Shown here in pieces: positions 1 through 63,090 of a stretch of DNA of 63,090 bases. Below the pieces are notes generated by a model, which did no database searches, had not been told where the DNA came from, and saw nothing but the letters and a program-made list of their open reading frames with translations. Made by a program: the position numbers and the translations under genes. Position 1 is the first letter of the stretch, and each line of letters starts with the position of its first letter. Origin of the DNA: an uncultured Gemmatimonadaceae bacterium (GTDB lineage: Bacteria > Gemmatimonadota > Gemmatimonadetes > Gemmatimonadales > GWC2-71-9); contig CAZFKN010000004.1 in assembly GCA_964519805.1 (NCBI GenBank), positions 1 through 63,090 on the forward strand. The letters run 5' to 3'.

Positions 1-299
1 AGGAGCTCCAGCGGAAGTACCCGGACGTGCTGCAGGAGGCGCGCGGCAAGGGACTCTTGATCGGCATGGAGTTCCCCCGCCAGGAGATCGGCTGGCAGGT
101 GGCGTCGGGCCTCTTCAAGCGGGGCGTGCTGGTGGCGGGGACTTACTCCAAGGCGCAGGTGATCCGGATCGAGCCCGCGCTCAACATCCCGACCGCACTC
201 TTGCACGAGATGCTGAATCGCCTGGAAGACACGTTCAAGGAGGTGTCGGCCAAGCTCCGGGGAGATGCGGGGCGGAAGGTGCAGGCGGCGGGGGCGTAG
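1..299 (+). CDS. Class-III PLP aminotransferase, C-terminal fragment (gene starts upstream of window)
   Basis: The frame is open to the window edge. The translation ELQRKYPDVLQEARGKGLLIGMEF...VIRIEPALNIP resembles the C-terminus of acetylornithine/putrescine-type aminotransferases. Stop at 297-299. Confidence 0.6.
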   Translation, partial: ELQRKYPDVLQEARGKGLLIGMEFPRQEIGWQVASGLFKRGVLVAGTYSKAQVIRIEPALNIPTALLHEMLNRLEDTFKEVSAKLRGDAGRKVQAAGA

Positions 300-494
300 G
301 GCGGTCGGTGGCGCCGGACTCCAACGGCGATGTACGCGGGAAACCGGGGCCGCGGGTCACCGTAGGGATTCCGAGGCCCCTAATGCAACAGCTCCTGCGT
401 GTGACAGTTGTGGTCGCGCTCATCGCCGCCACCTGGACCACCGCGCCGCACTGGGCCGCTGACGCGCGTCGCTGATCCCGGCGTCCCTACCCGC

Positions 495-1933
495 CTAGTT
501 GATTCGGCTCAGAGCCAGGCCGAACCCCTTCTCCCACACCGGATCCCGCCCAGCGATCAAGTCTTCGATCGTCGGTGCCACCGGATAGTCCGGCACCACA
601 CCGTGCCGCGGATCGACGTCCTCGGTCGCGGCGAGATAGTAACCGACCAGCGGGAGAGAGAGCACGAGTCCTGAGTTCGGCAGGACCACCTCGGCCTCGA
701 ATCCCGACGTGTTGCCCAGATAGGCGCCACCAGCCTCCTCACCCACGAAGGTGACGCGCCGCTCCGAGTGGGCCATCGAGATGAATTCCGCCGTCGTCGA
801 GACGCTTCCCCGTTCATCAGCACGACAACCGGTCCGGTGAAGCCCGGAGTCGACGGCTGTTGCCGCCCAAGGTTGGGGTGGGTGACGCCGTGCAGCTTCC
901 CGTCCGGGCCCGGCCGGGCAAACCCGGGGGGAATGTCGTCCATCGTGCGCGTGAACCGGCGAAAGCTGAATTCGCGGCCGTTGAGAACGAGGTCGCGATA
1001 GTAGTCGAATGGGCGGGCGACGAGATACGACAGGAGCAGCTTGCCGTAGGTGTCCTCACCACCACCGTTGTCGCGGAGATCGATCACCAGTGCAGCCGTT
1101 CGATGGTCGCGCAACGTCGTAAAGGCGCGGACCAGGAACGCGGGAAACCCCTCGCCGCGCGCGGAGTCGGCCGGGTCGAGGAATCGGCGAATGGTGAGTC
1201 GGGCGATCCTGCCGTCGCGCAGCAATTCGAGCTGGGCCGCCGGTGTCGATGGCGCGTCATCCGGGTAGCGGACCCGAGCGGCGGCGCGGAGGTCGGGCAA
1301 TGTGAGGCCGGTCGAGCGGAGCCGCACGAGGCGTCCGGTGGACGGTTCCCGCAGTACAAGCTGATAGGGCGCCCGGATGCTCGTGAGGGCCACGAGGTTG
1401 GTCGCGAAGCGAAAATCGCTGAGCGCCGCCCGCTTCCACGTCCCGATATCGCCGTCCGCGGATGTGCCGGCGAGCATGAGACCCACCAGGCTGTCCACTG
1501 GGCGTCCGTTGATGGATCGGAGCTCGAACCCGGCGACCTTGCTCGAGTCGCTCGAGAAGTCGCGCACGACGAATGGAGCGCCGCCGACGAATGGGACGCG
1601 AAACGGCAACAGGCGCTCTCCAGTGACCAGATGCTGTTGCAGCGAATCGCTCAGCACGAGCATGGTGTGGCCGCACCTGACGAGCGCGACCAGCGGCGCA
1701 AGCACGCGATATAGTTGTGCCGCGGTCATCGGCGCGGCGAGCTGTCGTTCCGCCGCCGCCACGCCCCCGTCGAACCCCGCAGCCGTGGTGTAGCGCCGGA
1801 GCCCGCTGTGTCCTTCCTCGAGTGCCTGGCGCAGCACCGCGAGGTCGGCGCGCAGGGCACTTGCGGGCAGCAGCGTATCGCGTTGCGCGCCGGCGGCGAG
1901 GACGCCCGCCAGCAGATAACGAAGCACGAGCAT
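495..1933 (-). pseudogene. S41 family (C-terminal processing) peptidase interrupted by a 1-nt frameshift
   Basis: ORF 557..1933 reads as an S41-like peptidase (IDLRDNGGGE, GPVVVLMNG) and then becomes Arg/Ser-rich nonsense. ORF 495..776, in another frame, continues sensibly (GSVSTTAEFISMAHSERRVTFVGEEAGG...). The two frames meet at a C4 run at 808-811 (G4 on the coding strand). Confidence 0.6.
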
Positions 1934-2011
1934 GAAGCCAGGGTAGAGACGGGAGGCGAGGATGTCTTGAACGGACCTAACCTGGGGAGGTGCAGCGCTG
2001 CCTCCGACCTC

Positions 2012-2040
2012 TTGACTCCATCATCATGGAATGCAATTCT
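2012..2040 (+). promoter_or_regulatory. Candidate sigma-70 promoter (TTGACT-17 nt-AATTCT) that could give a leaderless XRE transcript
   Basis: TTGACT is at 2012-2017, followed by a 17-nt spacer and AATTCT at 2035-2040. The ATG at 2047 lies 7 nt after the -10. The surrounding patch is locally AT-rich in a GC-rich genome. The -10 is weak. Confidence 0.25.
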
Positions 2041-2046
2041 AGTATT

Positions 2047-2637
2047 ATGGAAACGACCATCCCCGACACCCAGTCCCGCCTGGCCGCCCGACTGCGCCGT
2101 CTCCGGGCCGAGCGCGGGCTCACCCTCGATGCACTCGCCGACCGCGCCGCCGTGAGCCGGGCCACGATCTCCCTGATCGAGCGCGGCGAGAGCAGCCCAA
2201 CGGCCGCTGTGCTCGATCGACTCGCGGCGGGGCTGGGCGTCTCGATCGCCTCCCTCTTCGCCGAGGAGGCACGCGCCGACGCTTCACCGGTCTCGCGGCG
2301 CGCCGATCAGGCCTCCTGGCGCGATCCCGCGACGGGCTACGTCCGCCGCAACCTCTCGCCACCGAGTTTCCCGTCGCCAATCGAGCTGGTCGAGGTGAGG
2401 CTTCCGGCCGGCGCGCGCGTGGCCTACGACACGGCGAGCCGGACCGTCGGCCTGAGCCAGCAGATCTGGGTCCTCGAGGGGCGCGTAGAGGTCAGCCTCG
2501 GCGCGGCCACGCACCGCCTGGATGCCGGTGACTGCCTTGCGATGCGTATAGACCGGCCTACAGCCTTTCGAAACCCCGCCAAACGCCCCGTCCGCTACCT
2601 CGTAGCGCTGGTGCCGGACCGGAGGAGCAGCCCATGA
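2047..2637 (+). CDS. XRE-family HTH transcriptional regulator with C-terminal cupin domain
   Basis: The HTH_3-like segment is LAARLRRLRAERGLTLDALADRAAVSRATISLIERGESSP. The C-terminal beta-rich part (WVLEGRVEV...GDCLAM) looks like a cupin. The track ORF starts at 1990; I prefer the ATG at 2047 (METTIPD). Confidence 0.7.
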   Translation: METTIPDTQSRLAARLRRLRAERGLTLDALADRAAVSRATISLIERGESSPTAAVLDRLAAGLGVSIASLFAEEARADASPVSRRADQASWRDPATGYVRRNLSPPSFPSPIELVEVRLPAGARVAYDTASRTVGLSQQIWVLEGRVEVSLGAATHRLDAGDCLAMRIDRPTAFRNPAKRPVRYLVALVPDRRSSP

Positions 2638-3230
2638 ACCAACTCCCGCAGGCGACCCCGGCGCCTGCCCCGTCCGGCGCCTCGGACGCAGGCGCCGCCA
2701 CTCCGGACCAGATCGCCATTCGCCAGCTCACGGGAGCCGAGGCGCACGCCCGTGTGCCCGACCTCTCCGCGGTGCTGATCGACTGCGTGGAGGGCGGCGC
2801 GTCCGTGAGCTTCATGGCGCCGCTCTCGCGGGAGCGGGCGGACGGCTTCTGGGGCCGCGTGGCCGACGGCGTCGTCTCCGGCACTCGGATTCTGATCGTG
2901 GCCGAGGACCAAGCCACAGGCGCGATCGTGGGAACGGTGCAGCTCCTGCTCGACCTCCCGGAAAACCAGCCCCATCGCGCGGACCTGGCCAAGATGCTGG
3001 TTCGCCGCTCGGCGCGCCGCCGGGGGCTCGGCGCTCGCCTCATGCGGGCGGTCGAGGACGCCGCCCGAGGGGCCGGACGGACGCTGCTCGTGTTGGATAC
3101 CGTCACCGGCGCCGACGCCGAGCGCCTGTACGAGCGCCTCGGCTGGACCAAGGTCGGGATCGTGCCGGGCTACGCCCTCTGGCCGGACGGACGGCCCTGC
3201 GACACGACCATTTTCTACAAGGCCCTGTGA
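2634..3230 (+). CDS. GNAT family N-acetyltransferase
   Basis: The acetyl-CoA binding motif region is VRRSARRRGLGARLMRAVEDAARGAGRTLLVLDT. The start overlaps the upstream stop (ATGA). Confidence 0.75.
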   Translation: MNQLPQATPAPAPSGASDAGAATPDQIAIRQLTGAEAHARVPDLSAVLIDCVEGGASVSFMAPLSRERADGFWGRVADGVVSGTRILIVAEDQATGAIVGTVQLLLDLPENQPHRADLAKMLVRRSARRRGLGARLMRAVEDAARGAGRTLLVLDTVTGADAERLYERLGWTKVGIVPGYALWPDGRPCDTTIFYKAL

Positions 3231-3289
3231 CGGCATGGACGAAAGACGAATGACGCGTCCAAGCGGGCGGGCCACGCTGGTCAAAACGA

Positions 3290-3318
3290 ACCGCGGCGGC
3301 CGGGAAGGCCGCCGCGGT
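3290..3318. terminator. GC-rich hairpin between convergent GNAT and pilC genes
   Basis: ACCGCGGCGGCC-gggaa-GGCCGCCGCGGT forms a perfect 12-bp stem in the 122-nt convergent spacer. There is no clear U-tract. Confidence 0.5.
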
Positions 3319-3352
3319 CCTTGGTACGGTAAGCCGGCTGGGACGAGCCGCC

Positions 3353-4561
3353 TTACTGCACCGTATTCATCATGTCGAAGATCGGCAGGTACATCGCCAC
3401 CACCATGCCGCCCACGACCACGCCCAGGACCACGATCATCATCGGCTCCATCAGCGAGAGGAGCGCGCTCACCGCGACGTCCACCTCTTCGTCGTAGAAG
3501 TCCGCGATCTTCGTGAGCATCTCGTCCAGGCCGCCGGTCTGCTCGCCCACCGCGATCATCGAGATCACCATGGGGGGGAACACCTTCGACTTCTCCAGCG
3601 GCGCCGCGATCGTCTCGCCGCCGGCGATCGACTGGCGCGAGGCCATGACCGCGTCGTGGATGACCATGTTGCCGGCCGTCTTCGCCGTGATCTCGAGCCC
3701 CTCGAGGATCGAGACGCCCGACGAGATCAGGGTGCCCAACGTGCGGGTGAAGCGGGAGACCGCCGACTTCCGGAGCAGGTCGCCCAGCACCGGGGACTTG
3801 AGCAGCAGCGCGTCGATGTTCTTGCGGCCGCTCGTACTGGCGTAGTAGCGCTGGATCGCGAAGACGGTGAGCCCGATGGCGCCAAGGACCGCCCACCAGT
3901 ATCCGATCAGCAGGTCGGACAGCCCGATCACGATGCGGGTCGGCAGCGGCAGCTCCATGCTCACCGAGGCGAACATGGTCTGGAAAACCGGGATTACGAA
4001 GATCAGCAGGATCGCGATCGCGATGCCCGCAACCGTGATGATGACGCCCGGGTACACCAACGCGCCCTTCACCTTGCGGATCAGGGCGTCGTTCTTCTCC
4101 AGGAACGTCGCGAGCCGGAGGAGAATGGTGTCCAGGATACCGCCGGCCTCGCCGGCGGCCACCATGTTGACGTAGAGGTCGCTGAACGCCTTCGGGTGCT
4201 TGCTGAACGCATCGGCCAGCGTGTTGCCCGACTCGACGTCGTAGACGACCGCGCGGGTGACTTCCGCCAGCGCCTTGTTCTCCGTCTGCTGTGCCAGGAT
4301 GTTGAGCGACTGCACCAGCGGCAGACCGGCGTTGATCATCGTGGCGAACTGCCGGGTGAAGATCACGATGTCGCGGGTCTTGATCCGCTGTCCCCCCGGC
4401 AGCGTGAACTTGATCTGCTTGGGAGCCTCCCGGACGCTCACCAGCATCAGCCGGTTCTTCTTGAGGTAGTTGTTCACCTCGGACTGGCTCGGCACGTCGA
4501 GCTGGCCCTTCTGGATCTGCCCGTTCGCGGCGTTGCGCGCGGTGTATTCGAACATCGGCAT
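3353..4561 (-). CDS. pilC: Type IV pilus assembly platform protein PilC (GspF family)
   Basis: 402 aa. FTRQFATMINAGLPLVQSL and GEQTGGLDEML are typical duplicated GspF-domain motifs. The gene lies downstream of pilB and pilT. Confidence 0.9.
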   Translation of the reverse strand: MPMFEYTARNAANGQIQKGQLDVPSQSEVNNYLKKNRLMLVSVREAPKQIKFTLPGGQRIKTRDIVIFTRQFATMINAGLPLVQSLNILAQQTENKALAEVTRAVVYDVESGNTLADAFSKHPKAFSDLYVNMVAAGEAGGILDTILLRLATFLEKNDALIRKVKGALVYPGVIITVAGIAIAILLIFVIPVFQTMFASVSMELPLPTRIVIGLSDLLIGYWWAVLGAIGLTVFAIQRYYASTSGRKNIDALLLKSPVLGDLLRKSAVSRFTRTLGTLISSGVSILEGLEITAKTAGNMVIHDAVMASRQSIAGGETIAAPLEKSKVFPPMVISMIAVGEQTGGLDEMLTKIADFYDEEVDVAVSALLSLMEPMMIVVLGVVVGGMVVAMYLPIFDMMNTVQ

Positions 4562-4579
4562 CGGTGATTCTCCCTCGCC

Positions 4580-5716
4580 CTAGCGGCGGGTGGCCCCCGC
4601 GGCGCGAAGCTGCTTCTCGCCTACCGCAGGAATGTCCTGGTCTTCCATCGGCCGCTGGCCGATCATCCGGAGGAACTCGTTCGGATCCCCCGAGACCCGG
4701 AGACACTCGTCTTCGGTCACGTCCCGCGCCATGTAGAGCTGGTACAGCGCGTCGTTCATCGTTTGCATCCCGAACTTCTTGCCCGCCTGCATGGACGAGT
4801 AGATCTGGTGGATCTTCTCGTCGCGGATCAGCGCGCGGATGGCCGGCGTCGCGACCATGATTTCCGCCGCCATCACCCGGCCGCGTCCCTTGGCCTTCGG
4901 CAGCAGCGTCTGGGTGACCACGCCCTCGAGCACGAAGGCGAGCTGCGCCCGCACCTGCGACTGCTGGTTGTGCGGGAAGACGTCGATGATGCGGTTGATG
5001 GATTCGGCGGCCGAGTTGGTGTGCAGCGTCGCGAGCGCCAGGTGGCCCGTCTCCGCGATCGTGAGCGCGGCGGCGATGGTCTCGAGATCGCGCATCTCAC
5101 CGACCAGGATGACGTCGGGGTCTTCACGCAGGGCGTACTTGAGCGCGTTGGCGAAGTTCTTGGTGTCGGTGCCGACCTCGCGCTGATTGACGATGCAGGC
5201 CTGGTGACGGTGGATGAACTCGATCGGGTCCTCCACCGTGATGATGTGGCCCTTCCGCTCCTTGTTGATCTTGTCGATGATCGCGGCCAGGGTTGTGGAC
5301 TTCCCCGATCCCGTCGGCCCGGTCACCAGGATGAGCCCGCGCGGCCGCTCCGCCAGCTTCGCCACAACCGGCGGCAGGCCAAGCTCCTGGAACGTTCGCA
5401 CATTGAAGGGAATCATGCGGATTACCATGGCCACACAGCCCCGCTGCTTGAATACGTTGCCGCGGAACCGAGCCAGGTTCTGGATCCCGAAGCTGAAGTC
5501 CAACTCGTCCTCCGTCTCGAACCGCTTCTTCTGGTTCTCGGTGAGGACCGAGTAGGCCAGCTGGAGCGTGTCCTTGGCGGTCAGGACATCGGGCGAAGAG
5601 CTATCGGTGATGTCACCGTCAATACGCAACTTAGGCCGCTCGCCAGCGGTGACGTGGAGGTCGGATGCCTCCTTTTCGATCATCTCTTCGAGCAACGCTC
5701 GCAAATTGACGGTCAT
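4580..5716 (-). CDS. pilT: Twitching motility ATPase PilT
   Basis: 378 aa. Walker A is GPTGSGKSTT. The Asp/His boxes are present, and AIRALIRDEKIHQIYS is the PilT signature region. Confidence 0.9.
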   Translation of the reverse strand: MTVNLRALLEEMIEKEASDLHVTAGERPKLRIDGDITDSSSPDVLTAKDTLQLAYSVLTENQKKRFETEDELDFSFGIQNLARFRGNVFKQRGCVAMVIRMIPFNVRTFQELGLPPVVAKLAERPRGLILVTGPTGSGKSTTLAAIIDKINKERKGHIITVEDPIEFIHRHQACIVNQREVGTDTKNFANALKYALREDPDVILVGEMRDLETIAAALTIAETGHLALATLHTNSAAESINRIIDVFPHNQQSQVRAQLAFVLEGVVTQTLLPKAKGRGRVMAAEIMVATPAIRALIRDEKIHQIYSSMQAGKKFGMQTMNDALYQLYMARDVTEDECLRVSGDPNEFLRMIGQRPMEDQDIPAVGEKQLRAAGATRR

Positions 5717-7419
5717 CCGGCGCTCTCCTTGACGACTTCTTCCAGGGTGGTCACGCCCCGCGCGATCTTCTTCATGCCATCCATGCGCAACGTCAGCATC
5801 CCCTCAGCCACGGCCTGCTCCTGGAGTTCTGCTACCGACGCACCGCGCAAGATCATGCGCCGCAGCTCCGGCGAGAGCGCCATGACCTCGTAGAGGCCCT
5901 GGCGACCCTTGTACCCGGTCCCGCTGCAGGCATCGCAGCCCCCGCCCTTCATGAATTTGATCTTGCGAAGGGAGTCAAGATCCGTGCCCAGGGAGCGCAA
6001 TTCGTCGTCCCCGTAGGTGTGGGGCGCCTTGCATTCCTTGCAGATACGCCGGACCAGCCGCTGGGCCACGACCAGGTTCACCGCGCTCGCCACGTTGAAC
6101 GCCTCGACGCCCATGTCGATCATACGAGTGATGGTGCTGGGCGCGTCGTTCGTGTGGAGCGTCGACAGCACGAGGTGGCCGGTGAGCGCCGCCTTGATGG
6201 CGATGCCGCCGGTCTCGAGATCGCGGATCTCACCGATCATGATGATGTTCGGGTCCTGCCGCAGGAACGCCTTCAGCGCCGCCGCGAACGAGAGCCCGAT
6301 GTCGGTGCGCACGAGGACCTGATTGATCCCCATCAGGTTGTACTCGACGGGGTCTTCCGCGGTCATGATGTTCGTGTCGATCGTGTTGATCCGCTGGAGG
6401 CACGAGTACAGCGTCGTCGTCTTGCCCGAGCCGGTCGGCCCGGTGACCAGCACCATGCCGTAGGGGTTCAGGATCGCCTTCATCAGGTCCTGCTCCGCCT
6501 TCGGCTCGAACCCGAACTTGGTGAGATCGAGCGTCAGGTTCCCCTTGTCGAGGATTCGGAGCACGATCTTCTCGCCGAAGAGCACCGGCAGCGTCGACAC
6601 CCGGAAGTCGATCACCCGCGTGCCCATCTTGAGCTTGAGGCGGCCGTCCTGCGGCACGCGCCGCTCGGCGATGTTGAGCTGGGAGAGAATCTTCACGCGC
6701 GACGTGAGCGCGGCCTTCATCTTGAGCGGGGGCTTCATGACCTCGAGCAGCGCGCCGTCGACGCGGTACCGCACCCGGATCTCGTGCTCGAAGGGCTCGA
6801 TGTGAATGTCGCTCGCGCCGCGCTTCACCGCGTCGGTGAGAAGCCCGTTGATCAACTTGACGACCGGCGCGTCGTCGACATTGGCGGCACCGGTCTCCTC
6901 CTCCTCTTCCTCGAGGACCTCGACGTCATCGGCCAACCCCTCCATGTCCTTCAGGATGCTCTGGAGCTGCTGGTCCGACGACTCGTAGTGCTTCTCGATC
7001 AGGGCGCGTAGCGTGTACTCGCCGGCGATGACCGGGAACAGGTCGTACCGGGTGATGAACTTCAGGTCCTCGAGCAGGCCATGGTCGGTCGGGTCGGCCA
7101 TCGCGATCGTCAGGGTGCGGCCCTCGCGCTTGAGCGGGAGGACCACGTGCTTGGTCGCGAGGTCGGCGGGGATCAGCTTGACGAGTTTGGGATCGACCTC
7201 GAAGCGGGAAAGGTCGACCGCCGGCAAGCGGTATTGGCGGGCCAGGAGCTTGGTGATTTCCAGCTCCTGCACCAGGCCCAGCTTCACCAGGACATACCCC
7301 AAGCGATGCTTACTGGCCCTCTGCTCGGAGAGCGCCTGTGCCAGCTGCTCCCGAGTGATCAGGCCTTCTTTGATCAGGATGTCGCCGAGCCGGTCGGGAC
7401 CGGCGGCCGCGGTCGCCAT
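5713..7419 (-). CDS. pilB: Type IV pilus assembly ATPase PilB (GspE family)
   Basis: 568 aa. It has an N-terminal MshEN/GSPII_E_N-like domain, a Walker A motif (GPTGSGKTTT) and a tetracysteine C-terminal motif (CKEC...CDAC). An ATGA overlap joins it to pilT. Confidence 0.9.
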   Translation of the reverse strand: MATAAAGPDRLGDILIKEGLITREQLAQALSEQRASKHRLGYVLVKLGLVQELEITKLLARQYRLPAVDLSRFEVDPKLVKLIPADLATKHVVLPLKREGRTLTIAMADPTDHGLLEDLKFITRYDLFPVIAGEYTLRALIEKHYESSDQQLQSILKDMEGLADDVEVLEEEEEETGAANVDDAPVVKLINGLLTDAVKRGASDIHIEPFEHEIRVRYRVDGALLEVMKPPLKMKAALTSRVKILSQLNIAERRVPQDGRLKLKMGTRVIDFRVSTLPVLFGEKIVLRILDKGNLTLDLTKFGFEPKAEQDLMKAILNPYGMVLVTGPTGSGKTTTLYSCLQRINTIDTNIMTAEDPVEYNLMGINQVLVRTDIGLSFAAALKAFLRQDPNIIMIGEIRDLETGGIAIKAALTGHLVLSTLHTNDAPSTITRMIDMGVEAFNVASAVNLVVAQRLVRRICKECKAPHTYGDDELRSLGTDLDSLRKIKFMKGGGCDACSGTGYKGRQGLYEVMALSPELRRMILRGASVAELQEQAVAEGMLTLRMDGMKKIARGVTTLEEVVKESAG

Positions 7420-7492
7420 CGTCGGGGTCGAAGCTCACGGTTGTGGGTAGGGAAAGCCACTGCCCCTGGATGCGCCCGGGAGGTGTCCGACT

Positions 7493-8122
7493 TTAAGGCA
7501 CCTGCAACCTTTGGCGCACGCGGCCGACCAAGGCAGGTTTGATGCCGGGAATGCGAGAGAGTGCATCGATCGACGGGAACGGGCCGTTACGTTCCCGGTC
7601 CCGCACGATGGCCGCCGCGAGCTTCGCCCCGATGCCCGGAAGAGCCTCCAGCTCGGCGGCCGTGGCCCGGTTGAGGGAAACCTGATCCGGGGAAGAGCCT
7701 AGGATGGAATGAGATGGATCCTGGGCCCGGGGCTGCCCGCTGAACGTGGCGTGGTCCGCGATGGCGCTCAGAAGGGCGGCCCCGACCCCCGGGACTCGAT
7801 CCAATCCAGCTAGGTTGCCGAAAAGGCCACGGGCCTCCCGATCGGCAACAATGCGTTTCGCCAGCCCCGGCCCGACTCGCGGCAGCCGGGTCACTTCTTC
7901 CGGCCCCGCCCGGTCAAGATCGATACGCTCCCCCGGGTCCAGCGGCCGGCTCAGGGCGATGGTGCTGTCCTTGTGCGCCAGGGGCGATTGCCCTGGCAAC
8001 GCCTGGACCAGCTCGATCTCTCCAGGGGCCTGACCCGGGCGGTTGGCGACGAGGCGAGCGGCGTGGCCGGCGACGGCAAGGGCGAGCAGGAAGATGAGGG
8101 CGCGGCGTTCGGCGGGAGGCAT
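7493..8122 (-). CDS. comEA: ComEA-like DNA-binding protein with two tandem helix-hairpin-helix modules
   Basis: From the internal ATG at 8122 (MPPAERRALIFLLALAVAG) there is a signal/anchor followed by two HhH repeats (LPRVGPGLAKRIVADRE... and LPGIGAKLAAAIVRDRE...). The track ORF extends to 8392 through Arg/Ser-rich junk that overlaps the neighbouring gene. Confidence 0.7.
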   Translation of the reverse strand: MPPAERRALIFLLALAVAGHAARLVANRPGQAPGEIELVQALPGQSPLAHKDSTIALSRPLDPGERIDLDRAGPEEVTRLPRVGPGLAKRIVADREARGLFGNLAGLDRVPGVGAALLSAIADHATFSGQPRAQDPSHSILGSSPDQVSLNRATAAELEALPGIGAKLAAAIVRDRERNGPFPSIDALSRIPGIKPALVGRVRQRLQVP

Positions 8123-8192
8123 GCGGGAACGGTGGCGTCGCGGGAGGCGAGTCGCGCCACCCGTTCCCTGCGGATCGGAGCGGAAAGCTGCG

Positions 8193-9104
8193 TTACTTCT
8201 CCTGCTCGACCAGGGCGACCGCGACGTCCCCCACGATCTGGAGACTCGCGGCACTGACCTTGTCGATCGTATCGTCCGGCGTATGCCAGGAGGGGTAGTC
8301 GAAGTCCACGACGTCGATCGCCTTGATCCCGACTTTCTGCAGCTCCACGTGGTCGTCGGTGAGCGTGTGCTTCGGCGCGTCGATGAAAGCATCCTGGTGC
8401 CCCGCCTTGCGCGCCACGGCCCAGACGAGGTTCACGATCTCCGGGGCCCCGGTGAGCGAGTTCCCCTCCTGATAGATCTGGAGATCCTTGTCGGCCACGA
8501 GGTCGAAGAGGACCGCGTACTTGGGCTGTGGTCCCGGCATCTGGTGGGCCGCGTAGTACCGGGCTCCGATGAGCACGTCGTTCGGGTGTTGATTGAAGTC
8601 CCCGTAGTCCTCGCCGTCGTCGAACAGGAGATCCACCCCGATCGTGGGTGGATGGCGCTTGAGCACGTCCGCCACCCCGAGGAGCACGGCCACACCCGAC
8701 GCGCCGTCGTTGGCCCCGGGGACGGGGGCCTTCGGGTTCTTGGAGCCGGGGCCGTCCGAGATGGGCCGCGTATCCCAGTGCGCCAGGAACAGCACGCGCG
8801 AGGTGGCCTTGGGATTGAACCGCGCGATGAAATTGCGCAGCGGGAGCGAATCGCCGGTCGCGGTCACGTGGGTCCACGCCTGCACCGCCAGGGTGTCCGA
8901 CCGCGTCCGGAGCACGCTGTCGAGCCATTGCGCCATCCGCGCATGCGCCGGGGCGCCGGGGATCCTGGGTCCGAACGCGACCTGGCTCTTGAGGTACTCG
9001 AACGCCGCCTTGCCGTCGAACTTGGGCGGGGGTGGCGGGGCCTCGCGAGCGCAGCCGGCAAGGCCAAGCGCAAGCGCGAGGAGAACCGGAAAGGGTCTCG
9101 ACAT
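8193..9104 (-). CDS. M28 family metallopeptidase / glutaminyl-cyclase-like lipoprotein
   Basis: The lipobox is LALGLAGC. The motifs HWDTRP, GANDGASGVAVLL and DDGEDYG are typical of M28 and bacterial glutamine cyclotransferases. Confidence 0.7.
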   Translation of the reverse strand: MSRPFPVLLALALGLAGCAREAPPPPPKFDGKAAFEYLKSQVAFGPRIPGAPAHARMAQWLDSVLRTRSDTLAVQAWTHVTATGDSLPLRNFIARFNPKATSRVLFLAHWDTRPISDGPGSKNPKAPVPGANDGASGVAVLLGVADVLKRHPPTIGVDLLFDDGEDYGDFNQHPNDVLIGARYYAAHQMPGPQPKYAVLFDLVADKDLQIYQEGNSLTGAPEIVNLVWAVARKAGHQDAFIDAPKHTLTDDHVELQKVGIKAIDVVDFDYPSWHTPDDTIDKVSAASLQIVGDVAVALVEQEK

Positions 9105-9175
9105 GGCCTCATTATAACCCGGCCCTCGACGCCCTCCGCCTTGGCCGCCGCGGGCCGGGCGCTCATCTTTCGCGC

Positions 9176-10690
9176 GTGCGTCTGATCGCCCGATATCTCC
9201 TGCGCCAGCTCTTCGCCCCGTTCTGCTACTCGCTCGGGGCGCTGACCAGCCTCATGCTGCTCAACCAGATCGCGAGGCGGTTCGGCTCGCTGGTCGGCAA
9301 GGGCCTCTCTTGGGGGGTGATCACGGAGGTCTTCGTCCTGAGCCTGCCGTTCATCCTGGCGATGACCATCCCCATGGCGGTGCTGCTGGCCGTGCTCTAT
9401 GCCATGAGCCACCTCGCCGCCGACAACGAGGTCACCGCCCTTCGGGCAAACGGGGTGAGCGTGCCCCAGATCTTGCGCCCCCTCCTGGCATGGGGGGTCC
9501 TGATGTCCGCGCTCACGTTTCTCTTCGTGGACCAGGTGCTCCCCGAGACCAACGCCCGGCTGCGCGGGCTCCTAATCGACATCGGGAGGAAGAAGCCGAC
9601 CTTCGAGCTGCGCGAGCAGGTGATCAACGAGGTGCCGCCGTCCAAGTACTTCCTGCGCTCGGGGCGGATCGACGGCGCGACGGGCAAGCTCCGCGGCGTC
9701 ACCATCTACGACGTAGGCGACGAGCACGTCCGCCGGGTGATCTACGCCGACAGCGGGTTCATGGCCTATGCACCGGGCGGCCGGGATCTCACGCTCCAGC
9801 TCTATCACGGCGTGATCCACCAATACAAGACCGACGAGGCCGATCGTTTTCAGGTGACGGAGTTCGCTTCCAACGGCATCCGCGTCAGGAACGTCTTCGA
9901 CGAGCTGGAGCGGAACACCTCGGACCAGATCCGGGGGGACCGCGAAATGTCGAGCTGCGAGATGTTCGCCGTCGTCCGGGACGCGGATCGCGATGAAGGC
10001 AGGGCGCAGGCAGATCGGCGGTTCCTCCTCGACCGCGACCTGCGCGAGTTGCTGCGGCTGCCGCTGATGAAGCAGGACACGACCCATCCGCCCGCGTCCG
10101 GCGACTACTGCGTCTGGTTGGCGCACCTGCGCGCAGCGATCAAGGCTCGGCTGTTGCCGAAGAACGCCGCCGCCCAGACGCCGACGCCGCGACCCGCCCC
10201 GACCCCGGCGCTCCCCTCCGGCCCGCGCCCCCGTGACACGACTGCGGTCGACTTGCCCACGCGCCTGTCGGCCTACGCCGAAGTCGCGCTCGTTTCCGCC
10301 CGCGTCTCGGACGCCAGTCTCCAGCAGGATCGGTACATGGTCGAAATCCACAAGAAGTGGGCGATCAGCCTGGCCTGCGTCTCGTTCGTGCTGGTGGGGC
10401 TGGCCATGGCCTTGCGGTTCCCCCGCGGCGGCATGGGACTCGTGATCGGCGGCGGGCTCGCCGCGTTCTCGATCTACTACGTGGGCCTGACCGCCGGCGA
10501 GGCGCTCGCGGACCGCGGGCTCCTGTCGCCCGGCCTCTCGATGTGGCTGCCGAACCTGATTCTCACGGCGGCGGGGGTGGTGGGTTTGATCCTGGTCAAC
10601 CGGCAACCCGGCTTGAACCGCGGCGGCGATTTCCGGGAGCTGCTCGACGCGATCCGCTACCGCTTCCGTCTCCGTCGGAGGGCCGCGTGA
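9176..10690 (+). CDS. LptF/LptG family permease (YjgP/YjgQ), long form
   Basis: From the in-frame GTG at 9176 the protein starts VRLIARYLLRQLFAPF, the canonical LptF/G N-terminus. It has 6 TM segments and an extended central periplasmic region with a Pro-rich linker. Confidence 0.7.
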   Translation: MRLIARYLLRQLFAPFCYSLGALTSLMLLNQIARRFGSLVGKGLSWGVITEVFVLSLPFILAMTIPMAVLLAVLYAMSHLAADNEVTALRANGVSVPQILRPLLAWGVLMSALTFLFVDQVLPETNARLRGLLIDIGRKKPTFELREQVINEVPPSKYFLRSGRIDGATGKLRGVTIYDVGDEHVRRVIYADSGFMAYAPGGRDLTLQLYHGVIHQYKTDEADRFQVTEFASNGIRVRNVFDELERNTSDQIRGDREMSSCEMFAVVRDADRDEGRAQADRRFLLDRDLRELLRLPLMKQDTTHPPASGDYCVWLAHLRAAIKARLLPKNAAAQTPTPRPAPTPALPSGPRPRDTTAVDLPTRLSAYAEVALVSARVSDASLQQDRYMVEIHKKWAISLACVSFVLVGLAMALRFPRGGMGLVIGGGLAAFSIYYVGLTAGEALADRGLLSPGLSMWLPNLILTAAGVVGLILVNRQPGLNRGGDFRELLDAIRYRFRLRRRAA

Positions 10691-11769
10691 TCCCGCGCCT
10701 TCTCGACCGCTACATCCTTGGCCTCTGGCTCCGGATTTTCGCGCTCACCGTGCTCGGCTTCCCGATCGTTTCCATTCTCATCAACCTCACCGACTCGCTC
10801 AACAAACTGCTCGATCGAGGACTCACCGTGCGGCAGATCGTGGTGAGCTACGTGTACTCCGTCCCCGAGAACATGTTCCTCGTGCTCCCGGCAGCGGTGC
10901 TCTTTGCCACCGTGTTCACGGTGGGCAACCTGGCGCGGCATTCGGAGCTGACCGCGGCCAAGGCGGGGGGCCAGAGCTTCCGCCGCCTCGTGCTTCCGCT
11001 GATGCTGGCATCGATCTTCGCGACGGGCCTGGCGGTGGTGGTGGGCGAGCTGGCGCCCGGCTCCACCGCGAAGCAGCTCAAGATCCAGAAGGCCCAGCCC
11101 GAGGGCCCCACGTCGGCGCGGTTCAACTTCGTATATCGCGGCGACCAGGGCTGGGTGTACACTATTCGGTCGCTCGAGACGGCCACGAGGAAGCTCAAGG
11201 GCCTGTTGTTCGAGCGGCAGGGAACGGGCATCAAGTACCCCGGTCTCGTCGTCACGGCGGACAGCGCGACATACGACACGGAGCACCGCAGCTGGCGGCT
11301 CTGGAGCGGCGCGAGCCGAGTGATCGCCACGCCCGAGCGCCAGGCGAGCTTCACCTTCCGCTCGCTCCGCCTCCGAAGCTTCGTGCAGACCCCCGGCGAC
11401 CTCATGGCCGAGCCCAAGGCGCCCGACGAGATGCGCTACGCCGAGCTGGGCCGCTACATCGAGGCGCTTCAACGCTCGGGCAACGATGCCAACAAGCTGA
11501 TCGTCGAGCAGGCGCTCAAGCTCGCCATCCCGGCCACGTGTCTCATCATCGCGGTCTTCGGCGCCCCGCTCGCGATCACGTCGCCGCGGGCGGGCATGGG
11601 GTTCGGCATCGCGATCAGCCTCGCCACCACGGTGTTCTTCCTGCTCCTCATGCAGATCGCGAAGGCGGTCGGCGCGGGCGGCCTGATTAACCCGACGGCG
11701 GCGGCGTGGCTCCCGAACGTGATGTTCCTGGCCATCGGCCTGGTGCTGCTCGCGCGCGTACGGACGTAG
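10687..11769 (+). CDS. LptF/LptG family permease (second subunit)
   Basis: The GTG at 10687 overlaps the upstream stop (GTGA). The N-terminus VIPRLLDRYILGLWLRIF is typical of LptG. The track ORF start at 10357 is an off-frame extension inside the previous gene. Confidence 0.7.
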   Translation: MIPRLLDRYILGLWLRIFALTVLGFPIVSILINLTDSLNKLLDRGLTVRQIVVSYVYSVPENMFLVLPAAVLFATVFTVGNLARHSELTAAKAGGQSFRRLVLPLMLASIFATGLAVVVGELAPGSTAKQLKIQKAQPEGPTSARFNFVYRGDQGWVYTIRSLETATRKLKGLLFERQGTGIKYPGLVVTADSATYDTEHRSWRLWSGASRVIATPERQASFTFRSLRLRSFVQTPGDLMAEPKAPDEMRYAELGRYIEALQRSGNDANKLIVEQALKLAIPATCLIIAVFGAPLAITSPRAGMGFGIAISLATTVFFLLLMQIAKAVGAGGLINPTAAAWLPNVMFLAIGLVLLARVRT

Positions 11770-11800
11770 CCGGGTCGTCGCCCCGCCTATATTCTCCCAC

Positions 11801-13300
11801 ATGGACAAGGCGGCTCCGCTCATCATCGGCTCCGGCATCGCGGGCCTGTGGACCGCATGGCGGCTGGCGGCGGAGGGCCGGTGCGCGCGCCTGGTCACGA
11901 AGGAGACCCTCGCCGACAGCGCCAGCGCCTGGGCCCAGGGCGGGATCGCGGTCGCGCTCGGCCCCGGCGACAACCCGGTGCAGCACGCTGCCGACACGCT
12001 GGCCGCCGGCGACGGGCTCTCCGATCCCGAAGCCGTCCGCATACTCACCAACGAGGGACCCGACCGGATCCGCGAGCTGCTCGCGATGGGGGCGACGTTC
12101 GATCGTGCTCCCGACGGCAGGCTCCGCTTCGGGCTGGAGGCCGCCCACACTCGGCCCCGGATCATCCATGCCGGTGGCGATCGCACCGGCGCCGCGCTGG
12201 TCGCGTTTCTCACTGGCGTGATTCGCGAGCACCCCCTCATCGAGATCCTCGAGCATACCGAAGCCAAGGCCCTGATCGTCGAGGGGGGTCGAGTGACGGG
12301 GGCGCTTCTGGTGCAGCCCGATCGTCCCGCGTTCGTCGTTCGCGCGAACGCGGTGGTGCTCGCGACCGGCGGCGTCGGGCAGCTCTACGCCGTCACCACC
12401 AACCCGCAAGTGGCCACCGCGGACGGCTGGGCCATGGCATACCGGGCCGGGGCAGAGCTTCGGGACCTCGAGTTCCTCCAGTTCCACCCTACGGCGCTCA
12501 AGCTGCCGGGGGTGAACCCCGCGCCGCTCATCTCCGAGGCGGTGCGCGGGGCCGGGGCCGTGCTCCTGGACCGGAACGGGCATCGCTTCGCCCTCGACCA
12601 CGACGCGCGGGGGGAGCTCGCCCCGCGGGACGTGCTCGCGCGGGCGGTGGCGGGCGCCGACGCGGCGGGTGGGGCCTGGCTCGATGCGCGGCAGATCCCT
12701 GATTTCGGTCGCCAGTTTCCCGGCATTTCCCAGATGCTAGCGAGTCACGGGCTCGATGCCTCGCGTGACCTGCTGCCGGTGGCGCCGGCGCTGCACTATG
12801 CGATGGGCGGCATCCGGACCAACCTCGACGGTCGCACGAGCCTGTCGGGACTCTGGGCCGTAGGTGAGTGCGCTCGCACGGGCGTCCATGGCGCCAATCG
12901 TCTCGCCTCCAACTCGCTGCTCGAAGGTTTGGTGTTCGCGGATCGGGTTGCCCGGGCGTTGCCGCCGGATGGCACCGCCGCGCCCGAGTCCACCGGCCCG
13001 GTGCCGGGGGAGGGACTGGCCGACACGCTCCCCGCGGAAGAGAGCGAGATCATCCGCGCGGGCATGCGCGCGGTGATGACCGCCGACGTGGGCCTCCAGC
13101 GGACCGAACGATCCCTGCTCCATGCGGAAGAGGCTCTGGCGGCGCTCACGCGCCGGGTGCCGCCAGGCGATTGGCGGACGGAGAACCAGCTGCTCGTCGC
13201 CACGCTCATCACCCAAGCCGCCCGGCGTCGGCGTGAGAGCCGTGGCGGCCACCGCCGCCTCGATTACCCGCCCAAGGTCCGCACGTCCGAAGCCGTCTGA
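11801..13300 (+). CDS. nadB: L-aspartate oxidase
   Basis: 499 aa. The FAD motif is IIGSGIAGL, AQGGIAV is present, and the C-terminus contains RRESRGGH. It is followed by nadA and nadC. Confidence 0.9.
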   Translation: MDKAAPLIIGSGIAGLWTAWRLAAEGRCARLVTKETLADSASAWAQGGIAVALGPGDNPVQHAADTLAAGDGLSDPEAVRILTNEGPDRIRELLAMGATFDRAPDGRLRFGLEAAHTRPRIIHAGGDRTGAALVAFLTGVIREHPLIEILEHTEAKALIVEGGRVTGALLVQPDRPAFVVRANAVVLATGGVGQLYAVTTNPQVATADGWAMAYRAGAELRDLEFLQFHPTALKLPGVNPAPLISEAVRGAGAVLLDRNGHRFALDHDARGELAPRDVLARAVAGADAAGGAWLDARQIPDFGRQFPGISQMLASHGLDASRDLLPVAPALHYAMGGIRTNLDGRTSLSGLWAVGECARTGVHGANRLASNSLLEGLVFADRVARALPPDGTAAPESTGPVPGEGLADTLPAEESEIIRAGMRAVMTADVGLQRTERSLLHAEEALAALTRRVPPGDWRTENQLLVATLITQAARRRRESRGGHRRLDYPPKVRTSEAV

Positions 13301-14295
13301 TGGCCCTGCCGCTCCCCGTCATCGAACACGCGGACCTCACGCCCGCCGTCATCGCCGCGCTTCAAGCCGACATCCGTTCGCTGGCGCGGGAGCGAAACGC
13401 GGTGCTCCTCGCTCACAACTACCAGCGTCCCGAGGTCCAGGACGTCGCCGATTTCGTGGGCGATTCGCTCGGGCTGTCGCGCCAGGCGGCCAGGACCGAT
13501 GCCGAGGTGATCGTCTTCTGCGGCGTGCATTTCATGGCGGAGACCGCAAAGATCCTCTCGCCGGGCAAGAAGGTGCTCCTCCCCGATCTGCGCGCGGGCT
13601 GCTCCCTCGCCGCGACGATCACCGGTGAGCAGGTGCGTGAATGGAAGGCGCAGTTCCCCGGTTACGTCGCCGTCGGCTATGTGAACACCACGGCCGAGGT
13701 GAAGGCCGAGCTGGACTACGCCTGCACCAGCGGCAACGTGCTGGACGTGATCGACGCGATCCCCGCCGAGAAGGGCATTCTCTTCCTGCCCGACTTCTTC
13801 CTCGGCGCCCATGTCCGCCGGATGCGTCCGGACCGCAAAGTCGAGGTGTGGCTCGGCGAGTGTCACGTTCACAAGGGGATCAGCCCGACGACGCTCGAGG
13901 CCCAGCGGAAGGAGCACCCGGACGCGGAGGTGCTCGTGCATCCCGAGTGTGGTTGCGCCGGACAGCTCATCTACGAGATGGGCCGCGGCGCGATTCCGAG
14001 CACGGGGCTCCACATCGCGTCGACCGAGGGGATGATCCGGTTGGCCAAGGACCGCCCCGCGCCGGCGTTCATCGTGGCGACCGAGACCGGGATTCTCCAT
14101 CGGATGCGGCAGGTCGCGCCCGACAAGCGGTTCTACCCGGCCGACCCCGAGGCCGTCTGTGCCTTCATGAAGACGATCACGCTGGGCAACGTCCGCGACG
14201 CGCTGCGGCTCGATCGCTACGAGATCACAGTGCCGGACGAGATCGCCCGTCGTGCCCGTCTGTCGCTCGACCGCATGGTGAGCCTGGGCAAGTGA
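13300..14295 (+). CDS. nadA: Quinolinate synthase
   Basis: 331 aa with NadA-like VHFMAETAKIL and HPEC motifs. There is a 1-nt TGATG overlap with nadB. Confidence 0.9.
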   Translation: MALPLPVIEHADLTPAVIAALQADIRSLARERNAVLLAHNYQRPEVQDVADFVGDSLGLSRQAARTDAEVIVFCGVHFMAETAKILSPGKKVLLPDLRAGCSLAATITGEQVREWKAQFPGYVAVGYVNTTAEVKAELDYACTSGNVLDVIDAIPAEKGILFLPDFFLGAHVRRMRPDRKVEVWLGECHVHKGISPTTLEAQRKEHPDAEVLVHPECGCAGQLIYEMGRGAIPSTGLHIASTEGMIRLAKDRPAPAFIVATETGILHRMRQVAPDKRFYPADPEAVCAFMKTITLGNVRDALRLDRYEITVPDEIARRARLSLDRMVSLGK

Positions 14296-15158
14296 TGCCC
14301 GATTTCGGAGCCGACGCCGAGCGGCTCGCGGCGATCGTGCTCGCGGAAGATGGCCACTGTGACGCCACGAGCGACGTCACCGTCGCCCCGACGGAGCGGG
14401 CCTCGGCACGAATCGAATTCCGGACCGACGGCCTGCTTGCGGGCCGTGTTTATGCGGAGGCCGTCGCTCGCGCCTGCTCCTGCACCGTGGACTGGGAGGC
14501 GGCCGAGGGCGAGCCTGTGCGTCGGGATGCGGTCGTCGGGGAGATAACCGGGCCGTTGGCGCCGCTGCTCCGGGCCGAGCGCCCGCTGCTCAACCTGCTC
14601 CAGCGCGCCTCCGGCATCGCGACCGCCACGCGGGCCTACGTCGGTGCCGTCACCGGCACCACCGCCCGCATCCTCCACACTCGGAAGACCGCGCCGGGCC
14701 TGCGGCTGCTGGACGTAGCCGGGGTTCTGGCCGGGGGCGGTTCCCTGCACCGGCTCGACCTGGCCCACACGGTGATGGTCAAGGACAACCACTGGCGTGC
14801 ACTCGCGGCGCAAGGCGTGACGCTTCGCTCGGCCCTGGCGAAGGCCCGTGGGCGCGGCATCGAGGCGCTTCAGGTGGAGGTCGAGTCGGAGGCCCAGCTC
14901 CAGGCGGCGTGCGAGGCCGGCGCCACTCGGCTCCTGCTCGACAACCAGTCGCCCGAAACGGTGCAGCGGTGGGCGGTCGCGGCGCGGGCGATGACGCCGG
15001 GCATCGAGATCGAGGCGACCGGCGGGATCACGCTCGACAACGTGCGAGCGTATGCGTTGGCGGGAGCCGATTTCATCTCGGTGGGCGCGCTGACGCACAG
15101 CGTCAAGGCGGCGGATATTGCGCTTGAAGTACAGTGCGAGGTGAGAGGTGAGAGGTGA
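14295..15158 (+). CDS. nadC: Nicotinate-nucleotide pyrophosphorylase (carboxylating)
   Basis: From the ATG at 14295 (MPDFGADAERL). The motifs are RILHTRKTAPGLR and MVKDNH. The track ORF start at 13641 is an off-frame run inside nadA. The last codons (EVRGER) lie in the heptamer array. Confidence 0.85.
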   Translation: MPDFGADAERLAAIVLAEDGHCDATSDVTVAPTERASARIEFRTDGLLAGRVYAEAVARACSCTVDWEAAEGEPVRRDAVVGEITGPLAPLLRAERPLLNLLQRASGIATATRAYVGAVTGTTARILHTRKTAPGLRLLDVAGVLAGGGSLHRLDLAHTVMVKDNHWRALAAQGVTLRSALAKARGRGIEALQVEVESEAQLQAACEAGATRLLLDNQSPETVQRWAVAARAMTPGIEIEATGGITLDNVRAYALAGADFISVGALTHSVKAADIALEVQCEVRGER

Positions 15159-15228
15159 GAGGTGAGAAGTGAGAGGCAAGAGGGACCGGGAAGCTGTCCC
15201 CTCTCACCGCTTACCCCTTACCTCTCAC
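15141..15228. repeat. Mirrored heptamer arrays (GTGAGAG family) forming an imperfect hairpin at the nadC/permease junction
   Basis: Plus strand 15141-15182 reads GTGAGAG x3, GTGAGAA, GTGAGAG, GCAAGAG. The reverse complement of 15201-15228 reads GTGAGAG GTAAGGG GTAAGCG GTGAGAG. The centre, GGGAC...GTCCC, pairs. Confidence 0.8.
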
Positions 15229-16548
15229 GCTTTTCCAGACGGCGTAGACCGGCAGACCGGCGAGGATGATGGCGAACGTCACCCCCGTATTGACCGGATC
15301 GGTGATGAGCGCGTTCACGACCATCCCGACCGAGGCCAGCAAGAAGACCGCGGGCGTGATCGGATAACCGACCGTTCGGTAGGGCCGCTGCAGGTCGGGG
15401 CGGGTCCGCCGCAGCACGTACACGCCGGCCACCGCGAGCGCGTAGAACGGCCAGATCCCCAGGATGAACTTGTTGGCGAGCTGCTGGAAATCATTGAGCA
15501 GCACGTACACCACGCCCAGAACTGTGGCCAGTCCTATGGCCACGGAGGGGCTCTTGAACCGCGGCGAGACGGTGGCAATGGCCGGGAAGAAGAGCCCCCG
15601 GTCGGCCATGGCGAAGAAGATGCGCGGGCCCGTCATCATGGATCCGTTCAGCGCACCGAAGCAGGAGACCATGACGAGGGCGGACACGAGTGCCCCGCCG
15701 TGGCCGCCGAGCATGGGGATTCGCTCGGCCGCCGTGGCGGCGACGAGGCGGGAGTTCGCCATCTCGGGCAACGGGACCAGGTAGACGTACGCGGCGTTGA
15801 GCAGGAGATACACCGTCACGATGGCGGCCGTCCCGAGAATCAGGGCACGCGGAAGGTTGCGGCCGGGCTCGCGCACCTCGCCTCCCATGAAGGCCAGGTC
15901 GGCCCATCCGTCGTAGGTCCACATGATCGGCACGAGCGCCGTGGCGACGAGCGATACCGGAACCGTGCCGGCCCAGAGCGGCGTGAAGTGCGTGGCGCTG
16001 CCGTCGGCCGCCGTGAATGCGAACAGGCCGAGGAGTGCCACGGCGCTGAACTTGGCGATCGTCACCAGGTTCATCACCGCGGAGGCGGCCCGGACCCCTA
16101 CGTAATTGAGGACCCCCATCACCACGATCGTCGCCGCCGCGACATGCCGTATGGTGGGAGGGTCGAACCGGAGAAAGTACCCCAAGTACTCGGCGAAGAT
16201 CGTCGCGATAGCGCCGAGGGCCGACGCGCGGATCACGGTCAGCTCGGACCAGCCGAAGAGAAAGGCCGGGACCGGGCCGAACGCCTCGAGCAGGAAAGCG
16301 AAGACGCCGCCCGACCGGGGTAGCGCCGCCGCCAGCTCCGCGAGCGCCAGCGCGCCGGCGAGCGCCACGATGCCGCCCAGCACCCACGCGAGGATGACGG
16401 GTCCCGGCACCCCGAGCGTCGCGGCGACGCCGGCCGGCACCCGGAAGATGCCGCTGCCGATCGTGCTCCCCACCAGGACGGCGATGGCGCTGCCGAGACC
16501 CAGCCGGCGCGGGAGTCGCTCACCCCAGACATCGGGGGCAGCGCCCAT
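15211..16548 (-). CDS. APC superfamily amino acid permease
   Basis: From the ATG at 16548 (MGAAPDVWGERLPRRLGLGSAIAVLVGSTIGSGIF): 445 aa with about 12 TM segments. The remaining roughly 840 codons of track ORF 15211..19080 are shadow frame. Confidence 0.8.
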   Translation of the reverse strand: MGAAPDVWGERLPRRLGLGSAIAVLVGSTIGSGIFRVPAGVAATLGVPGPVILAWVLGGIVALAGALALAELAAALPRSGGVFAFLLEAFGPVPAFLFGWSELTVIRASALGAIATIFAEYLGYFLRFDPPTIRHVAAATIVVMGVLNYVGVRAASAVMNLVTIAKFSAVALLGLFAFTAADGSATHFTPLWAGTVPVSLVATALVPIMWTYDGWADLAFMGGEVREPGRNLPRALILGTAAIVTVYLLLNAAYVYLVPLPEMANSRLVAATAAERIPMLGGHGGALVSALVMVSCFGALNGSMMTGPRIFFAMADRGLFFPAIATVSPRFKSPSVAIGLATVLGVVYVLLNDFQQLANKFILGIWPFYALAVAGVYVLRRTRPDLQRPYRTVGYPITPAVFLLASVGMVVNALITDPVNTGVTFAIILAGLPVYAVWKSVRGKG

Positions 16549-16680
16549 GGGAAGTCCTTTGATCCAGGGTGGATGCGGCGGCGCGGAGTTCGGCTGGGAG
16601 CATAATCGGACCCGCTTGACAAGGGGAAGTCCGGGGCCGTTCTTTCCCCGCTCTCGCCCGCTGATCCCGGAGGCAGGTTC

Positions 16681-17652
16681 GTGGAGGCTCCTTCCCAGGC
16701 CGTGGACGTCCGCCGGCCCTCGCTGGTGGCCGACCTGGTAACGCTCACCAAGCCGCGCATCATCTCGCTGCTCCTCGTTACGACCATCGCGCCGATGTTC
16801 GTGACCGGACGCGGCTTGCCGTCCCTGCAGCTGGTGCTCGTCGTGATTCTCGCCGGCTACCTGATGGCCGGCGGAGCGAACGCCATCAACATGTGGTTCG
16901 ACCGGGACATCGACGACAAGATGTCGCGGACCCGGTTCCGGCCGATCCCCGCCGGGCGCATCGCGCCCGCGGTCGGACTCGCGTTCGGGATCGGTCTCGC
17001 CGTCATCGCCTTCGACCTGTTCTGGCAGCTGGTCAACCCGTTGAGCGCCTGGCTCGCGCTCGGCGGCCTCTTGTTCTACGTCCTCATCTACACGGTATGG
17101 CTCAAACGGTCGAGCCCGCAGAACATCGTCATCGGCGGTGCGGCGGGCGCGTTCCCGCCACTGGTCGGCTGGGCGGCAATGACCAACCGGATCGACCTCG
17201 CCGCGATCTACCTCTTCGCCATCATCTTCTACTGGACACCCCCGCACTTCTGGGCGCTCGCGCTCATCAAGCAGGGCGAGTACGCACGGGCCGGCGTTCC
17301 CATGATGCCCGTCGTTCGGGGCGAGCGGCGCACCAAGTTCGAGATGCTGGTCTACACCCTCATGCTGCTGCCGCTCACGCTCATGCCGGTGCTGTTCGGA
17401 GCGTTCGGCTGGTTCTATGCGGTGGCCGCCACTCTGCTCGGCGCGCCCCTGCTCTGGTACTGCGTCCGCCTCCTCCGCGAGGCGGCGGTGACTCCCACGG
17501 CCTGGAAGCTCTACCGCTACTCGCTCCTGTATCTCGCCCTCCTCTTCGTGGCGATGGGAATCGACCGCAATCTTCCCGGCGCACAGGTATCCCCTCCCGC
17601 CGTCCTCATCCTGAGCAACCCGAGCCAGGAAGCGCTCGCCCCGGCCCGGTGA
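16681..17652 (+). CDS. ctaB: Protoheme IX farnesyltransferase (heme O synthase)
   Basis: UbiA-family motifs are GGANAINMWFDRDID and a second Asp-rich region. LTKPRII is the typical CtaB/CyoE N-terminus. The start codon is GTG. Confidence 0.85.
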   Translation: MEAPSQAVDVRRPSLVADLVTLTKPRIISLLLVTTIAPMFVTGRGLPSLQLVLVVILAGYLMAGGANAINMWFDRDIDDKMSRTRFRPIPAGRIAPAVGLAFGIGLAVIAFDLFWQLVNPLSAWLALGGLLFYVLIYTVWLKRSSPQNIVIGGAAGAFPPLVGWAAMTNRIDLAAIYLFAIIFYWTPPHFWALALIKQGEYARAGVPMMPVVRGERRTKFEMLVYTLMLLPLTLMPVLFGAFGWFYAVAATLLGAPLLWYCVRLLREAAVTPTAWKLYRYSLLYLALLFVAMGIDRNLPGAQVSPPAVLILSNPSQEALAPAR

Positions 17653-17667
17653 ATTAGCTTCGTAGGG

Positions 17668-19485
17668 ATGACTTCCACCCCGGAATCCGCGCGCGGGGGC
17701 CGTCGGCTGCCCTCGCCGGGTCGCCTGAGCCGCCTGTGGCCACGCGTCCGGCCGTACCGTGGTGGGCTCGCGCTCGCGGTCGTGGCCCTCCTGCTGAGCG
17801 CGGCCATCGGCCTCGCCTTTCCCCAGGTCGTCCGCTACCTGCTCGACGCCGCATTCCTGCGGCAAGACCGCGCGCTGCTCGACCGAATCGCGCTGCTGCT
17901 GATCGGCCTCTTCGTCATCCAGGCGTTTCTCAACTACGTCCAGACCTACTACCTCAGCGCCACCGGTGAGCGCGCCGTGGCCGGCCTGCGGCGCGAGCTG
18001 TTCGAGAAGCTGCTCACCATGCCACCCGGGTTCTTCGCCGAGCGTCGCACGGGCGAGCTGACCAGCCGCCTGACCGCCGATATCGGCCTGCTCCAGAGCG
18101 TCATGAGCCATCAGATCGCCGAGTTCTCGCGCCAGCTCCTGGCGCTGGTCGGCGGTGTGGTGCTGCTCACCCTCATGCAGCCTCGTCTGACGTTCACGGC
18201 GATCGGCGTGGTCCCGCTCGTGGTCGGCTCGGGTTTTTACTTCGGGCGCCGGCTCAAGCGGATGACCACGGGCGTGCAGGACCGGGTGGCGGAGGCCACC
18301 GCGGTCGCCGAGGAGGCGCTGAGCCAGATCCGCACCGTGCAGAGCTTCGTGCAGGAGCCCGCCGAGCGGGAGCGCTACGGCTCCCGCGTGCTCGCGAGCG
18401 TCAAGGCGGCGCTGGTTCGGGCCGAAGTCCGCGGGCTCTTCTTCGGCATCCTCACGTTCACCACGTTCAGCGGCATCGTCGTCGTGCTCTGGCAAGGCGG
18501 GCTGCTGGTGCTGGACGGAAAGCTCTCCCCGGGCGCGCTCGTGTCGTTCCTGCTCTACACGGTCTTCATCGCGGCCGCGATCGGGGCGCTGGCGTCGTTC
18601 TTCAGCAGTTATCAGGAAGCGGTCGGCGCCGCCGAGCGGGTGTTCGAGCTGCTGGAGACGGTGTCTCCGATCGCGGACCCGCCCGTGCCGCGCGAGCTTC
18701 CCCGGCCCGTACGCGGCGCGGTGGCGTTGGAGCGCGTCTCCTTCCGCTACCTGGCCGATCCAACCGCCCCCTGGACGCTGCGGGAGATCGACCTGAGCGT
18801 GGTGCCGGGTGAGGTGGTGGCGCTGGTCGGGCCCTCGGGAGCGGGCAAGACGACGTTGGTGTCGCTGCTGCCGCGCTTCTGGGACGTGGCGGAAGGGCGC
18901 GTGCTGCTGGACGGCATCGACATCCGTGACCTGCGCCTGGCCGACCTGCGGGGCGCCATCGGGATCGTGCCGCAGGAGCCCGCGCTCTTCAGCGGCACGG
19001 TACGGGAAAACATCGCCTATGCGCGGCCGGGGGCGACCGTCGCGGAGGTCGAGGCGGCGGCCCGGGCCGCCCATGCGCACGAGTTCGTCGAGCGGCTGCC
19101 GCAGGGGTACGACACACTGGTGGGCGAGCGGGGCGTCAAGCTGTCAGGCGGTCAGCGGCAGCGGGTAGCGATTGCCCGAGCGCTCCTCAAGAATCCGGCC
19201 GTGCTCGTCCTGGACGAAGCGACCAGCAGCCTCGACAACGAGAGCGAGCGGCTGATTGAGGACGCGATGGAACGCCTGCTGGTGGGCCGGACGACGCTCA
19301 TCATCGCCCACCGACTCAGCACCGTTCGCCGCGCGGACCGGCTGATCGTGATGGATCACGGTCGCATCGTGGAGGAGGGGAGCCACACCGCACTGCTCGC
19401 GCGCGGCGGCCTCTACGCGCGACTGTACCAGCACCAGTTCCGGGAGGGGGACGTACAACTGACTGCGGTGAACGGTGAGCAGTGA
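17668..19485 (+). CDS. ABC transporter permease/ATP-binding fusion (ABCB/MsbA-type exporter)
   Basis: 605 aa with a 6-TM domain followed by an NBD. The NBD has Walker A (GPSGAGKTT), the signature LSGGQRQR and Walker B (VLVLDEATS). Confidence 0.85.
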   Translation: MTSTPESARGGRRLPSPGRLSRLWPRVRPYRGGLALAVVALLLSAAIGLAFPQVVRYLLDAAFLRQDRALLDRIALLLIGLFVIQAFLNYVQTYYLSATGERAVAGLRRELFEKLLTMPPGFFAERRTGELTSRLTADIGLLQSVMSHQIAEFSRQLLALVGGVVLLTLMQPRLTFTAIGVVPLVVGSGFYFGRRLKRMTTGVQDRVAEATAVAEEALSQIRTVQSFVQEPAERERYGSRVLASVKAALVRAEVRGLFFGILTFTTFSGIVVVLWQGGLLVLDGKLSPGALVSFLLYTVFIAAAIGALASFFSSYQEAVGAAERVFELLETVSPIADPPVPRELPRPVRGAVALERVSFRYLADPTAPWTLREIDLSVVPGEVVALVGPSGAGKTTLVSLLPRFWDVAEGRVLLDGIDIRDLRLADLRGAIGIVPQEPALFSGTVRENIAYARPGATVAEVEAAARAAHAHEFVERLPQGYDTLVGERGVKLSGGQRQRVAIARALLKNPAVLVLDEATSSLDNESERLIEDAMERLLVGRTTLIIAHRLSTVRRADRLIVMDHGRIVEEGSHTALLARGGLYARLYQHQFREGDVQLTAVNGEQ

Positions 19486-19550
19486 ACAGGGGCCCCGCGA
19501 CTCCATGGGCCCCCCTGTTCACTGTTCACTGTTCACCGTTCACCGCTTAC
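19468..19550. repeat. Mirrored heptamer arrays (GTGAACA family) forming a hairpin at the ABC exporter/hypothetical junction
   Basis: Plus strand reads GTGAACG GTGAGCA GTGAACA GGGGCCC. After an 11-12 nt loop it reads GGGCCCCCC, then TGTTCAC x3, CGTTCAC and CGCTTAC. Both flanking stop codons lie inside units. Confidence 0.8.
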
Positions 19551-20357
19551 CGCCTCCCCCTCCATCACGAATTCCGCCCGCCGCTGATCGGTCCTTCCTG
19601 CCAGATCCACCGACACCACCAGACTGTAGCGACCAGGGGCCAGGCCTACGAGGCTCACGTGCCCGTGCAGCGTGCTACCCCCGGGACGCACCTGCACCGG
19701 CACCGGCCGCCACCGGAGGGGCACTCCCCTGGTCGAGTCCTCGACCCAGACCGACATAGTTCCCGCATCGTCCTTCTCGCCGGCCGAATACACCTCGAGC
19801 AAATAGTGCGCTGTCGTCCGCGTCGGACCCAAACGCGGCAGCGCGGCCGCCGTCACCAGCGCCCCGCCGCGGCGCAGCTCGCCGGGTTGCGGCACGGTGT
19901 CGCCCGCCGATGCGAGTCGGATGGCCGGCGAGAGGAGCAGGTCCGAGGCGGTGGGTTGTCGGTCGAAGGCCTCGAGGTCGATCGCAGAGCGCGATTCCCG
20001 CCCTGTCACCACGTTCCTCACCGTGGCTTCCAGTCGATATCGCCCCGAGCTCACGAGAAACTCTACCGTTTCGACCACGCAGGGCCCGGGGTGCCGCTGC
20101 GCCGGGACCGTGGCTTTCCATGCTTCGGCGCCGACCGATGCCCCGGCAGAATCGGTAATGCGAAAGGCCACCTGATAGGCGGAACCGCTCGAGTCCACGA
20201 CGGCGCACGGAATCTCGAGGAAAGCGGTGACGCGGGTGCGGTGGTGGTCGGCCCGATAGAATCGCACGGCGCGGAGCGCGAGTTGCTCGCCGGTCTGCCT
20301 GACCGTGGGGGGAAACAGGCTCGCGGCCCCGAGCAGCGCCGCGATACACAGACGCAT
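19533..20357 (-). CDS. Hypothetical secreted protein
   Basis: The signal-like N-terminus is MRLCIAALLGAASLF. Codon usage is coherent and I recognise no family. Confidence 0.45.
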   Translation of the reverse strand: MRLCIAALLGAASLFPPTVRQTGEQLALRAVRFYRADHHRTRVTAFLEIPCAVVDSSGSAYQVAFRITDSAGASVGAEAWKATVPAQRHPGPCVVETVEFLVSSGRYRLEATVRNVVTGRESRSAIDLEAFDRQPTASDLLLSPAIRLASAGDTVPQPGELRRGGALVTAAALPRLGPTRTTAHYLLEVYSAGEKDDAGTMSVWVEDSTRGVPLRWRPVPVQVRPGGSTLHGHVSLVGLAPGRYSLVVSVDLAGRTDQRRAEFVMEGEAVSGER

Positions 20358-20367
20358 GCGCTCCGTC

Positions 20368-21534
20368 CTACGCGGTGATCAACTCGCGCTGCGGCTCGCG
20401 GGGAGTCATCTCTGGGCCGTCTGGTCCCCAATACATGTTCACCTCACTGCGGATACCGAATTCGCCCGGCAGATAGACACCCGGCTCGACCGAGAACCCG
20501 AGACCCGGGCCCAGCTGACGGTCGTCGTGCGTCTCGTAGTCATCCAGATGCGGACCCGACCCGTGAAGATCGCGATCGATGGAGTGTCCGGTGCGGTGCA
20601 CGAACCACTGTCCGAACCCCGCCCGCTCGATGACGTCCCGGGCCGCGCGGTCGCCCTCGTAGCCGGCGATCGGCCGGCCCGCGCGAGCCGCATCCCGAAT
20701 CAGTGCGACGGCCGCGTCCCGCGCATCCCGCACGACGGTCCAGACCTCCTGGACTCGCGTCGGCGGCGTCGCTCCCGCGAAGCCCATCCACGTCTGATCG
20801 GCCGAGACGCCCGCGTCGGGGGCGCCCCAGAGGTCCAGCAGCACGACCTGCCCCGCGGCAAGCGTTGCGTCGCGGCCCGCGATCGGCTCGTAGTGCGGGT
20901 TCGCGGCGTTCGCGCCGAATGCCACGATCGGCGGGTGCTCAAACGTGAGCCCGCCCTTGGTCAGCGCCTCCGTCACCCGGGCCTGCACCGCGGACTCCGT
21001 CGTCCCGGGCGATCGAACGGCCCGGGCCAGCTCCGTGCGGGCGACCGCGGCGACGTGTTCCGCGGCGGCGACGTGTCCGGCGATTTCCACGGCATTCCAG
21101 CGTGCGGCAAAGCGGGAGACGAGCGGACCCGAGGGAACGACACGCGCGCCGAGCCGGCGCAGGAGCTCCACGACACCGAATGGAACGCGGTCCAGGTACG
21201 GAACGGCATCTTCAGGTGAGACCTCCATCGACACCGTGCGCCCGCGCACCAGCGGCCCGAGGGCTGCATGCAGCTCCTCCCACCGCGCGTACGGTACGAC
21301 TCTGCCGGGGAAGCCTTCGACGCCCTGCAGCTCGATGCGATGTGCGACGGCCACCAACTCGCCCTCGCGCGGGAGCAGGACGAAGAGACGGCGAGTGCCC
21401 ATGCCGCCCACGCCGAGCACTCGCGCGGCGACCGGATTCACGCCCCGGAAGTCGTAGATGAGCCACGCGTCGGCTCCCGCTTCGTCCAGCGCGGCACGCA
21501 GCGCCGCGCGGTCGAGATCGGCCAGTGCGCTCAT
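20368..21534 (-). CDS. M24 family metallopeptidase (Xaa-Pro aminopeptidase-like)
   Basis: From the ATG at 21534 (MSALADLDRAAL). The C-terminal pita-bread motifs are HRTGHSIDRDLHG and VEPGVY. The upstream part of track ORF 20368..22227 is a shadow frame. Confidence 0.8.
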   Translation of the reverse strand: MSALADLDRAALRAALDEAGADAWLIYDFRGVNPVAARVLGVGGMGTRRLFVLLPREGELVAVAHRIELQGVEGFPGRVVPYARWEELHAALGPLVRGRTVSMEVSPEDAVPYLDRVPFGVVELLRRLGARVVPSGPLVSRFAARWNAVEIAGHVAAAEHVAAVARTELARAVRSPGTTESAVQARVTEALTKGGLTFEHPPIVAFGANAANPHYEPIAGRDATLAAGQVVLLDLWGAPDAGVSADQTWMGFAGATPPTRVQEVWTVVRDARDAAVALIRDAARAGRPIAGYEGDRAARDVIERAGFGQWFVHRTGHSIDRDLHGSGPHLDDYETHDDRQLGPGLGFSVEPGVYLPGEFGIRSEVNMYWGPDGPEMTPREPQRELITA

Positions 21535-22265
21535 TCGTATTCTCCCGCCCCCTGCCCGCGCCAGAGGCAGGCCGGATCGCCGCGGCCCTCGCAGTGCTCG
21601 TGCACCATGGTGCCCTCGAAACCAACGAGCGTGCGGAGCAGCTCGCCGTAGGCCGCGCCGTAGAACGGACACGCGCTGCCGTCGGGCATGGCGCTGATCG
21701 ACAGCGGCCGGAGCATCCGCACTTCCGGGTCGGGGCCGCTGGCGGCAAGGTCGCCGCGGAAGTAGGTCGTAGCCAGCCGGCGCGCGGCTCGGCGCGCGAG
21801 CCGCTGGCCCAGACCGGTCGGTGACACCTTCACCAGCGCGCGCGCTCCACCGCTCGCCTTGACGGCATAACGTGCCGCGCGGCGGCCGGCGTCGGCGAAC
21901 ACCAGCGGCGCATCGGGGCGTCGGCCCACGAGGCGCAGGACCGACACCAGCTCGTCCTCCGTGACGGCCCCCTCCCGCTCCGCTGCCTGGCGATAGCGGT
22001 CGATCTGCGCCGCCACGGTTTCGCTCAGACCCAGCCGGCGCGCGACGATGTCCTTCGCCAGGACCTCGAGGCCGTCCTCGACGGGCGTATCGAGATTGCG
22101 GAGCGCCTCCAGCAGGCTCAGGGGAAGGAACGCGGGGATCGGCAGCGAATCGGGCACGGGGGTGGGGGCGCGGGCGGGTCCGGAACCGCGAGACGGGGCG
22201 GAACATAGCCGGAGGACGCCGGCCCATCCAGGGGTCCTTGCGCAGGGCGAACCCTGCAGGAACAT
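21531..22265 (-). CDS. Hypothetical protein with V4R-like C-terminal Cys motif
   Basis: The C-terminus CPFYGAAYGELLRTLVGFEGTMVHEHCEGRGDPACLW resembles V4R (4-vinyl reductase / hydrocarbon-binding) domains. The stop overlaps the M24 start (ATGA). The start is uncertain: ATG 22265 or GTG 22157. Confidence 0.4.
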   Translation of the reverse strand: MFLQGSPCARTPGWAGVLRLCSAPSRGSGPARAPTPVPDSLPIPAFLPLSLLEALRNLDTPVEDGLEVLAKDIVARRLGLSETVAAQIDRYRQAAEREGAVTEDELVSVLRLVGRRPDAPLVFADAGRRAARYAVKASGGARALVKVSPTGLGQRLARRAARRLATTYFRGDLAASGPDPEVRMLRPLSISAMPDGSACPFYGAAYGELLRTLVGFEGTMVHEHCEGRGDPACLWRGQGAGEYE

Positions 22266-22271
22266 TGCGTC

Positions 22272-22850
22272 ATGACCGACCCTGCACCCGACCGGCGTGC
22301 GTTCGAGGCGGAGGTGCTGCCGCAGCTCGACAGCCTCTACCGGCTCGCACTCCGCCTGACGACGGACCCGAGCAGGGCGGAAGACCTGGTTCAGGATACC
22401 GTCCTCAAGGCTTTCCGCTCCTGGCAGCGCTTTCAGCCCGGAACCAACATCCGGAGTTGGCTGTTCACGATTTTGCGTAACACGTTCATCAATGACTACC
22501 GCCGCAGGCAGCGGGAGCCGATCCCGATGGACCTGGAGGCGGTCGAGCCGCACGCCGTCTTCAGAGCAGCCCAGGATGAAGACCCCGAGGGGACATTCTT
22601 CGCGCAGATCGTAGACGCCAAAGTCCTCGACGCAATCGACGCGCTCCCCGAGGAGTTCCGTGAAGTGCTCGTGCTGAGCGACATCGAGAATATGAGCTAC
22701 GCGGAAATCGCGGAAGTGCTGGACATACCGGTGGGCACGGTCAAGTCCCGCCTGTTCCGGGCGCGGCGCCAGCTTCAGGAGGTACTGTACGACCATGCGG
22801 TGGAAATGGGTTACATCCGGGCGCGCGACCGCGCGCCGGCCAAGCCGTAG
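22272..22850 (+). CDS. ECF-type RNA polymerase sigma-70 family factor
   Basis: Region 2 is DLVQDTVLKAFRSWQRF...IRSWLFTILRNTFINDYRR. Region 4 is MSYAEIAEVLDIPVGTVKSRLFRARRQL. Confidence 0.85.
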   Translation: MTDPAPDRRAFEAEVLPQLDSLYRLALRLTTDPSRAEDLVQDTVLKAFRSWQRFQPGTNIRSWLFTILRNTFINDYRRRQREPIPMDLEAVEPHAVFRAAQDEDPEGTFFAQIVDAKVLDAIDALPEEFREVLVLSDIENMSYAEIAEVLDIPVGTVKSRLFRARRQLQEVLYDHAVEMGYIRARDRAPAKP

Positions 22851-22868
22851 CATGCGGGGGACACGCTG

Positions 22869-23114
22869 ATGGCCGGCGGTCCGAACTGCGTCGAGGCGCT
22901 GGCGCTGCTTCAGGATTACCTGAAGCAGGAGCTCACGCCGGAGCTGGAAACCAAGATCACCACGCACCTCCAGAAATGCCGGCACTGCTTCACTCACCTG
23001 CAGTTCGAGCGCGGCTTTCTCGAGATGCTCGAGCGTAAGGCCAAGGGGCAGTGCTGCCCCGATCGCCTGCGCGACCGCATCCTCGCCTCGCTCCGTAACC
23101 CCTCCGACGCCTAG
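22869..23114 (+). CDS. ZAS-family (zf-HC2) anti-sigma factor, RsrA-like
   Basis: 81 aa, with no TM segment. The pattern C7-x25-H33-x3-C37-x2-C40 (HLQKCRHC) has the same spacing as the Zn ligands of RsrA. The gene lies directly downstream of the ECF sigma gene. Confidence 0.75.
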   Translation: MAGGPNCVEALALLQDYLKQELTPELETKITTHLQKCRHCFTHLQFERGFLEMLERKAKGQCCPDRLRDRILASLRNPSDA

Positions 23115-23137
23115 GGCGCGGGCCCGCGCCCCAGCAA

Positions 23138-23920
23138 GTGTCGCTCCTGACGGCCGTCGCGCTCGCCGCACTGTTTGCGGTCGTGGCGTGGCTGGCCGCC
23201 AGTCTCACGGCCGGTGGCGCCGTCGCCGCAACCCTGGTAGGGAGTTCCGTGCTCGTCGGAGCGGGCTGGCCCGGGGCCGCCGCCCTCGCGGCGTTCTTCG
23301 TCTCGAGCAGCGCAGTTTCGCGGATCGGTCCGGCAGCCCCACCCTTGGGGGACGCCAAGGGGAATCAACGAGACCATTGGCAGGTCTTAGCCAACGGGGG
23401 GCCCGCGGCGCTCGGCGCGCTCATCGCCCGGGGCGAGCCCGGACTCGCCCTCTGGATCGTGACGGCGAGCCTCGCTGCCGCCGCCGCGGACACCTGGGCC
23501 ACGTCGGCCGGTGCATGGAGCCGAGTCATGCCACGTCACCTCCTTACCTGGCGGCAGGTCCCGGCCGGCACGGGCGGCGGTGTCACTCTGCTCGGGTGTC
23601 TTGGCGCATTGTGCGGCGCGCTGGTCGTGGCGGGGGCGGGCGCGGTCTTCAGTGCCGATTACCGCCTCTGGCTCACGGCGGCGATAGGTTTCGGAGGGAT
23701 GGTCGTAGACTCCGCGCTCGGCGCCGCCGTGCAGGGCCGCTTCCGCTGCCCGGCCTGTGACGAGCGGTCCGAGTGGCCAACGCATCGCTGCGGTGCGACA
23801 ACGATCCTGGAGGGAGGCTGGCAGTGGCTCGACAACGACGGTGTGAACGCGCTGGCCACCACGCTGGCTGCCGTGGCCGGCTGGGCGTCGTGGGTTTGGC
23901 TCTCGGCGCGCTTGTCGTGA
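23138..23920 (+). CDS. DUF92 (TMEM19/COG1836) integral membrane protein
   Basis: Multi-TM protein. AAAADTWATSAG, VDSALGAAVQG, LDNDGVNAL and the embedded Cys pairs (CPAC...HRCG) match my recollection of the DUF92 family. Confidence 0.6.
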   Translation: MSLLTAVALAALFAVVAWLAASLTAGGAVAATLVGSSVLVGAGWPGAAALAAFFVSSSAVSRIGPAAPPLGDAKGNQRDHWQVLANGGPAALGALIARGEPGLALWIVTASLAAAAADTWATSAGAWSRVMPRHLLTWRQVPAGTGGGVTLLGCLGALCGALVVAGAGAVFSADYRLWLTAAIGFGGMVVDSALGAAVQGRFRCPACDERSEWPTHRCGATTILEGGWQWLDNDGVNALATTLAAVAGWASWVWLSARLS

Positions 23921-24315
23921 TCGAGGCTTGCCGCCCCACGCCGACCGAGCCGGCGCCCACGGCGGGCGTCCCGCTGGCTCCGCCGGGCGGAGGCGCCCCG
24001 GCGCCTCAGCCCGCGCCGTCGCTCTCACCGCTCCTCGGTACCTGGCGCGGCGTGAATACCGCGTTCCTGCCGAGCACCATACAGACCACTACCTGGCGCT
24101 TCGACGCGGACGGCGCCTGCCTCGAGACGTTCCTCACGATCACAGATGGCCTGCAATCCGAGAGCGACCGCCCGTGCTCCTGGACGGCCGACGCGACGAC
24201 CGTCACCGTCATGTACGCCGGCCCTGTCGGCCTGGTCACTTTTACTCTGCAATACAGCTTCCCCTCTCCCGACGTGCTGCGGCTCGACGCGGACGAGTTC
24301 AGCCGGGTGGCGTGA
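23890..24315 (+). CDS. Small hypothetical lipoprotein
   Basis: A possible GTG start gives VGLALGALVVIEAC, followed by a Pro-rich linker and a small beta-rich domain. The start is uncertain: the track ORF begins at 23773, inside the DUF92 gene. Confidence 0.35.
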   Translation: MGLALGALVVIEACRPTPTEPAPTAGVPLAPPGGGAPAPQPAPSLSPLLGTWRGVNTAFLPSTIQTTTWRFDADGACLETFLTITDGLQSESDRPCSWTADATTVTVMYAGPVGLVTFTLQYSFPSPDVLRLDADEFSRVA

Positions 24316-24316
24316 C

Positions 24317-25531
24317 GTGCGCGATCTGCGGGCGGACGTGCTCATCGTGGGGGCCGGGCCGGCGGGGAGCGCGAGCGGCGCGCTGCTCGCCCGCCAGGGA
24401 TTGGCGGTCGTCGTCATCGATCGCGCGGCGTTCCCCCGCGACAAGGCCTGCTCAGAATACCTGAGCCCGGAAGCCGTGCGGGTGCTCGATCGACTGGGCG
24501 TCGTATCCGACCTGGAACGGGCCGGAGCACGGCCGCTGGTCGGCACGATTGTGCGGGGACCCCTCGGCGCGCGCCTGCACGGCATCTTTGCGGAAGCGCG
24601 GCCCCACCCCGGCCGCGCTACCGGGCTCTCGGTCCGGCGCACGGTGCTTGACGCCCGGCTGGTACAGGCCGCTCGCGAGGCGGGCGCGACCGTGCTGGAG
24701 CGCACGGCGCTGGAGGAGCTGCTCTACGACGGGGGCGCCGTCGCGGGCGCCGTGGCCGGCGATCCCGATGGGCGCCGTCTGATCCACGCACGCCTCGTGA
24801 TCGGCGCCGACGGGCTCAGGTCCGCGGTGGCTCAGCGCCTCGGCGTCCGCCGCGGGGGCCGGCTCCGGCGTTACGCGCTCGTGGCGCACGTCGAGGCGGT
24901 GCGCGACCTCGGGGACTCGGCCGAGATGCACGTGGGGTCGCATGGCTATGTGGGATTGAATCGCATCGGCGACAACCTGGCCAACGTGGCGCTCGTCGTG
25001 CCTGCCGCCAGAATCCAGGGAGCGCGGGCGCGCGCGCACGACTTCTTCTTCGAGAGCCTGGAGCAGTTCCCCGGCGTGCGAGGGCGGGTGGATCCGCAGC
25101 GGCTCCAGCGACCGGTGCTCGCAACCGGGCCGTTCGACATGCGGGCGCGGCGGACGATCGCGGACGGGGCGCTGCTCGTGGGTGACGCGGCGGACTTCTT
25201 CGACCCGTTCACCGGCGAAGGCATCTGCGCCGCGCTTCGCGGGGCCGAGCTTGTGGCGGAGCACGGCGCGGCCGCGCTCGAGGCGCCGGGGCCGGTCCGC
25301 GCACGGCGCCTCGATGCCTACGCGTCGGCCCGCCGTCGGGCATTCCTGGGCAAGTGGGCCGTGGAACGGCTGATCGGCTATGCGATGGAGTGGCCCTCCC
25401 TCTTCGATCGCGCGGTTGATCGCCTCGGTCGACACCGCGACATGGCCCACACGCTCATCGGGGTCACGGGTGACTTCGTGCCCGCCGGGAGAGTGCTGAA
25501 TCCGGCCTTTCTCACGCGGATGGTCTTGTGA
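24317..25531 (+). CDS. NAD(P)/FAD-dependent oxidoreductase, geranylgeranyl-reductase-like family
   Basis: From the GTG at 24317. The motifs are a dinucleotide fold (DVLIVGAGPAGSASGALLA), FPRDKACSEYL, and IGADGLRS plus GDAADFFDPFTGEGI. The track ORF start at 24146 is off-target. Confidence 0.75.
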   Translation: MRDLRADVLIVGAGPAGSASGALLARQGLAVVVIDRAAFPRDKACSEYLSPEAVRVLDRLGVVSDLERAGARPLVGTIVRGPLGARLHGIFAEARPHPGRATGLSVRRTVLDARLVQAAREAGATVLERTALEELLYDGGAVAGAVAGDPDGRRLIHARLVIGADGLRSAVAQRLGVRRGGRLRRYALVAHVEAVRDLGDSAEMHVGSHGYVGLNRIGDNLANVALVVPAARIQGARARAHDFFFESLEQFPGVRGRVDPQRLQRPVLATGPFDMRARRTIADGALLVGDAADFFDPFTGEGICAALRGAELVAEHGAAALEAPGPVRARRLDAYASARRRAFLGKWAVERLIGYAMEWPSLFDRAVDRLGRHRDMAHTLIGVTGDFVPAGRVLNPAFLTRMVL

Positions 25532-26010
25532 GCGCGTCCGACGTCGACGACGCCCAGTTCCGCCAGCTCCTCGGCCGGTTCGCGACGGGGGTCGCCATCA
25601 TCACAGTCGCCGCGCCCGACGGCCGCCCCCACGGCATGACCGCCAACAGTCTCGCGTCCGTGTCCCTCAAGCCGCCGCTCGTCTCCCTCGCCGTCGATCA
25701 TCGCGCCGAGCTCCACGGGCTCATCACGCGCCGAGACGTCTTCGTCGCCAACATCCTCTCCAGCCCCCAGGAAGCGCTCTCCCGCCGGTTCGCGGACCCA
25801 CACGACGACCGGTTCGACGGCGTGGGTTACACCACGAGCCGGAACGGGGGGGTTCTGCTCGACGGTGCGCTCGCCCACATCGAGTGCGTACGCCATCACG
25901 TGGTGGAGGCGGGAGATCATACCATCGTGATCGGCCGCGTCGTGGGCGGCGGGACCAGCGACGGCCGGCCGCTCCTGTACTACCGGGGCGGCTACGGCAC
26001 CCTGGGCTGA
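25528..26010 (+). CDS. Flavin reductase (FMN-binding split-barrel) family protein
   Basis: FRQLLGRFATGVAIITV...GMTANSLASVSLKPPLVSL is typical of the flavin reductase-like domain. A GTGA overlap joins it to the upstream gene. Confidence 0.8.
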   Translation: MSASDVDDAQFRQLLGRFATGVAIITVAAPDGRPHGMTANSLASVSLKPPLVSLAVDHRAELHGLITRRDVFVANILSSPQEALSRRFADPHDDRFDGVGYTTSRNGGVLLDGALAHIECVRHHVVEAGDHTIVIGRVVGGGTSDGRPLLYYRGGYGTLG

Positions 26011-26013
26011 CCC

Positions 26014-26712
26014 ATGGCATCTCTCGCAACGCGCCGCCTCGGCACCGAGCTGCTCGACGACCCCGACGGGAGCCCCGCGCTGGTCCGGACGTCGCTCCGC
26101 AACATCGCCCGCGCCAACCGCTGGTTCGGCGGAACGGCGGCGCTCTGCTGGGGCCTCGGACGTGTCTTGCGCGGACTCGCGCCGGGCACGCGGCTTACGC
26201 TGCTCGACCTCGGGAGCGGGCTGGGTGACGTTCCCCGGGCCGCGGCGGCGTGGGCCGCCCGGCGCGGTATCGAGCTTGTCCCCATGGGCTTGGAGCGTCA
26301 TCCGGAGGCGGCTCGGCTCGCCATCGGCAGGGGGCTTCCTACGGTGATCGCCTGCGCGGGTGCGCCGCCCGTGTCACGGAAGAGCGTGGATATCGTCTCC
26401 GTCTGCATGCTCGCGCATCACTTCGAGCCCGACTCGGTAGTGGAGCTTTTCCGCACCTGCGAGGGCCTCGCGCGGCGGGCGGTGGTCGTCGCCGATCTCC
26501 GCCGCGCTCACCTGGCTGCAGCGGCGTTCTGGTGCGGGGCCCGGCTGCTGCGATTCGACCCAATCACCACTGCCGACGGGCTCACCTCGATCCGTCGCGG
26601 GTTCAGCCCCGGCGAGCTGACGGCGCTGCTCCGGCGGGCCGGCGTCTCCGGAAGAGTGGCCCGACGGCCCGGATGGCGACTCGTCGCAACGTGGACGCCG
26701 GCGCCCGCATGA
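26014..26712 (+). CDS. Class I SAM-dependent methyltransferase
   Basis: Motif I is LLDLGSGLGD and the overall pattern is Rossmann-like. 232 aa. Confidence 0.7.
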   Translation: MASLATRRLGTELLDDPDGSPALVRTSLRNIARANRWFGGTAALCWGLGRVLRGLAPGTRLTLLDLGSGLGDVPRAAAAWAARRGIELVPMGLERHPEAARLAIGRGLPTVIACAGAPPVSRKSVDIVSVCMLAHHFEPDSVVELFRTCEGLARRAVVVADLRRAHLAAAAFWCGARLLRFDPITTADGLTSIRRGFSPGELTALLRRAGVSGRVARRPGWRLVATWTPAPA

Positions 26713-27173
26713 TGCGGACCGAGGATCGGCTCTTCATGCGCGCACCGGTCGAGCGCGTCTTCCGCGCCGCGGCCGACGTCGAGCGCTGGCCGGAGCTGCT
26801 CAGTCACTATCGCTGGGTGCGAATGGTCGAGCGCCGTCCCGACGGCGGCGTGGTGGAGATGGCTGCGTGGCGGCCGTTCGGTCGTCTCCGGTACCCCACC
26901 TGGTGGGTGTCGGAGATGTGGGTGGACGCCAAGGCCGCCGCCGTGCGCTATCGGCACGTGCGGGGGATCACTACCGGGATGGCCGTCGAATGGCGGCTAC
27001 AACCGGCTTACGAAGGGACCGATGTGACCATCGTACATGAATGGAACGGGCCGGACTGGCCCTTGATTCGCCGCCCTGCCGCCGAGTGGGTGATCGGGCC
27101 CGTGTTCGTTCACGGGATCGCCTCGCGGACCCTCGCAGGCATCCGACAGGTTGTGGAGCGGGCCGATGCCTGA
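26709..27173 (+). CDS. SRPBCC family protein, polyketide aromatase/cyclase-like
   Basis: 154 aa from the ATG at 26709 (ATGA overlap). APVERVFRAAADVERWPELLSHY and WWVSEM...GMAVEWRL resemble TcmN-type ARO/CYC (Polyketide_cyc2) proteins. Confidence 0.65.
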   Translation: MMRTEDRLFMRAPVERVFRAAADVERWPELLSHYRWVRMVERRPDGGVVEMAAWRPFGRLRYPTWWVSEMWVDAKAAAVRYRHVRGITTGMAVEWRLQPAYEGTDVTIVHEWNGPDWPLIRRPAAEWVIGPVFVHGIASRTLAGIRQVVERADA

Positions 27174-28410
27174 TCGCCGCCGGGTCGTCATAACGGGTGT
27201 TGGTGCAGTAACGCCGATCGGGACGGGCGCCGCCGGACTGTGGCGCGGCTTGCGTGAGCGCCGCTCGGCCGTGCAGTGTGTGACCCGCTTCGATCCCACG
27301 CCGTTCAAGAGTCGGATCGCGGCGCAGGTGAACGATTTCGTCGCGACCGATCACCTGGAGGAGCGACGAGCCCGACGGCTGGACCGCTTTGGGCATTTCA
27401 GCGTGGCCGCGACCCGCCTCGCGATCGCGGACGCGGATTTCGACCTCTCGCGCGAAGACCCGGACATGGTGGGCGCAATGATGGGGACCGCGCTCGGCGG
27501 CGTCGCCTTCGGCGAGACGCAGTACCGCGAGTTCCTTCAGGGCGGGCCGAGAGCGGTCGATCCCACGCTCGCGCTCACGGTGTTTGCCGGCGCGGCGAGC
27601 TGCAACGTGGCGATCGAGTTCGGCGTTACGGGGCCCAACTCGACCAATGGAATGAGCTGTGCGTCCGGCACGATTGCCGTCGGTGAAGCGTTTCGCGCGA
27701 TCGTGCGCGGCGAGGCCGACGCCATGTTCGCGGGCGCCGCGGAGGCGCCGCTCGCGCCGCTCTGCTTCGGCGCCTTCGCCATCATCCGGGCGATGTCCAC
27801 CCGGAACGACGATCCCGCCCGGGCCAGCCGGCCGTTCGATCGCACGCGCGACGGATTCGTCATGGGAGAGGGGGCCGCAGTCCTGCTTCTGGAGGAGCGT
27901 GGCCGGGCCCTCGCGCGGGGTGCACCGATCTATGCGGAGATCTGCGGGTACGGACTCACGAACGACGCTTACCACATGACCGCGCCGCGACCCGATGGCC
28001 GCCAGGCCGCCCGGGCGATGCAGCTCGCACTCCGCGACGCCCGCATCGAGCCGGCCGACATCGGCTACATCAACGCCCACGGCTCGTCCACGCCGCTCAA
28101 CGACCCGACGGAGACGTCATCGATCAAGCAGGTCTTCGGTGAGCACGCCTACCGGGTGCCCCTGAGCGGGACCAAGGGATACTACGGCCACGCGCTCGGC
28201 GCGAGCGGCGCCATCGAAGCCGCCATCTGCGCGCTGTCGCTTCGTCACGGCTGGCTCCCACCGACCGTGAATCTCGAGAGCCCGGACCCGGCATGCGATC
28301 TGGATTACATCCGACAGGACGGCCGCGAGGCTCGGCCGGAGTTCATGCTCAGCAATTCGTTCGGGTTCGGGGGGATCAATGCGAGCCTGGTGCTCAAGCG
28401 GCCGGACTGA
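27166..28410 (+). CDS. Beta-ketoacyl synthase (FabF/KS-alpha-like)
   Basis: VVITGVGAVTPIG is present. The active-site Cys is in GMSCASG, and the His residues are in AYHMTAP and NAHGSSTP. GFGGINA is at the C-terminus. The ATG at 27166 overlaps the upstream gene by 8 nt. Confidence 0.85.
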   Translation: MPDRRRVVITGVGAVTPIGTGAAGLWRGLRERRSAVQCVTRFDPTPFKSRIAAQVNDFVATDHLEERRARRLDRFGHFSVAATRLAIADADFDLSREDPDMVGAMMGTALGGVAFGETQYREFLQGGPRAVDPTLALTVFAGAASCNVAIEFGVTGPNSTNGMSCASGTIAVGEAFRAIVRGEADAMFAGAAEAPLAPLCFGAFAIIRAMSTRNDDPARASRPFDRTRDGFVMGEGAAVLLLEERGRALARGAPIYAEICGYGLTNDAYHMTAPRPDGRQAARAMQLALRDARIEPADIGYINAHGSSTPLNDPTETSSIKQVFGEHAYRVPLSGTKGYYGHALGASGAIEAAICALSLRHGWLPPTVNLESPDPACDLDYIRQDGREARPEFMLSNSFGFGGINASLVLKRPD

Positions 28411-28433
28411 AAGAAGGGGAGCACGGCTCAGCC

Positions 28434-28461
28434 TTCCTACTTCTCACTTCCTGCTTAGCAC
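28434..28461. repeat. Heptamer array (reverse complement TGCTAAG CAGGAAG TGAGAAG TAGGAAG) at the ketosynthase/ccmD junction
   Basis: Plus strand reads CTTCCTA CTTCTCA CTTCCTG CTTAGCA, four in-phase 7-nt units. The ccmD stop (TGA, 28444-28446) lies inside one unit. Confidence 0.65.
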
Positions 28462-28554
28462 CTGCAGTCGCACAAAATACGCCAGCAGTATCGCCCCTGC
28501 CACTACGTAGGCCGCGATCATATACCCGCCGTTCACCGGCGGCTCAGGTGGCAC
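28444..28554 (-). CDS. ccmD: Heme exporter protein D (CcmD), small ORF absent from the track
   Basis: My translation from the GTG at 28554 is VPPEPPVNGGYMIAAYVVAGAILLAYFVRLQVLSRK (36 aa, single TM). It overlaps the ccmC 3' end by 11 nt, and both its position and its size fit CcmD. Confidence 0.5.
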   Translation of the reverse strand: MPPEPPVNGGYMIAAYVVAGAILLAYFVRLQVLSRK

Positions 28555-29257
28555 CGTGGTTCTCCCTCGCCTCCGCCGCCAGGCCGATGCCGTACCGCAG
28601 TGTGACCAGCCCGACATAGAGCAGCGTGAACATGAGGGTCGAGACGAGCAGCGTCCGCAGCATCTCCCACGGCAGTGACGGAGCGCTCGGCTTGAGCACG
28701 ATGGGCTGCGGGTGCAGCGTCCGGAACAGGTAGACGCTCAGATGCACGAACGGCACCAGCAGCATTCCCATGATGCCGACCACGGCGCTGAACCGCGCCC
28801 GTTCGTGGCGATCGTGCACGGCGGAGCGAAGCGCGAGATAGCCCACGAAGAGGAAGAAGAGGAAGAGGGTAAGCGTGAGGCGGGCATCCCACGTCCACCA
28901 GGTTCCCCAGATCGGCTTGGCCCAGATCGGCCCGGTGGTCAGCATCACGGCGGCGAAGACCAGGCCGACTTCCGCGGAGGACGCGGCGAAGCGGTCGAGC
29001 CGCGGGTCGTGGAGCCACAGGTAGAGCACGCTCACGATCCCGACCAGCGAGAACGCCAGGAGCGCGCTCCAGGCGGCGGGTACGTGCAGGTAGAAGATCT
29101 TCTGCGCCAGGCCCTGGCGGGCCTCGATCGGCGTATAGGCCAGCGCCATCACGTACACGCCCGCGATCCCGAGCAGGGCCAGGGCGCTGATGGTCCGGCC
29201 GCGCCGCATGACGACGTCAGCACGCTCGATCGAGTGCGGTGGAACGGCGGCGGTCAT
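28544..29257 (-). CDS. ccmC: Heme exporter protein C (CcmC)
   Basis: The WWD motif is WAKPIWGTWWTWDARLT. 237 aa, multi-TM. It follows ccmA and ccmB. Confidence 0.85.
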   Translation of the reverse strand: MTAAVPPHSIERADVVMRRGRTISALALLGIAGVYVMALAYTPIEARQGLAQKIFYLHVPAAWSALLAFSLVGIVSVLYLWLHDPRLDRFAASSAEVGLVFAAVMLTTGPIWAKPIWGTWWTWDARLTLTLFLFFLFVGYLALRSAVHDRHERARFSAVVGIMGMLLVPFVHLSVYLFRTLHPQPIVLKPSAPSLPWEMLRTLLVSTLMFTLLYVGLVTLRYGIGLAAEARENHGAT

Positions 29258-29934
29258 TCGTCCACCACGTAAGAGAAAACGAGGGCGGCCACGGTCACGA
29301 AGACGACATCGTAGGCGGCGAGTATTCTAAGCCACCCCAGCATCTCGCTCAACGGACGGTCCGCCAGCAGTCGTGAGGTTATCTGCACCGCGCCGACGAG
29401 CGGCGGGACCATGAACGGGAGCAGCAGCACCGGCAGCAGCAGCTCGGCAAAGCGGGTCCGGACCGCCATCGCCCCGAACACCGTTCCGACCGCGACGAAG
29501 CCGATCGTGGCGAGTATCGCGGTGCCGACGATGCCGCCGACCGCCCGGGAGAGGTCCAGGTTGAAGAAGAGGACGAACAGCGGAAGCGCGACCGCTTCCA
29601 CCACCGCGACGAACGCGAGGTTGGCCAGCATTTTCCCAGCGAACAGCGCGCCGCGCGGCACCGGTGCGAGCAGGAGCCCATCGAGCGCCCCGTGCTCGCG
29701 CTCCACGGCGAACGCGCGGTTCATCGCGATCATCGCCGCGAACGCGAACGTCACCCACAGGGCGCTCGGTGCGAGGTCGGTCGATGACAGAGCGGTCGGA
29801 TCCCGGGCGAAGTTGAAGATGACGAGCACCAGCGCCCCGAACACCGTCGCGGACAGGAGCGCCGTCTTGCTGCGCAGCTCCGCCCGCACGTCCTTCCCCG
29901 CCACCACCAGCGCCAGCCGGATGGCTTCACGCAT
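29254..29934 (-). CDS. ccmB: Heme exporter protein B (CcmB)
   Basis: From the ATG at 29934 (MREAIRLALVVAGKDVRAELRSK). 226 aa with 6 TM segments. It overlaps ccmA by 8 nt and ccmC by 4 nt. Confidence 0.8.
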   Translation of the reverse strand: MREAIRLALVVAGKDVRAELRSKTALLSATVFGALVLVIFNFARDPTALSSTDLAPSALWVTFAFAAMIAMNRAFAVEREHGALDGLLLAPVPRGALFAGKMLANLAFVAVVEAVALPLFVLFFNLDLSRAVGGIVGTAILATIGFVAVGTVFGAMAVRTRFAELLLPVLLLPFMVPPLVGAVQITSRLLADRPLSEMLGWLRILAAYDVVFVTVAALVFSYVVDE

Positions 29935-30643
29935 TGGCCAGCGCGTGGTAGCGGGGAAGGAACTGATCGAGGTCCCCGGCACGCGGCTCGTCGAGGGCCC
30001 AGCGCCCCTCCGCCAGCACGGCGACCCGGGACGCCAGCTCCCAGGCGTCATCGAGGTGGTGGGTCACGAGCACCAGCGCGAGGCCGGCCGAAAGCCGCGC
30101 GCGCAGGAGGGACCGCAGACGCTCTGTCGCGGGCGCATCGAGACCGGTGAACGGCTCGTCCAGCAGCAGGAGGCGGGGCTCATGCACCAGCGCCCGCGCG
30201 ATCGAGGCCCGCTGGAGAAGCCCCCGGCTCAGGCGCGGCGGCCGCTCGTTACCCTGTCCCCCGAGCCCCACCAGCTCGAGCACCCTTGAGGCGGCGTCGA
30301 CGGGGTTTGGCACGCCGTACAATCGAGCGGCGAGCGCCACGTTCTCTCTGACGGTGAGATCGTCGTACAGCATCGACTGATGGGACACGAACCCGACCGG
30401 GCGGCGCGCGTCCGGGTCCGAGGGCTCCACCCTCCTGCCCGCAACCCGCACCTCTCCGGCGGTCGGCCGGGCCAGACCGGCGAGGAGCCGGAGCAAGGTG
30501 GTCTTTCCCGCCCCGTTCGGGCCCGCGACGACCAGGGCCTCGCCGGCGTGAACCCGGACATCGACGCCCCGCAGCACGCGGAGCGCGCCGAAGGAGCGTT
30601 GCAGACCGACCGCGTCGAGCATCGGGCCGTCAGAGGACGGCAT
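29927..30643 (-). CDS. ccmA: Heme ABC exporter ATP-binding protein CcmA
   Basis: Walker A is GPNGAGKTT, the signature is LSRGLLQR and Walker B is LLLLDEP. Its position is upstream of ccmBCD. Confidence 0.8.
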   Translation of the reverse strand: MPSSDGPMLDAVGLQRSFGALRVLRGVDVRVHAGEALVVAGPNGAGKTTLLRLLAGLARPTAGEVRVAGRRVEPSDPDARRPVGFVSHQSMLYDDLTVRENVALAARLYGVPNPVDAASRVLELVGLGGQGNERPPRLSRGLLQRASIARALVHEPRLLLLDEPFTGLDAPATERLRSLLRARLSAGLALVLVTHHLDDAWELASRVAVLAEGRWALDEPRAGDLDQFLPRYHALANA

Positions 30644-30998
30644 CGATGCGCGCGCCGAGCTCGTCGAGACGGAAGGGTTTGACGATGTAGCCGGAGTGGG
30701 GAAGATCCAGCGCCTTGAGCTGCGGCTCGATACTCATGTACGCGGTCGTGATGATGACCGGAAGGCTGGGCCGGGAGTGCCTGATCCGGCGGAGGAGATC
30801 CACGCCGTCGGTGTCGGGCAGGCGCATGTCGAGCACCGCGACGTCCGGCGGCCGCTCCGCGAGCAGTGCCAGCGCCTCGGCACCGGTGCTCGCGAAGACG
30901 AGGTCGTACCGCGGATTGAAGTGCCGCTCGTAACTCAGGCGCAGGGCCGGCTCGTCTTCGACGAACAGAACGCGCCGCCGAACCTTGTCATCATGCAT
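30630..30998 (-). CDS. Stand-alone response regulator receiver domain protein
   Basis: RVLFVEDEPALR...VAVLDMRLPDTDG...ITTAY...VKPF are the CheY-like receiver motifs. I prefer the start at 30998 (MHDDKV); the track gives 31073. It overlaps the ccmA start by 14 nt. Confidence 0.75.
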   Translation of the reverse strand: MHDDKVRRRVLFVEDEPALRLSYERHFNPRYDLVFASTGAEALALLAERPPDVAVLDMRLPDTDGVDLLRRIRHSRPSLPVIITTAYMSIEPQLKALDLPHSGYIVKPFRLDELGARIDAVL

Positions 30999-31122
30999 GC
31001 GCAGACCTTCGAACGCGGGTCCGGTACGGCACGGACCCAGCGGGTCATCCACGGGGATGGAACGGACGAACACTAATTCCGCGGCGGGATACCGTCCATA
31101 GTGCGGGCCGGACGCCCCGGGG

Positions 31123-31437
31123 TCAGGCGACCCCCGTTTCGAGGTGAAAGAGGTCGACGAGCTTGGTCACCACGAGGAGGAAGCGCATCTCGTCGTTGGG
31201 GTTGCGGAGTACCACCGACTGCCGCCGCTCGGCCGCGCGTCGCTGAATCAGCATCAGGACGCCGAGCCCCGCGGAGTCGACCTGTCGCGTGCGGGCGAGA
31301 TCGATGATGAGCTGGCCGCTGCCGTCGGGCAGGGCGTCCAGAATCTGGACCGCCGCCTTGCGGAATTCCACCCGGGTATCGAGTCCCAGGCGCTCGGGCG
31401 CAATCAGCTCGCGAGCCGTGCCGTGCGTGGTTTCCAT
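31123..31437 (-). CDS. STAS domain protein (anti-sigma-factor antagonist-like)
   Basis: From the ATG at 31437, with GGGAGGC 4-10 nt upstream. LIIDLARTRQVDSAGLGVLMLI is a typical SpoIIAA/STAS core. Confidence 0.7.
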   Translation of the reverse strand: METTHGTARELIAPERLGLDTRVEFRKAAVQILDALPDGSGQLIIDLARTRQVDSAGLGVLMLIQRRAAERRQSVVLRNPNDEMRFLLVVTKLVDLFHLETGVA

Positions 31438-31815
31438 GAAGCCTCCCACACCCGACAAGGCTGGCGCGCAAACCTGCGCTTGGCCTATGTCCACCTTCGG
31501 CACCGAGCTATCTCACCCCAGTCCTGCGGCGCGGATGAGACCTCTAGTTTTGCGGCCCCGGATCGCTCCGGGTGTGCTCTTATCGGGCGGATTTTTTTGT
31601 TCTGGGACCGCACCATGCGGCCCGCCGGGGGGAAAGGCGAGAGCGGTGCCATCGGTGCTAACACCAACGCGAAACGACACTTCCATGGCTGGGTCCGGGC
31701 CCGAGTGCGAGGCTCTGCACAGTACTTCGCGACAGACTGAGGAGAACTGCAACCCGGCTCTGGCTCCGTGGCACAGGCGGCTCTACCTTGTGAGTTCACC
31801 TTCATCTCGCGGCCC

Positions 31816-33771
31816 ATGACCGACCAGCTCGACACGCTGCTCTCCGAGTCCCGTCGCTTCCCGCCGCCACCCGAGTTCGCGGCGCAGGCGCTTGCCAAGG
31901 CCGATCTCTACGAGCGCGCCAAGCGCGACCGGCTCGCCTTCTGGGCTGAGCAGGCGCAGGCGCTCGACTGGCTCGCACCGTGGAACCGCGTCCTCGAATG
32001 GACCCCGCCCCACGCCAAGTGGTTCGTCGGCGGGAAGCTGAATGCGGCGGCCAACTGCCTCGATCGACACCTCGGAGGCCCCCGCCGCAACAAGGCCGCA
32101 ATCATCTGGGAGGGTGAGCCCGGCGATCGGCGCGTGCTCACCTACTGGGACCTTGCGCGCGACGTGTGTCGCTGCGCCAACGCTCTCAAGACGCTCGGAG
32201 TGAAGCGCGGTGACCGCGTGGCGATCTACCTCCCGATGGTCCCGGAGGCCGCGATCGCCATGCTGGCGTGCGCACGGATCGGCGCCATCCACTCCGTGGT
32301 GTTCGGCGGCTTCTCCGCCGAGTCCCTTCGCGATCGGATCAACGACGCCAAGGCGGTTGCCCTCGTCACCGCCGACGGGGGGTACCGCCGTGGCCAGGTG
32401 CTGGCGCTCAAGCGCTTTGCCGACGAGGCCCTGGCGGCGTGCCCCTCGGTGCGCAACGTGATCGTGGTGCGCCGGCGATCCGGCAGCGACGCCGACGAAA
32501 GCTGGGCGACGATGCAGGAGGGGCGCGACCACTGGTGGCACCGTCTGCTCGACGCGGCCTCGAGTGACTCCGAGGCCGAGGCCATGGATGCCGAGGATCC
32601 GTTGTACATCCTTTATACCTCCGGCACCACCGGCAAGCCGAAGGGGATCGTCCATACCACCGGTGGCTATCTCACCCAGGTTGCGGCCACCGCCAAGTAC
32701 GTGTTCGACCTGAAAGACGAGGATGTCTTCTGGTGCACCGCCGACGTCGGCTGGGTGACCGGGCATTCCTACGTGGTGTACGGTCCGCTCGCCAACGGAG
32801 CAACCGTGCTCATGTACGAGGGCGCGCCCGACTGGCCGGAGCGAGACCGGTTCTGGTCCCTCATTGCCCGCTACGGCGTGACGGTGTTCTACACCGCTCC
32901 TACCGCGATTCGCGCGTTCATGAAGTGGGGGACCGCTCATCCGGAGCGCCACGATCTGTCCACGCTCCGCCTTCTCGGCACTGTCGGCGAGCCCATCAAC
33001 CCCGAGGCGTGGATCTGGTATCACGAGCACATTGGCCGCGGGCGCTGCCCGATCGTAGACACGTGGTGGCAGACCGAGACGGGGGGCATCATGATCACGC
33101 CCCTCCCCGGCGTCATCACCACCAAGCCGGGCTCCGCCACCGTGCCCTTTCCCGGCATCTCGGCCGAGTTGGTGGATACGGCCGGTACGCCGGTAGCGCA
33201 GGGTGGCGGATTTCTCACGCTCACCGAACCCTGGCCCGGCATGCTCCGGACCATCTATGGCGACGACGAGCGCTATCGCCAGACGTACTGGACCCGGTTC
33301 CCGGGGCGCTACTTTGCCGGCGACGGCGCCAAGCTCGACGAGCACGGCTACTGGTGGCTCCTCGGCCGCGTGGACGACGTGCTGAACGTGGCTGGACACC
33401 GCATCGGCACCATGGAGGTGGAGAGCGCACTCGTGGATCACCCCGCCGTGGCCGAGGCCGCTGTGGTAGGCAAGGCGCATGAGCTCAAGGGCCACGCCCT
33501 TGCCGCATTCGTGACGCTCAAGGAGGGCAACCGGCCGACGTCCGGCCTCAAGGACGACCTCAAGGAGCACGTGGCAAAGAAGATCGGGGCCATCGCGCGC
33601 CCGGACGACATCCTTTTTTCGGCGGACCTCCCCAAAACCCGCAGTGGGAAGATCATGCGCCGATTGCTCAAGGACATCGCGGAGGGGCGGGCGCTCGGCG
33701 ATACGACGACGCTCGCGGATCCGAATGTCGTGAACCGGCTGAAGGAGATGTATGAAGGGCAGGAAGGATAG
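31816..33771 (+). CDS. acs: Acetyl-coenzyme A synthetase
   Basis: From the ATG at 31816 ([18 protein letters not shown]). The AMP-binding motif is [11 protein letters not shown], and [11 protein letters not shown] is at the C-terminus. About 651 aa. Confidence 0.9.
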
Positions 33772-33774
33772 GAG

Positions 33775-33802
33775 CCGTTAGCTAATGGCTAATGGCTACA
33801 AC
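33775..33802. repeat. Heptamer array (CCGTTAG CTAATGG CTAATGG CTACAAC) filling the acs/kup junction
   Basis: The 24-nt spacer between the acs stop (33769-33771) and the kup stop (33796-33798) is made of in-phase 7-nt units. CCGTTAGC and GCTAATGG are near reverse complements of each other. Confidence 0.6.
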
Positions 33803-35703
33803 TGAATCTGTGCCCCCAGTTCCACGACCCTATTCGGCGGCAGCCCGAAGAACGACGCGGCCGACTGCGCGTTGCGGGTCATCACCACGAAGAGCTTCTT
33901 TCGCCACCGCGCCATCTTCCGGCCACCCGAGGCGATGAGCGTCTCCCGGCCCAGATAGAACGTCGTCTGCATGAGATTGATCGTGAGGCCGAGCCCGACC
34001 GGTGGGGGCTGGGTCAGGGCTTTGACGACGGCCGGCACATCCGGAGACTCCATGAACCCGTAGTGCGCGATCACCTGGCAGATACCCTCGCCGAGACCGA
34101 TCGACCGAAGCCGGTCCCGCTCCGCGACCACGGGAATCTCCTTGGTGACGACCGACAGCAGGATGACCCGCTCGTGCAGAACCTGGTTGTGCTTGAGGTG
34201 GTGTAGCAGCACTGGGGGGGCACCGCTCGAGTCTGAGGTCAGGAACACCGCGACGCCGGGCACCCGCGGCGGCTTGCGCCGGGCGATATCCTGCAGGAAC
34301 AGATCCATCGGCAGCGCGTTCTCTCTCATGATCCCGGCCAGGAGCACCCGCCCCTGTTTCCAGGTCGCCATGAGCGTGAATATCCCCAGCGCCACCACAA
34401 TGGGGAACCAGCCTCCGTGCGTGACCTTCACCAGGTTGGCCGCGAAGAAGGTCACGTCCACGACCAAGAACAGTCCGGCCAGCGCGCCCGCCTTCCAGAG
34501 CGGCCAGCGCCAGCGTGCCCGCATGACCTCGTAGTACAGGACCGTGGTGATCGTCATGGTGCCGGTCACGGCGATGCCGTACGCGGCCGCCAGGTTGCTC
34601 GATGACCGGTACGCCAGCACCAGCCCGATGCATGCGACCGCCAGCGCCTGGTTCACTTCGGGGATGTAGACCTGCCCCGCCTCCGTGTGCGACGTGTGCT
34701 TGATGGTGACCCGCGGACAGTAGCCCAGCTGCACCGCCTGCTGTGTGAGTGAGAACGCGCCGGAGATCAGGGCCTGCGACGCGACGATCGCCGCCAGCGT
34801 CGCCACGACGATCATCGGCAGCAGCAAGGGGGTGGGCACGAGCGCGTAGAACGGGTTCCGCGCGGCCGCCGGATCGTGCAGCAGGAGGGCGCCCTGCCCG
34901 AAGTAGTTGAGCAGCAGCGCGGGCAGCACGAGGCCGAACCACGCGATGCGGATCGGGCGCTTGCCGAAATGCCCCATGTCGGCGTACAGCGCCTCGCCGC
35001 CGGTGAAGACCAGGACGACTGCCCCAAGGACCAGGAAGCCGCGCAGCCCGTCTTCCATGAAGAACTTCACGGCGTACCAGGGGTTCAGCGCTCGGATGAC
35101 CGAGGCGTCCAGGAGGATTCCCCGGATGCCCAGGAGCGCGATGCATGCGAACCAGACCAGCGTGATCGGGCCGAAGACGGCCCCAACGCCGGCGGTTCCG
35201 CGCTTCTGGAAGAGGAACAGAGCCAACAGGATCGCGACCGTGATGGGTACGACGAACGGGTCGAAGGCGGGCGCCACCACCTTGAGCCCTTCCATGGCGC
35301 CGAGTACCGAGATCGCCGGGGTGATGACGCCGTCGCCGTAAAGCAGCGCCGCGCCGAACAGGCCGAGCGGAAGGAGGACTCGCCGGATCCGGGTCCGGCC
35401 GGTGATGCCCTTTTGCCGGACGAGCGCCATGAGCGCCAGGATGCCGCCCTCACCCCGGTTGTCCGCCCGCATCACGAGCGAGATGTACTTGAAGGAGACA
35501 ACGAAGTTGAGGGACCAGACGATCAGCGAGAGGATGCCGAGCACGTTGTCGACGGTGGGGGGGAGCCCGTGCTCGCCGGTGAAGCATTCCCGCAGCGCGT
35601 ACAGCGGGCTGGTACCGATGTCGCCGTAGACGACACCCAGCGCCGCCAGCACCAGCCCGGCGAGGACCGGCCCCCGCGCCGGGGCCTTGGCGCCTTGCGA
35701 CAC
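33796..35703 (-). CDS. kup: KUP/HAK/KT family potassium transporter
   Basis: 635 aa. The N-terminus LGVVYGDIGTSPLY is the Kup signature. It has 12 TM segments plus a cytoplasmic C-terminal domain. Confidence 0.9.
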   Translation of the reverse strand: MSQGAKAPARGPVLAGLVLAALGVVYGDIGTSPLYALRECFTGEHGLPPTVDNVLGILSLIVWSLNFVVSFKYISLVMRADNRGEGGILALMALVRQKGITGRTRIRRVLLPLGLFGAALLYGDGVITPAISVLGAMEGLKVVAPAFDPFVVPITVAILLALFLFQKRGTAGVGAVFGPITLVWFACIALLGIRGILLDASVIRALNPWYAVKFFMEDGLRGFLVLGAVVLVFTGGEALYADMGHFGKRPIRIAWFGLVLPALLLNYFGQGALLLHDPAAARNPFYALVPTPLLLPMIVVATLAAIVASQALISGAFSLTQQAVQLGYCPRVTIKHTSHTEAGQVYIPEVNQALAVACIGLVLAYRSSSNLAAAYGIAVTGTMTITTVLYYEVMRARWRWPLWKAGALAGLFLVVDVTFFAANLVKVTHGGWFPIVVALGIFTLMATWKQGRVLLAGIMRENALPMDLFLQDIARRKPPRVPGVAVFLTSDSSGAPPVLLHHLKHNQVLHERVILLSVVTKEIPVVAERDRLRSIGLGEGICQVIAHYGFMESPDVPAVVKALTQPPPVGLGLTINLMQTTFYLGRETLIASGGRKMARWRKKLFVVMTRNAQSAASFFGLPPNRVVELGAQIQL

Positions 35704-35704
35704 G

Positions 35705-36358
35705 TCAGCGGGGCGTCAGCGAATCGACGAGATGCGCGATAGCGTCCGAATCGAGCCGGCCCTGGTAGAGGCGCCCCGCCACCAGTAGCATGGGCGTCGC
35801 GCTCACGCCGACACGCACGCCCTCGTCATAGCTCGCCTGGATGCGACCGGCAAATTTCGCGGCCTTCATGCACGCGTCGTACCGCGCGAGATCCAGACCG
35901 CTTGCCCCCGCGTACTGCCGGAAGATCGGGGCCGCGTCCTGGGATTCGGCCCAGTCCGCCTGGCCTTCATAGATCCTGCGGTGCTGCTCCCAGTACTTGC
36001 CCTGCTCGTCCGCGCACGCGGCCGAATGGGCGGCGACGCGAGAAAATGAATGCTGCTGCAGCGGGAAGTCCCGATACCGCCAGCGGAGGCGGCCGGTGTC
36101 GATCAGCCGCTCCTTGATCGTCGGCATCTGGAGCGTCGAAAATGTTTGGCAGAACGGGCATTGATAGTCCGCGTACTCCGTGATCTCGACCTTGGCGCTG
36201 TCCGAGCCGAGGACGTACCCGTGGAATCCCGCCGTGTCGGCGGGCTGAACGGTCACGTTGGCCGGGACACTGGCCGGCCGAGGACGCGACAGCATCCATC
36301 CCAGTACGCCGACCCCGATCACGGCAACGCCGCTAAGCGCCGTGTAAAACCCTCTCAT
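35705..36358 (-). CDS. DsbA-family thiol:disulfide oxidoreductase, membrane-anchored
   Basis: The CxxC motif is in YADYQCPFCQ, within a thioredoxin fold with an N-terminal TM anchor. The ATG at 36358 overlaps the upstream stop (ATGA); an alternative ATG is at 36379. Confidence 0.75.
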   Translation of the reverse strand: MRGFYTALSGVAVIGVGVLGWMLSRPRPASVPANVTVQPADTAGFHGYVLGSDSAKVEITEYADYQCPFCQTFSTLQMPTIKERLIDTGRLRWRYRDFPLQQHSFSRVAAHSAACADEQGKYWEQHRRIYEGQADWAESQDAAPIFRQYAGASGLDLARYDACMKAAKFAGRIQASYDEGVRVGVSATPMLLVAGRLYQGRLDSDAIAHLVDSLTPR

Positions 36359-36669
36359 GCCGACGGGGGTGCCCGCCATGGCTCGTCGTCCTCCGGTTCC
36401 TCGAGCTTGAACGTGCCCTTCTTTTGCTGGGCTTCCTCGACGATCCGCCGGTTCTCCGCCACCTCCGGCGTGTCGTATGTGCTGCGGACTTCGTAATGGA
36501 ACAGCTCCGACCGGGCGTCGCCCATCAACCGAAGCAGCTCTGGCACCCCGCCCAGGAGCTGCCCACCCCGGTCCAGCTCCTGGATTCGTGCGGCCAGCGC
36601 ACGGAGCAACTCCGCCAGACGCTCCGCCCGACCCTTGTCGTACACCTCGTCGTGCTCCGCCATGCCCAC
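36355..36669 (-). CDS. Hypothetical protein (104 aa, acidic, helical)
   Basis: The composition is coherent and non-shadow-like, and the gene is translationally coupled to the dsbA-like gene. I recognise no family. Confidence 0.45.
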   Translation of the reverse strand: MGMAEHDEVYDKGRAERLAELLRALAARIQELDRGGQLLGGVPELLRLMGDARSELFHYEVRSTYDTPEVAENRRIVEEAQQKKGTFKLEEPEDDEPWRAPPSA

Positions 36670-36841
36670 CTTGCGATGCCCCGGAGGGAACCGCCCTCAA
36701 GTTCGCGTGGTTTATACCGGTGAATGTAATGCGGGCCGTGCATCGACGGGGGCTTCGAACGTCTTTGCACCCGATGGTGCGATCCTGTTATCATTCGCGC
36801 GGCGCGAAAGCGCCCCGACACTCGAACTCCAAGGAAGGTCG

Positions 36842-37126
36842 ATGAGCAAGAAGAAGCCCAGGCGTCTCCCGGCGGCCGCGTCCTCGTTCGATCAGGCCCG
36901 TGACGAGATGTTCAGTCACATCCTCCGGTGCGGCGTCATCGAAGCCCTCCCCGAGCACCAGAAGGAGTGGTTCGACGACACCATGCAGTACCTTACGGAC
37001 CGGTATCCGGACCTGACCAAGGAAGAGGTAGCGAGGCTGCGCACGTTGGGCGAACGGTACTGCCAGCCCGTACAGCGGCGCGCCGAGCCCATCCGTCAGG
37101 AGAGCGCAGGCTCAGTCGCGGTCTGA
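36842..37126 (+). CDS. Hypothetical protein (94 aa)
   Basis: The ATG at 36842 is preceded by AAGGAAGG. The composition is balanced (MSKKKPRRLP...EWFDDTMQYLTDRYPDLTKEE). I recognise no family. Confidence 0.4.
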   Translation: MSKKKPRRLPAAASSFDQARDEMFSHILRCGVIEALPEHQKEWFDDTMQYLTDRYPDLTKEEVARLRTLGERYCQPVQRRAEPIRQESAGSVAV

Positions 37127-37151
37127 CCCACCTGGTCACCGCGTACCCGCT

Positions 37152-37177
37152 CGCCCCGAGGCAACCGCCTCGGGGCG
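37152..37177. terminator. GC hairpin between convergent genes
   Basis: CGCCCCGAGGC-aacc-GCCTCGGGGCG forms a perfect 11-bp stem. It ends 1 nt before the stop of the minus-strand gene. Confidence 0.5.
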
Positions 37178-37633
37178 TCAGTGTTTCCGGACCGCCCGGC
37201 GCCAGCGCCAACCAGCCATGAGCCGGATGCCCCCACCCACACCCGCTTCGATCGCCCAGCCGGATCGACCCCCTGGCGCTGCCTCCAGTCCCACCAGCCC
37301 CACGACATATCCCTGGTCCACCGCGCCCACCACGCCGGCGATCCCACCGCCGAGGTAGACGCCTGGGCCTGCCTTCGCCGCCGGGCTCAGCAGAAAGTGG
37401 GCAAGCAACTCCCCGCGCCCTGCCGCCCGGCCATCCGACACACCCAGGCCGGCTGTGACGGCGAGCCGCATGCGTGTCGACGCGCGAACCGCCCCGTAGA
37501 GGCCCCCCGTCACCAAGGCAGGATCGGCCGTGGTGATCAGCGCTTGCCCGCCCGCTTCGAGCGTCGTCTGGGCGGCCGCCGGCCTGGCGCAGACGGCGGC
37601 GAGGACCGTCAGGCTACGCCACGTGGAGGTCAT
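37178..37633 (-). CDS. Hypothetical secreted Gly/Ala-rich protein
   Basis: From the ATG at 37633. The signal peptide is MTSTWRSLTVLAAVCARPAAAQ, followed by a Gly-rich beta-like sequence. The rest of track ORF 37178..37954 overlaps the OsmC gene out of frame. Confidence 0.4.
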   Translation of the reverse strand: MTSTWRSLTVLAAVCARPAAAQTTLEAGGQALITTADPALVTGGLYGAVRASTRMRLAVTAGLGVSDGRAAGRGELLAHFLLSPAAKAGPGVYLGGGIAGVVGAVDQGYVVGLVGLEAAPGGRSGWAIEAGVGGGIRLMAGWRWRRAVRKH

Positions 37634-38024
37634 ACTCGACCGCGATGTCCGGCGCGAGCGAGTGCACGACCGAGCAGTACTTCTCGAGGGAGAGATCGAT
37701 GGCGCGGCGAGCCTTGGCCTCGTCGAGGCCGGTTCCTCGGACGTGGAATACAAAGCGAATGGATACGAAGCGGCGGGGCACCGACTCGCGCCGCACGCCG
37801 GCGACGTCGATCCGAAGAGATTCGAGTCCGACCTGCATCTTCTCGAGGATCGAGACCACGTCCGCGCCGCTGCATGTGGCCGCGGCCAGGAGCAGCGTGA
37901 GCGTCGGACCCGGTGCCACCGCGTTGTCCGCGTCCACCAGGGAGGTCGGACCACCCGGCTCGCCGCCGCGGAACCGCGTTCCGCCCTCCCACACGACCGC
38001 TACCCGTTTCGTCTCAGCGGTCAC
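37614..38024 (-). CDS. OsmC/Ohr family peroxiredoxin-like protein
   Basis: 136 aa. The two conserved Cys contexts (AAATCSG and EKYCSV) are typical of OsmC. Confidence 0.8.
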   Translation of the reverse strand: MTAETKRVAVVWEGGTRFRGGEPGGPTSLVDADNAVAPGPTLTLLLAAATCSGADVVSILEKMQVGLESLRIDVAGVRRESVPRRFVSIRFVFHVRGTGLDEAKARRAIDLSLEKYCSVVHSLAPDIAVEYDLHVA

Positions 38025-38044
38025 GTGGCATCTCCGTCGCCGGA

Positions 38045-38626
38045 TTACTCAGGACCGACCCCGCCCAGCGGCCGCTTCTCCCGCCCCGCGACCCGGGTGT
38101 AGTCCCAGATCGCGTACAGGCCGACGGCCGCGGTCGCCCAGACCAGCTCGTGCAAGAGCGGGGAGTCGAGCAGAAATGCGATCAGCGTAAGGAGCTGGCC
38201 CACCGTGACTGCCTTGCCACCGAGACGGGCGGGAATGGCGGTGGCGCGGCGGGACAGCGCCGTGATTGCGAACGCCACCGTCGCCACGATGTCGCGGAGG
38301 AGCACGCCGACGACCTCGTACCACGCCAGCTGACCCGACAGGGCAACGACCCCAAACGCCGAGGCCATGAAGAGCTTGTCCGCCACCGGATCCAGCACGG
38401 CACCCAGACGCGACGATCCGAATCGCCGCGCGATCGGTCCGTCCAGCAAGTCGGTGGCGGAGGCCACGACCACGATGCTGACCCGCGCCCAGGTATCCGT
38501 GACGAGCGGAAAGAGGATGGCCAGCGGCACCCGGAGAGCCGTCAGCAGGTCGGCTGCGCTCCATTGGCGCCGGGGCTGGGTGTCGGAGCGGGGGAGGCTG
38601 TCTGCCCTCATGGCCCAAACATACAA
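38045..38626 (-). CDS. CDP-alcohol phosphatidyltransferase family protein (PgsA-like)
   Basis: DLLDGPIARRFGSSRLGAVLDPVADK matches the D-G-x2-A-R-x8-G-x3-D-x3-D motif. Confidence 0.8.
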   Translation of the reverse strand: MYVWAMRADSLPRSDTQPRRQWSAADLLTALRVPLAILFPLVTDTWARVSIVVVASATDLLDGPIARRFGSSRLGAVLDPVADKLFMASAFGVVALSGQLAWYEVVGVLLRDIVATVAFAITALSRRATAIPARLGGKAVTVGQLLTLIAFLLDSPLLHELVWATAAVGLYAIWDYTRVAGREKRPLGGVGPE

Positions 38627-38657
38627 CGAGGGTCGATGGCGCCGGCGCTCGCCGGCG

Positions 38658-41270
38658 CTACTTGCCGCCGCCCGTCCCTCGCACGACGCCCTCCGCGCGA
38701 GCGAGCCCCTTCAGGTGCGCCGCGGCGAGGGCCTGCACCTGCTCGATCGACACTTGCCGGTATGCGGCTCCCGGATCGGCCAGCTCCCGGAGTCCGTCGC
38801 CCACGAGCCAGGCCTCCAGCACCTCGCCGGCGACGCTGGTCGCGTGCTGCCGTCTCACCTCTGCCTGTCCTGACAGGTAGTTCACCGCCTGCGTCAGCTC
38901 GGTCGTCGTCACCGGCTCTCGCACGAACCGCTCCAGCTCTTCCAGCATGGCGGCGCGCGCCTCCGCCTCGCGCTCGGGCGACGTGGCGATATAGGAGACG
39001 AGCGCGCCGGCACGGCCCTTTTGCCAGGATGACGCGAGTACCGTGTAGGCCAGCGATCTCCGATCGCGTAGCGCCTCGAATATCCGGCCCCCCAGCCCGC
39101 TCGCGACCGCCGCCCAGACCTCGGCGGTGAAGCGCTCGGGGCTCCGGCGATCCGGACCGCGGAAGACCATCGCGAGTGCGGTCTGGGCCTTGTCCCGGCG
39201 CACCACCCGCTCCCGCGGCCGCGAGTCGAGGGTCCACTCGAGCGACGTGAGCGCCGGCGCGGCCGCTCGCGCCGGTAGACTCTCGAACACGCCGGCGAGC
39301 ACGTCAGCCGCGGACTCCGGGGTGACGTCGCCGACGGCGACGATGACCGCACGGGCAGCGAGCAGTGTCTGCTCGTGCCACCGTCGGGCGTCGCTGCCGG
39401 CGAGGTCGACCAGGGTCTCGGGCAGGCCCGTGATCGGAAGCCCGTAGCCCGCGTCGCCGAACGCTTCCGCGAAGGCGAGCTGGAACGGATAGCGGAACAT
39501 GTCGTCCGCGACCTGCCGCGCTTCCGCGACGAGCAGGTCGCGCTCGGCGGCCACGTCCTGATCGGCGAGTGCCGGCGTCCGGTGCACGGCGTCGATCAGG
39601 GCCGCCGCGTCCCCCAGCCGTTCCGCCAGCGCCGTCAGCCCCACGCCCGTCCAGTCAGAGGTCAACCCCGCCCCAAGCGTACCGCCCAGCCGCTCGGCCG
39701 CGAACGCCAGGCCGCCGGCGTCGAGGCCGGCGGCGCCACGGAGCCCGCTTCGCACCGTGAGCGCGCCTAAGCCCGCCTGCCCGGGCGGATCGAACTCCAG
39801 ACGCGGTATGTAGAGGCCGAGGTTGACGGTGGGAACACCCCGCTTGCGACGGATCAGCAGATCGGCGCCCGGAAGCGAGACGTGCAGCACCTCCGACTCG
39901 ACGCTCCCGCGCACCGCGCGGCTCCCGGGCGGTGATGGTGCGGACCCCACCGGCCCCCTCGTCGGGGGAAGCGCCGTGACCGCGAAGGTCCGGGCAAGTT
40001 GGTCCGCGGTGAGCTCCATGCCGGCGTCCCGCGGGAGGTAGGCGACCGCCGAGACCGCTTCCGGATCGAGATAGCCCGCCGCGACGGTCCTCACGTCGTC
40101 GGCCGAGGCCGCGACAAGCGCCGCGTACTCCCGGTCAAGCACGCTGACGTCCTCGAGGGCTTCCGCCGCCGCCAGCGCCGCGGCACGCCCTTCCATCGAC
40201 TCGAGCCGGCGCGCCCAGCGGGTGAGGAGGAGCGTCTTTGCCCGGTCCAGATCCGCCGCGGACGGCCCGGCCAGCCCCAGTCGGGCCGTGGCCTGTGCGA
40301 TCCCCTCGACAGCGCCCGGCACGCGCTCCGCCTCGAGATCGGCCGTGATGCCGAAGACCCCGAGCTCGGTCGGCGAGTAGTTATAGGCGGCGATCGACGT
40401 CACGACGCCGGTCTCCCGGAGGGACCGCTGGAGCCAGCTGCCGCGACCCGCGGCGAGTACCGCCGCGGCTACGTCGAGGGAGGCCGCATCCGGATGCAGG
40501 GGTGGCACCGTGCGCCAGCCGACCGCAAGCTCGGCCTGGCTCACATCGCCCCGAAGCGTGCGCGCCCGAACGTCTCGTCGAGGCGGCTCGTCGGGCGACG
40601 GGTCGCGGGCGCCCGGCGCTGGAGCCCAGCCCTGGTAGGCCTCTCGCGCCATGGCCAGCGCCTGCCCCGGCTCGACCGCTCCCACGATCGCCACGATCGT
40701 GCGCTCCGGCACGTAGCGCGACTGGTAGTAGGCCCAGAGATCATCCCGCGTGAGGCGGGCGAGGTCGGCCTCGTAACCGATCCGCCACCGGCGAATCCGG
40801 TGGCGGTCGAACATGATCTCGTGCAGCGTCTCGTAGGCGACCGCCCCGGCATTGTCGAGCTTGCGCTTCGCCTCCTGGATGATCACGCGAAGCTCGCGGG
40901 CCAGCTCGTCGGCGTCGATCAGGGAGTTCCGGAGCGCGTCGCTCTGAATGTCGAGCGCGGCCGCGAGGGCGTCGGCCGGCAGCACGGTGAAATACGCCGT
41001 GTGGTCGTAGCTCGTGCTGGCGTTCAGATAACCGCCGGCGGCTTTGGTCTCGCGCGCCACCGCCCCGACGCCCCGACGCTTGGTCCCCTTGAAGAACATG
41101 TGCTCCAGCACGTGCGAGATGCCGACCCACCGGTCCGGCTCGTCGAAGAATCCCGCCTTCACGTGCGTGACCACCGCCACGACCGGTGCGGAGTCATCGC
41201 GCTGGGCCAGCAGCGTGAGCCCGTTGGGGAGCACTTCGCGCACGGCGCCGGCGGACCAGCGCTCGGTCAT
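38658..41270 (-). CDS. Fused double-unit M16 (pitrilysin/insulinase) family zinc protease, no signal peptide
   Basis: From the ATG at 41270 (MTERWSAGAVREVLPNGLTL). The HxxEH motif is HVLEHMFFKG in the first half; the second half is M16-like without the motif. 870 aa. The upstream 227 codons of the track ORF are shadow frame over the permease gene. Confidence 0.8.
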   Translation of the reverse strand: MTERWSAGAVREVLPNGLTLLAQRDDSAPVVAVVTHVKAGFFDEPDRWVGISHVLEHMFFKGTKRRGVGAVARETKAAGGYLNASTSYDHTAYFTVLPADALAAALDIQSDALRNSLIDADELARELRVIIQEAKRKLDNAGAVAYETLHEIMFDRHRIRRWRIGYEADLARLTRDDLWAYYQSRYVPERTIVAIVGAVEPGQALAMAREAYQGWAPAPGARDPSPDEPPRRDVRARTLRGDVSQAELAVGWRTVPPLHPDAASLDVAAAVLAAGRGSWLQRSLRETGVVTSIAAYNYSPTELGVFGITADLEAERVPGAVEGIAQATARLGLAGPSAADLDRAKTLLLTRWARRLESMEGRAAALAAAEALEDVSVLDREYAALVAASADDVRTVAAGYLDPEAVSAVAYLPRDAGMELTADQLARTFAVTALPPTRGPVGSAPSPPGSRAVRGSVESEVLHVSLPGADLLIRRKRGVPTVNLGLYIPRLEFDPPGQAGLGALTVRSGLRGAAGLDAGGLAFAAERLGGTLGAGLTSDWTGVGLTALAERLGDAAALIDAVHRTPALADQDVAAERDLLVAEARQVADDMFRYPFQLAFAEAFGDAGYGLPITGLPETLVDLAGSDARRWHEQTLLAARAVIVAVGDVTPESAADVLAGVFESLPARAAAPALTSLEWTLDSRPRERVVRRDKAQTALAMVFRGPDRRSPERFTAEVWAAVASGLGGRIFEALRDRRSLAYTVLASSWQKGRAGALVSYIATSPEREAEARAAMLEELERFVREPVTTTELTQAVNYLSGQAEVRRQHATSVAGEVLEAWLVGDGLRELADPGAAYRQVSIEQVQALAAAHLKGLARAEGVVRGTGGGK

Positions 41271-41977
41271 TCGCGCGCCCCCCGAGCGAGCGGGCGCCAG
41301 CGGAGCAACGCGAGCGCTCCGAGCACCGCGAGGGATCCGTACACCAGTACGTGAACCAGCGCAGGCCCGTTCGGCAGAGGATCGCCCAGGCGAAGCAGGG
41401 GACGGGGAGGAAGAATCACGTCGAGCACCACGCCGATGGGTCCCCGCTCCACGCCGATCCCGCGCGCCATTCTTACGAGGGTTTGCCAGGCGAGCAATGC
41501 CGCTACCGCGAGCCAGTCTCCCCGGATCAGCGTGGACATGAGGAACACGAGGCCACCGATGACGAGATAAAGCAGCGCCAGTCTGGCAAAGAACGCCGGA
41601 CCAAGCAACGCCAGGTCGAATCGGCTCGCGATCGTCTGGGCGACGACGGCGGTCCCAACGAAGACGGCGACCGCCCCGATCAGCCAGCGCTGGAGATAGT
41701 AGAGCGGCGGGCTTACCGGCTTCGCGAACAGCGTGCGCTGGTGGCCGATCGCGAAGTCGGCGCTGACGATTCCGCCGGTTGCGAGCAACGTGAGGGTGAT
41801 CGCCGTCCAATTGAGGGCCTCGAGGCAGGCGGCCTGAGCTACGTCTCCGACGGGGCCTACCACCTGGATGTTGCTCACGAGCAATGCGGCGACGACGGTC
41901 AGCGCCGCCATCCAGATCCCGGCCCCCAGGGCCAGATCGCGGACCATCCAACCGGCGTATCGCGTGGGGAGCCTCAT
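41267..41977 (-). CDS. Integral membrane protein, probable permease partner of the upstream ABC ATPase
   Basis: From the ATG at 41977 (MRLPTRYAGWMV). About 6 TM segments. ATGA overlaps occur at both ends (with the ATPase and with M16). Confidence 0.5.
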   Translation of the reverse strand: MRLPTRYAGWMVRDLALGAGIWMAALTVVAALLVSNIQVVGPVGDVAQAACLEALNWTAITLTLLATGGIVSADFAIGHQRTLFAKPVSPPLYYLQRWLIGAVAVFVGTAVVAQTIASRFDLALLGPAFFARLALLYLVIGGLVFLMSTLIRGDWLAVAALLAWQTLVRMARGIGVERGPIGVVLDVILPPRPLLRLGDPLPNGPALVHVLVYGSLAVLGALALLRWRPLARGARE

Positions 41978-42897
41978 CGGTCCCCCCCCACCGCCGCCCG
42001 GAACTCGCTCTCCAGCCTGCTCTCCTCGGGCGCGAATGCCGTGACTACCGCCCCAGCCGACAGCAGCTCGGCGAGGCCGCGGTTGAGTGCGTCGAGCTCG
42101 CCGCGGATCCGCCACTCGGTCTGGCGCCCCTCGATGGCGGCGGCATCCGGGAAGACGCGGACCAGCGCGGGATGCGCCGCGCCGAGGGCCAACCGGTACC
42201 CGACCGCCACGCCCGAAGAAGGAACCGCGCCAGCGCCTGCCGTGACGATCCGCTCCACCCGCCCCTGGTGGAGGATCAGCACCCGGTCGGCGAGGCGCTC
42301 CAGCTCATCCAGATTGTGCGACGCGATCAGGATCAGGCGAGAGGGGCGCCGCAGCTCGCGGACGGTGTCACGGAAGCGCTGGGTCCAGACCGGATCGAGC
42401 CCGTGCGTGGGCTCGTCGAGAACGACGAGATCGTTGTCGCCGGCCAGGGCCTGGGCGAGGCCGAGGCGCTGAAGATTGCCTTTGGACAGCTCCCGCACAC
42501 GCTTGGTCCGCTGGTCGGCAAGCCCGAAGTCTGCGAGCAGCGCCTCGACCCGCTCGGGCACGCGCCGGGACGCCACCTCGGCGAGCAGGGCGTAGCGCCG
42601 GAGCGCTGCGTCCACCGACCAGCGCCCCGGAATAGCAACCAGCTCGGCCAAATACCCGGCCCCGTGCCGCTCCACCCAGGCGCGCGGGGGCACGCCCTCG
42701 ACCAGCAGCGTGCCCCGCGTCGGGTACAGGTAGCCGAGGAGCAGCGAGATGAGCGTGGTTTTCCCGGCGCCGTTCGGGCCCGCAACACCGACGACCTCAC
42801 CCCGCGCGAGCGTCAAGGTGAGGTCATCAAGCGCCGGCACTACCCGGCCACCGAGGAGCGAGCGATAGGTTTTGGCGAGGCCCTGCAGCTCGATCAC
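41974..42897 (-). CDS. ABC transporter ATP-binding protein
   Basis: Walker A is GPNGAGKTT, the signature is LSKGNLQR and Walker B is LVVLDEP. The GTG start overlaps the TPR gene stop (GTGA). Confidence 0.85.
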   Translation of the reverse strand: MIELQGLAKTYRSLLGGRVVPALDDLTLTLARGEVVGVAGPNGAGKTTLISLLLGYLYPTRGTLLVEGVPPRAWVERHGAGYLAELVAIPGRWSVDAALRRYALLAEVASRRVPERVEALLADFGLADQRTKRVRELSKGNLQRLGLAQALAGDNDLVVLDEPTHGLDPVWTQRFRDTVRELRRPSRLILIASHNLDELERLADRVLILHQGRVERIVTAGAGAVPSSGVAVGYRLALGAAHPALVRVFPDAAAIEGRQTEWRIRGELDALNRGLAELLSAGAVVTAFAPEESRLESEFRAAVGGDR

Positions 42898-44021
42898 TGG
42901 ATGATGCGCAGGACCCCCGCCTCGGCGCTGCCACGGATGAACGCCTCAGCGTCCGTCACCGGGATGACGACGCCGGTTTCCGCGCGACCCCGCCGAGCGA
43001 GGCCGACCATGAATTCGGTGAGCGATGCGTCGGCCCACTCGCGGTCGGCCGCCTTCATCTGCAGGAGAATCTCTTCCCAGGTCCCGTTGAACGTGTGTCC
43101 GGCGAGCGTGCCGATCGAGTGCGTGTCACCCGGGGGCACCTGGCCCGGGCGCCGCTGCATGGCGTGCAGCTCGGTGAGCAGCGTGCCGAACAGCTCCAGC
43201 TGGTGCGGGTCGCGTATCGAGCCGTCCGGCTGCTGTGCCTCGACCTCGGCGAGCAGGAGATCCACCGTGTCCGGATCACCGGCAACCTCGCCCAGGCGCT
43301 GGAGCCACGGTTGCAGCTCCGGGTCGTCGTCGCGCAGCCGATAAACCGACTTCTTCAGCTCGATGTGCCGCCAGATGCCCAGCTCGTCGTAGTGCTCCTC
43401 CGGCCGGGTCTTTTCCAGGTGGTGGAGCGCCGCCTCCGATTCCCCCCGGTCGTACAGCATGTTGGCCAGATAGATCCGCGCTTCCGCGAACTCCGGCTCC
43501 AGCTCGAGCGCCCGGCGCAGCCAGAACAGCGCGCTGCTGTCGTTGCCCAGGCGATGATAGGCATACCCGAGACAGGCGGCCGCGTCGGGTGATTCCGGCT
43601 GCGCGATCGCGGCGAAATCGAAGAACCGTTGCGCCGGGCCGATCAGCGACTCGCGAAAGAGCGCCCGCCCGACTTGCAGCATCAGCTCGTGGTCATCCTT
43701 GAAGCCGAGCAACACGATCCGCTCGAACGCCCGGAGGGCGCCGACCCGCTCGCCCAGCTTGAGCAGCGTCTCCCCCAGCCCGGCGAGGCCGTCCTCGTGA
43801 TCGGGGTCGAGCGAGAGCGCCCGCTCGAAGCTGCGTCGGGCCCAGGCATACTCCTCCCGCGCCAGTTGGGCGTAGGCGAGACCGATGTGGAGTTCGACCG
43901 CGTGGGGGTAGAGGGAGAGTCCCTCCCGGAGAAGAGCGACCGCGTCGTCGTAGTGACCTTCGTTGTAGAGCTGATGGGCTTGTTCGTCGAAATCGTCGGA
44001 GCTGCGGAATGCATCCGACAT
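42894..44021 (-). CDS. TPR-repeat protein with an uncharacterised C-terminal domain
   Basis: There are several 34-aa TPR-like repeats (AHQLYNEGHYDDAVALLREGLSLYP..., ALFWLRRALELEPEFAEA...). The last roughly 130 aa are not TPR-like. Confidence 0.7.
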   Translation of the reverse strand: MSDAFRSSDDFDEQAHQLYNEGHYDDAVALLREGLSLYPHAVELHIGLAYAQLAREEYAWARRSFERALSLDPDHEDGLAGLGETLLKLGERVGALRAFERIVLLGFKDDHELMLQVGRALFRESLIGPAQRFFDFAAIAQPESPDAAACLGYAYHRLGNDSSALFWLRRALELEPEFAEARIYLANMLYDRGESEAALHHLEKTRPEEHYDELGIWRHIELKKSVYRLRDDDPELQPWLQRLGEVAGDPDTVDLLLAEVEAQQPDGSIRDPHQLELFGTLLTELHAMQRRPGQVPPGDTHSIGTLAGHTFNGTWEEILLQMKAADREWADASLTEFMVGLARRGRAETGVVIPVTDAEAFIRGSAEAGVLRIIQ

Positions 44022-44176
44022 CGGCTGGGCCTCCCCGGGTCTTTGGACTCAATACTAGGACGTCGCGGTGCCGGGAGCAAGGGAAACCGGCGTTCGGCTG
44101 AGGTCGGGATCGTGGACGCCTAATTACGCGCCGGGCCGCCGGTTAGGCGGCTGCGCGCGAGGTGCGACGTCGGCAC

Positions 44177-44218
44177 TTGACGGAGACTGATTTGTCGATA
44201 TCTTACTGACCGGTCAGT
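44177..44218 (+). promoter_or_regulatory. Candidate sigma-70 promoter (TTGACG-16 nt-TATCTT) with abutting 14-bp palindromic operator ACTGACCGGTCAGT
   Basis: TTGACG is at 44177-44182 and TATCTT at 44199-44204. The perfect palindrome at 44205-44218 lies 22 nt before the tetR ATG. Confidence 0.45.
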
Positions 44219-44239
44219 TACTAAACAGAGGCGATCCGC

Positions 44240-44899
44240 ATGTCAGACGAAGCCAGCGCTGCTAGCACTGCCCCCCGGTGGCAACGCCGCCCCGAGGCCC
44301 GGCCGGAAGAAATTCTCGACGCGGCTCTCGAGGTATTCGGCGAGCACGGTTTTGCGCAGGCCAAGCTCGAGGATGTCGCGCGCCTGGCAGGCGTCAGCAA
44401 GGGGACGCTCTACCTGTACTTCGATTCCAAGGAAACGCTCTTCCGGGAAATGGTGCAAGCGAAAGCCGTCGCGGCGGTGCGCGAAAGCGAGGCCTTCGTC
44501 GAGGCGTTCCAAGGCTCGAGCCGCGATCTCCTGGTCGAGCTGATGAAGCGCAAGTACGCCATCATGCGGGATCAGCAGCTCAGCCGCATCAGCAAGCTGG
44601 TGCAGTCGGAGCTCCAGCGGTTCCCGGAGCTGGCGCACTTCTACGTGCAGGAGGTCATCCTGCCGGCTCGCCGCCTGGTCGAGCGGATTCTCGACCGGGG
44701 TGTGGCTGCGGGCGAGTTCCGGCGCACCAGCCACGGGTTCGCCACGCGCGGCCTGCCGATGCTGCTGATCCAGGCGACCCAGACGCAGTGCTTCTTCCAG
44801 CAGTTCGACCCTGAAGCGCTGAGCGACGAGCAGACGCTCGAAGGTCTCGTCGACTTCGCGCTGAACGGCGTGCTGGCCCGCCCCGAACCCGCACGCTAG
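44240..44899 (+). CDS. TetR/AcrR family transcriptional regulator
   Basis: The N-terminal HTH is ILDAALEVFGEHGFAQAKLEDVARLAGVSKGTLYLYFDSKE. Confidence 0.85.
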   Translation: MSDEASAASTAPRWQRRPEARPEEILDAALEVFGEHGFAQAKLEDVARLAGVSKGTLYLYFDSKETLFREMVQAKAVAAVRESEAFVEAFQGSSRDLLVELMKRKYAIMRDQQLSRISKLVQSELQRFPELAHFYVQEVILPARRLVERILDRGVAAGEFRRTSHGFATRGLPMLLIQATQTQCFFQQFDPEALSDEQTLEGLVDFALNGVLARPEPAR

Positions 44900-44905
44900 C
44901 CCGCC

Positions 44906-46228
44906 ATGCGCCCTTGCACCTCCCTCTTCCTGCTGACGTTGCTTGCCGCGCCACTGGCCGCACAGCAGCCAGCCGCTACGCCGGGAGCCTCAGGTCCGTT
45001 GACGTTGCTCGACGCGATTCGGATCGGCCGCGAGCGCGGCGTCGCCGCGACGCTCGCGCAGCTCAATGCCCGTGTCGCCAACGACCGGATCGGCGACCGT
45101 CGGGCCGATCTGCTGCCCAACATCGCGGGGGCGGCGAACTACTCGCGCCAGACCGAGAACCTCTCCGAGTTCGGCATCACGTTCCCCGGTTTCCCCGAGG
45201 TGACCGACCCGTTCTCGCTCTGGCGTTTTCGGGTCGGCGCCTCGCAGACCCTGTTCGACGCGGCCGCCTTCGCCCGGCTGCGCGCCGCCCGCGACAGCGC
45301 TGCCGCCGCCGGCCTCGACGCCCGAGCCGTCGGTGAGCTTGCCGGCGCTACCGCCGGCCTCGCCTATCTGCGGGTGTTGAGCGCCCGCGAGACCGTTCGC
45401 GCTCGTGAAGCCGACAGCGTCGTCGCAGCGACGCTGCTCGACCAGGCTCGCCAGCTGGTCGCGGCAGGCGTGAGTCCCACGATCGACGCCACCCGGAGCG
45501 AGGTGAGCTATGGCGCCGTGCGCACCGAGCTGGAGCTTGCTCGGAACGCCGTCGATCGGACACGTCTGGACCTCCTTCGCGCGTTGGACCTGGCGCCGGG
45601 CGCCAGACTGGAGCTGACCGACTCGCTGGGCCTGGGCGTGGTCGATCTGCCCCTCGATCCCGATGAGGCCGGTCGCTACGCACGCGAGCGCCGCGCCGAA
45701 CTCGAAGCCGAGCGGAGCCGGACCGCAGCCATCCGTCGCACGCTCACGGCGATCAAGGCCGAGAACCTCCCGAGTGTCGGGCTGAGCGGGTACTACCAGC
45801 AGTCCGGGACGTCGATGGATGATCTCGCCGGGACCTACCAGGTCCAGCTCGGCGTGAGCGTTCCCATCCTGGATGGCTTCCGGCGGCAGTCGCGTGCCCG
45901 CGAGCAGCAGACGCGACTCGACGCCCAGTTGGTGCGGGAGCGCGATCTGGGCAACCAGGTCGAGACCGAAGCGCGCCAGGCCGTGCTCGACGTCGCGTCC
46001 GCCCGCCAGCAAGTGGCGATCGCAGCCGACCGGCTCCGTCTCGCGGAGCAGGAGCTGTCACAGGCGGACGAGCGATTCCGCGCGGGAGTTGCCGGCAGCG
46101 TGGAAACCACCAACGCCCAGAGCGCGGTCATCGCAGCCCGGGACGCGTTGATTCAGGCGCGCGTCAACTACGGCACCGCCCGCGTGAGCGCGTACCGAGC
46201 GCTCGGCATCATCGATCACCTGCAGTAA
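44906..46228 (+). CDS. TolC family outer membrane efflux protein
   Basis: 440 aa with a signal peptide and two OEP repeats. It lies upstream of the HlyD and MFS pump genes. Confidence 0.8.
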   Translation: MRPCTSLFLLTLLAAPLAAQQPAATPGASGPLTLLDAIRIGRERGVAATLAQLNARVANDRIGDRRADLLPNIAGAANYSRQTENLSEFGITFPGFPEVTDPFSLWRFRVGASQTLFDAAAFARLRAARDSAAAAGLDARAVGELAGATAGLAYLRVLSARETVRAREADSVVAATLLDQARQLVAAGVSPTIDATRSEVSYGAVRTELELARNAVDRTRLDLLRALDLAPGARLELTDSLGLGVVDLPLDPDEAGRYARERRAELEAERSRTAAIRRTLTAIKAENLPSVGLSGYYQQSGTSMDDLAGTYQVQLGVSVPILDGFRRQSRAREQQTRLDAQLVRERDLGNQVETEARQAVLDVASARQQVAIAADRLRLAEQELSQADERFRAGVAGSVETTNAQSAVIAARDALIQARVNYGTARVSAYRALGIIDHLQ

Positions 46229-46253
46229 TCGGACACGAACCGAGACGCATCCC

Positions 46254-47351
46254 ATGGCTACCGATATCGCGATGGATCTCCCCGGCGCCCAGGCCGCCCC
46301 CGAGGTGGGCGCTCGCCGGAAGCGCCTGCCGCTCGTCCTCCTCGGCGCGCTCGTCATCTCCGTCGCCGTCTGGGGCGGCCGCAAGTACATCTACGGCCTG
46401 AGCCACGTCACCACCGACAACGCGCAGCTCGACGGGCACATCACGGTGATCGCGCCCAAGGTCGCGGCATTCGTCTCACGGGTGCTGGTGGACGACAACC
46501 AGCATGTAAAGGCAGGCGACACTCTCGTCGTCCTCGACGATCGGGACCTCCTCGTCCGCCTTCAGCAGGCGGAGGCCGACCTCGCGGACGCGCGTGCCGC
46601 GGCCGGTGGGGCGCACGGTCCCGGTCAGGCCGGCGCGCAGCTGGCGTGGAGTCACGCAGAGCAGGCCAGCGCGCAGGCCAACGTCGTCTCGGCCCAGGCG
46701 GGCTTCAAGCGGGCCGCCGCCGACCTCGACCGGATTCGCGGCCTGGCGGCAAACCGCATTGTCCCGCCGCAGCAGCTCGACGCGGCACAGGCGGCGTACG
46801 ACGCCGCCGCCGCCCAGCTGGAATCCGCGCGCAAGCAGGCCGCTGCCGCGGGTGATCAGGTCTCGGCGTACGGCGCGGCGCTCTCGGGCGCCGGAGCGCG
46901 GCTGGCGGCCGCGGAGGCCGCGGCCGACAACGCGCGGCTTCAGGCCAGCTACGCGCACATCCTAGCCCCGACCGACGGGATCGTCGCCAAACGGAGCGCG
47001 GAGGTCGGGGCGCTGGTCCAGTCGGGCCAGACACTCATGTCGATCGTGCCCGACCACGACGTGTGGGTCACGGCGAACCTCAAGGAGACCCAGCTCGAGC
47101 ATGTCGCTGTCGGTGACAAGGCGACGTTCACCGTGGATGCCTACCCCGGACACGTCTTCCACGGGCACGTCGAGAGCCTGAGCCCCGCGACCGGCGCTCG
47201 CTTTTCGCTGCTCCCGCCGGACAACGCGACCGGAAACTTCACCAAGGTCGTGCAGCGGGTGCCTGTTCGGGTTGCCGTGGACGATGCGCCCGACCTGGCG
47301 CGGCCGTTGCGGCCGGGCATGTCGGCGGTCGTGGACATCGCCACCCGGTAG
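46254..47351 (+). CDS. HlyD/EmrA family membrane fusion protein
   Basis: It has an N-terminal TM segment, a lipoyl-like motif (APKVAAFVSRVLVDDNQHVKAGDTLVVLD), a long Ala/Gln coiled coil and a C-terminal barrel. Confidence 0.85.
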   Translation: MATDIAMDLPGAQAAPEVGARRKRLPLVLLGALVISVAVWGGRKYIYGLSHVTTDNAQLDGHITVIAPKVAAFVSRVLVDDNQHVKAGDTLVVLDDRDLLVRLQQAEADLADARAAAGGAHGPGQAGAQLAWSHAEQASAQANVVSAQAGFKRAAADLDRIRGLAANRIVPPQQLDAAQAAYDAAAAQLESARKQAAAAGDQVSAYGAALSGAGARLAAAEAAADNARLQASYAHILAPTDGIVAKRSAEVGALVQSGQTLMSIVPDHDVWVTANLKETQLEHVAVGDKATFTVDAYPGHVFHGHVESLSPATGARFSLLPPDNATGNFTKVVQRVPVRVAVDDAPDLARPLRPGMSAVVDIATR

Positions 47352-47359
47352 ATCGGCCG

Positions 47360-48949
47360 ATGGCGACGATGTCGCTGCCGGCCAGGACCGGCGGCCTGCA
47401 ACGGGCGGACGTCTACCGCTACCGCTATCTCATCGCGTTCGCGGTGGCGCTGGCAAGCGTGCTGGAGCTGGTGGACACCAGCATCGTCAACGTGGCGATC
47501 CCCCACATGATGGGTGAGCTGGGCGCCACGCTGGACGAGATCGCCTGGGTGTCCACCGGCTACATCGTGGCCAACGTGATCGTGCTGCCGCTCACAAGCT
47601 GGCTGTCGGCCCGGTTCGGACGGCGGAACTACTACACCGGCTCCATCATCGTCTTCACCATTGCGTCGTTCCTCTGCGGCAACGCCTCGTCGCTCGAGAT
47701 GCTCGTGGCCGGGCGGGTCATCCAGGGCATCGGGGGGGGCGCACTGATCTCCACTGCCCAGGCGATCCTGTTCGACGTGTTCCCGGTGGAGGAGCGGGCC
47801 GCGGGTCAGGCAATCTTCGGGATGAGCGTGATGGTCGGACCCACGCTGGGGCCGACGCTCGGCGGCTGGATCACCGACAACTACTCCTGGCCCTGGATTT
47901 TCTACATCAACCTGCCGCTCGGCGTGCTCGCCGGGTTTCTGACGTGGCGGCTCGTGCCGGAGCCGGCGCACGAGGCAGAGCACGAGACCGAAACGGTGGA
48001 CTGGTGGGGCCTGGCGTTCCTGATTCTGGGCATCGGGGCGCTGCAGATCATGCTGGAGCGCGGAGAAGCCAAGGACTGGTTCGACTCGCGCGAGATCGTC
48101 GTCGAAGGGATCCTCGCGGCGATCGGCGTGGTCTGCTTCATCTGGCACGAGCTGCGGACGGATCACCCGATCGTCGACCTCCGCATTCTCCGCAATCGCC
48201 AGCTCGCCGTCGGCGTCACCTTCGCCGTGCTGCTCGGCTTCGCCCTCTACTCGAGCGTGTTCGCTCTGCCGGTGTTCCTCCAGAACGTCCTCCAGTACAC
48301 GGCCTGGGACACCGGCAAGGTCATCCTGCCCGGCGCGATCTCGAGCGCGATCGCGATGGCCATCGTGGGGCGTATTGCGTCCAAGGTGGACGCCAGACTG
48401 CTCATCACCACCGGCGTGCTGATGTTCCTGTCCTCCATGTGGATGCACTACCACTTCACGATCGAAACCGGTCTCCCGGATATGTTCTGGCCGATGGTGC
48501 TTCGCGGGTTCGGCATCGGTCTTGTGTTCGTGCCGCTTACGGGCGCCACGGTGGCGGACCTGACACCGGGGCAGATCCCCCAGGGAACCGGTCTGTTCAA
48601 TCTCTCGCGCCAGCTGGGCGGGAGCTTCGGGATCGCGGTGACCGCGACGCTGCTGAGCCGCTTTACCGATCATGCCCGGAGCGCCCTCGCAGCGCACCTC
48701 ACCGCCTCGGACACCGCGACCCGCGGGTGGCTCGACGCGGTCACCCGGTCGATGCAACACCTGGGCGGCTCCCTCGCGCAGGCGCAGCTCAAGGCCTCGG
48801 CCCTGCTCGACCTCCGGCTCAATCAGCAGGCATCGGTGTTCGCCTTCGAGAAGGTCTTCCTGATCATGGGCCTCTCCTTCACGGCGGTGCTCCCGCTCCT
48901 GCTGCTCTTCCGGACGGGCCGAGCGCGCGGAGGCGGGATGGCGCACTGA
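47360..48949 (+). CDS. DHA2 family MFS efflux pump (EmrB/QacA type, 14 TM)
   Basis: 529 aa. The motifs LDTSIVNVAIPHM, GRRN and GGALIST are typical of EmrB. Confidence 0.85.
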   Translation: MATMSLPARTGGLQRADVYRYRYLIAFAVALASVLELVDTSIVNVAIPHMMGELGATLDEIAWVSTGYIVANVIVLPLTSWLSARFGRRNYYTGSIIVFTIASFLCGNASSLEMLVAGRVIQGIGGGALISTAQAILFDVFPVEERAAGQAIFGMSVMVGPTLGPTLGGWITDNYSWPWIFYINLPLGVLAGFLTWRLVPEPAHEAEHETETVDWWGLAFLILGIGALQIMLERGEAKDWFDSREIVVEGILAAIGVVCFIWHELRTDHPIVDLRILRNRQLAVGVTFAVLLGFALYSSVFALPVFLQNVLQYTAWDTGKVILPGAISSAIAMAIVGRIASKVDARLLITTGVLMFLSSMWMHYHFTIETGLPDMFWPMVLRGFGIGLVFVPLTGATVADLTPGQIPQGTGLFNLSRQLGGSFGIAVTATLLSRFTDHARSALAAHLTASDTATRGWLDAVTRSMQHLGGSLAQAQLKASALLDLRLNQQASVFAFEKVFLIMGLSFTAVLPLLLLFRTGRARGGGMAH

Positions 48950-48980
48950 GGCGGCGCGTTTCATACTTCTCGCCGCTCCC

Positions 48981-50465
48981 ATGACCGTTCAGCGGAAGCT
49001 CCTCCTCGGTTTCTCCCTCATGGCCCTCCCCGCCCTGCTCGTCGGCGCCGAGGCCATCCGCAGCAACGCCCTTGAGCGTCGCGCCCTCGAGGCGCTCGGC
49101 GAGAGCCTCGCCCGCAACCGGACCTACGCCGACGTCGAGAACGCCATGTTCGACCAGACGGAGGCGATCTGGCGACACCTCACCGGCCTCGATCCCGAAG
49201 CCCGGCAGGAGTGGCGGCTCGGCGGCGAGGTGGTCGATTACTGGCTCGATCGCTGGGCCGTCCAGCTGCCGCCCGAGCAGATGGACCTGGCGAACGGCGT
49301 GCGCCAGATTCAGCGCGAGATCCGCGCGACGGGCGACAGCGTGATCGCGCTGGCCGACGGGGGTAAGCGGGAGGCCGCGTATGCGCTCGCCCGGAGCGAG
49401 CTCAAGCTCCGGCTGCTCCCGGGTCTCGCGCGGGTGAACCGGGAGATCTACCGCCGGACGCGCGAGTCGAGCGTCCAGCAGGCGTTCACCCGCGTGGAGC
49501 AGATCGTGGACACGGAACGGCGGCTGCTCGTCGGGATTTTCGCCGCGGCCATCGGGGCGGGCCTCCTCGCCTCCTGGCTGATCACCCGCAGCATGGTGCG
49601 CCCGATCAACGAGCTTCGCGGAGCCATGGGCGTCGTCGGTGCCGGCGACCTGGAGCACCCGATCGCCACTCAGCGCCAGGACGAGATCGGCGACCTGGCG
49701 CGTGCCTTCGCCGATATGACCGGGCGCCTGCGCCAGACCCAGGCCAAGCTGGTGCAGTCCGAAAAGCTCGCCTCGATCGGCGAGATGTCCGCCGCGGTCG
49801 CACACGGCCTGCGGAATCCGCTCGCGAGTCTCCGCGCGGCCGCGCAGTTCGCGCTCAAGCGTCCTGACTCGCCGGCGTCGCGGGAGCAACTGAGCGCCAT
49901 CGTCGACGAGGTCGACCGGCTCGACCGCCGCATCACGCACCTGCTGAGCTTCTCTCGACCCGCGCCGTTCCATCCGATGCGCGAAGGCGTGGCTCAGCTG
50001 GTCGAGGGCGTGTTGCCGGCCTTTGCTCAGCTGCTCGAAGAGCCGAAAGTCGAGCTGAGCGTTGATGTGCCGTCGGACCTGCCCGTGGTTCTGGTCGACC
50101 CGATACAGATGGAGCAGACCCTGGTGGAGCTGATCTCCAATGCGCTCGATGCGATGCCCGCCGGAGGCCGGCTGACAATCGGCGCGCGGCGCGAAGCGGG
50201 CGGGGTTGGCGACCGGGACAGCGTCGTCGTCAGGATCGCCGACACCGGCGGCGGCATTCCCGAGGAGGCGCTGGCCCGCGTGAGCGAGCCGTTCTTCACG
50301 ACACGGGCCGAAGGGACCGGACTGGGACTCGCCATTGCGAAACGCTACGTCGAGCAGAACGGCGGCCGCCTCGAGATCACGAGCCGGACGGGAGAGGGCA
50401 CGACCGTGAGCGTGCGACTCCCCGCGGCCGCGGACGCCGCGGACGCAACCGGGAGGAGCGCATGA
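48981..50465 (+). CDS. Sensor histidine kinase (periplasmic sensor, HAMP, HisKA, HATPase_c)
   Basis: It has a TM-flanked N-terminal domain and a HAMP domain (RPINELRGAMGVVGAGDL). The H-box is SIGEMSAAVAHGLRNPL. N, G1 and G2 boxes are present (DTGGGIP, GTGLGL). Confidence 0.85.
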   Translation: MTVQRKLLLGFSLMALPALLVGAEAIRSNALERRALEALGESLARNRTYADVENAMFDQTEAIWRHLTGLDPEARQEWRLGGEVVDYWLDRWAVQLPPEQMDLANGVRQIQREIRATGDSVIALADGGKREAAYALARSELKLRLLPGLARVNREIYRRTRESSVQQAFTRVEQIVDTERRLLVGIFAAAIGAGLLASWLITRSMVRPINELRGAMGVVGAGDLEHPIATQRQDEIGDLARAFADMTGRLRQTQAKLVQSEKLASIGEMSAAVAHGLRNPLASLRAAAQFALKRPDSPASREQLSAIVDEVDRLDRRITHLLSFSRPAPFHPMREGVAQLVEGVLPAFAQLLEEPKVELSVDVPSDLPVVLVDPIQMEQTLVELISNALDAMPAGGRLTIGARREAGGVGDRDSVVVRIADTGGGIPEEALARVSEPFFTTRAEGTGLGLAIAKRYVEQNGGRLEITSRTGEGTTVSVRLPAAADAADATGRSA

Positions 50466-51877
50466 GCGGCCCGACCGTGCTCATCGTGGACGATGAGCGC
50501 ACACTCGCCCGCGCCGTAAAGGCCTTTCTTGCCGAATCCGGCTATGAGGCCGAAGTCGCCGGGGACGCCGAGACGGCGCTGGCCCTGCTGGAGCGCCTTC
50601 GGCCGGACGTGGTCTTCAGTGACGTGCGCCTCCCCGGGATGAGCGGGATCGATCTGCTCAAGCGCATCCGGGAGTTCGACGCCGCGATCCCGGTCGTCAT
50701 CATGACCGCGCACGGCACCATCGAAGGAGCGGTGGAGGCGGTGAAGCTGGGCGCGTTCGACTACCTCAAGAAGCCGGTCGATCTCGAGGAGCTGAAGCTG
50801 CTGGCCGACCGCGCCCGGGAGCAGTCGCGCCGCGAGGGAGAGCTGTCCTACTACCGTCGCCAGGCGGCCCGCGAGGAGGGGTTCGGCGGCGTCGTGGGCG
50901 AATCGCCGGCGATGCGCGCCGTGCTCGAACGAGCCCGCCAGATCGCCGCGCTCGAGGAGACCCCGCCGGTGCTGATCACCGGCGAGACCGGTACCGGCAA
51001 GGGGCTCGTCGCCCGAACCATCCACGCGTCGGGCATCCGCTCGGACAAGCCCTTCATCGACGTCAACTGCACGGCGCTGCCTGGATCGCTGATGGAAGCC
51101 GAGCTGTTCGGCTATGAGCGTGGTGCCTTCACGGATGCGAAGGAGTCCAAGCTCGGCCTGTTCGAGGCGGCGGAGGGGGGGTTCATTTTCCTCGACGAGG
51201 TCGGCGACATCGAGCTGGCCCTCCAGGGGAAGCTCCTACGCGCCATCGAGGAGCGCACGGTTCGGCGCGTGGGAGGCATACGGGATCGCACGATCGACGT
51301 GCGCATCCTGGCGGCGACGAACCGGGACCTCGAGCGTGAGTCCCAACGTGAGCGATTCCGCAAGGATCTCTACTTCCGGCTCGCGGTCATCCTCCTCCGC
51401 CTGCCACCCCTTCGCGAGCGGGGCGACGACGTGCTGCGGCTGGCGGATCACTATCTGCGCCAGTTCAGCGCCAAGTACGGTCGCGATGTGCGGCGCATCG
51501 ACGCGCTCGCACGCGAGCGCCTGCTGCGTTACCCGTGGCCCGGCAACGTCCGGGAGCTGAGCCATGTCATCGAGCGGGCGGTGCTGTGGAGCCAGGGGTC
51601 GGTCCTCGAGGTTGAGCACCTGTCCCTCACAACGGCGGCTGAGGACGCTGAGGCGGCCGAGGCGGTCGGCAACGGCGACCCCGAGCAGACCACGGGGGGC
51701 GCACCGGTGCCGGCGGCCTTCCCGCCACCCGGTGTGGACCTGGCCCAGTGGGAGAAGGCGATGATCGAGCAGGCGCTCCGGGAGGCCGGGGGTAACCAGA
51801 CGCGGGCCGCGCAGCGGCTCGGCATCTCACGTGACACGCTGCGCTATCGGCTGAAAAAGTTTGGCATCCAGGGGTGA
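50462..51877 (+). CDS. Sigma-54-dependent response regulator (NtrC family)
   Basis: A receiver domain is followed by an AAA+ domain with GETGTGKG, the GAFTDA loop and ERFRKDLYFRL. The C-terminal Fis-type HTH is NQTRAAQRLGISRDTLRYRLKK. An ATGA overlap joins it to the kinase gene. Confidence 0.9.
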   Translation: MSGPTVLIVDDERTLARAVKAFLAESGYEAEVAGDAETALALLERLRPDVVFSDVRLPGMSGIDLLKRIREFDAAIPVVIMTAHGTIEGAVEAVKLGAFDYLKKPVDLEELKLLADRAREQSRREGELSYYRRQAAREEGFGGVVGESPAMRAVLERARQIAALEETPPVLITGETGTGKGLVARTIHASGIRSDKPFIDVNCTALPGSLMEAELFGYERGAFTDAKESKLGLFEAAEGGFIFLDEVGDIELALQGKLLRAIEERTVRRVGGIRDRTIDVRILAATNRDLERESQRERFRKDLYFRLAVILLRLPPLRERGDDVLRLADHYLRQFSAKYGRDVRRIDALARERLLRYPWPGNVRELSHVIERAVLWSQGSVLEVEHLSLTTAAEDAEAAEAVGNGDPEQTTGGAPVPAAFPPPGVDLAQWEKAMIEQALREAGGNQTRAAQRLGISRDTLRYRLKKFGIQG

Positions 51878-51881
51878 ATCG

Positions 51882-51923
51882 GCGGTGGGTGATATAACCC
51901 ACTTGGATGAGATCACCCACCGC
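51882..51923. promoter_or_regulatory. Perfect 12-nt inverted repeat GCGGTGGGTGAT-18 nt-ATCACCCACCGC (enhancer site or terminator)
   Basis: It starts 5 nt after the NtrC-like stop. A third ACCCAC copy lies in the loop. Its centre is about 120 nt upstream of the candidate -24/-12 element. Confidence 0.35.
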
Positions 51924-52020
51924 TTGGTCCTGTCCGACGATTCAGCGCCGCTGCAAGAGGGCGCCGTAAAAGCCTACGGTATAATCAGTTAGATCGAGAC
52001 GTCCAACACGTTGGCCGTTT

Positions 52021-52036
52021 CGGCATGGCATCTGCC
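52021..52036 (+). promoter_or_regulatory. Candidate sigma-54 (-24/-12) promoter upstream of pqqA
   Basis: cGGCATGgcatcTGCc has GG-N10-GC spacing identical to the TGGCACG-N4-TTGC consensus, with 4 mismatches at the 14 specified consensus positions. It lies about 100 nt upstream of the pqqA ATG, next to a sigma-54 activator gene. Confidence 0.35.
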
Positions 52037-52137
52037 TATAACAGGGCGTCGTCGGGTTCTTGCAAGGCCCGACTGGGTGAAGGCACCCAACCCGATCGGG
52101 CCACTTGGCCCCAATCACTCACCAAGCGGAGGTTCAG

Positions 52138-52212
52138 ATGCGTTGGACCAAGCCCGAAGCCGAAGTCGTCGCCGTCACGATGGAAGTCACCGCGTACGTC
52201 GCGACCCTCTAA
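52138..52212 (+). CDS. pqqA: Coenzyme PQQ precursor peptide PqqA (24 aa, not in ORF track)
   Basis: The translation is MRWTKPEAEVVAVTMEVTAYVATL. The W-x-K-P N-terminus and the E-x3-Y (EVTAY) cross-link motif are present. GGAGG lies 5 nt upstream, and the gene sits directly upstream of pqqBCDE. Confidence 0.8.
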   Translation: MRWTKPEAEVVAVTMEVTAYVATL

Positions 52213-52233
52213 GACTGCGGCATCAGGACTGCG

Positions 52234-52266
52234 GGGGCTCGCGCAAGCGAGCCCCTTAGCTTTTTA
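52234..52266 (+). terminator. Hairpin plus T-rich tail between pqqA and pqqB (attenuating terminator)
   Basis: GGGGCTCGC-gcaa-GCGAGCCCC forms a 9-bp stem and is followed by TTAGCTTTTTA. Confidence 0.55.
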
Positions 52267-52288
52267 GGCCCGAGGTCGCGACCCGAAG

Positions 52289-53200
52289 ATGCAGATCATC
52301 CTTCTTGGTACGGCCGCCGGCGGCGGCTTCCCCCAATGGAATTGCTGGTGTCCGAGCTGCCGCGTAGCCCGGCATGAGCCCGGGCGCGCGCTCGCCCGTA
52401 CCCAGTCTTCCGCGGCCGTGACCGCGGACGGGAAACGGTGGTTCCTGCTCAACGCTTCGCCGGACGTGCGCGAGCAACTCGCCCGGCTGCCGGTCGAGCC
52501 GCCGAATGGGCCACGCCATGTCCCGGTGGCCGGCGTGGTCGCGACCGATGCCGAGCTGGACCACACGCTCGGTATCGTGCTCCTGCGCGAGGGGCGCCGC
52601 CTTCAGCTTTATCTGACCTGCGCGGTGCGACAGGTGCTCGAGCGCGATTCCAGCATTCTCCCGGTCACCCGCGCCTTTGCGGAGGTCGAGGTGGTCGAGT
52701 TGCCGCCCCAGGGCGGGCCGGTCTCCCTGACCTACCCGGATGGCGCCGCGAGCGGGCTCTCGGTCGAGACCTTCCCGGTGCCCGCCGGTCCTCCCAGGTT
52801 CGCGAGCGAGGAGGTTGCCGGCCACACGGTGGGGCTCGTGCTGCGTGACCAGGCGACGGGCGGGTCGTGCGCGTTCGTGCCCGGGTGCGGCGGGCTCGAC
52901 GACGGTCTGCTGGCTCGACTCGACGCGGTCGATCTTGCCCTGTTCGACGGCACGTTCTGGACCGACGATGAGCTGATCCGGCTTGGCATCGGCGACCGCA
53001 CGGCGCGCCAGATGGATCACCTGCCTGTCTCGGGACCGGGCGGCAGTCTGGAGCAGCTGGCCGCCCTGCGGACGCCCCGCCGGGTGTACACCCACATCAA
53101 CAACACCAATCCGATGCTCGTCGAGGATTCGCCCGAGCGGGCGCTGGTCGTGGGACGCGGGCTCGTGGTCGGCATGGACGGGATGCGGTTCGACGTATGA
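52289..53200 (+). CDS. pqqB: PQQ biosynthesis protein B (metallo-beta-lactamase fold)
   Basis: MQIILLGTAAGGGFPQWNCWCPSC is the typical PqqB N-terminus. 303 aa. Confidence 0.9.
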   Translation: MQIILLGTAAGGGFPQWNCWCPSCRVARHEPGRALARTQSSAAVTADGKRWFLLNASPDVREQLARLPVEPPNGPRHVPVAGVVATDAELDHTLGIVLLREGRRLQLYLTCAVRQVLERDSSILPVTRAFAEVEVVELPPQGGPVSLTYPDGAASGLSVETFPVPAGPPRFASEEVAGHTVGLVLRDQATGGSCAFVPGCGGLDDGLLARLDAVDLALFDGTFWTDDELIRLGIGDRTARQMDHLPVSGPGGSLEQLAALRTPRRVYTHINNTNPMLVEDSPERALVVGRGLVVGMDGMRFDV

Positions 53201-53964
53201 ACGGAGCAACGATGACGACAGTGACCTTCCAGGCCTCCCAACTCGCGACTCCGCCCCAAGCACCGTTCCCGTCGCTCGACCGGCCACTCGCGCCCGACGA
53301 GTTGGAGCAGGCCCTTCGTAACTTCCAAGGCTCGTACTACGTGGAGCACCCGTTTCACAAGCTGATGTACGAGGGGAAGCTGACCCAGCGTCAATTTCAG
53401 GGCTGGGTGGCGAACCGCCTCGCCTATCAGCGGGTGGTTCCGCGGAAGGACGCCGCCATCCTGTCGAACTGCCCGGACCCCGATGTGCGCCGGGAGTGGA
53501 TCCAGCGCATCATCGACCACGACGGCACGGCGCCCGGCACCGGCGGCATCGAGCTGTGGATCCGCCTCGGCATAGCCCTCGGGGTGCCGCGCGAGGAGAT
53601 GGAGGACGAGCGCCATGTCCTGCCGGCCGTGCGGCTCATCTGCGAATCGTACGTCACGTTCTGCCGCACCAAGCCGTGGGTGCAGGCGTGCGCGTCGTCC
53701 CTCACCGAGCTGTTCGCCCCCAAGATCCACCAGCAACGGATCGAGGCGTTTCCCAGGCACTACCCCTGGATTCCACCGGAGGGGCTCGACTACTTCAGGA
53801 GCCGTCTGGTGCAGGCCCCCCGCGACGTCACCCATGGGCTTGCCATCGTCAAGCGACACTGTACCACGGTCGACACCCAGCGCGCGGCGTTCGAGGCCCT
53901 CGCCTTCAAGCTGGACATGCTCTGGGCGATGATCGACACCATCCACCATGCCTACCTCGACTGA
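53197..53964 (+). CDS. pqqC: Pyrroloquinoline-quinone synthase
   Basis: The YYVEHPFHKLMYEGKLT...RREWIQRIIDHDG pattern is typical of PqqC. An ATGA overlap joins it to pqqB. Confidence 0.9.
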   Translation: MNGATMTTVTFQASQLATPPQAPFPSLDRPLAPDELEQALRNFQGSYYVEHPFHKLMYEGKLTQRQFQGWVANRLAYQRVVPRKDAAILSNCPDPDVRREWIQRIIDHDGTAPGTGGIELWIRLGIALGVPREEMEDERHVLPAVRLICESYVTFCRTKPWVQACASSLTELFAPKIHQQRIEAFPRHYPWIPPEGLDYFRSRLVQAPRDVTHGLAIVKRHCTTVDTQRAAFEALAFKLDMLWAMIDTIHHAYLD

Positions 53965-54235
53965 GCGCGGCGTGCCTCTGAGTCCCGACTCCGTCCCCCG
54001 CCTCTGGCGGCTTGCGCGGCTCGACTACGACCCGGTCCGGCAACGGCGCATCCTCCTCTATCCTGAAGGCGCGGTGCTGCTGAACGACACGGGAGCCGCC
54101 GTGCTCGAGCTGGTGGACGGCAAGCGGACCATAACCGAGATCGCCCGGGTTCTGGGCGAGCGTTACGAGACCGACGTAACCGCCGATGTGACCGAGTATC
54201 TGTCGGGCTTGGCGGAGAGAGAGCTGATCCAATGA
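53948..54235 (+). CDS. pqqD: PQQ biosynthesis peptide chaperone PqqD
   Basis: 95 aa. The pattern LYPEGAVLLNDTGAAVLELVDGKRTITEI is PqqD-like. The gene lies between pqqC and pqqE. Confidence 0.85.
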   Translation: MPTSTERGVPLSPDSVPRLWRLARLDYDPVRQRRILLYPEGAVLLNDTGAAVLELVDGKRTITEIARVLGERYETDVTADVTEYLSGLAERELIQ

Positions 54236-55323
54236 CGTCCGACCGTCCCACCACGCTGCTGGCCGAGCTGACCCATCGGTGTCCGCTCCATTGTCCGTAT
54301 TGCTCGAACCCGCTCGAGCTGATCCGCGCGGATGCCGAGCTTTCCACCGACGACTGGAAGCGGGTCTTCACCCAGGCTCGTCAGCTGGGCGTGCTCCAGC
54401 TCGGCCTTTCCGGAGGCGAGCCGCTCGTGCGGAAGGACCTCGAGGAGCTGGCGGCCCACGCGCGCGGCATCGGGCTGTACAGTACCCTGGTGACCTCCGG
54501 GCTCGGCCTGACACGGAAGCGCGCCGAAGCACTGCGCGAGGCCGGGCTCGAGCACATACAGGTCTCCATTCAGGATTCCGACACCGAATCGGCCGAGCGA
54601 ATCGCCGGGGTGAGCTCGGTGAAGCAGAAGCGCGCCGCCATCGCCCTGGTGAAAGAGCTGGGCTTCGCGTTCTCGATCAACGTTGTGCTCCATCGGGCGA
54701 ATCTCGACCGGATCGGTGAGCTGATCGACCTGGCCGGCAGCCTGGGCGCCGACCGCCTGGAGTTGGCCAACACGCAGTACTACGGCTGGGGGCTCAAGAA
54801 CCGGGCGGCGCTGATGCCGACGCGGGAGCAGGTGTACAAGGCCAGGGAGATCGCGGAGGCGGCGATCGACCGGTACCGGAAGAAGATGCAGATCCTCTTC
54901 GTGCTGCCCGACTACCACGAGCAGTACCCCAAGGCCTGCTACGGTGGGTGGGGCAAGCTCTATATCGTGGTCGCGCCCAACGGGCAGGCGCTGCCGTGTC
55001 ATGCGGCGAGCAGCATCACGTCGCTCTCGTTCCCGACGGTCCGGGAGCACTCGCTCGAGTGGATCTGGCAAGAGTCGCCGGGGTTCCAGGCGTTCCGCGG
55101 GGACGGATGGATGAAGGAGCCCTGCCGCACCTGCCCCCGCAAGGCGGTGGATTTCGGTGGCTGCCGCTGCCAGGCCTTCGCGCTCACAGGCGACGCGGCC
55201 AATCCTGATCCCGTCTGCACGCTCACTCCGTTCCGCGGGATCATCGACGAGGCGCTGGCGGAGCCGACGGGCACGGTCGGCTACGAGTATCGCGTGCTCA
55301 CGGGAGAGCCCCAGCGCGCGTGA
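54232..55323 (+). CDS. pqqE: PqqA peptide cyclase (radical SAM/SPASM)
   Basis: The CxxxCxxC motif is in LTHRCPLHCPYCSNP. The C-terminal SPASM cysteines are CRTCPRKAVDFGGCRCQA. 363 aa. Confidence 0.9.
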   Translation: MTSDRPTTLLAELTHRCPLHCPYCSNPLELIRADAELSTDDWKRVFTQARQLGVLQLGLSGGEPLVRKDLEELAAHARGIGLYSTLVTSGLGLTRKRAEALREAGLEHIQVSIQDSDTESAERIAGVSSVKQKRAAIALVKELGFAFSINVVLHRANLDRIGELIDLAGSLGADRLELANTQYYGWGLKNRAALMPTREQVYKAREIAEAAIDRYRKKMQILFVLPDYHEQYPKACYGGWGKLYIVVAPNGQALPCHAASSITSLSFPTVREHSLEWIWQESPGFQAFRGDGWMKEPCRTCPRKAVDFGGCRCQAFALTGDAANPDPVCTLTPFRGIIDEALAEPTGTVGYEYRVLTGEPQRA

Positions 55324-56273
55324 GCCCGGCCCGCGGTGCGGCCGCACCGGGCCGGGTGCCCCTGGCGATTCAGGCCGAGGGCCTCGGCCGGGACTATGGC
55401 ACGACCCGGGCGCTCGACGCGCTCGACCTCCGGGTGCCGGCCGGATCGCTCGTCGGGCTGGTCGGCCCGAACGGTGCGGGCAAGACGACGACAATGCTGC
55501 TCCTCGCCACCCTGCTCGCGCCGAGCCGGGGCTCGGCCCGCGTCTTCGAGCGCGACGTGACCCGCGACCGGGCGGGGGTCCGCCGGCTCCTCGGGCTCGT
55601 TTTTCAGGAGCCCAGCATCGACGGGCTTCTCACGGTCGAGGAGAATCTTCTGTTCGCCGGGCGGCTGGCCGGCATCGGCGGCGAGGCGGTACGGACGGCG
55701 GTGCAGCAGGCGATAGCCCGAACCGGACTCGCCGCTCGGGCAGCGCAGCCGGCGCGGCAACTCTCCGGTGGCTGGCGACGCCTCGCCGACATCGCCCGAG
55801 CGACTCTGCATCGACCCGACCTCCTCATCCTCGACGAGCCGACGGTCGGGCTCGACCCCGAGCACCGCGATCGCATGTGGAGCCTGCTCGATGTCGAGCG
55901 GCGCGAGCGCGGCGCGACGATCCTCTTTTCCACCCACTACCTGTCAGAGGCCGAGCCGGCGGATCGCGTCGTGATGCTCGCACGCGGGTCCATGGTCGCC
56001 GATGCGCCGCCGGCCGTGCTGCGCGCCGAGCTCGGCGATCAGGTAGCCGAGATCGATGGACCGGGCGCGGACGCCCTCGTAGCCGACCTGCGGGGCGCGG
56101 GACTCGTGGTGATGGCCCACCGATCGGAACGGGGCTGGCGCGTGGGACTCACAGGCTCGCGGGAGCACGTGACCGAGCTTGCGGCGGCGGCTCCGGGAAT
56201 CGCGCGCCTCGTGATCCGGCCGCCGACGCTTGAAGACGTCTATTTCGGGCGCACCCAGGCACCAGCGGCATGA
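55320..56273 (+). CDS. ABC transporter ATP-binding protein (DrrA/ABC-2 type)
   Basis: The GTG start overlaps the pqqE stop (GTGA). Walker A is GPNGAGKTT, the signature is LSGGWRR and Walker B is LLILDEP. Confidence 0.85.
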   Translation: MSPARGAAAPGRVPLAIQAEGLGRDYGTTRALDALDLRVPAGSLVGLVGPNGAGKTTTMLLLATLLAPSRGSARVFERDVTRDRAGVRRLLGLVFQEPSIDGLLTVEENLLFAGRLAGIGGEAVRTAVQQAIARTGLAARAAQPARQLSGGWRRLADIARATLHRPDLLILDEPTVGLDPEHRDRMWSLLDVERRERGATILFSTHYLSEAEPADRVVMLARGSMVADAPPAVLRAELGDQVAEIDGPGADALVADLRGAGLVVMAHRSERGWRVGLTGSREHVTELAAAAPGIARLVIRPPTLEDVYFGRTQAPAA

Positions 56274-57046
56274 ACAAGGCCGCGACCGTCCGGGGCATCG
56301 TCGTGCGGGACCTGATCCGGACCACGCGACAGCGGAGTCGCCTGGTGGCGGGCGTCGCCCGGCCTTTCATTTGGGTCTTCCTGATCGGCGCGGGCTTCAA
56401 CTCGATCGCCCGAATCGAGGGCGGGCTCAGCTATCAGGCGTTCGCGTATCCAGGCGGGATCGTCATGGCGGCCCTGTTCGGGGGGATGCTCACGGCGATC
56501 TCGACGGTATACGACCGCGAGTTCGGGATGCTGCGGCTCATGCTCGCGAGCCCGTCGGGAGTGCTCGCGGTGCTGACCGGCCGGGCGCTGTCGGCCACGA
56601 TCATCGGAGGAGTGCAGGGCGGCATCGTGCTGGCCTGCGCCTCCCTGGCTGTGCGACTCACGCTGCCGCAGTATGCCCTCTCCGCTGGCGGCCTCGCGCT
56701 GATCGCGTTCACGAGTGGGACCCTCGGGCTCCTGGTCGCCGCGCGTCTTACGTCGGTGGAGAACTTCGGCGGCGTCATCAACATCGTCCTGTTTCCGCTG
56801 CTGTTCGTAAGCGGGGCGCTCTATCCAACCGCCGGCATGCCCGCGCCCCTGCGGACGCTGGCCCGCGTGAACCCGGTGACCTACATGGTGGATCTGATCC
56901 GCCACACGTTCGGGCAGCCGGCCGAATTCGCGCTGTCGCTCGACGTGGGTGCCCTGGTGATCACCGCCGTGGTGGCGTTCGGAGTGACGATGGCGGTGTT
57001 CGATCCGGAGCAGCGGTTTGTCGGAAAGGGAGGTAACAGCCATTAG
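56270..57046 (+). CDS. ABC-2 type transporter permease
   Basis: 258 aa with 6 TM segments and an ABC2_membrane-like pattern. An ATGA overlap joins it to the ATPase gene. Confidence 0.8.
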   Translation: MNKAATVRGIVVRDLIRTTRQRSRLVAGVARPFIWVFLIGAGFNSIARIEGGLSYQAFAYPGGIVMAALFGGMLTAISTVYDREFGMLRLMLASPSGVLAVLTGRALSATIIGGVQGGIVLACASLAVRLTLPQYALSAGGLALIAFTSGTLGLLVAARLTSVENFGGVINIVLFPLLFVSGALYPTAGMPAPLRTLARVNPVTYMVDLIRHTFGQPAEFALSLDVGALVITAVVAFGVTMAVFDPEQRFVGKGGNSH

Positions 57047-57086
57047 CCGTTAGCTGTTGGTTCGAATCGGTCAACGCCTAACAGCC
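57038..57086. repeat. Mirrored heptamer arrays (AGCCATT family) forming an imperfect hairpin at the ABC-2 permease/hypothetical junction
   Basis: Plus strand reads AGCCATT AGCCGTT AGCTGTT. After a 14-nt centre, the reverse complement of 57073-57086 reads GGCTGTT AGGCGTT. Both TAG stops (57044-57046 and 57078-57080) lie inside units. Confidence 0.65.
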
Positions 57087-57893
57087 CCGCTCCTCCCGCT
57101 CCAGTTGGTCCCTTTGCTCGATCCTTGCCTGAACCGGGCGCCCGACCCGCGCTTCCGCCGGGACATACGTCTCCACGGTGATCCGACGGTCTCGGCGGAG
57201 CAGTCCTTCGCGCAGACCCCACGCAAACGTCCCGTCTTCCCGCACCGACTGCCGCAGCCTGAGCGGGAGACTGTCACCGCGGAGCTTCGCTTCGGCCACG
57301 TCCCGTCGGATCGTCAGGCGGAACCGATAGACTGGGCCGGCACCGGCGCTGTCCGCCAGCCTGCGGATCTCGAGACCGGTACCGTCGGCCCAGGTTTCCC
57401 CGACGGCCGGCAGGCGCGGGGGCAGGCGCGGCAGCAGATCGTCGAGGGACCGGGCAAGATCGGCGACTTCGAGGAGCGGATCGGGCACGAACGGCCGGGC
57501 CTCCGCCCGGTAGCGGCCGTCGCTGCTCAGGAGCCCGCGAAAGCGGCCGCCGATGATGGGATCGGTGTCGGGGTTCAGGCTGTCCTGCTCCGAGTGCCGC
57601 CATACCGCGAGACTGTCGAACCAACCCTCCAGATGGACTGAGTCTCCGTCGGCGGGCGCGGCGCGAAAGCGCCATTCGCCGTCGAGCCCGACGGCTTCGC
57701 GCCGAGCCCGCCCAGCGACATAGGTCGCGACCTCACTCCGGCGGGTCTCGTTGAACGCGGCGCAGTCCAGCTGTGCCGCGATGTATCGGACGGCCTCGGG
57801 ATTCCGTGGGACTCCGCGGCGCGGGGCCACGCCGCCGCTGACGACGAGCGCGGACATGAGCGCCAGGGCCGTGCTTCGTGGACCCTGGGTCAC
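57078..57893 (-). CDS. Hypothetical secreted protein
   Basis: The signal-like N-terminus is MTQGPRSTALALMSALVVSGG. The composition is coherent and I recognise no family. Confidence 0.45.
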   Translation of the reverse strand: MTQGPRSTALALMSALVVSGGVAPRRGVPRNPEAVRYIAAQLDCAAFNETRRSEVATYVAGRARREAVGLDGEWRFRAAPADGDSVHLEGWFDSLAVWRHSEQDSLNPDTDPIIGGRFRGLLSSDGRYRAEARPFVPDPLLEVADLARSLDDLLPRLPPRLPAVGETWADGTGLEIRRLADSAGAGPVYRFRLTIRRDVAEAKLRGDSLPLRLRQSVREDGTFAWGLREGLLRRDRRITVETYVPAEARVGRPVQARIEQRDQLEREERGC

Positions 57894-57930
57894 GGCCCTG
57901 TCTGGTTAGGCGGTAGGCGTGACCCGGCCG

Positions 57931-59556
57931 TCAGGGCTCCTGCATGAAGGGGTAGCGCCAGTCTGTGGCCGGCACGAACGTCTCTTTGACCGTGCGGGGC
58001 GACACCCAACGGACCAGGTTGAGGATCGAGCCGGCCTTGTCGTTCGTGCCGCTCGCCCTCGCGCCACCGAACGGCTGCTGCCCCACGACTGCGCCGGTGG
58101 GCTTGTCGTTCACGTAATAGTTGCCCGCAGCGTTCCGCAGGGCACGGTCGGCCTCGGCGATGGCACCCCGGTCCTGAGCGAATACCGCGCCGGTAAGGGC
58201 GTAGGGGCTCGTCCGGTCGACAAGATCCAGTGTCTCGGTCCAACGCGCCTCCGGGTACACGTGGACCGTGAGCACGGGACCGAAGATCTCCTCGCACATG
58301 AGTCGGTAACCGGGGTCGGCCACCTGAAGCAGCGTGGGCTGGATGAACCAGCCGACCGAGCCGTCCGCACCGCCGCCCGCCAGCACGATGACCCCCGGAT
58401 CCCGCTTGGCGCGTTCGAGGTGCCCGCTGATGCGCTCGAAGGCCCGCCGGTCGATGACGGCCCCCATGAAGTTCCGGAAATCCCCGACGTCGCCCATGCG
58501 GATCTCGCCGATCATCCCCACGACCCGGTCTCGCACGGCGGGCCAGAGGTTGTCGGGGACGTATGCCCGCGACGCCGCACTGCACTTCTGCCCCTGATAC
58601 TCGTACGCCCCGCGGACGAGCGCCACGGCCAAAGCGTCCACATCCGCGCTCGCGTGCGCGACCACGAAATCCTTCCCGCCCGTTTCGCCGACGATCCGGG
58701 GGTACCCGACGTAACGCTCGAGGTTCTGCGCTACACGCTGTTGCAGCATCCGGAAGACTGGCGTGGAGCCGGTGAAGTGGATGCCTGCCAGCATCCGGTG
58801 CCCCAGCAGCACCTCGCTCACCTGCGCCGAATCGCCCGAAACGAAGTTGATCACGCCCGGGGGCAACCCGGCCTCCTCCAGCAGCCGGAAGAAATGCCAG
58901 TTGCTCAGCGCCGCGGTGTGCGAGGGCTTCCACACGACCACGTTCCCCAGAAGCGCGGGAGCGGTCGGCAGGTTGCCGCCGATCGCCGTGAAGTTGAACG
59001 GCGTGATCGCGTAGACAAATCCCTCGAGCGGCCGGTGATCGAGTCGATTCCACACGCCCGCTGACGACTCCGGCTGTTCCCGGTAGAGGCGCTCGGCGAA
59101 GTGGACGTTGAACCTGAGGAAGTCGATCAGCTCGCAGGCGCTGTCGATCTCCGCCTGGTGGGCCGTCTTGCTCTGACCGAGCATGGTCGCTGCGTTGAGC
59201 AACGGACGGTAGCGCGCCGACAGGAGATCCGCGGCCTTGAGGAAGACGGCCGCGCGGTCCTCGAATCGCCAGTGGGACCATTCTCGCCGGGCGTCGAGCG
59301 CGGCCTCGACCGCGCGCTCGACGAGCTCCGGCGTCGCCTGGTGCAGGTCGCCCAGGATCCGGGCATGGCAATGCGGCGCGGTGACCGGTTCGGTCCGGCC
59401 CCGGTGCGCGCGGCCGCCAATGACGACGGGGATGTCCGCCCGTTCGGCGCCGACCGCCCCGAGGGCGGCCTTGAGTGCCGCCCGCTCGGCGGTGCCGGGC
59501 GCATAGGAGAGCACCGGCTCGTTTCGGGGCACCGGGATGTTCGACGTGCTGCTCAT
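57931..59556 (-). CDS. pruA: L-glutamate gamma-semialdehyde (1-pyrroline-5-carboxylate) dehydrogenase
   Basis: 541 aa in the aldehyde dehydrogenase family. The motifs are ETGGKDF and GQKCSAASR (catalytic Cys). The N-terminus and length are typical of PruA/RocA. Confidence 0.85.
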   Translation of the reverse strand: MSSTSNIPVPRNEPVLSYAPGTAERAALKAALGAVGAERADIPVVIGGRAHRGRTEPVTAPHCHARILGDLHQATPELVERAVEAALDARREWSHWRFEDRAAVFLKAADLLSARYRPLLNAATMLGQSKTAHQAEIDSACELIDFLRFNVHFAERLYREQPESSAGVWNRLDHRPLEGFVYAITPFNFTAIGGNLPTAPALLGNVVVWKPSHTAALSNWHFFRLLEEAGLPPGVINFVSGDSAQVSEVLLGHRMLAGIHFTGSTPVFRMLQQRVAQNLERYVGYPRIVGETGGKDFVVAHASADVDALAVALVRGAYEYQGQKCSAASRAYVPDNLWPAVRDRVVGMIGEIRMGDVGDFRNFMGAVIDRRAFERISGHLERAKRDPGVIVLAGGGADGSVGWFIQPTLLQVADPGYRLMCEEIFGPVLTVHVYPEARWTETLDLVDRTSPYALTGAVFAQDRGAIAEADRALRNAAGNYYVNDKPTGAVVGQQPFGGARASGTNDKAGSILNLVRWVSPRTVKETFVPATDWRYPFMQEP

Positions 59557-59613
59557 CGGGCGACGACCTGCGGCAGTGGGGACTACAAAGCTAATTGCCC
59601 CCGCCGGTGAAGC

Positions 59614-60579
59614 TCAAAAGCGCACCTGAAGCTGCGATATCAGCGAGCCGCGCCGGATGCCCGGCGTCCCGATCTTCCGGGACACGTAGTTCGCGAGGAG
59701 GCGGACGCGATCGCCCGCGAACCAGACGTTGACGCCTCCGGTCGTGGCCACAGTCCGGACGGCGCCGGTGATCGCCGGGCGCTCGAACAGCTCTTGCCGA
59801 GCCACCAGCTGCACCCACGGCAGGACCTTGTAGCCGACGAGACCGTACCATCCCTTGTCGTTCGCTCCGCCGGTGTGCCGGCTCTGCCAGATGTACTCCC
59901 CCCGAGCGGACAGGCCGCGATACCCCAGGTCGGCGTCGACGCCGTAGCGGGTGCTGTCGCCTGCGTACGCGCCGATGTTCGTGCCGAGCGTGAGGAACCC
60001 GGTCGGGCGGACGGCGAGCCGACCGACGATCAGACTGGACGAATCCACGTTCACGATGCGATTCTGGCCCTCGCCGTTGAAAATGCCCAGGGAGGCGGCG
60101 CCGTAGCTTCCGAGCGTGTATTGCGTCATCACGCCGATGTCGCGTTTCGTGGCGATCGAGTCGACGATCGTGGCACGGTCCGCGGTCTCCACGACCGTGA
60201 TCGACATGAGGTACTCAGGGCTGAACGGCGTCTTGAACTGGCCCGCCGTCACGCTGAACGCCTCGCGGGTCCAGCGGATAAACGCGTCACGCAGGCTCAC
60301 ACTGGCCGCGGTCGTCGCGGTCCCGCCGGCTTCGTACTCCACCAGCACCCGATAGCTGAAGCCCGCCGGGAGGCCGCCGTCGGCACTCACGCGCGCCCGG
60401 TTGAGCGTCGCCGTCAGCTTGGTGTCCGAACGATACGTTTCGCGGGCCTGGAGGTAGCCGCCTACGCGGACGGAAAACCGGGCGGCCGAGCTGTCGCGCG
60501 GGGCCTGCGCCGCCAGCGTGAAGCAGGGGAGCGTGAGCGCACCGAGGGTCGCGATCGCGCGCACGAGCGCAGGGGCCAT
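59614..60579 (-). CDS. Outer membrane porin (OprO/OprP-like family)
   Basis: From the ATG at 60579 (MAPALVRAIATLGALTLPCFTLAAQA signal). It shows a beta-barrel alternating pattern and a terminal ...LQVRF. The family assignment is tentative. Confidence 0.5.
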   Translation of the reverse strand: MAPALVRAIATLGALTLPCFTLAAQAPRDSSAARFSVRVGGYLQARETYRSDTKLTATLNRARVSADGGLPAGFSYRVLVEYEAGGTATTAASVSLRDAFIRWTREAFSVTAGQFKTPFSPEYLMSITVVETADRATIVDSIATKRDIGVMTQYTLGSYGAASLGIFNGEGQNRIVNVDSSSLIVGRLAVRPTGFLTLGTNIGAYAGDSTRYGVDADLGYRGLSARGEYIWQSRHTGGANDKGWYGLVGYKVLPWVQLVARQELFERPAITGAVRTVATTGGVNVWFAGDRVRLLANYVSRKIGTPGIRRGSLISQLQVRF

Positions 60580-60691
60580 GGGTCTCCCCAATCCGGGGAG
60601 GGTACGTCTGGGGGTTGTGGGGTCCGGCGAAGCGAGCCAATATATCTCTGAGGTTCCTGACGGCAACCCCTGCGACGAACTGAGGTTATTT

Positions 60692-61081
60692 ATGGATACA
60701 TTGAGTGTCGCCGAGGCGGCTGCGCTCCTCCATCTCAACCCGAAGCGAGTGCAGTTCCTCGCCCGCAGCGGCCGCCTGCCGGCCGCGCGACTGGGTCGCA
60801 AGTGGTTGTTTCCGCGGCATCAGCTCGAGGCCATGTTGGGGCCGGTCAGCGGCGCGCCGGCGGCACCGCCGGTGATCGATCTCAGCGCCCGCAACCAGCT
60901 GCGCGGCACCGTGGGGTCGGTCAGTCTCGACGGCCTGATGGCGGAGGTCGTCGTCGCGATCGGCGACCAGGAGCTCGTCTCGGTGATCACCAAGTCCGCC
61001 GCCGAGCGCCTCCATCTCCAGCCCGGCGACGAGGTCTACGCCGTGATCAAATCCACCGAAGTCATGATCGGGAGAGGATGA
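60692..61081 (+). CDS. HTH (MerR/excisionase-type) plus TOBE/Mop domain protein, probable molybdate-responsive regulator
   Basis: The N-terminus is LSVAEAAALLHLNPKRVQFLARSGRLPAARLGRKWLF. The C-terminal Mop-like part is SARNQLRGTV...VIKSTEVMI. The gene lies immediately upstream of modABC. Confidence 0.7.
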   Translation: MDTLSVAEAAALLHLNPKRVQFLARSGRLPAARLGRKWLFPRHQLEAMLGPVSGAPAAPPVIDLSARNQLRGTVGSVSLDGLMAEVVVAIGDQELVSVITKSAAERLHLQPGDEVYAVIKSTEVMIGRG

Positions 61082-61082
61082 C

Positions 61083-61919
61083 GTGTGCAGCTGGGGCAGT
61101 GCCGGTGCCTGGCTCCCTCGCGCCGCCGGAGCGGTTCTCCTGCTCCTGGCCGGCGCCGCGCCCCTCCGGGGGCAGTCGGACGTCCTCACCGTCCTTGCCG
61201 CGGCCTCCCTGACCGAAGCCTTCGGCGATATCGCCCGGCAGTTCGAGCAGGAGAACCCCGGCACCCGCGTCCGTTTCAACTACGGCGGGTCCCAGCAGCT
61301 GGTGCTGCAGATCGAGCAAGGCGCCAATGCCGACGTCTTCGCGTCGGCGGACGAGCGCTGGATGAAAGCCGTGACGGACAGCGGGTTCGCCGCCGGAGCG
61401 CCGGCCGTCTTCGCGCACAACCGGCTCGTCGTCATCGTCCCGGCGGCGAACCCCGGCCGCATCGATCGGCTTCAGGACCTGAGCCGTCGCGGGCTCAAGA
61501 TCGTCCTGGCCGCCGGCGCGGTTCCCGTGGGTCGGTATACCCGGCAGATGCTGGAGCAGCTGTCGGCCGCGCCGGGGTTCACGGCCGACTTTTCCGCGCG
61601 CGTGCTGGCCAACGTCGTCTCGCAGGAGGAGAACGTCAAAGCGGTCTCGACCAAGGTGCAGCTCGGCGAGGCGGACGCCGGGATCGTCTACCGCTCCGAC
61701 GTGACGCCGAGCGTGGCCCGTGTGACCCAAATGCTGGACATTCCGGACGAGTACAACGTCATCGCGACCTACCCGATTGTCGGTCTGCGGCAGAGCACCA
61801 ATCAGGAGGCCGCTCGGCGATTCGTCGCCTACGTGCTGGGCGCCGCCGGCCAGCGGGCGCTCGCGGCGCGGGGCTTCATTTCCGGCGAGCCGACCGGCAC
61901 CACCGCAGGGAAACGCTGA
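61083..61919 (+). CDS. modA: Molybdate ABC transporter substrate-binding protein
   Basis: The start codon is GTG. After a signal peptide come LTVLAAASLTEAF, FNYGGSQQL and GIVYRSDV, which are typical of ModA. Confidence 0.85.
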   Translation: MCSWGSAGAWLPRAAGAVLLLLAGAAPLRGQSDVLTVLAAASLTEAFGDIARQFEQENPGTRVRFNYGGSQQLVLQIEQGANADVFASADERWMKAVTDSGFAAGAPAVFAHNRLVVIVPAANPGRIDRLQDLSRRGLKIVLAAGAVPVGRYTRQMLEQLSAAPGFTADFSARVLANVVSQEENVKAVSTKVQLGEADAGIVYRSDVTPSVARVTQMLDIPDEYNVIATYPIVGLRQSTNQEAARRFVAYVLGAAGQRALAARGFISGEPTGTTAGKR

Positions 61920-61927
61920 GCCGCGTC

Positions 61928-62770
61928 ATGATTCCGCCGCGGTCGTTCCCGCGCCTTCAGACATGGGCCGGCCGCGCGGCGGTCGGAGCGGCGGTGGGTC
62001 TGCTGCTCTGTCTCTTCGTGCTCCCGTTGCTGGCCCTTCTGATCCGGGTCCCACCGCTCGACCTGTTTCGCCGTCTCGGTCAACCGGTCGTACTGGATGC
62101 CGTGCGTTTGAGCCTGCTCACCACGGCCTGCGCCACAGGCCTCGTGGTCGTGCTGGGCTTGCCCGTCGCCTACCTGCTGGCGATGCGCTCCTTTCCCGGC
62201 AAGCGCGTGCTCGAAGCCCTGGTGGATCTGCCCATGGTGCTTCCCCCGACGGTGGCGGGCGTGGGCCTGCTCCTCGCGTTCGGGCGGGCCGGGCTTGCCG
62301 GCCGGGCGCTCGCAGTCGCCGGCATTTCGCTGCCGTTTACGACCGCGGCGGTCGTGCTCGCCCAGACGTTCGTCGCCGCGCCGTTCTTCATCACCACGGC
62401 GGCGGCCGGCCTCCGGGAGGTGGAGCAGCGCTACCTCGATGCGGCAACCACTCTCCGGGCTGCGCCGGGGTTCGCCCTTCGGCATGTCCTCCTCCCGCTC
62501 AGCCTTCCCTCGCTGCTCGCCGGTGCCGCGATGACCTGGGCTCGAGCCCTCGGCGAGTTCGGGGCCACCATCACGTTCGCCGGGAACCTCCCCGGTCGCA
62601 CGCAGACCATGCCGCTGGCCGTGTACATCGCCCTTCAGACCGACCTGGACGCTTCAGTCACTCTGTCGGTCCTTCTCGTGCTCGTGTCCTTCAGCGTCCT
62701 CCTGCTCCTGCGGTGGGCGCCCGAGCGAGCCGCTCTGTTCCGCAGCCATGCTCCTGGCCGACGTCCGTAA
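61928..62770 (+). CDS. modB: Molybdate ABC transporter permease
   Basis: From the ATG at 61928. It contains an EAA-like loop (ARALGEFGATITFAGN). The first 281 codons of track ORF 61085..62770 are a shadow frame over modA. Confidence 0.85.
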   Translation: MIPPRSFPRLQTWAGRAAVGAAVGLLLCLFVLPLLALLIRVPPLDLFRRLGQPVVLDAVRLSLLTTACATGLVVVLGLPVAYLLAMRSFPGKRVLEALVDLPMVLPPTVAGVGLLLAFGRAGLAGRALAVAGISLPFTTAAVVLAQTFVAAPFFITTAAAGLREVEQRYLDAATTLRAAPGFALRHVLLPLSLPSLLAGAAMTWARALGEFGATITFAGNLPGRTQTMPLAVYIALQTDLDASVTLSVLLVLVSFSVLLLLRWAPERAALFRSHAPGRRP

Positions 62771-63090
62771 ACGCCTCCGGAGTTTCACCCTCGAGGCGAC
62801 CTTCGGGGTGCAGCGCGGCGAAACCCTGGTTCTCGTCGGGGAGAGCGGCGCGGGGAAGACCACGGTGCTGCGGCTGCTGGCAGGTCTCGCGAGCCCGGAC
62901 GCGGGCCGGATTCGCCTGGGGGACGAGACGTACTTCGACGCCGGCGCCGGTGTCGACCGGCCCGCGTGGGAGCGCGACCTGGCGTACCTGTCACAGGACT
63001 ACAGCCTGTTTCCCCATCTCTCCGCACTGGATAACGTCGCGTTCGGCCTGCGCGCCCAGGGGATGCGCGCGCGCCGCGCGCGATCGCGGG
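62748..63090 (+). CDS. modC: Molybdate ABC transporter ATP-binding protein, N-terminal fragment (runs off window)
   Basis: My translation from the ATG at 62748 is MLLADVRKRLRSFTLEATFGVQRGETLVLVGESGAGKTTVLRLLAGL... (Walker A). There is no stop before the window end, so the ORF is absent from the track. Confidence 0.8.
   Translation, partial: MLLADVRKRLRSFTLEATFGVQRGETLVLVGESGAGKTTVLRLLAGLASPDAGRIRLGDETYFDAGAGVDRPAWERDLAYLSQDYSLFPHLSALDNVAFGLRAQGMRARRARSR

Follow-up and report, generated by a model that had tools for sequence, protein, structure and literature searches.

Bacteria make PQQ in the cytoplasm but use it in the periplasm, and for the membrane step between the two only candidates have been put forward (PMC7391723, PMC12124388), so that the preliminary description of the locus studied here, which called the export route unresolved, agrees with the literature; in recent papers, PqqB is still sometimes credited with PQQ transport (PMC11503474). 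The closest described transporters, PedBC and LutEF, act in lanthanide uptake, PedA1A2BC and LutAEF being needed for lanthanide-dependent growth and the uptake of lanthanide into the cytoplasm (PMC7391723, PMC12997753). In the literature accessible to us, our search found no described linkage of pqqE to an ABC-2 transporter and no identified PQQ exporter. Wan et al. 2017 is cited by others for transporter candidates in Gluconobacter.

The window, by which we mean the whole analysed stretch of 63,090 nucleotides from an uncultured Gemmatimonadaceae bacterium, carries an ABC ATPase gene and an ABC-2 permease gene directly behind pqqE, and this pair is a concrete candidate for the missing membrane step. 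The locus is made up as follows.

48981-50465, plus strand: sensor histidine kinase (Pfam HAMP/HisKA/HATPase_c)
50462-51877, plus strand: sigma-54-dependent response regulator (Pfam Response_reg/Sigma54_activat/HTH_8)
52022-52035, plus strand: candidate sigma-54 promoter, -24 GG / -12 GC, GGCATGGCATCTGC (read from sequence)
52138-52212, plus strand: pqqA, 24-codon precursor peptide with a Glu-x3-Tyr pair, E16 and Y20 (read from sequence)
52233-52256, plus strand: terminator-like hairpin 3' of pqqA, 10 pairs (8 G-C), T-rich tail (consensus scan)
52289-53200, plus strand: pqqB (TIGR02108, 343.7 bits, cut-off 245)
53197-53964, plus strand: pqqC (TIGR02111, 314.6 bits, cut-off 240)
53948-54235, plus strand: pqqD (TIGR03859, 75.7 bits, cut-off 46)
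54232-55323, plus strand: pqqE, radical SAM/SPASM (TIGR02109, 523.7 bits, cut-off 381)
55320-56273, plus strand: ABC ATPase, 317 aa (PF00005, ABC_tran, 101 bits)
56270-57046, plus strand: ABC-2 permease, 258 aa (PF01061, ABC2_membrane, 102.7 bits, gathering score 26.9)
57028-57097, no strand assigned: hairpin between the stop of the permease gene and that of a convergent hypothetical gene at 57078-57893, minus strand (RNA fold)

With PqqB, PqqC, PqqD and PqqE all above the NCBIfam equivalog cut-offs and PqqA containing the E-x3-Y pair, the genes at 52138-55323 form a canonical pqqABCDE operon, and the ATPase and the permease follow through two start/stop overlaps of 4 nucleotides each. At the first, GTGA at 55320-55323 holds the pqqE stop (TGA, 55321-55323) and the ATPase start GTG; at the second, ATGA at 56270-56273 holds the ATPase stop and the permease start ATG. 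Both overlaps had been claimed earlier and both are seen in the sequence, and the further claim that the pqq transcription unit ends, on its 3' side, with the pair is supported. The pqqE/ATPase overlap recurs in 70 of the 77 loci of the window's clade and in all 10 loci of a second clade (80/87 together), the ATPase/permease overlap in 64 of the same 77 and in 66/87 over related loci; an overlap of the form NTGA comes cheaply by chance when the stop is TGA, and these counts are informative because, from clade to clade, the frame relation stays constant and the intergenic distance is zero. As the overlapped ATPase start leaves only 3-8 residues ahead of the conserved first strand in about 80 orthologous loci and is ATG every time in the shorter clade, we take it to be the natural one. 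An alternative in-frame GTG at 55356 was rejected on comparison of these loci.

The histidine kinase and the sigma-54 regulator (48981-51877) lie directly 5' of the pqq operon, and both precede pqqB in nearly all family-level relatives. Judged from its letters only, 52022-52035 may be a sigma-54 promoter, the GG-to-GC spacing of 12 fitting the TGGCAC-N5-TTGC consensus, and the hairpin at 52233-52256 after pqqA is likely to be an attenuator. A consensus scan of 51800-58000 gave no promoter-like site, and within the ATPase and permease reading frames, it gave only weak terminator-like matches (55585-55643 and 56349-56361, stems of 5-6 pairs); such matches numbered 5 against 1.8 +/- 1.6 in shuffles, which is near chance, and none fell at a gene junction. 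The hairpin at 57028-57097, which contains the permease stop, folds at -24.8 kcal/mol with a modest z of -2.07 and has no T tract. The neighbours at the locus are the pqq genes, the hypothetical gene and a P5C dehydrogenase gene. A fused M16 protease operon elsewhere in the window (38658-44021) was considered as PqqF and put aside; it is the genome's best PqqF-like match, yet its 80 bits lie far below the cut-off of 320.

The ATPase consists of a nucleotide-binding domain and a C-terminal regulatory-type domain of about 60 residues. Its motifs are intact (Walker A GPNGAGKTT, signature LSGGWRR, Walker B LLILDEPT, H-loop STHY), and the full set of Walker A, Q-loop, signature, Walker B, D-loop and H-loop occurs without variation in 13 orthologues; the best full-length structural matches of its AF2 model (pLDDT 87.9) are TM_1403 (4yer), NosF and the ABCA NBD with R domain. 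The permease, an N-terminal amphipathic helix followed by six membrane helices (AF2 model, pLDDT 94.6), is matched by Foldseek to ABCG25, KpsM, ABCG5/8, NosY and TarG with probability 1.00 and TM 0.6-0.7. The models thus support an exporter-type pair of ABC-2/type V fold, without an adjacent binding-protein gene; none was found beside the pair in any clade examined. With NosY and NosF among the best structural matches of the two subunits, and the regulatory domain at the C-terminus of the ATPase matched as well, the pair might also be a NosFY-like maturation helper, ATP driving a periplasmic assembly step such as the loading of apo-quinoproteins. We give this only a slight chance, given that no clade has a linked periplasmic partner gene (an analogue of NosD or NosL) and that the periplasmic loops of the permease model are short.

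In sequence, the pair falls below the cut-offs of every curated family and sits between DrrAB and PedBC. On the DrrAB models, the ATPase reaches 209.4 bits (TIGR01188, cut-off 312.45) and the permease 144.6 (TIGR01247, cut-off 223.05), and on the PedBC models, they reach 198.1 (TIGR03864, cut-off 302.25) and 145.2 (TIGR03861, cut-off 241.35), true members of the latter family scoring 314-340 bits for the ATPase and 352-443 bits for the permease. The preliminary label of a DrrAB/ABC-2 type exporter, then, stands for the ABC-2 exporter type and falls for DrrAB specifically, the scores being equal on PedBC and DrrAB and under both cut-offs. Residues common to all pqq-linked permease clades are Q21, R31, L74, R89, N165, A167, F175, L209 and E247, of which several lie on helices TM2 and TM5a; the list of clade-specific residues is partly circular and a lead only, the ENFA motif being among the patterns used to retrieve the loci.

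Pairs of this kind recur after pqqE in several phyla, which refutes the idea of a linkage unique to this genome. Among 401 Gemmatimonadota genomes, the permease is found at 40% identity or more in 42, and in 42/42 it lies on the same strand, 0.8-1.1 kb downstream of pqqE, one of these loci being split by a contig end. In the best 80 loci from species-representative genomes, the order pqqE-ATPase-permease is seen in 71, the other 9 are ended by contig ends, and none of the informative loci lacks pqqE; three of the 80 are Acidobacteriota MAGs with pqqBCDE and the pair in differing flanks, which implies that the module moves as a unit. A metagenome scan found pqqE in 53 of the 59 loci having enough upstream sequence and added two further permease clades behind pqqE. 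Four such clades are now seen: two are Gemmatimonadales and mutually only 38-43% identical, the third, one of those from the metagenome scan, has members named 'Burkholderiales bacterium' (MAGs) and loci spanning 40-69% G+C, and the fourth is small; a plasmid search with the permease of the low-GC clade gave no match. Across several clades and phyla, the pair co-occurs strictly with the pqq genes. Generic relatives behave differently: the next-best matches in Acidobacteriota, at 184 bits or less, are in genomes without pqqE or lie far from it, and the metagenome loci that are 50% identical or less to the representative P0135 are without pqqE. All this bears on the simplest alternative, an incidental neighbour, in which case the pair would be a general efflux pump functionally unrelated to PQQ. 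ABC-2 pairs are indeed common and mobile, and sister species dispense with this one, but the zero intergenic distance at both junctions, the absence of any close relative away from pqqE, and the same arrangement in several clades and phyla, transferred as a unit, make an incidental neighbour already very unlikely, with hardly any probability left to it.

The reverse association is looser. The pair is missing from 45 of the 87 pqqE-positive Gemmatimonadota sampled, where pqqE then abuts the same convergent neighbours, and from 13 of the 14 pqqE-positive genomes in a sample of 301 Acidobacteriota. On a tree of PqqB, PqqC and PqqE, genomes without the pair are nested in pair-bearing genera, three in one (g4: G371, G019, G170), two in another (g38: G201, G239) and further ones in the g7/g26/g43 clade, from which about four or more losses follow; the pair has been lost repeatedly within genera, with the pqq genes kept. 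Repeated loss fits an accessory function that modulates fitness, and one such function would be, in place of delivery to the periplasm, the clearing of residual fragments of PqqA or of a reactive intermediate, or the keeping of redox-active PQQ at a low level in the cytoplasm. PQQ derives from a ribosomal peptide via a radical SAM/SPASM enzyme, and ribosomal-peptide clusters of this type often hold ABC-2 pairs for export or immunity, one example being the alb operon for subtilosin, where AlbC/AlbD stand next to M16 peptidases. Within the window, however, no peptidase is coupled to the pair, the data on the permease cavity do not tell peptide from small-molecule cargo, and the proposal overlaps with PQQ export, which would detoxify the cytoplasm as well; we consider such by-product export or self-protection rather improbable.

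A more serious rival to PQQ export comes from lanthanide-related transport. The pair could be a stripped-down relative of PedBC/LutEF that moves a lanthanide, or its chelate, for DYD-type PQQ dehydrogenases and resides in the pqq operon because both cofactors are supplied together. TIGR03861 (PedC) is the best curated match of the permease in every clade, and in a permease tree of 49 rows, a branch with 97% SH-aLRT support separates the pqq-linked clades and true PedC from DrrB-like proteins, the Burkholderiales-type clade grouping with PedC; the deep branches among the pqq-linked clades are weakly supported and do not resolve a single origin. On a plasmid of Variovorax boronicumulans, a true PedB-PedA2-PedA1-PedC set directly follows pqqE (314 and 352 bits, both above cut-off), and linkage to pqqE alone thus does not identify PQQ as the cargo. 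The genome itself encodes four PQQ-ADH-like propellers and one sGDH, on contigs other than that of the pqq operon in the case of the PQQ-ADH genes; the best propeller has a signal peptide, and a WDYDG motif, as is typical of lanthanide enzymes, is present in the top PQQ-ADH; the main PQQ dehydrogenase is predicted to be periplasmic and of the lanthanide (DYD) type. Against this stand the modest scores of the pqq-linked permeases on TIGR03861, 145-178 bits compared with at least 352 for true PedC, and the gene content: no PedA1 binding protein or PedA2 propeller adjoins the pair in any of about 190 loci, the window's flanks and related loci included, and no cluster of PQQ dehydrogenase or pedF surrounds the locus. 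The PedA1 model TIGR03863 has 0 matches in the genome, a weak negative as it matched no control genome either. Import without a binding protein would moreover be unusual, and the pair follows pqq genes, not dehydrogenase genes. On balance, we hold lanthanide transport to be unlikely, if still a serious rival, and the kinship with PedBC and the Variovorax operon mean that the cargo must be settled by experiment and not be assumed.

The best reading of the locus is that the pair is a PQQ exporter, and we favour it tentatively, at somewhat less than an even chance; both the substrate, PQQ, and the outward direction are inferred. On this reading, the product of the two genes is an ABC-2 (type V) exporter of the homodimer type; the genes form the closing part of the pqqABCDE operon in both transcription and translation and are probably controlled by the neighbouring sigma-54 two-component system. 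The pump would spend ATP in moving finished, cytoplasm-made PQQ, a tricarboxylate anion, over the inner membrane, and the exported PQQ would then load the signal-peptide-bearing quinoprotein dehydrogenases encoded in the genome. Such a route would be dedicated but accessory, not the sole one, since the pair is absent from many PQQ producers, sister species among them, and to our knowledge no such pair occurs in the classical producers Klebsiella, Acinetobacter, Gluconobacter, Pseudomonas and Methylorubrum; nor can a dedicated pump be required, as E. coli with only the pqq genes still releases PQQ.

As a physical part of the operon for PQQ biosynthesis, the pump is carried by hundreds of lineages from soil, fresh water and the sea, and the pair may serve to raise PQQ secretion in production strains. 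The kinship with a lanthanide-uptake ABC transporter and the Variovorax operon joining pqqE to Ped genes suggest a common evolutionary root for both transport problems of quinoprotein biology. A wider proposal, which we find possible but doubtful, is that the binding-protein-less pairs following pqqE are the dedicated exporters of PQQ that have been missing and form with PedBC/LutEF one ABC-2 superclade for quinoprotein cofactor logistics, PQQ out and lanthanide in, whose arms have been swapped 3' of pqqE across lineages.

Compared with known systems, the pair shares with DrrA/DrrB and NodI/NodJ the two-gene ABC-2 exporter architecture without a binding protein, and its ATPase has a C-terminal domain and aligns to DrrA over the full length (residues 25-308); unlike these systems, the window locus lies outside any polyketide or nodulation context, and DrrB-like proteins are an outgroup in the tree. 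The solved type V exporters ABCG25, ABCG2, KpsMT, NosFY and TarGH resemble it in the permease fold (TM 0.65-0.70) and in the fold of the ATPase with R-domain but are only 12-20% identical in sequence to the window proteins and serve unrelated substrates (hormone, drugs, capsule, Cu/S maturation, teichoic acid). With PedBC of Pseudomonas putida and LutE/LutF of Methylorubrum extorquens, the pair has in common its make-up of an ABC ATPase with an ABC-2 permease and its tie to the biology of PQQ, PedC being the best or joint-best curated match of the window permease and on the same side of the supported branch, and the Ped system, too, can follow pqqE. It differs in being joined to biosynthesis genes and not to a catabolic cluster, in standing without PedA1, the PedA2 beta-propeller, an adjacent PQQ dehydrogenase or pedF, and in the extra C-terminal domain on the ATPase of the window's clade, while Ped and Lut are both reported as lanthanide importers. 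Closest in proposed function, on a comparison by description only, is META1p2359 of Methylorubrum extorquens AM1, likewise an ABC exporter without a binding protein and a proposed route of PQQ to the periplasm; it is, however, a fused ATPase-membrane polypeptide, unlinked to the pqq genes and essential for growth on methanol (PMC7391723).

The pair closes a run of genes whose layout in the window, with the convergent gene beyond it, is as follows.

48981-57046, +: the whole run, starting with a sensor kinase (HAMP and HisKA Pfam domains)
between the sensor kinase and pqqA, within 48981-57046, +: sigma-54-dependent response regulator
52138-52212, +: pqqA, 24 codons, E16-x3-Y20
52233-52256, +: strong hairpin with a T-rich tail directly after pqqA (consensus scan)
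within 48981-57046, +: pqqB, pqqC, pqqD and pqqE, in that order after the hairpin
55320-56273, +, and 56270-57046, +: ABC ATPase and then ABC-2 permease, the last genes of the run
57078-57893, -: gene, convergent with the pqq operon, for a 271-aa hypothetical protein that matches nothing in Pfam or NCBIfam

Each of PqqB, PqqC, PqqD and PqqE exceeds its curated NCBIfam equivalog cut-off, and the hairpin at 52233-52256 fits the need for pqqA transcript in excess over pqqB-E. In the consensus scan, 51800-58000 contained no promoter-like site; weak terminator-like matches lie inside the ATPase and permease reading frames (55585-55597, 55626-55643 and 56349-56361; stems of 5-6 pairs), none of them at a gene junction, and the five terminator-like sites in the scanned region, against 1.8 +/- 1.6 in shuffles, are near the shuffle level. 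At its 3' end the unit has a modest hairpin in common with the convergent hypothetical gene, after which comes a P5C dehydrogenase gene, also convergent. The preliminary description had the transporter translationally coupled to pqqE, and both overlaps are indeed present: the GTGA at 55320-55323 contains the stop of pqqE and the start of the ATPase gene, and the ATGA at 56270-56273 the ATPase stop with the permease start. When the start codon closest to the upstream stop is chosen per locus, a 4-nt overlap joins pqqE to the ATPase gene in 70 of 77 loci of T1, the permease clade of the window, and in 10/10 loci of T2, a second Gemmatimonadales clade, and it joins ATPase to permease in 64 of the 77 T1 loci, with T2 gaps of -4 to +4 nt; the counted loci are partly non-independent because some contigs sit in both fetched sets. 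Across P0139, a further pqq-linked permease clade, ATPase and permease genes overlap in 24 of 34 loci, and the pqqE-ATPase spacing varies more, being -4 nt in 11 loci and mostly <120 nt. Because the overlapped start leaves 3-8 residues ahead of the conserved 'AIE.EGLGRDYG' strand in the N-terminal alignment and T2 ATPases start with ATG in every case, the ATPase start codon originally called is right; the window's genus carries an insertion of ~10 residues there. The gene arrangement argues strongly that the pair would be co-transcribed and translationally coupled with pqqE.

Read off the sequence, the GG-N10-GC element at 52022-52035 resembles a sigma-54 promoter. In almost all family-level relatives a kinase and sigma-54 activator stand 5' of pqqA; they also precede the divergent second pqq module, and PQQ synthesis under sigma-54 control seems to be a trait of the family. 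The gene at 57078-57893 keeps its convergent position beside the P5C dehydrogenase gene across the family, with or without the ABC pair. Elsewhere in the window, 38658-44021 (-) encodes a TPR protein, an ABC ATPase, a 236-aa permease without any family match and an 870-aa fused double M16 peptidase, chained by overlaps. We considered this peptidase as a possible PqqF and set the idea aside: it is the genome's best PqqF-like match, yet it reaches only 80 bits where the cut-off is 320, and its top family matches are YfmF/YfmH-like.

The ATPase (317 aa) has the full set of catalytic motifs, invariant in an alignment of 13 orthologues, and its AF2 model (pLDDT 87.9) comprises a nucleotide-binding domain and a small C-terminal domain; over its full length the model is structurally closest to TM_1403 (4yer), to NosF including the R domain and to the ABCA4, ABCA7 and ABCA1 NBD-R modules, and the closest solved chains by sequence are ABCA NBDs. 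The permease (258 aa, pLDDT 94.6) is modelled with an amphipathic helix at the N-terminus and six membrane helices, and it matches ABCG25, KpsM, ABCG5/8, NosY and TarG. The architecture is that of a type V, exporter-type ABC system, and the pair is intact. Of the earlier label, a DrrAB/ABC-2 type exporter, the exporter-type architecture thus survives and membership of DrrAB does not: both proteins fall short of every curated NCBIfam cut-off, the ATPase scoring 209 bits on DrrA (TIGR01188; cut-off 312) and 198 on PQQ_ABC_ATP (TIGR03864; 302), and the permease 145 bits on both PedC (TIGR03861; 241) and DrrB (TIGR01247; 223). The T2 ATPase, at 250 aa, is without the C-terminal domain. That an exporter of this kind serves to discharge a by-product or to protect the cell from its own product seems to us distinctly unlikely.

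Among 401 evenly drawn Gemmatimonadota genomes, 87 of which have pqqE, the permeases form three bands by identity to that of the window: T1 at >=56% (29 genomes; genera g1, g4, g23 and g38), T2 at 40-43% (13 genomes; g9, g10, g17, g40 and one g3 genome) and a generic tail at ~30% in many genomes of various genera. By coordinates, T1 and T2 permeases lie on the pqqE strand, 0.8-1.1 kb downstream of pqqE, in 42/42 genomes, related genomes being non-independent observations and the result unchanged without the unpublished G057; in G395, the two genes are split over facing contig ends. Generic-tail permeases are located elsewhere in the genome, away from pqqE. At close sequence range the pair is never away from the pqq genes, and that it is an incidental neighbour is scarcely credible. 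All 42 pair-bearing genomes belong to the window's own family, and the pair occurs in 0/12 pqqE-positive genomes of the sister family in this sample.

The synteny of forty fetched loci is constant: kinase, sigma-54 regulator, pqqABCDE, the pair or nothing, convergent hypothetical gene and convergent P5C dehydrogenase gene, pqqE directly adjoining the convergent gene where the pair is missing. Pair-less genomes (genera g7, g8, g26, g43 and g49, 3/24 g4 genomes and 2/5 g38 genomes) are placed among pair-bearing ones in a tree of concatenated PqqB+C+E (FastTree, midpoint root), with G371 sister to pair-bearing G121, G201 sister to G214 plus G378, and a g7/g26/g43 clade inside the T1 region. The parsimonious reading is a single gain with about four or more later losses, the direction of change being our interpretation as the FastTree tree carries no outgroup. 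Since T2 pqqBCDE are 47-57% identical to those of the window, the sigma-54 regulator ~73%, and the ATPase is shorter, T2 represents a different pqq-plus-pair module in the same chromosomal slot; in loci L043-L052 (g9, g10, g17, g40 and genome G062), it looks as if a foreign copy has replaced the entire pqqBCDE-plus-pair module. The pair is inherited and transferred jointly with the pqq genes. Both the loss pattern and the second module in the same slot are new here.

The linkage, whose recurrence the preliminary description had left to a survey of genes downstream of pqqE, is not unique to the window's genome: besides the 42/42 Gemmatimonadota, a pattern scan of species-representative genomes, with the best 80 of 193 relatives kept, gave the order pqqE-ATPase-permease in 71 loci, the other 9 being interrupted by contig ends and pqqE absent from 0 of the 80. 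Acidobacteriota MAGs account for three of these best 80, namely a Luteitalea, a Vicinamibacteria bacterium and a third with the locus on a 911-kb contig, and their flanking genes differ; the Luteitalea locus (WHSN01000035.1) has an S9 prolyl-oligopeptidase-family gene upstream of pqqB, a PqqM-like position, and a convergent gene for a cytochrome-c-fused PQQ dehydrogenase (quinohaemoprotein) downstream of the permease gene. In 301 sampled Acidobacteriota genomes (the samples include unpublished G555 and G452, on which no claim rests), pqqE occurs in 14 and the pair in only one of these, and the next-best permease matches (<=184 bits) come from genomes without pqqE or lie on other contigs or megabases from it. 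An all-against-library HMMER search gave 49 representatives at E of 1e-30 or better, and a metagenome scan seeded with the more distant of these returned 80 loci. Upstream pqqE was found in 35 loci of P0139, three of P0134 (another pqq-linked clade), 14 T2-like and one T1-like; 21/80 are not long enough to judge, and the 6/80 without pqqE diverge most, with 34-57% identity to any reference. Motif conservation among loci is biased by the pattern-based fishing. P0139 cluster members include MAGs named 'Burkholderiales bacterium' and 'Betaproteobacteria bacterium', the loci range in G+C from 40% to 69%, and the genes 3' of the permease are unrelated housekeeping ones (glnS, pcm, rhodanese, tolC, a JmjC-family gene), which puts the end of the module at the permease. 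Loci at 40% G+C whose neighbouring genes are gammaproteobacteria-like occur as well. The literature searched contains no description of the pqqE-ABC-2 arrangement.

Export of PQQ or of a PqqA-derived peptide had been proposed at the outset. PQQ is the simplest candidate cargo, as it is the operon's product, has to cross the inner membrane and is assigned no protein for that step in the literature searched; it may well be what the pair carries, and we hold this tentatively. Repeated loss tempers the PQQ-export reading, and we know of no classical PQQ producer with the pair, which would make it at most a dedicated accessory route; a role as a maturation helper is very improbable. The source genome (98.6% complete) encodes four PQQ-ADH-like propellers, one exceeding the TIGR03075 cut-off, and one soluble glucose-dehydrogenase-like protein. 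The best PQQ-ADH (contig C36, 13077-14678; L153) combines a clear signal peptide with a WDYDG motif, and a second (contig C166; L155) has WDYDP. An Asp two residues beyond the catalytic Asp is the mark of lanthanide-dependent enzymes (XoxF/PedH-type); judged by these motifs, the genome's PQQ dehydrogenases look lanthanide-dependent, and Gemmatimonadales may use lanthanide quinoproteins. No PedA1-type binding protein was found in the genome, a weak negative because the same model scored in no control genome either.

The nearest named kin of the pair are PedBC/LutEF, implicated in lanthanide uptake (PMC7391723, PMC12997753). Named cultured Ped references came from plasmid matches to the P0139 permease. 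Gemmobacter, Sulfitobacter and Azospirillum have the classic pedA1 (binding protein), pedA2 (beta-propeller), hypothetical gene, pedB and pedC, adjoining a PQQ methanol/ethanol dehydrogenase gene and pedF in the first two and amid C1-transfer genes (formylmethanofuran, methanopterin pathway) in the third. Variovorax boronicumulans EBFNA2 has a true Ped system directly behind pqqE, in the order pedB, pedA2, pedA1, pedC, with pedB overlapping pqqE by 7 nt and with ATPase (314 bits) and permease (352 bits) both exceeding NCBIfam cut-offs. At this locus (plasmid NZ_CP138497.1, record 36892-49482), the Ped genes are followed by those for a TctC-family tricarboxylate-binding protein, a large 4Fe-4S protein, an ApbE flavin transferase and a TonB receptor; the 4Fe-4S/ApbE gene pair likewise flanks the Gemmobacter Ped cluster. 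The uptake kinship of PedBC, the true Ped system at the same position in Variovorax and the lanthanide-type look of the genome's dehydrogenases all temper the PQQ-export reading; that the pair itself serves lanthanide- or metal-related transport is unlikely in our judgement. The Variovorax operon, the DYD-type dehydrogenase and a tree with PedC among pqq-linked clades are likewise new here. On TIGR03861, the pqq-linked pairs lacking a binding protein score 145-178 bits, in contrast to 402-443 for classic PedC (Gemmobacter, Sulfitobacter, Azospirillum) and 352 for that of Variovorax. The 49-row permease tree (IQ-TREE quick search, SH-aLRT support, no outgroup) resolves T1 (100), T2 (99), P0134 (100), P0139 (95) and PedC (100) as clean clades and groups PedC, P0139 and six representatives at 87%, its deep branch order not being settled. 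A 97% branch places these five clades and seven unplaced representatives opposite 16 DrrB-like proteins. By bit scores and tree, these proteins therefore form a PQQ-associated ABC-2 assemblage, and within it the pair of the window is a family separate from PedBC.
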